Source: Commensalibacter papalotli (ex Botero et al. 2024) (lineage in GTDB: Bacteria; Pseudomonadota; Alphaproteobacteria; Acetobacterales; Acetobacteraceae). From it: DNA of 24,000 nt. The stretch spans positions 28,575-52,574 of the forward strand of contig NZ_CAMXCI010000006.1 of NCBI RefSeq assembly GCF_947179115.1. Direction: 5' to 3'. The notes beneath the pieces are model-generated. The model had not been told where the DNA came from and made no database searches. It was given only the letters and a program-made list of their open reading frames with translations. Made by a program: the position numbers and the translations under genes. Numbering within the stretch: the stretch's first letter is position 1; the number at the start of each line of letters is the position of its first letter. Positions 1 to 24,000 of the stretch are shown here, piece after piece.

Positions 1-318
1 GCAGCCCCTTATATTCGATATCATACTTTGGTTTTATATGGCGATAATGATCAGCTTGTGCCTATGGGTTCTATGTATACCGTGTGGGAAAAATTCCCTA
101 AATGGGTAAGAAAAGACTATGTGCCTGGAGGCTATCATTTATTATTAAGAGATAAAAACCGTAAAATAGTAGCCAAAGACATTATTACTTGGATTAATGA
201 TCCAGACCAATGGTTACCTTCTGGTGGTGATGCTGCTTCATCTGCATGGATGTCTGTTAAAGGTAAAGGAAAAGTTCCTTTTTTTATGCCCAGTCAAGTG
301 GATAATATTGTTCACTAA
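1..318 (+). CDS. alpha/beta-fold hydrolase (lysophospholipase / monoacylglycerol lipase-like), C-terminal part only; 5' end outside window
   Basis: Frame is open from base 1 (AAPYIRYHTLVLYGDNDQLVP...). The LYGDNDxLVP acid loop and GGYHLLL catalytic-His context are typical of the C-terminal third of alpha/beta hydrolases. Stop TAA at 316-318. Confidence 0.55.
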   Translation, partial: AAPYIRYHTLVLYGDNDQLVPMGSMYTVWEKFPKWVRKDYVPGGYHLLLRDKNRKIVAKDIITWINDPDQWLPSGGDAASSAWMSVKGKGKVPFFMPSQVDNIVH

Positions 319-815
319 CATTGCTGTATTAATTTTTGCATCTCTTGTTGATCCAGTAACCTTTGATTAGCGCTGCCTCGAAAAGACAGTTCTAAATTTT
401 TTTGAGATAATAAAAAAGGGCCATCAATTAGGAGATCTGTCATGGTTAGCAAATCTATAATTGCATGGTTCTGTTTGCTCATTTTTAATAAATTTTCAAA
501 AACATAACCTGTATAGATAGTAATATGTTTTTTTATCGAATGAATTTTTTTAGCTAATTGCACCAAAGGGGCAGCCTGCATGAAAGGCTCGCCACCAGAA
601 AATGTAATGCCATCCAATAATGGATTTTCCTGAAATTGTTCAAAAATGGTTTCAATATCCATACAAAATCCACCTGTGAAAGGGTGTGTTTTGGGGTTGT
701 GGCACCCTGGACATTGATGGGGACAGCCTTGCGTAAAGATGACAAAACGCAAACCTGGCCCATCAACGATTGATTCCTCGACAACGCCACTAAGGCGTAG
801 TTGATGAGCAGTCAT
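315..815 (-). CDS. nrdG: anaerobic ribonucleoside-triphosphate reductase activating protein (radical SAM)
   Basis: CxxxCxxC radical-SAM motif (GCPHQCPGCHNP), plus IVDGPGLRFVIFTQGC and FSGGEP motifs of class III RNR activases. Lies immediately downstream of nrdD. The ORF track starts at 851, but the ATG at 815 (MTAHQLRLSG...) gives the usual short N-terminus. Start is uncertain (815 or 851). Confidence 0.9.
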   Translation of the reverse strand: MTAHQLRLSGVVEESIVDGPGLRFVIFTQGCPHQCPGCHNPKTHPFTGGFCMDIETIFEQFQENPLLDGITFSGGEPFMQAAPLVQLAKKIHSIKKHITIYTGYVFENLLKMSKQNHAIIDLLTMTDLLIDGPFLLSQKNLELSFRGSANQRLLDQQEMQKLIQQC

Positions 816-1020
816 GTTTAACACGGTCTTTTTCTTCTGCTTGTTTAGCATTATTAAAACGATCTACGGTTCCCACGAGGTATCCAGTAATACGGCGTGT
901 TCTTGCAAAACCGATATTTTCACCAACCATTGTTTGATGAGGGGGATTTGCGGATGTATTCGTTTGATTTTCAAGTTTAATCGTCATAATTTTCTCATTT
1001 ATGGTGATAGGTTGGAACAT
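790..1020 (-). CDS. nrdD: NrdD C-terminal glycyl-radical segment, in a different frame from the NrdD body (frameshifted 3' end, or a separately translated small ORF with alternative ATG at 987)
   Basis: Translation contains FARTRRITGYLVGTVDRFNNAKQAEEKDRVKH, the class III RNR glycyl-radical motif (RxxGY ... RVKH). This frame is closed upstream by TAA at 1060-1062. The body ORF stops at 995-997. Confidence 0.7.
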   Translation of the reverse strand: MFQPITINEKIMTIKLENQTNTSANPPHQTMVGENIGFARTRRITGYLVGTVDRFNNAKQAEEKDRVKHDCSSTTP

Positions 1021-3256
1021 TTGGGTATTGCTGGTGCAAAAGACTAAGCTTTTCGACGCTTATAGCTTCACCTTCTTTACGTCCGCATCGGGGGCAGACA
1101 TTATCAATAACACCGACATATCCACAAACAGGGTCTCTGTCTAAGGGATGATTAATGGCACCATAACCAATGCCTTTGGATTGCATATGACGTATGATCG
1201 TTTCAAAAGCATCAAGATTTTTACAAACGTCACCATCAAGTTCAATATAAGTAATATGACCACCATTTGTTAACGCATGATAAGGCGCTTCTATATCAAT
1301 TTTCTTATGTGTTTTTATTGGAAAGTAAACGGGAACATGGAATGAGTTTGTGTAATATTCTCTATCTGTAATTCCTAGTATACTTCCGTATTTTTCACGA
1401 TCCATCATAACAAAGCGTCCACTTAATCCCTCAGCTGGGGTTGCGATCAGGGAAAAATTAAGCTTTGTCTTTTTGGCTTGTTCATCCATGCGTTCTCTCA
1501 TATGAGAAATAATTTTCAGCCCAAGTTCTTGTGCTTCTTTACTCTCTCCATGATGAACCCCGATAAGGGCTTTTAGTGTTTCTGCAAGTCCAATAAAACC
1601 TGCGGTTAAAGTTCCGTGTTTTAATACTTCTTCAACTGTATCTTCCGAATTAAGCAAATGGGAATCAATCCAAATTCCTTGACCCATCAAAAAGGGATAA
1701 TTTTTAACTTTTTTTTGACTTTGAATTTTTAACCGATGTAATAATTGTTCGATAACCAGATCGATTTTTTCATCTAAAAGTGTAAAAAACAGATCAATAT
1801 TGTGATCAGCGTCTAACCCTAATCGTGGAAGATTAATGGAGGTAAAACTTAAATTACCACGCCCACATATTTCAGTTCGATTTTCATCATGTGCATTGCC
1901 CAGAACGCGAGTACGACATCCCATATATGCGACTTCTGATTGATAAGAGTTAGGTTGGTAATATTGATAATTAAAAGGGGCGTCTATAAAGCTGAAATTT
2001 GGGAAAAGTCGTTTAGCAGAAGTTGCCATAGCTTGTTTAAATAAATCGTAATTTGGATCAATTTTTTCAAAATTAACGCCAGATTTTACTTTGAAAATTT
2101 GTACAGGGAAAATAGGGGTCTCCCCATTTCCTAATCCTGCCTCTGTTGCTTTAAGAAGGTTATGAATTGCCATGCGCCCCTCTTCAGAAATATCAGTTCC
2201 ATAATTGATAGAACTGAAAGGGACTTGGGCACCTGCTCTGGAATTCATAGTATTCAAGTTATGAATAAAAGCTTCCATCGCTTGATATGTACGACGGTCA
2301 GTATTGGCTAGGGCTTTTTTACAGGCATAATGATGTGCTGAAATAAGTGCTTCTGTTGAAACGGAAAGGTTGTTAACTTGTTTTAGTTTTGCTTCAAATT
2401 TAGAAATTAAATTAATATGAATATCTTCTTGAAAATGAGATTTCAGGGTCTCTAGTAAAAGATTAATATCCTGCTCAGTCATATCGGTTTTAATTTGAAG
2501 ATACATGGCGAATATTTTCCAATATTCTTGTTTAAAGGTTTTTTTTACCCCTAATGCCATTGCATAATCAAAATTAGGAACACTTTGCCCCCCATGCATT
2601 TCGTTTTGATTGGCTTGTATAGCAATACATGCAAGCGCTGAGTAGCTTTCTATAGAATTTGGCTCTCTTAAATATCCATGCCCTGTTGAAAAACCATTTT
2701 CAAAAAGGGTAATAAGATCAATTTGACAGCAAGTAGCCGTCAACATATAGAAATCTTTGTCATGAATATGAATATCACCATTTTGGTGAGCTTTAGAAAT
2801 ATTAGGTGGCAGAATATAATTATCTATAAAAAATTTTGATCCTTCTGAACCATATTTTAACATCGTTCCCATTGCTGTATCGCCATCTATATTGGCATTT
2901 TCTCTTTTAATATCAGCATCTTTGGCAGAGCTATAGGTTAGTTTTTTATATATATCCATCAAATAGGTTTCACTATTACGGATTTTAGTATGCTCGGCAC
3001 GATATAAAATATATGATTTAGCCGTATCAGCATAATCGTAATGGATTAAAGTTCGTTCAACTATATCTTGGATTCCTTCAACATGATTAACATAATCTTG
3101 GTTGATGTTTTGGCAAACTTTTTCAGTTAAAAATAAATGATCTGTAGGTGTCATGTTTTCATCAAGTGTTGCATTATTGGCTTTGATGATTGCATTCAGA
3201 ATTTTAACTTGGTCGAAAGGTGCTAGAGACCCGTCTCTTTTGATAATGTGTGTCAT
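995..3256 (-). CDS. nrdD: anaerobic ribonucleoside-triphosphate reductase (class III), catalytic body lacking the glycyl-radical tail in this frame
   Basis: N-terminal ATP-cone (MTHIIKRDGSLAPFDQVKILNAI). Also ENANIDGDTAMGTMLKYGSE, GDIHIHDKDFY, TCCQIDL and the C-terminal Zn-site-like VCGYVGVIDNVCPRCG. Start placed at ATG 3256 (AAGG 7 nt upstream). The 21 extra codons up to 3319 in the ORF track overlap palindromic, regulatory-looking DNA. Confidence 0.93.
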   Translation of the reverse strand: MTHIIKRDGSLAPFDQVKILNAIIKANNATLDENMTPTDHLFLTEKVCQNINQDYVNHVEGIQDIVERTLIHYDYADTAKSYILYRAEHTKIRNSETYLMDIYKKLTYSSAKDADIKRENANIDGDTAMGTMLKYGSEGSKFFIDNYILPPNISKAHQNGDIHIHDKDFYMLTATCCQIDLITLFENGFSTGHGYLREPNSIESYSALACIAIQANQNEMHGGQSVPNFDYAMALGVKKTFKQEYWKIFAMYLQIKTDMTEQDINLLLETLKSHFQEDIHINLISKFEAKLKQVNNLSVSTEALISAHHYACKKALANTDRRTYQAMEAFIHNLNTMNSRAGAQVPFSSINYGTDISEEGRMAIHNLLKATEAGLGNGETPIFPVQIFKVKSGVNFEKIDPNYDLFKQAMATSAKRLFPNFSFIDAPFNYQYYQPNSYQSEVAYMGCRTRVLGNAHDENRTEICGRGNLSFTSINLPRLGLDADHNIDLFFTLLDEKIDLVIEQLLHRLKIQSQKKVKNYPFLMGQGIWIDSHLLNSEDTVEEVLKHGTLTAGFIGLAETLKALIGVHHGESKEAQELGLKIISHMRERMDEQAKKTKLNFSLIATPAEGLSGRFVMMDREKYGSILGITDREYYTNSFHVPVYFPIKTHKKIDIEAPYHALTNGGHITYIELDGDVCKNLDAFETIIRHMQSKGIGYGAINHPLDRDPVCGYVGVIDNVCPRCGRKEGEAISVEKLSLLHQQYPNVPTYHHK

Positions 3257-3320
3257 AACATACCTTGAAAACGTAATGTTTAAAGAATCAAGATGTAATT
3301 TAAGAATGATTCTTAACATT

Positions 3321-3336
3321 AAACTATATATAGTAT
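3321..3336. promoter_or_regulatory. candidate NrdR box upstream of nrdD
   Basis: aaACTATATATAGTat matches the published 16-bp NrdR palindrome (acaCwAtATaTwGtgt) at 14/16 positions. A weaker half-match, tcacaatatatttcaa, lies at 3374-3389, 53 bp away centre to centre. Confidence 0.45.
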
Positions 3337-3363
3337 TTAAATATAAATCAAACTACTATTTGT

Positions 3364-3377
3364 ATGATTTTGATCAC
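3364..3377. promoter_or_regulatory. candidate FNR/CRP-family site upstream of nrdD
   Basis: aTGATtttgATCAc has a TGAT-N4-ATCA core, 8/10 to the FNR consensus TTGAT-N4-ATCAA. On the - strand it also reads TGTGA-N6-TCATA (CRP-like). It lies about 114 nt upstream of the ATG at 3256. Confidence 0.3.
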
Positions 3378-3768
3378 AATATATTTCAAAACGATTTTTG
3401 ATGACTTTTTGTATGTATGCAACAGCTATAGTTTTTAATTCGATTTTTTTTATTAAGGTTTTAAGAATTTATGAATTTTTTTTATGATTTATAATCATCA
3501 CTGAAGGAAATAGAGCTATATTTCAAAATAGATATAGTTCGATTAAATTATACTAACGGTGATTTTTTATAGACCTCAGTTCATGTTAATAAATGAGGTC
3601 TTAGATTCTTCTGATTCATAATATATTTATGGATCAATAATATAAATTATTTTGATACTATCCTAAAATGGTCAGGATAAACAATTTAAAGTTTGAAACA
3701 AGAATTCTAACCATGATTTTTATAGAACCGAAGATGCAACAGCTAGTAAAGAAAAATATGATCTTTAA

Positions 3769-3811
3769 TTGCTTACTTGTAAGTTTAGTTCAATCTTTTA
3801 CAAGTAAGCAA
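3769..3811 (-). terminator. hairpin immediately downstream of the repeat-Hint gene (possible terminator)
   Basis: Perfect 13-bp stem, ttgcttacttgta (3769-3781) with tacaagtaagcaa (3799-3811), and a 17-nt loop. It begins 9 nt after the stop codon. There is no clean U-run after it on the - strand. Confidence 0.4.
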
Positions 3812-3819
3812 TATTTATT

Positions 3820-6280
3820 TTAAACAGCAATAGACTGAATTTGTTTTTGTTTAAGAGGATATGCTCTATCAGAACAAACTTGAATAATTAATTTTCGTTC
3901 TTTATGATTATTGTCAGGCAGATTCAATAATGCTTTTCCTTTTGTCCAACGACAAGGTTGTTGTTCCAAAGTATGCCACCCTGGTAAATCATCTTGCGTT
4001 AGATGATTGGTCATATTAATTACTTGTATATTATAGGCTGCACTTACGATTTGGATACTTCCAACTGAGATACCTAACTCATGACGGTTATCTTCAAAAG
4101 GTCCATCAATATCATTTAAGCGGCTTGTTCTGGATACAAGATAAACGCTTTTAATATTTTCATCAGGTAAAGGGAATATATATCGACCTTGAAAATGTGA
4201 TATAGGTTCAATAGTTAAACCATCTTGTGTAATCAAATGAAAATCAGGATCATGGGTAAGTTGATTTTTATCTTGCATCATTGGTAAACCCATCTTTATA
4301 GCACGTTGCAATAACGTATGATAAAGAGGTTCAACGTAACTGCGATCAACCATTAAGGGGGCACCAGCATCTTTCCCCCAAGTTTTGGGTTTTTTTGGGC
4401 GTATTAAAATAGCACAATCACCATGTTGACTAAATTGGGTTTGATTTCCTGTATCCAGATAACTCTCTGTTAACACTCCATTTGCCCAAATAACTGAATG
4501 CTCCTCTGTTTCAAAATGATAATAAGTGTAGTTTGTAATCGAATAATCATAAAAAATACTATACCCATTCACAAACATACGAGCAGGGGTGAATTTTCCA
4601 TTAAAAAACAAACAATGCTCAGGGGTAATTAATAGATCTTTGCAAGGAGTACCTTCAGCAATAGCATCTTTTAAAATGCGTACAGGATACCCTGCTTCAT
4701 CATCATGTAATGTTGGATTAACTTTTACGGTTTTATTTCCGACCCAACGAACAGATTGAACATCTTCTTTATTTTGTTGCCAGTTAAAACTAAGGATTTT
4801 ATCACCAATACGAATATCCTCTACCGCGATTTCTCCTTCAAGCGTTTTAATCATAGAACCCGCAAGAAAACAAACCTCATAAATTAAATTACCAGTTGAA
4901 TCAGATGCAAGATGATATCCTTCATTTTTGGCGCCAGGAATATTTAAGGAAATTTTATTACCATTATTAAGAATTAAGGTTACAAAATCACCATTGATAT
5001 TTCCATTAACATCTTCAAAGGCTACGTTAGTAACATTAGAGGTTTGAATGCCTGCTAATTTAATTTGATCTGACCAACTCGTGCTTGCACCATCAAAATT
5101 GTTGATTAAGGTTGTTACGATACCACCATTTTCAAGACCCGAAATAGTTAAGCCATGATTACCATTTCCAGGAAAATTGATTGTTCCACCAGCATCTGGA
5201 TAAATTGTGGCGTAACCCCCATGAAGAGTTATTTCACCATTTATTTTTCCACCAGAAGAAACCGTCAGTAACCCTCCGAGATCTACACTAGTAATAGAGC
5301 CACCTGAGGAAACTGTTACATCTCCATTAGCATAAACATATGTATTAATGGCACTTCCGCCAGAAGAAACAATAAGCGATCCAACACTTGTATTAGAAAT
5401 AATGGCTCCTGAGGCAACTATAAGCGTCCCTTGAGCAAAAACCTGCGTATCAGACATAGTTGCTCCCGAAGCAACTATAATTTTAGCGCTAGTATAAACA
5501 CTCGTATGAATAAAATTCATATTAGAAGGGATTGTAAACTCCCCTCCGATACTTGCGTTATAAAACGTCACCCCTGAGGGGCCTATAAGATCGGCAGAGT
5601 TAATATATGCATTAGAAATAGTGACCCCAGAGGAAACAGTTAGTTGTCCACCAGAGTAAATAAATATACCAGAAACATTCACCCCTAAAGCAACTGTTAA
5701 CTGCCCTCCAGAGTTAATAGTTGTATCAATAATACTTGCTCCTGAAGCAACTGGGATCTGCCCTCCAGAAGAAACATATATACCAGAAATATTTATCCCT
5801 GAAGAGACCGCATATTGTACGCCAGATAAAATAAATATATTCGCGACATTTGCTCCTGGGGAAGCTGTAAATAGTCCTCCATCAGAAATCGTTATTTCAG
5901 TAATACTTGCTCCAGAGGAAGCGGTAAACTCTGCTCCAGAGAGAATAATTGTACGAGAAACACTTGCTCCAGAGATAACAGAAAATAGACCTCCAGAATA
6001 AATAGATGTATCAGAAACACTTCCATTAGAAGTAACTATTAAATTCCCACCAGATAAAATATTGGTATTAGAAGCATTCCCGTTTGAAACAACTGTTAAT
6101 TGCCCCCCCAGCATAAATGGATGTATCAGAAACTCTTCCATATGAAGATACCGTTAATTGTCCTCCAGAATAAATGGATGTATTATAAGCACTTCCAAAT
6201 GTAGAAATTATAAGCTGTTCTCCATAGGAAATGGATATATTAGAAACAATTTCACCTGAGGAGACTACTGTGTTTGACAT
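3820..6280 (-). CDS. AIDA-type beta-helix repeat / Hint-domain protein, interrupted by a +1 frameshift in a G7 tract (two ORFs, 6280-6068 and 6141-3820; about 819 aa if the tract were G6)
   Basis: The 70-aa ORF (6068-6280) and the 773-aa ORF (3820-6141) carry the same 19-aa repeat. Removing one G from 6103-6109 reads ...IYAGGQLTVVSNGNASNTNI..., joining them exactly. Hint_2-like block: CFLAGSMIKTLEGEIAVEDIRIGDKIL...PVRI...LLITPEHCLF...YYHFETEEHSVIWANGVLTESY. Confidence 0.85.
4432..4872 (-). other. Hint (Hedgehog/intein-like, Hint_2 / bacterial intein-like) module within the repeat protein
   Basis: Starts with the nucleophile Cys (TGT at 4872-4870) in YEV|CFLAGSMIKT. No intein-type C-terminal His-Asn + Cys/Ser/Thr junction and no homing-endonuclease insert were seen. 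Confidence 0.75.
5212..6280 (-). repeat. about 20 tandem, degenerate 57-nt (19-codon) coding repeats
   Basis: The protein reads as consecutive 19-residue units, e.g. GGQLTVSSYGRVSDTSIYA / GGQLTVVSNGNASNTNILS / GGNLIVTSNGSVSDTSIYS / GGQLTVSSGVTISNAYINS. This is the SGGxxxVxSGxxxxxTxI rung pattern of AIDA-I/Ag43-type passenger beta-helices. Confidence 0.85.
6103..6109 (-). repeat. homopolymeric tract, G7 on the coding strand (C7 on +), at the frameshift site
   Basis: The + strand reads t-g-ccccccc-a at 6101-6110. The frame change between the two repeat-bearing ORFs maps exactly here. Confidence 0.9.
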
Positions 6281-6930
6281 ATTGATTGCCTTGTAAGCAG
6301 AAAAATTAAGAATTTAATACGAAGATTCTATCTATATATTTCTTAGTTTAAACCTAACCTGCTTTTGTTAAGTTTCGATATCAAATTTTCTATAATTATA
6401 AATATATTTATTGATAGTTCAGAGGTTATAGTCGCTTCATTAGTAACTTAATGGTTTATTTAAAGCTTACCGATAATAATTGGTAAGTATTAGATAAAAA
6501 ATATACATTCTTATTGTTTCGCTCATTGGTTGATAGCCAAAATGTGAGCGTTACTGCTAGAAGGACAATAATTAGAATATTTTAACCATCGCATCTTAAA
6601 GTTATCATTAAACATTATACAATGATATTGGGTAGCGAAACAGGATTAAGCGCGTCAGTTGTCACTAAATATAAACTAAACATTCGATCAAACAGAGTTC
6701 AATAATAAGTATTTAATTAAAAGAGCTATCTCTGAAAACTTTATCCAGATTTATTATTTAGCTAATAACGAAAAATTATAAATATATATCCAACATATAA
6801 TGACTGGACAGATTAATAGAAGATTTCTATGGGGGAGTTGATCAGTTGAACTATACAACATCATGCTTAGAAAAAGCGAAGAGATTTTAAAATATCGAAC
6901 AAGAAATATAACTAGTGCAAAAATGAATAT

Positions 6931-6970
6931 TTATAAAAACATAAGATGCTTAATAAAAGCACCTTATGTT
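6931..6970 (-). terminator. rho-independent terminator of the PFOR operon
   Basis: On the - strand: aacataaggtgctt-ttatt-aagcatcttatgtt, a 14-bp stem with one G-U pair, followed by TTTTTAT. It lies 50-90 nt downstream of the stop at 7020. Confidence 0.6.
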
Positions 6971-7019
6971 GAAATATTATAATTTTATTTTATGAAAAAT
7001 CGTTATTCATTGATGTAAA

Positions 7020-8030
7020 TTATTTAGGATGAAAGGAACCAACTAATTTAATATAATGGCTACGTTCATAGGCTTGATTGTTTTTTAATTTCTGCCAGCT
7101 CATTTGACCACGCATTAACTTAAGATCTGTTTGTTGACGAGCTTTAAGCCACATGCAAAGACCATCAAGTAAAGCTTCAACATAGTTTGGACCATGTCGT
7201 AATAGCGCACTGGTTGTCATTACTGTATCAGCTCCTGCCAATAAAAATTTGACAACTTGTTGATAGTCATCAACGCCAGTTGAAGCTGCAAGAGATGCAT
7301 TAACCCGTCGTGCTAATAATCCTATCCATTGCAGAGCAATTAACCCTTCACTCATGTTACTGAGGCTATAACGAGATGTTATATCCAAATTTTGTATATC
7401 TATATCAGGAGACATTATTCTATTGAATAAAACCAACCCATTTGCGCCTGCATCAATCATACGCTGAGCAAGATTCCCCATTGAGGTAAAATAAGGAGAT
7501 AATTTTACTGCCAAAGGAATATCGACATGCTTACGAATATTCGCGATAATACTAATATAACCATCCTCGATTTGTTGGCTTGAGATATTAATATTTGTAG
7601 GAACAGAGAAAATATTTAGCTCTAAAGCATCTGCACCAGCTTCTTGGATAAGTTTTGCATATTCTACCCAAGCACTATTTGTATATCCATTTAAACTGGC
7701 AATAACAGGCACAGAAACTGTTTTCTTAGCTGTTTCTACAAGTTTAAGATATGCTTCGGGGCCTACTCCATAAGGGCCTGAGGCAATATTATCTATGGGT
7801 AAATAGCTGCTGGCTTCAGCAGAATGATAATGATGAAGTGTATCAAGCTCTTCAAAGGCATAATCGATTTGTTCTTGAAAAAGAGAGGGCAATACAATTG
7901 CTGCTATTCCTGCTTTTTCAAGCGTTTTTAAATACTCCATATCTGTATGCATAGGTGAAGCAGAAGCGATGATAGGAGTTTTTAAGGTTAAACCCAAATA
8001 TTGACTGGTTAAGTCTATTTTATGGTTCAT
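7020..8030 (-). CDS. dihydroorotate dehydrogenase-like (class 1 DHOD / DPD domain IV-like) FMN TIM-barrel protein
   Basis: LKTPIIASASP, PVIASLNG, GADALELN, PLAVKLSP, GLVLFNR and GGV/GADxV-type C-terminal motifs of the DHOD/DPD family. The ATG lies 2 nt after the PFOR stop. Confidence 0.85.
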   Translation of the reverse strand: MNHKIDLTSQYLGLTLKTPIIASASPMHTDMEYLKTLEKAGIAAIVLPSLFQEQIDYAFEELDTLHHYHSAEASSYLPIDNIASGPYGVGPEAYLKLVETAKKTVSVPVIASLNGYTNSAWVEYAKLIQEAGADALELNIFSVPTNINISSQQIEDGYISIIANIRKHVDIPLAVKLSPYFTSMGNLAQRMIDAGANGLVLFNRIMSPDIDIQNLDITSRYSLSNMSEGLIALQWIGLLARRVNASLAASTGVDDYQQVVKFLLAGADTVMTTSALLRHGPNYVEALLDGLCMWLKARQQTDLKLMRGQMSWQKLKNNQAYERSHYIKLVGSFHPK

Positions 8031-8032
8031 TT

Positions 8033-11000
8033 TTATACTCCCACACTTTCTCTTGCTGCGATACCTGATTCAAACGGATCCGGCTGAAAGCGACTACCAT
8101 CTCTTGCAGCCAAATCTTCATAAGTTCTGTAGCGTTCGTTTACCCAGTTCTGCGCCATTTTCATTAGATACTCTGCTTCTTTAGGATTGCTTTTTAACAA
8201 TGCTTTATATCGGATTTCATTATATGCGTAGGTTGATAAGGGTAAATTGGGTTTATTAGAATCTAAACGGAAAGGATTTTGCCCATAAGTTCTCATTCTT
8301 GGGTCAAATCTAAAGAGAGGCCAATATCCCGTTTCAGTTGCTAGATGTTGTTGGTTCATTCCTTTTGTCATATCAATACCATGAGCAATACAATGGCTAT
8401 ATGCTAAGATAATAGAAGGACCATCATAAGTTTCTGCTTCTCTAAAGGCTTGCAAGGTTTGCTGTGGATTTGCACCCATGGCGACTTGGGCCACATACAC
8501 ATTACCATAAGCAATCGCTTGTAGTGCTAAGTCTTTACGAGGCGTGTGTTTGCCTCCAGTAGCAAATTTAGCAATAGCTGCCATTGGTGTTGCCTTAGAA
8601 GCTTGCCCTCCAGTATTAGAATAAACTTCGGTATCTAACACGAGTATATTTACATTCTTACCACTGGCTAATACATGATCTAAACCACCATAACCAATAT
8701 CATATGCCCAACCATCACCACCAACAATCCAAATACTGCGACGTACAAGATGATCTACCAAAGACAACATATTTTGAACACGAGCATCTTTATCTTTTAA
8801 GGGTAACAATTTCACTTTAAGCTCAGCAATCCGTTCTCTTTGCTTACGAATTTCTGATTCTTGATCCTGAGGTGCGTGAATAATGTCATCAATTAAAGAA
8901 GCATCTACTATATCTGCCAGTTCATTTAATTGTTTAACAGCAAGCTCTAATTGGTTATTTGCAGCTAGACGATACCCTAATCCAAATTCAGCATTATCTT
9001 CAAATAATGAGTTAGACCAAGCAGGTCCACGCCCTTCATGATTTTTTGCCCACGGTGTTACAGGTAAATTACCGCCATAAATTGAGGAACAACCCGTAGC
9101 ATTAGCAACTTGCATGCGGTCGCCAAATAATTGACTTAATAATTTTAAATAAGGTGTTTCGCCACATCCAGCACAGGCACCTGGGAACTCAAAGAGTGGT
9201 TGTAGAAATTGCACGCCACGAACATTGGAAAAATCGACATCTGCTCTGTTATTTACAGGGAGTTTCTCAAAAAAATCAATATTCGCTTTTTCTTGCTCAA
9301 AAATATCTGCTTTATCAATCATATTAAGCGCTTTTGTTTCAGACTCAATAAGACTATATGCAGGACAAGCTTCAACACAAAGCCCACAGCCTGTGCAATC
9401 TTCAATATAAACCTGTAAAGTAAATCTGCTTTCAGGATACCCTCTGGCATTTACAGGAACAGATTGAAACCCTTCAGGAGCATTAGCGGCTTCTTTTTCG
9501 TTATAGTAACGAGAGCGAATGACTGAGTGAGGACAGACAAAGCTGCATTGGCCACATTGAATACAAAGATCAGAACGCCATTCAGGAATGATATCCGATA
9601 CATTACGTTTTTCTAGGGCACAAGTGCCACTTGGAAAAGTACCATCTGCTGGAACTGCACTTACTGGAATAGAATCCCCTTCAGCAGCAAACATTTTTGC
9701 TGTGACTTGTTTAATAAAGTCTGAAGAATTTGCAGGAACGAGTGCTATTTTTTCAAGCTTGCTGGTTACTGTTTTAGGTACATCAACTTGTTGTAAATAT
9801 TTTAAAGCACCATCAACAGCAGCATAGTTTTGTTGAACAACATGTTCACCTTTACGGCCATAACTTTTTTGAATATGTGCTTTGATGCTTTTAATGGCTT
9901 GGTCTTTATCTAAAACGCCAGAAATAGAAAAGAAACAAGTTTGTAAAATTGTATTTACCCTAAAGCCAAGGCCTAGTTCTTTGGCTACCGAACTAGCATT
10001 AATGACATAGAATTGGATGTCTTTTTCGATAATCTGTTCTTGAACGTCTTTGGATAATTTATCCCATATTTCACTGGCATCATAAGGTGCATTCAATAAA
10101 AAAACAGAATTATGAGAAGCCAGTTTTAAAATATCTTGTCGCTCTAAAAATTCAAATTTATGACATGCTACAAAATTGGCATGCTCAATTAAATATGGCG
10201 CATCAATAGGTTCTGGCCCAAAACGTAAATGAGATATTGTTTGCGCACCTGATTTATGAGAGTCATAAACAAAGAAGCCTTGAGCATAAAGGCCAGCATC
10301 ATCACCAATAATTTTTACACTATTTTTATTAGCCCCCACGGTTCCATCAGCACCTAAACCAAAGAATACGGCTCTGGTGACTTTATCTGATTCTGGATTT
10401 AATGTTTTATCAAAAGTTAAACTGGTATGGCTGACATCATCATTAATGCCTATCGTAAAGCTGTTACGAGGATGTTCTTTATCTAGCTCTGCATAGACAG
10501 CTATTGCCATTGCGGGAGTAAAGTCTTTGTTAGATAAACCATAACGCCCCCCAATGATAAGAGGCATTTCAGATATTTTTTTACTTGCAATTGCTTGAGC
10601 CATTGCCACAATAATATCTTGATATAAAGGCTCGCCAATGGAACCAACTTCTTTATGTTGCTCTAAAACTGCAATTTTTTTGACTGTTTTAGGTAGAACG
10701 TCCAGCAAATATTGAATAGAAAAAGGACGGAAAAGACGAACTTGGATAACGCCAACTTTTTCACCTTTTGCAGCTAATAATTTAGCAGCTTGAACAGCTG
10801 TTTTCGCACCAGCACCCATTAAAATTAAGATTTTTTCAGGATCTTCTGCACCATAATAATCAAACAGTTTATACTGACGCCCTGTTAATCTTGCGAATTC
10901 ATTCATTGCATCTCGTAAAATATCAGGCACTTTTTCATAATAAGGGTTAACAGCCTCACGTGCTTGAAAAAAAGTATCTGGGTTATGGGCAGTACCACGA

Positions 11001-11641
11001 ATGAATGGATTTTCTGGATTTAAAGCGCGTGCACGATGCGCATAAACTAATTCATCATCGATCATCGTTCTAAGCACTGAATCGTCTAAGATTTCGAGTG
11101 TATTTAATTCATGAGAGGTTCTGAAACCATCAAAGAAATGTAAGAAAGGCACGCGTGATTTTAACGTCGCTACTTGTGAAAGCAATGCGGCGTCATGGGC
11201 TTCTTGAACATTTCCAGAACTAAACAAGGCAAATCCTGTTGTTCTGGCAGCCATGACGTCAGAGTGATCACCAAATATAGATAAAGCAGAAGTAGCTAAC
11301 GCACGAGCAGCCACATGAAAAACCGTTGATGTAAGCTCACCTGCAATTTTATACATATTAGGTAGCATTAACATTAACCCTTGAGAGGCGGTAAATGTTG
11401 TTGTTAATGAACCAGACTGAAGAGCACCATGCACAGCTCCAGCAGCACCACCCTCACTTTGCATTTCTTGAATATGAGGAATGTTACCCCAAATATTCTT
11501 TTTAGCCTGTGCTGCCCATTCATCAGCAAGTTCTGCCATTGTAGAGGAGGGGGTAATAGGGAAAATCGCACAGACTTCGTTTAGGCGATAGGCAACGTCC
11601 GCGGCGGCTGTATTACCATCGATTATAATTCTTTTACTCAT
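8033..11641 (-). CDS. nifJ: pyruvate:ferredoxin (flavodoxin) oxidoreductase, single-chain YdbK/NifJ type
   Basis: About 1200 aa and collinear with E. coli YdbK as I recall it. Two ferredoxin motifs (CIQCGQCSFVCPHS, CTGCGLCVEACP), TPP motif GGDGWAYDIGYGGLDHV, and ACAGCGETPY. The ATG at 11641 lies 2 nt after the upstream stop (a GTG at 11644 is also possible). Confidence 0.96.
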   Translation of the reverse strand: MSKRIIIDGNTAAADVAYRLNEVCAIFPITPSSTMAELADEWAAQAKKNIWGNIPHIQEMQSEGGAAGAVHGALQSGSLTTTFTASQGLMLMLPNMYKIAGELTSTVFHVAARALATSALSIFGDHSDVMAARTTGFALFSSGNVQEAHDAALLSQVATLKSRVPFLHFFDGFRTSHELNTLEILDDSVLRTMIDDELVYAHRARALNPENPFIRGTAHNPDTFFQAREAVNPYYEKVPDILRDAMNEFARLTGRQYKLFDYYGAEDPEKILILMGAGAKTAVQAAKLLAAKGEKVGVIQVRLFRPFSIQYLLDVLPKTVKKIAVLEQHKEVGSIGEPLYQDIIVAMAQAIASKKISEMPLIIGGRYGLSNKDFTPAMAIAVYAELDKEHPRNSFTIGINDDVSHTSLTFDKTLNPESDKVTRAVFFGLGADGTVGANKNSVKIIGDDAGLYAQGFFVYDSHKSGAQTISHLRFGPEPIDAPYLIEHANFVACHKFEFLERQDILKLASHNSVFLLNAPYDASEIWDKLSKDVQEQIIEKDIQFYVINASSVAKELGLGFRVNTILQTCFFSISGVLDKDQAIKSIKAHIQKSYGRKGEHVVQQNYAAVDGALKYLQQVDVPKTVTSKLEKIALVPANSSDFIKQVTAKMFAAEGDSIPVSAVPADGTFPSGTCALEKRNVSDIIPEWRSDLCIQCGQCSFVCPHSVIRSRYYNEKEAANAPEGFQSVPVNARGYPESRFTLQVYIEDCTGCGLCVEACPAYSLIESETKALNMIDKADIFEQEKANIDFFEKLPVNNRADVDFSNVRGVQFLQPLFEFPGACAGCGETPYLKLLSQLFGDRMQVANATGCSSIYGGNLPVTPWAKNHEGRGPAWSNSLFEDNAEFGLGYRLAANNQLELAVKQLNELADIVDASLIDDIIHAPQDQESEIRKQRERIAELKVKLLPLKDKDARVQNMLSLVDHLVRRSIWIVGGDGWAYDIGYGGLDHVLASGKNVNILVLDTEVYSNTGGQASKATPMAAIAKFATGGKHTPRKDLALQAIAYGNVYVAQVAMGANPQQTLQAFREAETYDGPSIILAYSHCIAHGIDMTKGMNQQHLATETGYWPLFRFDPRMRTYGQNPFRLDSNKPNLPLSTYAYNEIRYKALLKSNPKEAEYLMKMAQNWVNERYRTYEDLAARDGSRFQPDPFESGIAARESVGV

Positions 11642-11643
11642 CA

Positions 11644-13269
11644 CTAAATCTCACTTTGCATATCAATGGCATGACATGGACATTGCTCATAACAAGCAGC
11701 ACAACCCGTACATTTGTCTAAATCAACACTATACCCAAGACCTACCCCTAATTTCTTAATGGCGCCTTCAGGACAAGCAGCATAGCAATTGTCACATTCA
11801 TAACAATTCCCACAGGAGAGACATCGTTTTGCTTCATATTGAGCTTGTTGTTCGGTTAATCCTTCAATAATCTCATTAAAATTATCTCGATTAGATAAAG
11901 ACAGTTCTTCTTGTTCTGATTTGGTTGCGTCTGAATAAATTGGCAGATTCATTCCTTGATAGTGAATAACTCTATGCTTGGCAGCAGGCTGGTACAATGT
12001 ATCTCTTAACCACGCATTAACATAGTGTGCTGCTTTTTTACCGTGTCCGACTGCGGTGGTAACCGTTCTGTCGGCTGGCACCATATCACCACCTGCGAAA
12101 ATGCCCGCATGTCCTGTTTGCATATGTGTATCTACAATAACCGTACCATCTTTTTTAAACTCAATGCCGTCTACACTGCGTAAAAAATCAGTCTCGGTCG
12201 TTTGTCCAACAGCAAGTATTAAAGAATCAGCAGATAAAGTTTCAAATTCGCCTGTTGGCACAGGTTTGCCTTCATCATTTAACACTACTTTTTCAATGGT
12301 AATATTGGTACCATCCATGTTTTTAATGGTAGATAACCATTTAATTTTCACACCCTCTTCTAATGCTTCTTCAACTTCGAATTGGTGTGCCGGCATGTGG
12401 TTTTGATCACGACGATAAACGATGATGGCGTCATCAGCACCCAGCCTTTTTGCTGTTCTTGCAGAATCCATTGCCGTATTACCACCACCATAGATGACTA
12501 CTTTACGTCCTAATAATGGCTTCTCACCGATACCAGCTTTTTTTAATACATCAACAGCATCTAGTATTTTTGCTGAATCACGAGCGGGAATATTAATATT
12601 ACTGCCTGCTTGAGCACCGATTGCTAAATAAACCGCATCAAAATTTCCAGCTTTTTGATCATTTAATACATCAGTTATTTTATGATTAAGATTAATTTTG
12701 ATACCAAGAGTAATCAACCGATCAACTTCTTTTTGTAGGATATCACGTGGTAGACGATACGCAGGAATACCAAAATGAAGCATTCCTCCAGATACAGGGC
12801 CAGCTTCAAAAATCTCGACAGTATGTCCAAGCATTGCAAGGTGGTACGCAGCGGAAAGGCCACTTGGTCCAGCACCAATAACCATAACGCGCTTTCCTGA
12901 ATTTGGTATATTTTTTTGGAATTGCCAATTTTCCTCTAGGGCTTTGTCCCCTAAAAAGCGCTCAACAGCATGGATACTGACTGAACTGTTCAGCTCTACT
13001 CTGTTACAAGCCGTTTCACAAGGATGATAACAAACGCGTCCATGAATAGCTGGGAAAGGGTTGTTTTTTGTTAACTCAAGCCATGCCTCGTAATAATCTC
13101 CAGCTTGTGCATGTGCTAACCAGGATTGAATATTTTCACCTGCTGGACAGGCTTCATTACAAGGTGGCAGTAAATCTACATAAATGGGATGGCTTTTACG
13201 TTCAGAACCTGTTGTTTGTGGGCGCATTAAATCCACAATCCCACTCATATCATGTTGGTTTTTATTCAT
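11644..13269 (-). CDS. GltD-family (glutamate synthase small-subunit-like) NAD(P)H-dependent FeS flavoprotein with a C-terminal 2x[4Fe-4S] ferredoxin domain
   Basis: N-terminal Cys cluster region (CNEACPAGENIQ...CYHPCETACNR). Dinucleotide folds VIGAGPSGLSAAYHLA and IYGGGNTAMDSARTA. C-terminal CLSCGNCYECDNCYAACP and CTGCAACYEQCPCHAI. The track start at 13317 is a TTG; the ATG at 13269 (MNKNQHD) has GGAG upstream. Confidence 0.85.
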   Translation of the reverse strand: MNKNQHDMSGIVDLMRPQTTGSERKSHPIYVDLLPPCNEACPAGENIQSWLAHAQAGDYYEAWLELTKNNPFPAIHGRVCYHPCETACNRVELNSSVSIHAVERFLGDKALEENWQFQKNIPNSGKRVMVIGAGPSGLSAAYHLAMLGHTVEIFEAGPVSGGMLHFGIPAYRLPRDILQKEVDRLITLGIKINLNHKITDVLNDQKAGNFDAVYLAIGAQAGSNINIPARDSAKILDAVDVLKKAGIGEKPLLGRKVVIYGGGNTAMDSARTAKRLGADDAIIVYRRDQNHMPAHQFEVEEALEEGVKIKWLSTIKNMDGTNITIEKVVLNDEGKPVPTGEFETLSADSLILAVGQTTETDFLRSVDGIEFKKDGTVIVDTHMQTGHAGIFAGGDMVPADRTVTTAVGHGKKAAHYVNAWLRDTLYQPAAKHRVIHYQGMNLPIYSDATKSEQEELSLSNRDNFNEIIEGLTEQQAQYEAKRCLSCGNCYECDNCYAACPEGAIKKLGVGLGYSVDLDKCTGCAACYEQCPCHAIDMQSEI

Positions 13270-13640
13270 ATTTCTTTGAACTCCAGATTTGTGGCAAGGT
13301 GATACCTCATCACACAAATGATTATTTATTAATTCATTAAGTTTGAATTTTTTTATTTATATTAGCCTCTCAGTATCCATAAAAATTAGATTTTGTTTGG
13401 ATGTGCTGAATATTAATAATCTAGAAACAGCGGGCCTATAAATTTTGATGAAGACAGAAAAATTACAGTCTCACTATGTCAAGATAAATGATGCACTTGA
13501 CTAGGATCTATATTGCTTAAATTAACTGTATATTACAAACAATATTTAAGGTTTTTGTTAAATATATTGCTTTAAATTATAATGAAATTAATCTATTATA
13601 GTCAGAAATTGCACATCATAGTATCGTTGCAAAATGAGAC

Positions 13641-13712
13641 AAAAAGTTACTTTAAAATATAATACAACACCATTTCTTCTATAGAGTTGTTGGGTTTACA
13701 TAGTAACTTTTT
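13641..13712. repeat. 11-bp perfect inverted repeat with 50-nt spacer downstream of lacY (possible complex terminator)
   Basis: aaaaagttact (13641-13651) pairs with agtaacttttt (13702-13712). There is an inner 5-bp caaca/tgttg pairing. The T-run is part of the distal arm on the - strand. Confidence 0.3.
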
Positions 13713-13778
13713 ATTATCATAATCAGCGGTCACTTTATCATTTAAATAATTTGAATTTATGTAGATATAAATTGGTTT

Positions 13779-15047
13779 TTATGAAGTGGGCTCTATGGTA
13801 GGAACTTGTTTATTAATAACCTTGTTCACATCAACATCACCACCTGTTAAGGTGAAAATAGAGATAACTGAAAAACTAAAGGCGATAATACCCAAAATAA
13901 TATAGGTATCTTGAAATCCTATTGTTTCATATAGGTTTCCAGTTAAATATGACATTAACATAATTGCAATTTGTTTAAAAAAACAAAAGCATACAAGATA
14001 AATAGTTGCTGATAATCTAATTTCAAAAACAGTAGTAATATATTTAAAACACCCGACAATTAAAAATGGAACTTCAAACATATGGAGTGTTTTCAAAATA
14101 ATAACTTCAATAACAGAAGTAGCAAAAGCTGATCCTAAAATCCGCACAGACATAATGAAACCCGCAATTAATAGTCCATTTTTAGGCCCGATACGATTAA
14201 TAATTAAAGGAGTAAAAAACATCACTAGCGCATTTAATAATTCTCCTAGCGTGGTAACATATCCAAAAGCTCTTGTTCCCTGAGCTTCTGATGTAAAAAA
14301 GGATACAAAAAAATTGGCGAATTGTTGATCAAAGACATCATAGGTACAAGAAACACCGATAACAAATAAACTTAGGAACCAAAGTCTAGGATTTTTAAAT
14401 AATTGTAATACCAAATGAATATCAAAAGGTTTTTCTTGAACTTCAGGTGTAATTTTCTCCTCTTGAGTATTTTTATTTTCTGGGTTGGACAAATATAACA
14501 AGATTGCTAAGCAGATTGCAAAAACAGATCCCATCCAAAAAACAAACTCATTATTAATGGTCATCATATAACCAACAACAGAGGCGCATATTGCCCAACC
14601 AACACATCCAAACATTCTGGCTCTGCCAAATTCAAAATGATTATGACGACTGACTTTTTCTATATATGCTTCAATCGTAGGTGCACCACCATTATAAATA
14701 AAGCCCAAGTAAAACCCACCAACCACAGAAGCAATATAAATATTGACTTTTAGCAAAGGTCCAAGAACGAATATAAAAAATGGGCCAAACAAAACCAACA
14801 TCCCAACAATAACCCATAAGAGATGCTTTTTTGTTCCAAATTTATCTGATAACAGTCCAAAAATTGGTTGGAAAACCAATGCAAAAAAAGAAATGCTGGC
14901 AAACATAATTCCCATATTAGATTTGGAGACATGATGAATTTCACCAAGCCAAATTGGGAAAAAAGGGAAATATGCACCTATAATAAAGAAATATAGAAAA
15001 AAGAAAGATCCAAAAATCCAAAAATTTTGATTTTTAAGATAATACAT
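13779..15047 (-). CDS. lacY: lactose permease (MFS oligosaccharide:H+ symporter)
   Basis: Near-collinear with E. coli LacY as I recall it: MYYLKNx[14 protein letters not shown], FQPx[42 protein letters not shown], [18 protein letters not shown]. Confidence 0.96.
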
Positions 15048-15068
15048 GATGGATTTCCCCTTTGCCTT

Positions 15069-18170
<3,102 letters not shown>

Positions 18171-18181
18171 TCATAACTCCT

Positions 18182-18214
18182 AAATATAAATGTTATTCGT
18201 TCACATTTATATTT
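18182..18214. promoter_or_regulatory. lac primary operator (O1-like) between promoter and lacZ Shine-Dalgarno
   Basis: The - strand core AAATGTGAACGAATAACATTT (18188-18208) matches E. coli O1 AATTGTGAGCGGATAACAATT at 17/21. It sits inside a perfect 12-bp inverted repeat: aaatataaatgt (18182-18193) and acatttatattt (18203-18214). Confidence 0.8.
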
Positions 18215-18241
18215 AGAGTAATAAACACCACCACTTGTAAA
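18205..18241 (-). promoter_or_regulatory. putative lacZY promoter
   Basis: A -35-like TTTACA at 18241-18236, the same hexamer as the E. coli lac promoter. A/T-rich -10 candidates follow: TCTAAA at 18 nt spacing, TAAATA at 20 nt. They overlap the outer operator arm. The -10 assignment is ambiguous. Confidence 0.3.
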
Positions 18242-18280
18242 ATCATATAAAAGTGAGGTGTGGATATTTTCTTATTTTAC

Positions 18281-19366
18281 CTAAGATCTTGCTGATAAAT
18301 AATCTGCAATCACATATAATTGCTTAGCAAACTCTTTATCATTTGTTGAATTTAATGAATTGGCAGAAGTGCTTGTCTCTCTTTTAACTAAACTTGTCGG
18401 TAACACAAGAGATGAAATATTACTCTCGGGAGCGTTCATTTTATGTAATAATTTCTCGACAGCTTGTTTACCCAACTCCTTAAAATCTTGAGCAATAGTC
18501 GTTAACGGAGGATAAAAAAATGCGCTATCCTCTGTATCATCATATCCAATCACTGATATTTGTTCTGGGATTTGAATTCTCAGCTCATGTAAGGCACGTA
18601 ATCCCCCCAATGCCATTTGATCATTAGCAAAACAAATCGCGGTTGGGTGTTGATGAGAATAGCATAATGCTTTTGTCAAGGCATATCCCGAAGCAGAGCT
18701 CCAATCGCCTTCTTGAATACTTATTGGGGATATACGATGCTTTTGTAAGGCTTTAATCCACCCATCAAAACGTAACCGAGCAGATACAGAACTTTGAGGC
18801 CCTGTAATTAACGCAATTGACGTATGTCCGAACTCAATCAGATGTGTAATGCCTTGTTGTCCTCCCTCTCTTGAATCTGTCATTACAGAAAGGCAGGATT
18901 CTTTGGGGTCTACATCCATAAATAAAACAGGAATATTTCGACATAAATGCTGAATTTGAATTATTTGTTGCGAATTGCTGGGGATGTTGACAATAATTCC
19001 ATCGACGCGTTGTTCTAATAATTCGTTGATAACATGGTCTATTATATTCAAAGATTGATTTTTGGCCATTGCAATAACAACACTATATTTTAATTCTTCC
19101 GCATGCACCTTAACAGAAGCTGCAATTTGAGAAGGCGCGTGCAATGAAATATCTGTGGTTGCTAAACCAATCGTACTGCTTTTCTTGCCAGCCAATTGTT
19201 GGGCTACACGATTAGGCGTATAATTCAATGATTTCATCGCAGTGAAAACTGCTTCTTTTGTTTTTATAGAAACGCAAACAGAGCCGTTGATCACACGCGA
19301 AACTGTTTGATAAGACACCCCAGCCAATGCAGCAACATCTTTTAATGTTGGCTGTTTATTAAGCAT
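18281..19366 (-). CDS. lacI: lactose operon repressor (LacI/GalR family)
   Basis: HTH TLKDVAALAGVSYQTVSRVING. Also NYTPNRVAQQLAGK, LHAPSQIAASVK, SVSARLRFDGW, ANDQMALGGLRAL, VIGYDDTEDSAFFYPPLTTIAQDF. Collinear with E. coli LacI as I recall it, and directly upstream of the lacO-lacZ-lacY unit. Confidence 0.95.
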   Translation of the reverse strand: MLNKQPTLKDVAALAGVSYQTVSRVINGSVCVSIKTKEAVFTAMKSLNYTPNRVAQQLAGKKSSTIGLATTDISLHAPSQIAASVKVHAEELKYSVVIAMAKNQSLNIIDHVINELLEQRVDGIIVNIPSNSQQIIQIQHLCRNIPVLFMDVDPKESCLSVMTDSREGGQQGITHLIEFGHTSIALITGPQSSVSARLRFDGWIKALQKHRISPISIQEGDWSSASGYALTKALCYSHQHPTAICFANDQMALGGLRALHELRIQIPEQISVIGYDDTEDSAFFYPPLTTIAQDFKELGKQAVEKLLHKMNAPESNISSLVLPTSLVKRETSTSANSLNSTNDKEFAKQLYVIADYLSARS

Positions 19367-19457
19367 AAAATATCAGCTTTCATTGTTAAATTGATATATC
19401 AGATATAAACATCAACTTGGTACGTTAGTATATTTTGCTTACAAAGTATAAAGTTTT

Positions 19458-19910
19458 TTATAATGCACATTTACCGATTTTAATCGTGTGATCGACTTTA
19501 CATCCCATGAAATATTCAGGTTGATACGTTTCTTCGTTTATTCTGTTTTCCAGTTGAACAAATCCGTGTTTTTGATAAAATTTAACAGCAGCCTTATTCT
19601 CGGTATAAACATTTAAAAATAATTCAGAGCGAACCTGTTTGGCTCTTTCAATGAGGCTAGAGCCTAATCCTTTGCGTTGATATTGTGTTTTGATAAAAAG
19701 ACCAGAAATATAATTATCTGTTAATCCAATAAATCCCTTTATTCCGTGAATATCTTGTACATAGACTTCTGATGATGGAAGGATCATTCTGACTAAGTCA
19801 GTATTGTTTTTAAAAAAAGATGGATCAATAAAAGGGTGAGCGAATAGATTTTGATTGAGCCAAATAGCCATCACTTGATCTAAATCATTACTTTGAAATT
19901 CTCTGATCAT
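19458..19910 (-). CDS. GNAT-family N-acetyltransferase
   Basis: 150 aa with acetyl-CoA motif A QYQRKGLGSSLIERA, followed by the NxxAxxFYxKxGF motif (NKAAVKFYQKHGF). Confidence 0.8.
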   Translation of the reverse strand: MIREFQSNDLDQVMAIWLNQNLFAHPFIDPSFFKNNTDLVRMILPSSEVYVQDIHGIKGFIGLTDNYISGLFIKTQYQRKGLGSSLIERAKQVRSELFLNVYTENKAAVKFYQKHGFVQLENRINEETYQPEYFMGCKVDHTIKIGKCAL

Positions 19911-19934
19911 TGATCCCTCTATAATTTTAAAGAA

Positions 19935-21248
19935 CTATTTAAATAAAACAGCCCCCGCTGTACGATTGGTTGCTGTATCCACAAGGATAGCAGCCCCAAC
20001 GTCTTTGGCTTCATTATATGGTAAAATAGGAATGTGTTGTTGTAATACCAAAGAAACTTCTCCAATGCTGTTTTTATCCAGATTTTCGGCAGGTTCAGTT
20101 TCCAAAGTATGAATATTTAAATGATGTTCAATTGCTGATACTTTTGTTTTAATCCAACGGTGTCCGTGCTTTAACCAATAAGCACGCCCTACAACCAAAG
20201 GCTCATCATCTAACCATGCCAAGGTTGCTTTGGCTTCTTTTTGTGAAGTTGATGATTCAGCTGCAATTAACCAATCCCCACGGGAAACATCAATCTCTTG
20301 ATCTAAGATTAAACCGACAGATTGACCTGTAGCAGCTTCATGAAGTTCTTCTTGTAGTGCGTTGGCAAAGATCTTGCTGATTTTGGCTTTTGCACCAGAA
20401 GGCTGAACGGTCAAATGATCTCCAACCGTGACAGTGCCCGCAGCAACTCTACCCCAGAAAATACGACGACCATGTTGGGTTGATGAACCATCATGAGCTT
20501 CTTGTAATTTTTGCACGAACTGAACAGGGAAATGAAATGCTTGTGTGTTATACGCAACGTGAGAAGGGAGTGCTGTTAAGGCTTCTAATAGGCTAGGTCC
20601 TTGATAGACTTTTTCACATAAAATATTGCCATGTTTATCGGCATTACGAGTGGTAATATTTAACCCTTTTAATGCAGAAATAGGAATAATATCCGTAATG
20701 GTTACATTGGCTTGTTGGGTGAATTTTTCCAAAGCACGTTTGACATTAATAAATGCTGTATCAGGGTCCTTGATCGCGTCTAATTTATTAATGGCAAACA
20801 AAATAGAAGGCACTTTTAATAAGTTAGCCAATAAGGTATGACGACGTGTTTGAGGTAATAACTCAACCACTTTGTCTTCCCAATTGATTTTGGTTACATC
20901 AACCAAGATCACCGCAGCATCGCTGCTGCTGGCGGCGGTAATCATGTTGCGCGTATATTGCTCATGGCCAGGCGCATCGGCAATAATAAATTTACGTTCT
21001 GGCGTGGTGAAATAACGATAGGCAACATCAATGGTAATACCTTGTTCACGTTCAGCCTGTAATCCATCGGTTAATTTGGCTAGATCATAAGATTCATCAT
21101 CAGCAAGTTTATGTTGAATGCCAGAAAGCTGATCCGCAAGAATGGCTTTACTGTCCAGCAATAAACGCCCAATTAAGGTGCTTTTCCCATCATCGACGCT
21201 GCCAGCGGTTAAGAATTTAAGCGTATGTTTGTTTTGTAAAGATGACAT
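19935..21248 (-). CDS. cysN: sulfate adenylyltransferase subunit 1 (GTPase), short form without fused APS kinase
   Basis: G1 GSVDDGKSTLIGRLL, G3 DAPGHEQYTRNM, G4 NKLD. 437 aa. Directly downstream of cysD. Confidence 0.9.
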   Translation of the reverse strand: MSSLQNKHTLKFLTAGSVDDGKSTLIGRLLLDSKAILADQLSGIQHKLADDESYDLAKLTDGLQAEREQGITIDVAYRYFTTPERKFIIADAPGHEQYTRNMITAASSSDAAVILVDVTKINWEDKVVELLPQTRRHTLLANLLKVPSILFAINKLDAIKDPDTAFINVKRALEKFTQQANVTITDIIPISALKGLNITTRNADKHGNILCEKVYQGPSLLEALTALPSHVAYNTQAFHFPVQFVQKLQEAHDGSSTQHGRRIFWGRVAAGTVTVGDHLTVQPSGAKAKISKIFANALQEELHEAATGQSVGLILDQEIDVSRGDWLIAAESSTSQKEAKATLAWLDDEPLVVGRAYWLKHGHRWIKTKVSAIEHHLNIHTLETEPAENLDKNSIGEVSLVLQQHIPILPYNEAKDVGAAILVDTATNRTAGAVLFK

Positions 21249-21289
21249 AAAATCGTTTCCTCAAGAGTTAAAATGATGACAGCGTAAAC

Positions 21290-22204
21290 TTAGAAATAAC
21301 CTTCAAGTTTACGTTTCTCCATAGATGCTTCAGAGGTTTGATCATCCATACGGGTGGCTCCTCGCTCACTGATAGTTACAGCAGCCGTTTCCTTGACAAT
21401 GTCACTGGCATTGGCAGCATCACTTTCAATAGGGCAAGTACAAGTCATATCCCCAACAGTGCGGAAACGCACAGTTTTGGTTTCAATGGTTTCCCCTTCT
21501 TGCACAGGGGTAACATCGGTTACTGGCACTAATAATCCTTTACGGGGGATCACTTGGCGCTGATGAGCGTAATATAGGTTAGGAAGCGGGATTTTTTCTT
21601 GTTCAATATATTTCCACACATCAAATTCTGTCCAATTAGAGATTGGGAAGACACGGAAATTTTCGTCAGGTAAAATGCGAGTATTAAATATATTCCATAA
21701 CTCAGGACGTTGTGCTTTGGGTTGCCATTGACCAAAAGAATCACGATGAGAGAAAATGCGTTCTTTGGCACGGGCCTTTTCTTCATCGCGTCTTGCACCA
21801 CCTAGCAGCGCATCAAAACGAAATTCTTCAATTGCTTCTAGTAGTGTCACAGATTGGTGTGGATTACGGCTTTCCAAAGGGTGACTTAATCGAACAGTGC
21901 CACGTTTCATGGAATCTTCAACATTACGAACGATTAATTTTGCATTAAGCTCTTTGGCTCTGCGATCACGAAATTCAACAACTTCAGGGAAATTGTGTCC
22001 AGTATCAATCATCAATAAAGGGAAGGGGAATTGTCCTTGCCCAAACGCTTTTTCTGCCAAACGTAACATGACGCAAGAATCTTTTCCCCCAGAAAAAAGA
22101 AGTGCAGGGCGTTCAAAAGAGCCAGCCACTTCTCTCATGATAAAGATAGATTCTTCTTCTAAATCAGAAAGAGGAGTATATAAATTGGGTGAATGAGAAG
22201 TCAT
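21290..22204 (-). CDS. cysD: sulfate adenylyltransferase subunit 2
   Basis: PP-loop LFSGGKDSCVML, plus GGARRDEEKARAKERIFS, NWTEFDVWKYI and the C-terminal EGYF typical of CysD. Confidence 0.93.
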   Translation of the reverse strand: MTSHSPNLYTPLSDLEEESIFIMREVAGSFERPALLFSGGKDSCVMLRLAEKAFGQGQFPFPLLMIDTGHNFPEVVEFRDRRAKELNAKLIVRNVEDSMKRGTVRLSHPLESRNPHQSVTLLEAIEEFRFDALLGGARRDEEKARAKERIFSHRDSFGQWQPKAQRPELWNIFNTRILPDENFRVFPISNWTEFDVWKYIEQEKIPLPNLYYAHQRQVIPRKGLLVPVTDVTPVQEGETIETKTVRFRTVGDMTCTCPIESDAANASDIVKETAAVTISERGATRMDDQTSEASMEKRKLEGYF

Positions 22205-22237
22205 AAAATTTCCCTTAAGTCTTAAATCAAATCGTTA

Positions 22238-22996
22238 TTATTTTGAAGGTCTGTTTGATAGAGAAGATGCATCATGAACATGTAATCCACATTCTTTTGC
22301 GCCATCTTGTTCCCACCACCAACGTCCAGCACGGAAATCTTCACCTAAAGCAATCGCACGGGTGCAAGGTTCACATCCAATGCTAACATAAAATTGGTCA
22401 TGCAAGGGATTATAAGGTACGTTATTTTCTTTGACATAATGCCAGATATCCCCAATCGTCCAATCTAATAAAGGATTAATTTTTACCTTTGGCTGTGTTG
22501 CATCGCTTGGGTTTTCTTGTTCAACTATTTGTAAGTTGGCTCTAAAGTTAGATTGTTCTCTACGTAGGCCTGTAATCCAAGCTTCATGTCCCTTAAGCAT
22601 TACTTTTAAAGGGACTAGCTTACGAATATGGCAACATTCTTTGCGCAGCTCAACTGATTCGAAAATCCCATTTTCGCCATTTTTTTTGACATATTCAGCA
22701 ACTTGATCTTCATCAGGATAATAAGTTTTTATTTCCAGATTATAATGAGTTTTTGCTTGATCTTTAAGATCCAAGGTTTGCTGATGTAATTTTTTCGTAT
22801 CCAACATTGCAATAGAAATAGGTAGGCCTAAACGGTGAATAAAGTCCGTAATGACCATATCTTCGACCCCAAGGCTGGTGGCTTGAACGATTTGGCCATA
22901 CTCTGCCACCGCGTTTTTAAGGATTTCTTGAGTTTCAAGCAGTTTACGTTCATAAAATTCACTGGGTTTTTTAGAGTATAGTTCTATCGGAGTCAT
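22238..22996 (-). CDS. cysH: adenylyl-sulfate (APS) reductase, thioredoxin-dependent, Fe-S type CysH
   Basis: PAPS/APS reductase fold with the two extra Cys pairs of APS reductases (KECCHIRKLVPL and SIGCEPCTRA) and the catalytic C-terminal KECGLH. Confidence 0.88.
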   Translation of the reverse strand: MTPIELYSKKPSEFYERKLLETQEILKNAVAEYGQIVQATSLGVEDMVITDFIHRLGLPISIAMLDTKKLHQQTLDLKDQAKTHYNLEIKTYYPDEDQVAEYVKKNGENGIFESVELRKECCHIRKLVPLKVMLKGHEAWITGLRREQSNFRANLQIVEQENPSDATQPKVKINPLLDWTIGDIWHYVKENNVPYNPLHDQFYVSIGCEPCTRAIALGEDFRAGRWWWEQDGAKECGLHVHDASSLSNRPSK

Positions 22997-23257
22997 TATG
23001 TGTGAGCTTTGCTGAAAAAAGAAAATACGAAGCGATGTAAAACAAAAAATCCTTTTGTATAATTAGAACCTATCTTTTAACAAAAAAATTATAAAAAGGG
23101 TAGGTAGTGAACAAATGTTAATTTATTATACTTTATTTATATGTATTTAATTGTTTTTCTAAAATAAATCAACAAAAATATCATTTTTTATAGGATTTTA
23201 ATATATATAACTTAATATAATAGTGATTTATTTTATATGAGATTATCATCAAGAATT

Positions 23258-24000
23258 TTAAATTTCAAAGTCCATAATTGGCCTGAAATAAACTTTATCT
23301 CCTTTGTTTAAGTTATTTAAATCACGGGTAGTATTAGGAACTTGGGCTTCAATAGGATAATCACTGTCTTTGGGTTTTAAAACGATTTTTGTTACTGCAC
23401 CAAGAGGGCGAATATCGATTGCTTCAGCCTCAAAATATCCTATTTTTTCGGTATGAATGCTGAGGATAATTTCATGAGGTCTGAACGTGAAATTTTGTTC
23501 ACCAACTGAAAAGTGATTTGTTTCCCCAAGGAAATGATAAACGAAATCATTTTTGGGTGTGTCTAATATCTCTTTGGGTGATCCAATTTGCTCAATAACC
23601 CCTTTGTTCATAATCACAACGCGATCCGCAATTTCCATTGCTTCTTCTTGGTCATGGGTAACGAAAACGCTGGTCAGTTGTATTTCATGGTGTAAATTAG
23701 ATAACCATTGTCTTAGCTCTCTTCGGACTTTAGTATCTAAAGCCGAGAAAGGTTCGTCCAACAGTAATACGCTGGGATCAATCGCCAAGGCACGTGCCAA
23801 TGCAACACGTTGTTTTTGACCGCCTGATAATTCCTCTGGATATCGATTGGCTAAATTACCTAGTTGCACCATTTCTAATAGATGTTCAGCTTTTGCTAAA
23901 ATATTGGATGCAGAAGGCCTTTCTTTTTTTGGTTTTACACGTAATCCAAACGAAATATTTTCTAAAACAGTCATATGCTGAAACAGAGCAAAATGTTGAA
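23258..24000 (-). CDS. cysA: sulfate/thiosulfate ABC transporter ATP-binding protein, C-terminal two thirds; N-terminus outside window
   Basis: The frame stays open to the window edge (..[20 protein letters not shown]). ABC signature [15 protein letters not shown], Walker [13 protein letters not shown]-loop VFVTHDQ. Collinear with E. coli CysA as I recall it. Confidence 0.85.

Follow-up and report, generated by a model that had tools for sequence, protein, structure and literature searches.

Among the described systems closest to the gene analysed here are the B-type bacterial intein-like (BIL) domains of Alphaproteobacteria, reportedly described by Amitai et al. in 2003 and by Dassa et al. 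in 2004. The Pfam family Hint_2 is taken here to correspond to the "B-type" domains of Amitai et al. In the type I secreted RTX proteins FrpC and ApxIVA, an internal autocatalytic module cleaves the protein and can covalently attach the N-terminal fragment, and this self-processing is a calcium-triggered Asp-Pro cleavage which proceeds through an anhydride. B-type BIL domains self-cleave at their N- or C-terminus (PMC7765530, PMC5874633), and cleaved products are what BIL domains mainly give (PMC7664689). The heptosyltransferases AAH and TibC belong to the BAHT family (PMC4358343).

The gene was analysed within a window of 24,000 nucleotides from Commensalibacter papalotli, which is the whole stretch of DNA under study. 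It is an ordinary member of a common, Acetobacteraceae-wide family of proteins without signal peptide, located in a taxon where such a gene is expected. The layout of the family is an AIDA/TibA/Ag43-type beta-helix of variable length, followed by a Hint_2 domain and a C-terminal domain (CTD) of about 205 residues. Two observations are new here: the CTD is found nearly always behind Hint_2 and matches no Pfam family and no solved or predicted viral structure, and a TibC-type heptosyltransferase gene lies directly upstream in three related loci.

The window gene and its frameshift

The gene and its parts, all on the minus strand, are as follows.

3820..6280, minus strand: whole gene, 819 aa after removal of one G from the G7 run
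6281..7019, minus strand: upstream intergenic region, AT-rich, 739 bp, presumed promoter region
5245..6280, minus strand: AIDA/Ag43-type beta-helix, aa 1-345 (Pfam AIDA, TIGR04415, autocorrelation, PDB profile)
6103..6109, minus strand: G7 homopolymer, C7 as read on the plus strand; one inserted base here disrupts the frame
4873..5244, minus strand: conserved pre-Hint linker, aa 346-469, about 125 aa (alignment, AF2 model)
4444..4872, minus strand: Hint_2 domain (B-type bacterial intein-like), aa 470-612 (Pfam, AF2, Foldseek)
4870..4872, minus strand: Cys470 codon TGT, predicted Hint nucleophile; scissile bond Val469-Cys470, invariant in 71 homologues
4615..4626, minus strand: block B motif Thr552-Pro-Glu-His555 (TxxH; alignment)
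4459..4467, minus strand: Glu605-Ser606-Tyr607, at the position of the His-Asn + nucleophile of inteins (alignment)
3823..4443, minus strand: CTD, aa 613-819, 207 residues, family-specific (alignment, model)

As sequenced, the gene is divided over two overlapping minus-strand open reading frames (ORFs) in different frames, 6280..6068 (70 aa) and 6141..3820 (773 aa), which are joined into a single frame of 819 aa by deleting one G at 6103-6109. The full-length protein cannot be produced from the window copy as sequenced. The C. papalotli type strain has an intact syntenic orthologue (P0001) of 1028 aa, whose N-terminus matches the 70-aa ORF residue for residue. This orthologue is 209 aa longer than the repaired protein, which equals 11 rungs of the beta-helix. 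The G7 run recurs when ERR10233549 is assembled independently (Logan), so that the insertion belongs to the reads and was not introduced by the source assembly.

Since the one-base insertion breaks the frame, the window copy is either phase-variably off or a young pseudogene. We give an even chance to a decaying pseudogene, in which the insertion is fixed and inactivating and the locus is functionless in the source strain. The same frameshift was seen in four contigs or assemblies, and the type strain has GGCGGAAAA in this place, with no homopolymer, so that the tract is not a conserved switch. Inspection by eye found no Shine-Dalgarno-like sequence preceding the internal ATG at 6141, and the shortfall of 11 rungs relative to the orthologue likewise fits decay. 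The lesion is, however, a single one. Upon comparison of the 651 codons downstream of it with the intact orthologue, only 15 were found to differ (8 synonymous, 7 non-synonymous), and every invariant residue of the family is retained there in an alignment of 71 homologues. The G6/G7 run stems moreover from two GGG glycine codons, a classic site of slipped-strand mispairing.

The gene is chromosomal, with synteny kept between the two strains compared. Its neighbours in the window are nrdG and nrdD to one side and, to the other, a DHODH-like gene, PFOR, a GltD-like gene and lacY/Z/I, none of them annotated for secretion or immunity, which bears out the orphan status given to the gene by the initial annotation (no TpsB, T1SS, T6SS or immunity partner). 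Region 6281..7019 contained no recognisable partner gene and no Rfam RNA family. The Rfam search of the window as a whole gave no match, and promoter and terminator scans showed no enrichment.

Domain architecture and predicted cleavage

Autocorrelation of aa 1-345 with BLOSUM scores gave peaks at lags of 19, 38 and 57 residues. Twelve rungs of 19 residues keep perfect register over aa 1-228 and about six further ones are degenerate, about 18 in total; the AIDA/Ag43 repeats of 19 residues reported earlier were thus recovered, and their number was revised from about 20 very regular rungs. The repaired protein matched Pfam AIDA (E = 1.6e-19) and TIGR04415 (75.2 bits against a cut-off of 30, in 10 stretches), and a profile of the family compared with PDB sequences retrieved the AidA-I family adhesin 7ko9 (E = 4.7e-55), TibA and Ag43. 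The N-terminal 469 residues have a pI of 4.15, contain no cysteine and consist for 25% of Ser and Thr. What had been described as a spacer is indeed a segment between the rungs and the Hint domain, but not a plain one: it is conserved and is predicted by AF2, with confidence, to be folded (beta), followed by a low-confidence tether of 13 residues (aa 455-467) just before the cysteine.

The module that follows truly belongs to the HINT superfamily and has both the catalytic Cys1 and the His of block B. Pfam Hint_2 (PF13403) matched aa 469-610 over profile positions 1-146 of 147 (E = 3.6e-32, 112.2 bits against a cut-off of 28.4), and the AF2 model (pLDDT 88) displays the HINT fold; the annotation as Hint was upheld by both. 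Foldseek matched the model with bacterial intein-like domains and mini-inteins (6tmm, 2lwy, 1mi8, 4o1r; E = 3e-6, probability 1.0, target-normalised TM 0.64-0.71), the BUBL BIL2 domain being among the best structural matches. As first read from the sequence, the module starts at the Cys of codon 4872-4870, in the context YEV|CFLAGSMIKT. Cys470, His555 and Glu605 do not vary among 71 homologues. VLTE-S-Y closes the last Hint strand, with Glu605 invariant and Ser606 and Tyr607 nearly so in the same homologues, which agrees with the earlier statement that an intein-type junction of His-Asn and nucleophile is lacking. In a local alignment to block G of the Npu DnaE intein, Ser606 falls opposite the Asn; an equal score was reached in 203 of 500 shuffles, and the alignment is not significant. 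A true (canonical) intein was rejected for this Glu-Ser-Tyr junction and for its flanks, which are variable repeats and a Hint-linked CTD and not the halves of one protein.

As Cys1 and the block B His are kept while the His-Asn + nucleophile junction appears to be missing, N-terminal cleavage or transfer at Val469-Cys470 is the chemistry to expect from the sequence, and the apparent absence of an Asn-type C-terminal junction makes protein splicing unexpected. In the intact 819-aa protein, Cys470 would attack the carbonyl of Val469 in an N-to-S acyl shift, probably assisted by Thr552 and His555 of block B. Water or another nucleophile would then resolve the thioester, and the products would be a beta-helix fragment of 47 kDa and a Hint-CTD fragment of 40 kDa. 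The explanation considered best, a member of the beta-helix/Hint_2/CTD family with Cys470-driven cleavage and Sec-independent export, of which the window copy is off or decaying, is judged moderately probable as a whole.

The stretch behind the Hint domain, given earlier as about 200 further residues, was determined at 207. In the model, this CTD consists of a single long helix and, behind it, a strand-rich region, the latter of which may be read as a beta-sandwich. The domain was found in 891 cluster representatives, always at the extreme C-terminus, and is preceded by Hint_2 in 68 of 70 sampled proteins. Among 28 aligned CTDs the identity is 30-66%, and certain Asp, Arg, Gly, Trp, Thr, Ala and Tyr residues of the CTD do not vary. 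No Pfam family matched the CTD. Foldseek returned nothing significant against the PDB (best E = 0.03) or against predicted viral structures, and a profile of the 28 sequences found no match among PDB sequences even at E<=10.

The near-constant pairing of the CTD with Hint_2 and its place as the last domain would also suit a transfer instead of a release, which is held to be unlikely. Hint_2 and CTD would then act like Hedgehog Hog, the intein-like domains of Tetrahymena BUBL or the FrpC module: the CTD would bind an acceptor which attacks the Val469 thioester, leaving the beta-helix covalently anchored or cross-linked. Candidate acceptors are peptidoglycan, glycans or lipids of the surface, a lysine in a second copy of the protein and a component of the host gut matrix. 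The CTD is conserved and not polymorphic, as the invariant residues illustrate, the stretch of 125 aa preceding the scissile bond is conserved too, and the structural match with BUBL BIL2 points in the same direction; an adduct recognition region behind Hint is an existing concept (PMC2362128). The acceptor itself is hypothetical, however, a recognisable ligand-binding fold did not emerge from the Foldseek, Pfam and PDB sequence searches of the CTD, and bacterial intein-like domains are reported to be mainly cleaving (PMC7664689). In a bolder form, rated as unlikely too, Hint_2-CTD would be a bacterial counterpart of Hog that replaces the autotransporter barrel of AIDA/TibA-type adhesins. Once the protein had been exported independently of Sec, a surface or host acceptor recruited by the CTD would resolve the Val469 thioester, and the (hepto)glycosylated beta-helix adhesin would be anchored covalently or cross-linked with neither sortase nor partner gene. 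If true, acetic acid bacteria of insect guts and vinegar would possess a self-contained attachment mechanism.

The same conservation of the CTD bears on a polymorphic toxin, in which the Hint domain would serve as a pretoxin HINT that frees a CTD toxin into a competitor or host, as in MafB, CdiA and Rhs-type proteins. The order of repeats, Hint and C-terminal domain is the one expected for such a toxin, and Hint domains are contained in CDI and Maf toxins (PMC4287609, PMC4725963). PT-HINT (PF07591) matched the window protein weakly (E = 0.057), with 14.1 bits against a cut-off of 27.7, and reached E<=0.001 in 5 of 70 family members. The CTD is nevertheless one conserved family of 891 clusters and no variable tip, no immunity-like ORF follows the window gene, and no conserved downstream gene was seen at 10 loci or on a plasmid carrying the gene. 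With TPS, PAAR, VgrG and Rhs context absent as well, a toxin is regarded as highly improbable.

Family distribution, heptosyltransferase genes and export

A taxonomic survey showed that the architecture is common. About fifty of the 120 best matches carry both AIDA and Hint_2 according to Pfam, and they stem from Commensalibacter, Acetobacter, Gluconobacter, Acidisoma and Acidisphaera; among the same 120 matches, homologues from Asaia and Swingsia align over the full length with only Hint_2 precomputed. The combination had been thought unusual in this background. C. papalotli is an acetic acid bacterium and an alphaproteobacterium, and AIDA with Hint_2 is routine there. Homologues on plasmids of Rhodobacterales and Rhizobiales align to the Hint part only. 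The initial annotation had also considered that the architecture might be common and already characterised, of which the first was found and the second was not: family members are annotated merely as "Hint domain-containing protein", and the sole mention found in the literature concerns such a protein "of unknown function" (PMC11999647). The literature search yielded no paper joining a Hint domain with Acetobacteraceae, nor with AIDA or autotransporters.

In acetic acid bacteria from insect guts and fermented food, the gene family is represented by many copies, which lie on chromosomes, plasmids or prophages. Several paralogues per genome occur in Acetobacteraceae, with four copies in C. intestini A911, and on a 17.9-kb plasmid of a Drosophila-associated Acetobacter the gene is standalone and the main cargo gene.

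A TibC-like heptosyltransferase gene is situated directly upstream of family members in loci L022, L028 and L029. The window contains no TibC-type heptosyltransferase gene, and none of the best 120 matches of a TibC-type search was named Commensalibacter. Judged by their sequence, the rungs are of a type to which TibC/AAH enzymes add heptose in the cytoplasm, and the beta-helix may be modified in this way.

A few loci have phage genes nearby. A phage-derived fibre, with a tailspike-like beta-helix and a Hint-CTD half as a self-removing chaperone (compare Peptidase_S74), would be released by cell lysis or on particles, and this would account for the absent signal peptide; a beta-helix with a self-cleaving C-terminus and no signal peptide is indeed a tailspike-like layout. 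Family members were found on six IMG/VR contigs, the gene of locus L026 comes after a tape-measure protein (TMP_2 + SLT) and a phrog_8917 protein, and tail-like or anti-repressor neighbours are present in L022 and L025. The L026 copy follows after a gap of 610 bp, however, and could be a moron (prophage cargo gene). The window and most other loci are free of phage genes, and the window gene is chromosomal and syntenic in the two strains compared. Taken with rungs of the autotransporter passenger type, the pairing with TibC-type heptosyltransferases in three loci and the lack of a significant match of the CTD among predicted viral structures, this makes a phage fibre very unlikely.

For the route of export, the N-terminus was inspected first in the window protein, where MSNTVVSSGEIVSN leads directly into the first rung with no hydrophobic core. 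An N-terminal sequence resembling a signal peptide was found neither there nor in nine homologues, as had been noted for the window protein, and the mean hydropathy is at most 1.8 in every 19-aa window of the protein. The reported absence of a C-terminal autotransporter barrel also held: PF03797 gave no match at E<=1, and the C-terminus is modelled as the helix and strand-rich region of the CTD. A classical (type Va) autotransporter was rejected, as the AIDA rungs are present but the Sec signal peptide and the barrel are not. A two-partner secretion exoprotein was rejected too; there is no TPS domain, and some database entries name relatives "FhaB".

The beta-helix fragment has traits of a T1SS substrate, being without N-terminal signal, acidic and Cys-free. 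The Hint-CTD half contains six cysteines, which is unusual for such a substrate. HemolysinCabind did not match the window protein, and at least two GGxGxD motifs were present in 1 of 139 relatives. No T1SS gene was found next to the window gene, nor in the annotated loci L001, L017-L021, L028 and L029. In ten further loci no Pfam family occurred in more than three of the 62 flanking ORFs, and no conserved partner emerged there. Commensalibacter encodes only T1SS and T5bSS secretion systems, of which type I is its only Sec-independent type, according to a preprint whose phylogenies draw on flagellar genes found in the genus (bioRxiv 10.64898/2026.03.23.713742). Export would be Sec-independent, with a type I secretion system encoded elsewhere in the genome as the best, tentative candidate. 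As the examined loci contain no T1SS gene, this proposal is derived by exclusion and from the one preprint. Export by the flagellar route is possible because of the flagellar genes used in that preprint.

The family poses a puzzle of export, with AIDA/TibA-like beta-helices, some accompanied by a TibC-type heptosyltransferase, that have neither signal peptide nor barrel. Its answer could uncover a new mode of adhesin display or anchoring and would supply a natural context for bacterial intein-like domains, the biological role of which has been obscure since 2003.

Comparison with known systems

FrpC and ApxIVA resemble the window protein as signal-peptide-less repeat proteins, secreted in their case, with an internal autocatalytic module, which is predicted here. 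The chemistry and fold are unrelated and the window protein has no RTX repeats. With pretoxin HINT proteins (PF07591; MafB, CdiA and Rhs-type) it shares a Hint domain that separates a repeat-rich delivery region from a C-terminal domain, but in contrast to these the C-terminal domain is conserved, there is no immunity gene and the PT-HINT score is below threshold.

In Hedgehog Hog, as in this family, the Hint domain is followed by a conserved C-terminal accessory region, and a thioester on the final cargo residue, predicted for the window protein, can be resolved by a recruited nucleophile. The family has no sequence membership in Hog, and its accessory region is about 205 aa long and predicted to be a helix and a strand-rich part, whereas that of Hog is a short sterol recognition region.

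The similarity to AIDA-I, TibA and Ag43 lies in the 19-residue strand-loop-strand rungs, the right-handed beta-helix, the TIGR04415 repeats that are targets of heptosylation, the TibC-like gene directly upstream in relatives and the separation of the passenger from a C-terminal module by self-cleavage, which is here predicted. Unlike these type Va proteins, the window protein has no Sec signal peptide, autochaperone or beta-barrel translocator and carries Hint and CTD instead, and it does not belong to type V secretion.

B-type BIL domains share with the module the HINT fold, the Cys1 nucleophile, the TxxH motif of block B and the apparent absence of an intein-type C-terminal His-Asn + nucleophile. 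They are likewise located in variable, repeat-rich and apparently extracellular proteins of Alphaproteobacteria, where self-cleavage and not splicing is expected. The tested examples are from Rhodobacter, whereas the Acetobacteraceae family is known from its sequences, and to the B-type layout this family adds a conserved CTD of 205 aa and rungs of the AIDA type.

Gene structure and frameshift

The locus was found to be a disrupted member of the Hint_2 proteins with adhesin-type repeats; Hint_2 of Pfam is taken here to be the same as the "B-type" bacterial intein-like domains. The minus strand of 3820-6280 is read in two ORFs, 6280..6068 (70 aa) and 6141..3820 (773 aa), which differ in frame, overlap and join at a G7 run (window 6103-6109). 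Deletion of one G gave a single frame of 819 aa, with the 19-residue rungs unbroken across the junction (...SDTSIYAGGQLTVVSNGNAS...). The closest relative in the databases, P0001 of the C. papalotli type strain, is intact and 1028 aa long; it has an N-terminus identical to the 70-aa ORF and exceeds the repaired protein by 209 aa, or eleven rungs. The gene order is the same in that strain, with a DHODH-like gene and PFOR upstream and nrdD and nrdG downstream. At the frameshift site the orthologue reads GCTGGCGGAAAATTA and the window GCTGGGGGGGCAATTA; 3' of the lesion, 15 of 651 codons differ (8 synonymous, 7 non-synonymous).

The 773-aa ORF was present on four contigs. The G7 run recurred in Logan's independent assembly of the ERR10233549 reads, so the insertion is the organism's own and no artefact of this assembly. 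No obvious ribosome-binding site was found before the internal ATG of the 773-aa ORF (6141), and the full protein cannot be made from the gene as sequenced. The G6/G7 run, built of two glycine codons, could serve as a slipped-strand switch, although the lack of a homopolymer at this site in the type strain counts against it. For the window copy, phase variation has about the same likelihood as recent pseudogenisation.

The gene is bordered by unusually long intergenic stretches of 500 and 739 bp, both markedly AT-rich (G+C of 0.27-0.28 at 3000-4000 and 6000-7000 versus ~0.37 for the window). Its neighbours are genes of anaerobic type, a notable setting in an acetic acid bacterium: nrdD/nrdG (315-3319) to one side, and to the other pyruvate:ferredoxin oxidoreductase, a GltD-like Fe-S flavoprotein and the DHODH-like gene (7020-13317). 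The anaerobic ribonucleotide reductase gene nrdD lies in two minus-strand frames (790-1020 and 995-3319), with a 774-aa ORF stopping after the zinc-ribbon motif CPRCG and a separate overlapping 76-aa ORF bearing the glycyl-radical motif RRITGYLVG. It is split likewise in the type strain (753 and 65 aa, L001:13651-16117). A lacI-lacZ-lacY cluster is located at 13779-19366 (LacY_symp, E=1e-176); the low G+C of the lacY region (only 0.28-0.33) and its marked AT skew (up to 0.23) suggest horizontal acquisition.

Domain anatomy

Domains of the frame-repaired 819-aa protein (window coordinates)
5245-6280, minus: beta-helix rungs, aa 1-345
4873-5244, minus: conserved linker, aa 346-469
4444-4872, minus: Hint_2 domain, aa 470-612
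4872-4870, minus: codon of Cys470, a residue invariant in 71 homologues
3823-4443, minus: C-terminal domain (CTD), aa 613-819

The initial annotation of this gene, with its rungs and a Hint module opening with Cys, was confirmed in almost every detail. Its 19-residue rungs of the AIDA/Ag43 type were recovered, with autocorrelation maxima at lags 19, 38 and 57, but instead of about 20 very regular ones, twelve keep perfect register and roughly six more are degenerate. They matched Pfam AIDA (E=1.6e-19) and, in 10 stretches, the heptosylation-target repeat TIGR04415. A profile of 71 family members matched the solved passengers of the AidA-I family adhesin 7ko9 (E=4.7e-55), TibA and Ag43. The spacer described before the Hint module is present, but is conserved and folded in the AF2 model, with a low-confidence tether of 13 residues only at its end, immediately before the predicted cleavage site.

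The Hint_2 domain scored 112 bits (Pfam cut-off 28.4) and its AF2 model (pLDDT 88) matched the Tetrahymena BIL2 domain, a Clostridium thermocellum bacterial intein-like domain, DnaB mini-inteins and a Vint domain. Like Cys470, His555 (TPEH block) and Glu605 are invariant in the 71 homologues; the catalytic residues are present and the HINT fold is right. No intein-type His-Asn plus nucleophile junction was seen, as noted before: a motif alignment, not significant alone, puts the family's Glu605-Ser606-Tyr607 at this position, and nearly invariant Leu-Asp-Thr-Gly follows. Neither a signal peptide nor an autotransporter barrel was found in the 819-aa protein, again as described, nor a transmembrane-like segment.

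The CTD is the least explained part. Its confident AF2 model (pLDDT 88) has a long helix and then a strand-rich region, read as a beta-sandwich. Searched with phmmer, 1.84 billion cluster representatives yielded 891 proteins (516 at E<=1e-10), in all of which no more than a few residues follow the CTD. Hint_2 directly precedes it in 68 of 70 sampled proteins, and AIDA repeats are detectable in 13. The CTD had no match in Pfam and no significant one among solved (best E=0.03) or predicted viral structures, and its profile matched no PDB sequence even at E<=10. The 28 aligned CTDs share 30-66% identity with that of the window and have invariant Asp, Arg, Gly, Trp, Thr, Ala and Tyr positions; such conservation is unlike a polymorphic toxin tip.

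Distribution and genomic context

C. papalotli is an insect-gut acetic acid bacterium of ~37% G+C (PMC10149009). AIDA and Hint_2 occur together in about fifty of the best 120 matches, from Commensalibacter, Acetobacter, Gluconobacter, Acidisoma and Acidisphaera; Asaia and Swingsia homologues were covered at full length, with only Hint_2 precomputed. The architecture is common, indeed routine in Acetobacteraceae. The genomic background had been called unusual, wrongly for this alphaproteobacterial host, and the main reason for interest is thereby overturned. The family itself is uncharacterised, and its export and the role of the Hint-CTD module pose a real question.

C. intestini A911 holds four copies. 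The Hint+CTD half matched 574 proteins, many of 550-600 aa and some annotated "outer membrane protein"; the 120 listed with an organism name were all Acetobacteraceae except two labelled Lactiplantibacillus plantarum. In PLSDB, 206 plasmids matched. Those with the full Hint+CTD belong mainly to Acetobacter and Gluconobacter; two Rhizobium plasmids matched weakly over the full length, and plasmids of Sinorhizobium, Paracoccus, Phaeobacter and Ruegeria matched in the Hint part only.

Among 62 flanking ORFs at ten loci no Pfam family was shared in more than three cases, and the annotated neighbourhoods of five relatives held no secretion or immunity genes. A 17.9-kb plasmid of the Drosophila-derived Acetobacter sp. 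JWB (NZ_CP030873.1) carries the gene as its main cargo (5636-8053, for an 805-aa Hint domain protein); resolvases and a Tn3 transposase border it, and it has no partner genes. The orphan state reported initially is therefore a family property, with one exception, a heptosyltransferase gene upstream in three loci. Predicted prophages carry a few of the family's genes (IMG/VR contigs L022, L024, L025 and L026). In L026:113-8555 a tape-measure protein (TMP_2 and SLT) and a phrog_8917 protein precede the gene, separated from it by a 610-bp gap; the product could belong to the tail, or the gene could be a moron (prophage cargo). In the type strain, a 1218-aa paralogue (P0041) is next to a series of short ORFs bearing fragments of ShlB and Fil_haemagg_2 (L017:13889-17552), apparently the remains of a two-partner secretion locus.

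Predicted processing, export and glycosylation partner

An N-to-S acyl shift at the first Cys is the established reaction of HINT domains; those of the bacterial intein-like kind have no +1 nucleophile and yield mostly cleaved products, the B-type cleaving at the N- or C-terminus (PMC7664689, PMC7765530, PMC5874633). The intact protein would form a thioester at Val469-Cys470; its hydrolysis would mean release, and attack on it by an acceptor would mean transfer. The predicted self-release or transfer at this bond, as first proposed, is chemically reasonable. The predicted products are a 40-kDa Hint-CTD fragment and a 47-kDa N-terminal fragment, computed to be Ser/Thr-rich, without cysteine and of pI 4.15. 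Because the CTD is obligate and conserved and the linker conserved, a role of the CTD as a Hedgehog-like adduct recognition region is conceivable (cf. PMC2362128).

Export would have to be Sec-independent. Since only T1SS and T5bSS are reported for Commensalibacter (2026 preprint, bioRxiv 10.64898/2026.03.23.713742), type I secretion would be the default candidate, but the protein has no RTX repeats, no transporter genes are linked and the Hint-CTD half contains six cysteines.

A TibC-type autotransporter O-heptosyltransferase gene (TibC_1st and Glyco_transf_9) lies directly upstream in three independent loci, two of which adjoin MobC/NikA-like, resolvase or integrase genes.

Heptosyltransferase and long AIDA/Hint_2 genes, same strand
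L022 (IMG/VR contig): 776-2113 and 2117-7387
L028 (related locus): 4728-5987 and 6001-9909
L029 (related locus): 1703-3031 and 3059-6769

TibC-type enzymes are widespread in Acetobacteraceae according to a database search; none is encoded in the window, and no Commensalibacter name occurs among the best 120 TibC-type matches. The upstream gene agrees with a remark in the literature (PMC8776678) that certain polyketide-synthase gene clusters of Acetobacteraceae are accompanied by O-heptosyltransferase genes and hint-domain proteins. The pairing at the three loci mirrors the aah-aidA and tibC-tibA gene pairs.

Follow-up and report, generated by a model that had tools for sequence, protein, structure and literature searches.

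In the stretch of Commensalibacter papalotli DNA analysed here (24,000 nucleotides, referred to as the window), a run of seven G residues on the minus strand (6103-6109; C7 on the plus strand) interrupts an adhesin-like gene of this insect-gut bacterium. The whole interrupted gene occupies positions 3820..6280 of the minus strand and is divided into two open reading frames, with the tract as the +1 frameshift site. The authentic 5' end of the gene is found in ORF1 (6068..6280, minus strand), in which 59 native codons (MSNTVVSSG...SIYAGG) are followed by 11 out-of-frame codons and a TAA; the first-pass annotation had described a 70-codon reading frame from the ATG at 6280 to a stop at 6068, and the ORF check confirms it. 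In GCA_947179125.1, ORF1 is called as a separate 70-aa gene. The second frame is a long ORF of 773 codons (3820..6141, minus strand), carried by NCBI as the Hint domain-containing protein WP_282024316.1 and matching the Pfam families AIDA and Hint_2. Eleven residues (MEEFLIHPFML) open this ORF out of frame with the native protein, the next two codons, both Gly, fall inside the tract, and the native frame starts directly 3' of it, at 6102.

The minus-strand codons around the tract read ...TAT GCT GGG GGG GCA ATT AAC.... Deletion of one G joins both ORFs into an 819-aa ORF reading ...SIYAGGQLTVVSNGNAS..., which bears out the earlier claim that tract length is the only lesion and that one G fewer restores the frame. 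By arithmetic, G6 (Gly-Gly) and G9 (Gly-Gly-Gly) are in frame, while G7 and G8 are out of frame, the latter giving AGGGN-stop. The tract occupies codons 58-59 of 819 and thus lies early in a gene for an adhesin-like repeat protein, as had been proposed. The repaired N-terminus (MSNTVVSSG...) is identical to that of the intact ortholog in MX01 and fits the motif M-x3-V-S-S-G, which is conserved in about 40 Acetobacteraceae homologs. That a single deletion restores a full-length protein with this N-terminus is not a matter of chance.

The database annotation uses the internal ATG at 6139..6141 (minus strand) as its start. The first-pass annotation suggested that a truncated product could begin here. 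As a start, this ATG is poorly placed, with a poor ribosome-binding context (GGAGGA 19 nt upstream, read directly from the sequence) and the out-of-frame residues described above. Promoter-like hexamers (TTTAAA-16-TAGAAT; 6325..6352, minus strand) lie about 45 nt upstream of the ATG at 6280 as a consensus match only, and promoter-like sites are no more numerous here than expected from shuffling the region. An Rfam scan of the 24-kb window gave zero matches.

As predicted from its sequence, the product of the repaired gene is an adhesin-like repeat protein composed of 19-residue beta-helix repeats, Hint_2 and a conserved domain at the C-terminus. TRF detects the array of 57-nt (19-aa) strand-loop-strand repeats, which is clearest over 5651..6248 (minus strand); the array matches TIGR04415 and the AIDA family PF16168, with sequence matches to PDB chains of the AIDA-I, TibA and Ag43 family (4q1q, 4kh3, 7ko9). 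The G7 run sits in the third unit of this array, and the other 15 Gly-Gly pairs of the gene are all encoded by mixed codons, in agreement with the first-pass annotation. The NCBIfam equivalog cut-off (1200) is far above the scores of the window protein (69.7) and of its MX01 ortholog (134.4). The bacterial intein-like domain Hint_2 (4450..4875, minus strand; Pfam PF13403, E=3e-32) starts at the invariant Cys of EVCFLAGSMI. Its AlphaFold model (pLDDT 88.9) matches the BIL domains 6y75 and 2lwy, as well as mini-inteins, in Foldseek with a probability of 1.00. The invariant residues are C25, H110, H149 and E160, with C25 and H110 invariant in 50 sequences; the N-terminal nucleophile Cys is present, and the conserved His of the domain lies in a TPEH motif. 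The remaining C-terminal domain (3823..4449, minus strand; about 210 aa) is conserved and, in the predicted structure, beta-rich and confidently modelled; profile and Foldseek searches returned zero family or PDB matches for it. No autotransporter beta-barrel (PF03797) was found by Pfam or NCBIfam, and no Sec signal peptide by inspection.

The MX01 ortholog (P0001) is intact, encodes 1028 aa and lies in the same context, PFOR-DHOdh-gene-NrdD. At the equivalent site MX01 reads GGCGGAAAA, and both of its copies of the tract-bearing repeat unit carry GCT GGC GGA AAA, with no tract. The flanks of the tract are 100% identical to MX01 over 54 nt upstream and 68 nt downstream; taken together with GGC GGA AAA in MX01, this identifies the tract as a lineage-specific novelty. 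Three clustered substitutions separate the G6 precursor from MX01 at the site. Two of the three (GGC to GGG and GGA to GGG) leave the amino acid unchanged while extending the G run, so that selection for the tract could be conceived, against the reading of a recent slip. Unit-by-unit alignment reveals a repeat array 11 units (209 aa) shorter than that of MX01, through several in-frame unit deletions, and gain and loss of whole 57-nt units probably constitute the main source of variation in the gene. The dN/dS value relative to MX01 is 0.26 (7 non-synonymous and 8 synonymous changes), similar to that of the neighbouring genes, and no further lesions are found in the 773 codons. The intact remainder of the gene and the purifying selection acting on it indicate that the lesion is recent. 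Among the marks of a pseudogene, an interruption relative to an intact ortholog is present, while relaxed selection and further lesions are absent.

The homologs of C. intestini were considered as an outgroup for polarising the tract and were set aside, being non-syntenic, 55-62% identical and unmatchable in their repeat units. A gene-conversion donor carrying GGGGGGCAA was sought in all fetched loci; the sole other copy lies within nrdD, 3.5 kb away, and was treated as a coincidence.

The C. papalotli sample consists of three accessible genomes, and the two G7 carriers among them are near-identical at the locus. Run ERR10233549 yields G7 both in the NCBI assembly and in a Logan assembly made independently. 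Exact copies of the 70-aa and 773-aa products are recorded on two NCBI assemblies (CAI3951730, CAI3955669), and two Logan assemblies likewise contain the one of 773 aa; for the second NCBI assembly, G7 follows from these exact protein matches and not from DNA. Project PRJEB54578 contains only two C. papalotli isolates, LMG 32512T from Vespa velutina (2019, NovaSeq) and R-83534 from Pieris rapae (2022, NextSeq) (PMC10149009). The two G7 assemblies would thus correspond to two Belgian isolates differing in host, year and sequencer. The genus Commensalibacter itself represents acetic-acid-bacterium gut symbionts of butterflies, hornets and bees. No tract-length variation is seen between the two deposited assemblies of the Belgian lineage, a very small sample, and their agreement is explained equally well by shared ancestry under a slow switch. 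The repaired 819-aa ON form is absent from about 15 billion proteins by exact look-up. Metagenome scans with the tract flanks separated by a variable-length gap, and with the first 30 nt of the gene, gave no match. The repaired N-terminal 135 aa, used as a protein query, scored against nothing, probably as a result of the repeat composition, and this search is uninformative on ON and OFF fragments.

The tract itself is hardly unusual for its sequence context. One G/C run of at least 7 is observed in the 24 kb, compared with about 0.6 expected under a first-order Markov model; GGG-GGG accounts for 3 of the 41 Gly-Gly pairs in the ORFs of the window and is hence an ordinary pair, and in-frame G6 runs are also present in paralogs. 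Other G6 runs (C6 on the plus strand) stand, for example, at 2588, 10547 and 18603 of the window. Runs of at least 8 are found in none of the fetched Commensalibacter loci, and in the loci fetched besides MX01 the homologous genes have no run of at least 7. A length of seven corresponds to the most permissive published cut-off for phase variation (PhasomeIt, at least 7), and according to its authors such short tracts may mutate at less than 1e-5 and may switch inefficiently; variability in longitudinal isolates is documented for NCTC 11168 tracts of at least 8 repeats (PMC6321876). The ON state, G6, falls below every published cut-off and is still less mutable than G7. The tract is most simply understood as having been created by the frameshift, one G being added to G6, and not as a pre-existing hypermutable tract.

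On balance, the interruption is probably, although far from certainly, a recent, lineage-specific +1 frameshift and not an evolved switch. In the ancestor of the Belgian C. papalotli lineage, one repeat unit would have come to encode Ala-Gly-Gly-Gln as GCT GGG GGG CAA, and replication slippage would then have extended this ordinary G6 codon pair by one G to G7. Read from the authentic start at 6280, the frame now closes after 70 codons; the other 760 native codons would be translated, if at all, only via the poorly placed ATG at 6141 or by rare slippage. The lesion appears to be young. Reversion to G6 by a -1 slip should be possible at the rate of any 7-base homopolymer, and such an ordinary rate would be no mark of a dedicated contingency locus.

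The first-pass annotation had proposed slipped-strand phase variation as a candidate. In this reading, a poly-G contingency locus would randomly switch translation of a beta-helix protein, at the surface or secreted, from OFF (G7, G8) to ON (G6, G9) and back. Such toggling would aid the adaptation of the symbiont to different insect hosts or its evasion of phage or immune pressure. This explanation is possible but unlikely. It is consistent with a frame set by length alone, a position early in the ORF, a product related to the AIDA/TibA/Ag43 adhesin class and a length that satisfies the PhasomeIt cut-off of at least 7. The remainder of the gene is intact and constrained, as a phase-variable gene would also show, and the tract arose through G-creating synonymous changes relative to MX01. 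Furthermore, frame-changing slipped-strand hypermutable repeats (5- and 8-nt units) occur in the same family, in Acetobacter pasteurianus (PMC2761278). However, tract-length polymorphism is absent from all accessible data, no run of at least 8 occurs in any paralog or homolog examined, and G7 is not over-represented with respect to composition. In the comparison of tract length among relatives, both Belgian-lineage assemblies carry G7 and MX01 carries GGC GGA AAA. With MX01 lacking the tract, no length variation, a borderline G7 and an ON state of G6, below every published cut-off, little supports an evolved switch. A full-text literature search found no paper on homopolymeric phase variation in Acetobacteraceae.

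In its most specific form, this reading has Commensalibacter switching a barrel-less AIDA-repeat/intein-like exoprotein through a newly evolved poly-G tract that serves as a contingency locus, which is distinctly unlikely. If true, the clustered G-creating substitutions relative to MX01 would catch a contingency locus at its birth, and, within the reach of the literature search, Acetobacteraceae would gain their first described homopolymer phase-variable gene. With a switching tract, insect-gut acetic acid bacteria would join the groups that use repeat-based phase variation; the current evidence does not require this.

It is still less likely that the frameshifted allele remains functional, either through the 773-aa product from the ATG at 6141 with its 11 foreign residues, or through low-level full-length protein arising from transcriptional slippage or from +1 ribosomal slippage of tRNA-Gly on GGG GGG G. 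The long ORF has no interruption and carries a protein annotation, only 2.5 of about 20 beta-helix repeats are lost in the 773-aa product, and the G run would, judging from the sequence, permit re-pairing of the P-site tRNA in the +1 frame. Were the allele functional, the database annotation of an intact protein would be effectively right. Nevertheless, the 773-aa product would lose the family-conserved N-terminal motif M-x3-V-S-S-G, and its ATG has no Shine-Dalgarno sequence at a usable distance and is read through by ribosomes on ORF1. The GCA codon after the slip site is neither a rare codon nor a stop, and RNA structure downstream of it is not significant (z = -1.1), on which ground programmed frameshifting was rejected as the main explanation.

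The first-pass annotation was right in its choice of alternatives to a switch. Indel errors classically occur in homopolymers, and G is the dark base in the two-colour chemistry of both sequencing platforms; the true sequence could accordingly be G6 in an intact gene. Such a sequencing or assembly error is, however, highly improbable. Illumina consensus errors are rare at 7-base runs, the NCBI assembly and the independent Logan assembly of the same reads both give G7, and identical frameshifted products are found in the second assembly, which would represent a second isolate sequenced on another instrument at another centre, so that two assemblies and presumably two isolates and two platforms agree. 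Finally, the decaying pseudogene raised in the first-pass annotation is, in its old form, contradicted by the absence of a second lesion in 773 codons and by the dN/dS of 0.26 relative to MX01, which are compatible only with very recent inactivation.

The practical outcome is a corrected annotation: WP_282024316.1 (773 aa) corresponds to the 3' portion of a gene with a frameshift and opens with 11 non-native residues. C. papalotli strains differ in their capacity to make a large adhesin-like protein and in repeat number (819 aa when repaired, compared with 1028 aa in MX01), and this difference may bear on host association. SAAT-type repeats combined with an intein-like domain and the C-terminal domain recur widely across Acetobacteraceae, in a functionally uncharacterised protein family that is arguably of more interest than the tract.

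Regarding known proteins, the Hint fold, the invariant first Cys, the TPEH His and the location between variable repeats and a C-terminal domain are shared with BIL/Hint proteins. In contrast to these, the C-terminal domain of the C. papalotli family is conserved and not polymorphic, and autoprocessing in this family is putative. With AIDA-I, TibA and Ag43 the protein shares the 19-residue strand-loop-strand beta-helix repeats; unlike them, it has neither a beta-barrel nor a Sec signal peptide, and its C-terminus consists of Hint_2 and the other domain. Ag43 is itself phase variable, although its switching is epigenetic (Dam/OxyR) and not repeat-based.

Among known switching loci, the poly-G/C loci of Campylobacter jejuni and Neisseria meningitidis likewise carry a mononucleotide G run early in the coding sequence of a surface-associated product, and the length of the run sets the frame. 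Different strains of these species keep the tracts, whose length differs from isolate to isolate and also within isolates and is typically G8-G13 in ON and OFF states alike, whereas the C. papalotli tract is missing in the sister lineage, invariant in the two assemblies with it and would be just G6 in the ON state. In Acetobacter pasteurianus, slippage in hyper-mutable tandem repeats alters coding frames, and the instability was observed directly (Azuma et al. 2009; PMC2761278). The arrays are long and built of multi-base units, as in AP-TR01 (6-nt unit, 14 copies) and AP-TR04 and AP-TR07 (5- and 8-nt units), and the named examples lie in a DNA helicase gene and a DNA polymerase III epsilon-subunit gene (PMC2761278). 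The C. papalotli tract, by comparison, is mononucleotide and 7 bases long and belongs to an unrelated gene, and no instability has been observed in it. A direct link to these genes was rejected on the grounds that repeat types and genes differ, and they provide a family-level precedent for slippage only.

In contrast, nothing substantial separates the C. papalotli gene from the ordinary young pseudogenes produced by homopolymer slippage in host-associated bacteria, the only oddity being the clustered three-substitution change of the G6 precursor relative to MX01. As in those cases, a single +1 change in a short coding homopolymer interrupts an otherwise intact gene, is common to close relatives and is accompanied by an intact copy in the sister strain.

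On the minus strand, the site reads ATT TAT GCT GGG GGG GCA ATT AAC AGT TGT, with the seven consecutive G's at positions 6103-6109. Translation from the ATG at 6280 proceeds for 70 codons to a TAA at 6068-6070, and a second ORF, in the +1 frame, extends over 773 codons from the ATG at 6141 to 3820. Deletion of one G joins the two into an 819-codon ORF containing SDTSIYAGGQLTVVSNGNASNTN. Recomputation of the ORFs and of the one-G repair confirms the codon-level account in the first-pass annotation, and the mixed codons that it reported at the gene's other Gly-Gly pairs are present at the other 15. Almost all homologs, across the Acetobacteraceae, share an N-terminal M-x3-V/I-S/T-S-G motif; since the first ORF begins in the same way, ATG 6280 is the authentic start, and WP_282024316.1 (773 aa) is a truncated database call that opens with 11 out-of-frame residues.

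The repaired protein carries AIDA-I/TibA/Ag43-class repeats, strand-loop-strand units of 19 residues (PF16168 and TIGR04415 matches) that resemble PDB chains 4q1q, 4kh3 and 7ko9 in sequence. They are followed by a Hint_2 domain (PF13403, E=3e-32). AlphaFold models the C-terminal 374 residues with confidence (pLDDT 88.9). Bacterial intein-like domains (6y75, 2lwy) and mini-inteins match the first half of this model, and no PDB entry matches the remainder. Across an alignment of 50 sequences, neither the first Cys of Hint (EVCFLAGSMI) nor the TPEH His varies. The domain of ~210 residues after Hint (window 3823-4449, minus strand) is conserved, confidently modelled and beta-rich. It is kept across the Acetobacteraceae, with R214, G291, G322 and W333 invariant in the alignment, and has no match in Pfam, NCBIfam or PDB. 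The repaired protein contains no autotransporter barrel and, by inspection, no signal peptide. Homologs of the gene occur throughout the Acetobacteraceae. Beside P0041, a paralog in strain MX01, lie two short ORFs (L008 5889-6447), one of which (112 aa) matches the ShlB/TpsB transporter family and looks like the remnant of a two-partner secretion gene.

MX01 carries an intact 1028-aa ortholog that likewise lies between the DHOdh-like gene and nrdD, in flanking DNA ~99% identical to the window. The repeat array (window 5774-6280 vs L006 6001-7140) is 11 units shorter than in MX01 (209 aa, 627 nt); unit-by-unit alignment resolves this loss into several separate in-frame deletions between 57-nt units, with almost identical intervening sequence. 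Most variation in the gene probably stems from repeat units being gained and lost. The flanks of the tract are 100% identical over 54 nt upstream and 68 nt downstream. Both MX01 copies of the unit read GCT GGC GGA AAA TTA (AGGKL), against GCT GGG GGG G CAA TTA in the window, so the sister lineage has no tract. The difference (window 6101-6110 vs L006 6343-6351) is a clustered complex change, GGCGGAAAA to GGGGGGGCAA, comprising one insertion and three substitutions, of which two are synonymous and create G's. With more than 50 nt unchanged to either side, this clustering suggests that the change arose in one multi-nucleotide event and not through mutations independent of each other. A search of the fetched loci found no donor for gene conversion of the tract. 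The only other GGGGGGCAA in these loci is ATGCATGGGGGGCAAAG, inside nrdD (window 2585-2600, minus), 3.5 kb off on the same strand; it agrees with the tract context ATGCTGGGGGGGCAATT at 13/15 positions, probably by coincidence.

The tract is the only G/C run of at least 7 in the window, where a first-order Markov model of the window predicts ~0.6, and no run of at least 8 occurs in any fetched Commensalibacter locus. Of the Gly codons in the window's ORFs, 17% are GGG, and 3/41 Gly-Gly pairs are GGG-GGG; furthermore, C. intestini and MX01 have in-frame G6 runs in paralogs of the gene. The length of the tract by itself is not exceptional, and composition, codon use and the paralogs' G6 runs make G7 a plain outcome of +1 slippage at GGG-GGG. 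We lean towards a recent +1 slip that the Belgian C. papalotli lineage carries and that could revert at the rate usual for homopolymers: the three substitutions would have produced an ordinary G6 codon pair, within which the slip would have added one G and abolished the frame.

The age of the lesion can be judged against MX01, from which the gene differs by 7 non-synonymous and 8 synonymous changes over 1953 nt aligned without gaps. Its dN/dS (0.26) is like that of its neighbours nrdD (0.18) and the DHOdh-like gene (0.28), and no second disabling lesion is present across 773 codons of AT-rich sequence. The gene is thus no old pseudogene (the first-pass annotation had listed a true pseudogene among the alternatives); either the frameshift arose recently or the gene is still used now and then.

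The window is 100% identical to C. papalotli assembly GCA_947179125.1 (contig CAMXCH010000003). The exact 773-aa product (ENA proteins CAI3951730 and CAI3955669) is encoded on four contigs, from two NCBI and two Logan read assemblies, and the exact 70-aa product, which requires G7, on both NCBI contigs. The submitting project comprises exactly two C. papalotli isolates, LMG 32512T (Vespa velutina, 2019; NovaSeq, Oxford) and R-83534 (Pieris rapae, 2022; NextSeq 2000, Pittsburgh) (PMC10149009), and we infer that both carry G7. Because they are near-identical at the locus, their agreement is weak evidence against switching. The repaired 819-aa protein is absent from a collection of ~15 billion proteins, and two metagenome scans yielded no further alleles.

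The proposal that the tract is a slipped-strand contingency switch, evolved or nascent, is rather unlikely on balance. The early position of the tract, the protein class (AIDA-I/TibA/Ag43-type repeats) and the intact remainder of the gene speak for it; G7 also reaches the nominal cut-off (PMC6321876), and the family offers a precedent in Acetobacter pasteurianus, where slipped-strand repeats change the reading frame (PMC2761278). However, the suggested comparison among relatives revealed no variation in tract length, the tract is not conserved, being missing in MX01, it is no longer than composition predicts, and its ON state, G6, falls under every cut-off. The PhasomeIt authors caution that such short tracts may mutate at rates <1e-5 and be inefficient switches (PMC6321876), and a full-text literature search returned no paper joining phase variation, homopolymeric and Acetobacteraceae. 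Less probable still is that a truncated or slippage-rescued product keeps the gene functional: expression despite the frameshift is possible but unsupported. The internal ATG at 6141, put forward earlier as a start, has no usable ribosome-binding site, the codon past the slip site is not rare, and RNA downstream shows no unusual degree of structure (z = -1.1). A homopolymer sequencing error is very improbable, as G7 would be shared by two isolates read on different sequencers at different centres.

Downstream of the gene (lower coordinates) lie nrdD and an nrdG-like gene. In nrdD (class III ribonucleotide reductase; window 790-3319, minus; L006 9651-12117), the main ORF ends at a TGA (997-995) just past the zinc-ribbon motif CPRCG. 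The glycyl-radical motif FARTRRITGYLVG is encoded by a distinct 65/76-aa ORF that is read in another frame and shares ~26 nt with the main one; next comes the nrdG-like activase gene. As the same split is annotated in MX01, either the arrangement in two pieces is conserved or both strains share a frameshift. Upstream (higher coordinates) are the DHOdh-like gene, a pyruvate:ferredoxin oxidoreductase, a GltD-like oxidoreductase, a lacI-lacZ-lacY cluster and cysN/cysD-like genes. The lac cluster (13779-19366, minus; LacY matches PF01306, E=1e-176) is unusual in an acetic acid bacterium and has the same G+C content as the host genome; without lacA, it shares its gene order with the E. coli lac operon.

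Follow-up and report, generated by a model that had tools for sequence, protein, structure and literature searches.

The pyruvate:NADP+ oxidoreductase (PNO) of Euglena and Cryptosporidium carries out the net conversion of pyruvate, CoA, and NADP+ to acetyl-CoA, CO2, and NADPH and has a fused cytochrome-P450-reductase-type FMN/FAD module, and Helicobacter uses a PFOR–FldA–FqrB chain with free flavodoxin and FqrB. The Azoarcus evansii enzymes KorABC (2-oxoglutarate:NADP+) and PadEFGHI (phenylglyoxylate:NAD+) are 2-oxoacid:ferredoxin oxidoreductases (OFORs) that have an FAD subunit of their own and reduce pyridine nucleotide directly. DsrL, the NAD(P)H:DsrAB oxidoreductase of sulfur oxidizers, is a GltD/NfnB-like Fe-S flavoprotein that carries a C-terminal ferredoxin domain and has one dedicated Fe-S enzyme partner in place of free ferredoxin.

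The closest described locus is that of Propionibacterium, where a gene for a GltD-like protein extended by a ferredoxin domain is followed by PFOR (nifJ1) and then by a DHOD-like gene (McCubbin et al. 2020, Genes 11:1115, PMC7650540). The trio was cotranscribed and coregulated, and an electron-bifurcating complex was proposed; only PFOR was deleted in that work, not its partners, and no enzymology was reported (PMC7650540). A sequence-only reading of the DNA studied here had left open whether such a trio was already characterized: the description, the cotranscription, and the proposal of bifurcation are in print for Propionibacterium (PMC7650540), but in the searchable literature we found no biochemical characterization of the trio.

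We analyzed a 24,000-nucleotide stretch of Commensalibacter DNA (the window) and found a trio with the same order and architecture as that of Propionibacterium, going by the published description, in a different phylum. The operon type is known and widespread, and the window adds a Commensalibacter case. The net reaction that we propose for it is that of PNO and of the Helicobacter chain, but both of these do without an FMN barrel and without a module of the NfnB type. The design of KorABC and PadEFGHI is that of the porCAB operons and fusions with GltD-like modules described below, but both enzymes are multisubunit and act on other 2-oxoacids. DsrL has sulfite reductase and not an OFOR as its partner.

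Going by sequence similarity, the GltD-like protein would have the core of NfnB and of the NfnB-type module of StnABC, with FAD, two [4Fe-4S] clusters, and an NADPH site that includes an IVYRR stretch. Differences from these systems are an extra C-terminal 2x[4Fe-4S] domain, PFOR instead of free ferredoxin as the partner, and, relative to NfnB, an RCLxC segment moved to the C-terminal side. No ORF for an NfnA subunit (PyrK-like FAD + [2Fe-2S]) was found in the operon or in the rest of the window. The sum of cofactor domains equals that of DPD and PreT–PreA, in which a DHOD-fold FMN barrel meets a GltD-like NADPH/FAD/2x[4Fe-4S] module, but here the ferredoxin domain is on the GltD-like subunit, PFOR stands between the two genes, and these are not an obligate pair.

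Anatomy of the Operon

The features of the locus are listed with the evidence for each in parentheses.

6931–6970, minus strand: intrinsic terminator, a 14-bp hairpin and U-tract (folding against shuffles; sequence read)
7020–8030, minus strand: DHOD-like FMN TIM-barrel protein (NF005741/PRK07565), 336 aa (profile, AlphaFold2 model, fold search)
8033–11641, minus strand: homodimer-type PFOR (NifJ type) (TIGR02176, Pfam, solved PFORs)
11644–13269, minus strand: GltD/NfnB-like NAD(P)-binding Fe-S flavoprotein (NF009410/PRK12771), 541 aa (profile, Pfam, solved relatives)
11665–11826, minus strand: C-terminal Cys-rich region of the GltD-like protein, an RCLSC pair and two CxxCxxCxxxCP ferredoxin motifs (Fer4_7/9/10 matches)
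12928–13167, minus strand: N-terminal Fe-S region of the GltD-like protein, PPCNxACP ... GRVCYHPCExAC (Fer4_20 match; invariant Cys)
13318–13778, minus strand: upstream AT-rich noncoding spacer, presumed promoter region (bounded by the stop codon of lacY and the most upstream start that the first gene could have)

The three ORFs lie on the minus strand. The first (11644–13317) encodes an Fe-S flavoprotein of the GltD/NfnB kind (NF009410), the second (8033–11644) a PFOR of full length (TIGR02176), and the third (7020–8030) a DHOD-like protein with an FMN barrel (NF005741). Domain and family-profile matches bear out this order and the identity of the three proteins, both of which had been claimed from the sequence alone. 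Reading the two junctions, TAGTGATG and TAAAAATG, gave a stop-to-ATG gap of 2 nt at each, in exact agreement with the earlier claim. The first gene would most likely start at ATG 13269 (541 aa) and not at TTG 13317 (557 aa), since its nearest homologs are 534 to 544 aa long and the DNA conservation with Commensalibacter intestini stops at 13272; PFOR starts either at ATG 11641 or at GTG 11644, which overlaps the upstream TAG.

The single terminator proposed downstream of the genes is well founded, as the hairpin at 6970–6938, which has UUUUUAU after it, reaches a folding energy of –17.6 kcal/mol (z = –7.2) and none of 200 shuffled sequences folded as well. It was not picked up by a consensus scan because the stem is AT-rich. 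At the place of the 460-bp promoter region claimed upstream, a spacer of 461 bp (13318–13778, 24% GC) is present and contains a CTGACT-18-TATAAT match at 13605–13576, but promoter-like hexamers were not more common in the spacer than in shuffled sequence. The spacer yielded no convincing FNR box, and its sequence is not conserved in C. intestini.

Conservation and Gene Neighborhoods

Between C. intestini and the window, DNA identity of 83% extends over 6,263 nt and is confined to 7020–13272; the flanks of the trio are unrelated in the two species, with no flanking gene in common. We found the trio again in other phyla; in all, it is present in Alphaproteobacteria, Gammaproteobacteria, and Bacteroidota and, by published description, in Actinobacteria as well (PMC7650540). 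Being kept as a unit between two Commensalibacter species with unrelated flanks and recurring in other phyla, the block is more than chance. The three genes form one operon, in which PFOR probably has two private redox partners, and are carried as a discrete Commensalibacter cassette.

To survey the barrel, we used the 80 best matches to the window barrel among metagenomic loci, which are not a random sample; 71 of the loci were informative. In 63 of the 71, the DHOD-like gene came directly after PFOR in the same orientation, and the aligned ends were a median of about 67 nt apart. Most of these pairs were without any GltD-like gene, and no further conserved genes were seen around PFOR and the DHOD-like gene in the metagenomic neighborhoods. 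For each of the 41 sampled relatives of the barrel (32 of them from the metagenomic loci), NF005741 was the only family matched at E ≤ 1e-60. Members of the family were also found away from PFOR in A. vinelandii (adjoining Zn-ADH), Methylocella, Acaryochloris, and Parabacteroides and at three metagenomic loci (L017, L050, and L069). Of the two partners of PFOR, the DHOD-like barrel is the older one and by far the more widespread.

For the PRK12771 GltD-like ortholog, we examined 11 contexts (the two Commensalibacter species, loci L004, L005, and L042, Pseudomonas, Cytophagaceae, a JGI MAG, Phenylobacterium, Methylovirgula, and Aeromonas), and the gene was directly upstream of PFOR in all 11, with the DHOD-like gene missing in two. 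Pairs of GltD-like gene and PFOR without a DHOD-like gene were found in Pseudomonas, Aeromonas, and L101. The PRK12771 module is not exclusive to OFORs, as one member has no OFOR nearby and another, P0372, forms a single chain with a PreA-like barrel and has hydantoinase genes as neighbors. At two loci, L009 and L048, a fused NfnA–NfnB-type gene stands upstream of PFOR and the DHOD-like gene, an independent recruitment to this pair.

Each partner family is thus syntenic with PFOR across phyla, and the earlier suggestion that both flanking genes are tied to PFOR is upheld by these counts; in the loci examined, they do not usually occur without it. Among the further neighbors, the Pseudomonas pair has NrdD, U32 peptidase genes (which we take to be UbiU/UbiV-like), and pta. 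The JGI MAG trio adjoins a [NiFe]-hydrogenase with a PyrK-like subunit, and the Phenylobacterium trio has Zn-ADH and type II GAPDH as neighbors; at L044, we found PEP synthase and a homolog of ADP-forming acetyl-CoA synthetase.

PFOR and Its Phylogeny

The window PFOR matches TIGR02176 over residues 7 to 1179 with 1,723 bits (cut-off 911), which places it in the family and predicts its activity, and its Pfam complement is complete (POR_N, PFOR_II, POR, EKR, 2x Fer4, and TPP_enzyme_C). It scores 1,301 bits against the Moorella PFOR structure 6CIN and about 1,196 bits against the PFOR of D. africanus. We considered and rejected a eukaryote-type PNO: the protein ends after the TPP domain without a CPR-like domain, and the NfnB-type module is a separate chain.

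In a neighbor-joining tree, built without support values, all 11 PFORs with a GltD-like partner form one clade, sister to the clade with only a DHOD-like partner and apart from stand-alone PFORs. The window PFOR falls in the clade that always carries a GltD-like gene upstream and has, in common with the GltD-partnered PFORs, a clade-specific C-terminal tail, RDGSRFxPD. The phylogeny of PFOR follows partner content.

The GltD-Like Protein as an Output Module

The GltD-like protein belongs to NF009410/PRK12771 (742.6 bits, cut-off 516), with Pfam matches to Fer4_20, Pyr_redox_2, and a C-terminal 2x[4Fe-4S] (Fer4 dicluster) domain. Across 19 aligned members, down to 37% identity, Cys37, 41, 80, 84, and 88 (541-aa numbering) in the N-terminal region are invariant, as are Cys483, 486, 489, 492, 495, 499, 520, 523, 526, and 530 in the C-terminal region, bringing the invariant cysteines to 15.

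Among solved structures, its best relatives are NfnB-type modules, namely those of 9bov, 9n5u, StnC (8oh5), NfnI-L (5jca), and NfnB (4ylf), with scores of 219 to 311 bits against 4ylf_B, 5jca_L, 8oh5_C, and 9bov_A; the score against DPD residues 85 to 508 is 116 bits. NfnB and NfnI-L are matched with 219 to 227 bits, but the protein has an extra ferredoxin domain and its top family is NF009410 and not an Nfn model. The RCLxC segment, N-terminal in NfnB, is C-terminal in the GltD-like protein, as it is in StnC and 9bov. The NADPH-binding NfnB, NfnI-L, and StnC have an identical IVYRR stretch at the aligned position. Judged from this one motif, which is not invariant across the family, the protein may prefer NADP+ to NAD+.

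The module is also found fused to components of other OFORs or in place of one. We identified an IorA::GltD-like fusion in the NF009410 family, a PorC::GltD-like fusion that precedes PorA and PorB and lacks PorD, and a porC–porA–porB–gltD-like operon that equally has no PorD; a distant pair of GltD-like gene and PFOR was found as well. The module scores above the NF009410 cut-off in every one of these cases, the distant pair included. In the porCAB operons, the GltD-like module takes the place of the missing delta-ferredoxin subunit. Defining a class of NAD(P)+-linked OFORs with a PRK12771-type output subunit by a module that adjoins or is fused to an OFOR, we count the window system as a predicted member. 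The fusions to PorC and IorA, the replacement in the porCAB operons, and the IVYRR stretch together favor the earlier suggestion that PFOR may be wired to NAD(P)+.

The DHOD-Like Barrel

The barrel matches NF005741/PRK07565 over residues 5 to 334 with 402.5 bits (cut-off 303), placing it in that family. Using its AlphaFold2 model (mean pLDDT 82.6) in a fold search, we obtained the FMN domain of pig DPD as the best match of the predicted fold (E = 4e-16), followed by DHOD B and DHOD 1A. On the FMN side, N139, K176, and N203 do not vary in the family, the N-terminal FMN lysine is missing, and Val143 aligns with the catalytic Cys135 of L. lactis DHOD B, at which position the family consensus is also Val. 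The barrel contains only one Cys and thus no Fe-S cluster. It also has no ferredoxin domain of its own, since the PreA profile is matched only at positions 2 to 333 of 422; PFOR domain V matches positions 335 to 408 of the same profile.

Two assignments were tried and rejected. As a dihydroorotate dehydrogenase (1A/1B/2), the barrel has no catalytic Cys or Ser and scores 97 bits against a cut-off of 269 for NF005574; as DPD or PreA, it scores 87 bits against the PreA cut-off of 335 and the catalytic Cys is absent. Since it has neither the catalytic Cys of DHOD and DPD nor the N-terminal FMN lysine, the barrel is unlikely to reduce a pyrimidine.

Electron Flow and Competing Explanations

We propose that the trio functions as a ferredoxin-bypassing pyruvate:NADP+ oxidoreductase with an older FMN partner and, arguing from sequence comparisons, give this reading a probability of about one half. 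Besides the linkage, the PFOR phylogeny, and the fusions, the metabolic genes around the pairs and trios and the coregulation seen in Propionibacterium (PMC7650540) speak for it. PFOR would convert pyruvate and CoA to acetyl-CoA and CO2, and the electrons would exit through its three [4Fe-4S] clusters. The C-terminal 2x[4Fe-4S] ferredoxin domain of the GltD/NfnB-like protein would dock onto PFOR, and the electrons would then pass from the NfnB-type clusters via FAD to NADP+. The FMN of the barrel probably takes electrons straight from an Fe-S domain, either PFOR domain V or the ferredoxin domain of the GltD-like protein, and the barrel would then hand them on, with pyridine nucleotide (by hydride transfer), a quinone, and a small enoate as the candidate acceptors. 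A ferredoxin-independent system would be a good fit for a bacterium with a microaerobic or fermentative life, provided that the host has few ferredoxin-consuming enzymes.

A plain two-electron pyruvate:NADP+ reaction may be too simple, since the nearest solved relatives of the GltD-like protein (8oh5, 9bov, 9n5u, 5jca, and 4ylf) are all flavin-based bifurcating modules of the NfnB type. This argues for the trio being a single complex with flavin-based electron confurcation (bifurcation), in which PFOR is joined to an Nfn whose NfnA is replaced by the barrel; we nevertheless consider such a complex unlikely. The NfnB-like FAD would join a low-potential electron from PFOR with a higher-potential electron, coming from NADH or quinol via the FMN barrel, to form NADPH. 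Electron transfer from pyruvate to NADP+ loses about 180 mV unless it is coupled, which speaks for such a complex, as does the retention of the trio in Alpha- and Gammaproteobacteria, Bacteroidota, and, by description, Actinobacteria. However, GltD and DPD contain this module too and do not bifurcate, an NfnA-like [2Fe-2S]/FAD protein is missing, and the barrel is devoid of Fe-S clusters. Pairs of GltD-like gene and PFOR exist without the barrel, and most pairs of PFOR and barrel are without a GltD-like gene. The confurcating complex is essentially the Propionibacterium proposal, and the hypothesis and coregulation data published there also count in its favor (PMC7650540). If true, the trio would represent a so far uncharacterized class of flavin-based electron-confurcating enzymes, in which the large driving force of pyruvate oxidation draws a second electron donor, unfavorable by itself, into NADPH formation.

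It is quite unlikely that the GltD-like protein and the barrel make up a split DPD/PreTA-like reductase of unspecified substrate, with PFOR as the low-potential donor and NAD(P)H as the alternative one. The domain sum equals DPD, the DPD FMN domain is the best fold match of the barrel, and P0372 is a natural fusion of a PreA-like barrel and the PRK12771 module next to hydantoinase genes. The P0372 barrel, however, is PreA-like and not PRK07565 (108 bits, cut-off 303), and the GltD-like and barrel genes are not an obligate pair; the low PreA score of the window barrel and its Val143 in place of Cys135 of DHOD B point the same way. The view of PFOR as inserted between two halves of one DPD-like enzyme is not supported, as each partner is found with PFOR in the absence of the other and the catalytic Cys is missing from the barrel.

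The linkage could also be only genomic, with PFOR using free ferredoxin or flavodoxin and the partners acting independently, the barrel as a pyrimidine or other reductase and the GltD-like protein as a generic ferredoxin:NADP+ reductase. Members of both partner families do occur away from PFOR, but the adjacency across phyla (63/71 and 11/11), the 2-nt gaps, the PFOR clades tracking partner content, and the PRK12771 modules fused to OFOR components make this very improbable.

We regard as highly improbable the reverse function of a pyruvate synthase, in which NADPH, with or without a second donor via the barrel, would drive acetyl-CoA carboxylation through the GltD-like protein: PFOR is reversible and PEP synthase or PPDK-like genes adjoin some pairs and trios, but the reaction is about 180 mV uphill from NADPH unless driven by bifurcation, the neighboring pta, ADP-forming acetyl-CoA synthetase homolog, ADH, and hydrogenase point to pyruvate oxidation and fermentation, and Commensalibacter is a heterotroph of the sugar-rich gut.

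Outside the trio, nrdDG is located within the window. The host, Commensalibacter, is an acetic acid bacterium of the insect gut.

Operon anatomy and mobility

The sequence-only reading had described three coupled genes in the order GltD-like protein, PFOR and DHOD-like FMN barrel, followed by a terminator, and this arrangement was confirmed by the ORFs, by domain and profile scores and by a stable hairpin. The ORFs are consecutive and all lie on the minus strand. The 2-nt gaps of that reading were likewise found at both gene junctions, TAGTGATG and TAAAAATG.

Features of the operon in the window
11644-13317, minus strand: GltD-like protein ORF with Fer4_20, Pyr_redox_2 and a C-terminal dicluster ferredoxin domain; 742.6 bits to NF009410/PRK12771 (cut-off 516)
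8033-11644, minus strand: complete PFOR of the homodimer type; 1723 bits to TIGR02176 and 1301 bits against the Moorella structure 6CIN
7020-8030, minus strand: DHOD-fold barrel; 402.5 bits to NF005741/PRK07565 (cut-off 303)
6970-6938, minus strand: terminator hairpin and U-tract; folding z = −7.2
461 bp 5' of the operon: spacer, 24% GC

Commensalibacter papalotli has proteins 99% identical to the barrel and to the GltD-like protein. We reassigned the start of the GltD-like gene, probably to the ATG at 13269 (541 aa), because the closest homologues have 534-544 aa and similarity to C. intestini DNA stops at 13272. A sigma-70 promoter scan gave matches no commoner than chance, the sole FNR box match in the upstream spacer has two mismatches and is uninformative, and an Rfam search of the whole window gave no match.

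A single-protein query of genome contigs found a match only in Commensalibacter intestini, and with blastn the two loci share 83% DNA identity over 7020-13272 (4758-11011 of the C. intestini locus, L003) and none beyond. In the window the trio is flanked by nrdDG, a Hint/AIDA-domain gene, lacIZY and cysDN; up to 10 kb from the C. intestini trio, none of these genes occurs. As the identity covers just the trio, between unrelated flanks, we regard it as a relocatable cassette.

Linkage of the two partners to PFOR

Orthologues of the GltD-like protein with 56-87% identity were found in Alpha-, Beta- and Gammaproteobacteria, Bacteroidota and Acidobacteriota (taxa by source names), and in 11 of the 11 contexts examined the gene lies directly upstream of PFOR. 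The barrel follows downstream in nine (two Commensalibacter species, the comparison loci L004, L005 and L042, Cytophagaceae, a JGI MAG, Phenylobacterium and Methylovirgula); the GltD-like and PFOR genes stand without it in two, Pseudomonas, where pta takes its place, and Aeromonas.

The evidence on co-occurrence comes from a metagenome scan, plasmid searches and look-ups of individual loci. The scan, made with an alignment of the barrel family, yielded a non-random sample of 80 loci, of which 71 had at least 300 nt upstream of the barrel and were informative. PFOR was immediately upstream and on the same strand in 63/71, with a median gap of ~67 nt between aligned ends. All 41 sampled barrels matched NF005741 at E ≤ 1e-60, and at that threshold they had no match to another NCBIfam family. 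Clustering of all flanking ORFs at the 33 loci with a complete PFOR revealed no third conserved neighbor of PFOR and barrel besides the GltD-like gene, which was seen in five of them, with the orthologue proper in only four. Two further loci (L009 and L048) have, ~0.7 kb upstream of PFOR, a fused gene of the NfnA-NfnB type. It encodes 788 aa (L009 3258-5624; L048 about 2886-4133), occurs in one barrel-only PFOR sub-clade and suggests that an NADPH-linked module was recruited independently.

The tie of both flanking genes to PFOR, proposed from the sequence, is thus borne out by neighborhood counts of 63/71 for the barrel and 11/11 for the GltD-like gene, and the rival explanation of co-location with no functional coupling has to be weighed against them. 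Another rival is a split DPD-like reductase fed by PFOR. The earlier proposal that PFOR separates the halves of a DPD-like pair holds insofar as both partners are PFOR-linked and fails insofar as each occurs with PFOR without the other.

Members of the barrel family also occur away from PFOR, in Azotobacter vinelandii (beside a Zn-ADH gene), Methylocella, Acaryochloris, Parabacteroides and three metagenomic loci. In A. vinelandii (L001 6960-8999), the Zn-ADH gene is followed after 30 nt by the DHOD-like gene and then an IS605 TnpB-like gene. A Phenylobacterium plasmid (L090 1665-9017) carries Zn-ADH, GltD-like, PFOR and DHOD-like genes in that order, and the A. vinelandii arrangement looks like this cluster minus its two middle genes. 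Locus L035 has two DHOD-like copies.

Phylogeny of the PFORs

In a neighbor-joining tree of 45 full-length PFORs, built without support values, the 11 GltD-associated PFORs all group together as a single clade, sister to a large barrel-only clade, and the stand-alone PFORs of Azospirillum, E. coli, Fusobacterium and Listeria lie outside both. Taken more broadly, a large PFOR clade nearly always has the barrel, and a sub-clade of it also has an NfnB-type NADP(H) module. This barrel-carrying clade includes both Proteobacteria and Bacteroidota; PFOR and barrel genes of cyanobacteria are close in the tree and sit on the same plasmids. By published description, the PFOR trio occurs in Actinobacteria as well (PMC7650540). 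The simplest history would be an ancestral PFOR-barrel pair, one sub-clade of which gained the GltD-like gene later and now and then lost the barrel.

The GltD-associated PFORs share a C-terminal tail, RDGSRFxPD, absent from barrel-only and stand-alone PFORs. Clade-specific internal indels, a possible docking surface, were not found in PFOR, leaving the C-terminal motif as the sole difference. The tail is a candidate docking peptide.

Location of the PFOR C-terminal tail
About 8036-8110 of the window: (R/G)(D/G)GSRF(H/x)P(D); also in L004, L005, L042, L084-L086, L090, L093 and L094

The barrel protein

The AlphaFold2 model of the barrel has a mean pLDDT of 82.6, with low confidence for residues 61-90, and its best fold match is the FMN domain of pig DPD (E = 4e-16), followed by DHOD B and DHOD 1A. 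Invariant positions in the family are N139, K176 and N203, together with the glycine-rich phosphate region. Val143 aligns with Cys135, the catalytic base of DHOD B, and Leu47 appears, by inspection of a partial alignment, to take the place of the lysine after strand 2. With only one Cys in the protein, the barrel has no Fe-S cluster. It covers positions 2-333 of the PreA profile, and PFOR domain V weakly matches positions 335-408; given this complementary coverage, PFOR domain V and the barrel together resemble PreA split in two. No characterization of the PRK07565 family was found in the literature searched. The family is widespread, and PFOR now provides a concrete, testable partner for it.

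The GltD-like protein and its relatives

The best solved relatives of the GltD-like protein are NfnB-type modules (9bov, 9n5u, StnC [8oh5], NfnI-L [5jca] and NfnB [4ylf]), and its IVYRR stretch aligns with the same stretch in these NADPH-binding proteins. Down to 37% identity, 15 Cys are invariant: five N-terminal, two in RCLSC and eight in two CxxCxxCxxxCP motifs, counts from which we infer four [4Fe-4S] clusters. The RCLSC pair is C-terminal in the GltD-like protein and N-terminal in NfnB. A NADH-phenylglyoxylate dehydrogenase FAD subunit is absent among the 25 NCBIfam matches listed for the protein, and this candidate was rejected.

To survey fusions, we searched representative proteins exhaustively with HMMER and then ran Pfam and NCBIfam scans. 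PRK12771 modules are fused to PorC in P0259 (555 bits, above the NF009410 cut-off) and P0293 (by Pfam domains), to IorA in P0295 (533 bits, above the cut-off) and P0300 (by Pfam domains), to a TPP domain in P0296 (by Pfam domains) and to a PreA-like barrel in P0372 (531 bits, above the cut-off), which hydantoinase genes adjoin. Among the 150 best representatives, these were the only kinds of fusion, and none joined the module to a 1200-aa PFOR. After the PorC fusion gene come PorA and PorB and no PorD; a stand-alone member, 46% identical, is the last gene of a porC-porA-porB operon, also without PorD. Another member, 45% identical, is paired with a PFOR, and one has no OFOR (2-oxoacid:ferredoxin oxidoreductase) nearby.

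Operons of porC, porA and porB with no delta-ferredoxin gene, in which a PRK12771 module is part of a PorC fusion or encoded by the final gene
L091 3821-8184
L100 260-4632

The lack of a delta-ferredoxin gene in these operons suggests that the ferredoxin domain of PRK12771 replaces PorD. Judging by domain composition and gene context, we conclude that PRK12771 is a putative portable NAD(P)H-FAD-Fe-S output module, most often attached to OFORs, and that its ferredoxin domain can presumably stand in for the OFOR delta subunit.

Proposed mechanism and relation to known systems

PFOR is usually pictured as a donor to free ferredoxin or flavodoxin. In the reading we favor, to which we give a probability of about one half, PFOR would hand its electrons straight to dedicated partners: with the GltD-like protein, the system would become a pyruvate:NADP+ oxidoreductase, and the barrel would accept electrons at its FMN for a non-pyrimidine acceptor. 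In function, such a system would be akin to DsrL, to NAD(P)+-linked OFORs such as Azoarcus KorABC and to eukaryotic PNO. Rival explanations are an Nfn-like confurcating complex and the reverse reaction, with the enzyme acting as a pyruvate synthase. Membership of the trio in DHOD, PreTA/DPD, NfnAB or PNO was ruled out, as tests for defining features of these groups found some of them absent.

By published description, Propionibacterium has the same trio, co-transcribed and co-regulated; knockout of its PFOR cripples growth, and a bifurcating complex was proposed without enzymology (PMC7650540). The trio in the window is a further case of this known operon type, for which we found no biochemical characterization. 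The observation made from the sequence is confirmed and its interpretation partly supported; new here are the two-gene core of PFOR and barrel, the occurrence of each partner independently of the other, the arrangement of PFORs in clades and the OFOR fusions of the PRK12771 module.

If the partners are direct electron outlets for PFOR, they would explain an oxygen-sensitive, low-potential enzyme in aerobic or facultative bacteria with few ferredoxin sinks. They would also form a compact, ferredoxin-free path from pyruvate to acetyl-CoA and NADPH, of use in metabolic engineering, and might represent a new type of bifurcating enzyme.

Genomic surroundings

The neighboring genes fit a low-oxygen, fermentative oxidation of pyruvate. 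In the window, nrdG and nrdD (anaerobic ribonucleotide reductase; 315-3319, minus strand) lie 3.7 kb downstream of the operon, and in Pseudomonas sp. CCI3.2 (L084 1-1509) the GltD-like and PFOR pair is near nrdD, two U32 peptidase genes (UbiU/UbiV-like by our reading), nnrS and pta. The presence of nrdD near PFOR in both hints at a low-oxygen gene island. In the JGI MAG, the trio has a divergent [NiFe]-hydrogenase cluster beside it (L086 1-6787), made up of the large and the small subunit, a PyrK-like FAD/Fe-S subunit, hypA, hypF and hycI, which could be an outlet from NADPH to H2. In locus L044 (1793-12175), PEP synthase and PFOR are accompanied by a homologue of ADP-forming acetyl-CoA synthetase, which scores below the NCBIfam cut-off, and by two DHOD-like genes in tandem; Phenylobacterium has Zn-ADH and type II GAPDH.

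Elsewhere in the window, the AIDA-stalk/Hint-domain gene is split on the minus strand into ORFs of 70 aa (6068-6280) and 773 aa (3820-6141) in different frames. The former starts at 6280, has the same repeat type as the latter and runs into a G7 tract (6103-6109); the latter starts at 6141, and deletion of one G would fuse the two. The split thus points to a phase-variable switch, to a pseudogene or to an error in sequencing. This acetic acid bacterium carries, immediately upstream of the operon, a complete lacI-lacZ-lacY set (LacI-family regulator, GH2 beta-galactosidase and LacY symporter; 13779-19366, minus strand), which is missing from the C. intestini locus.
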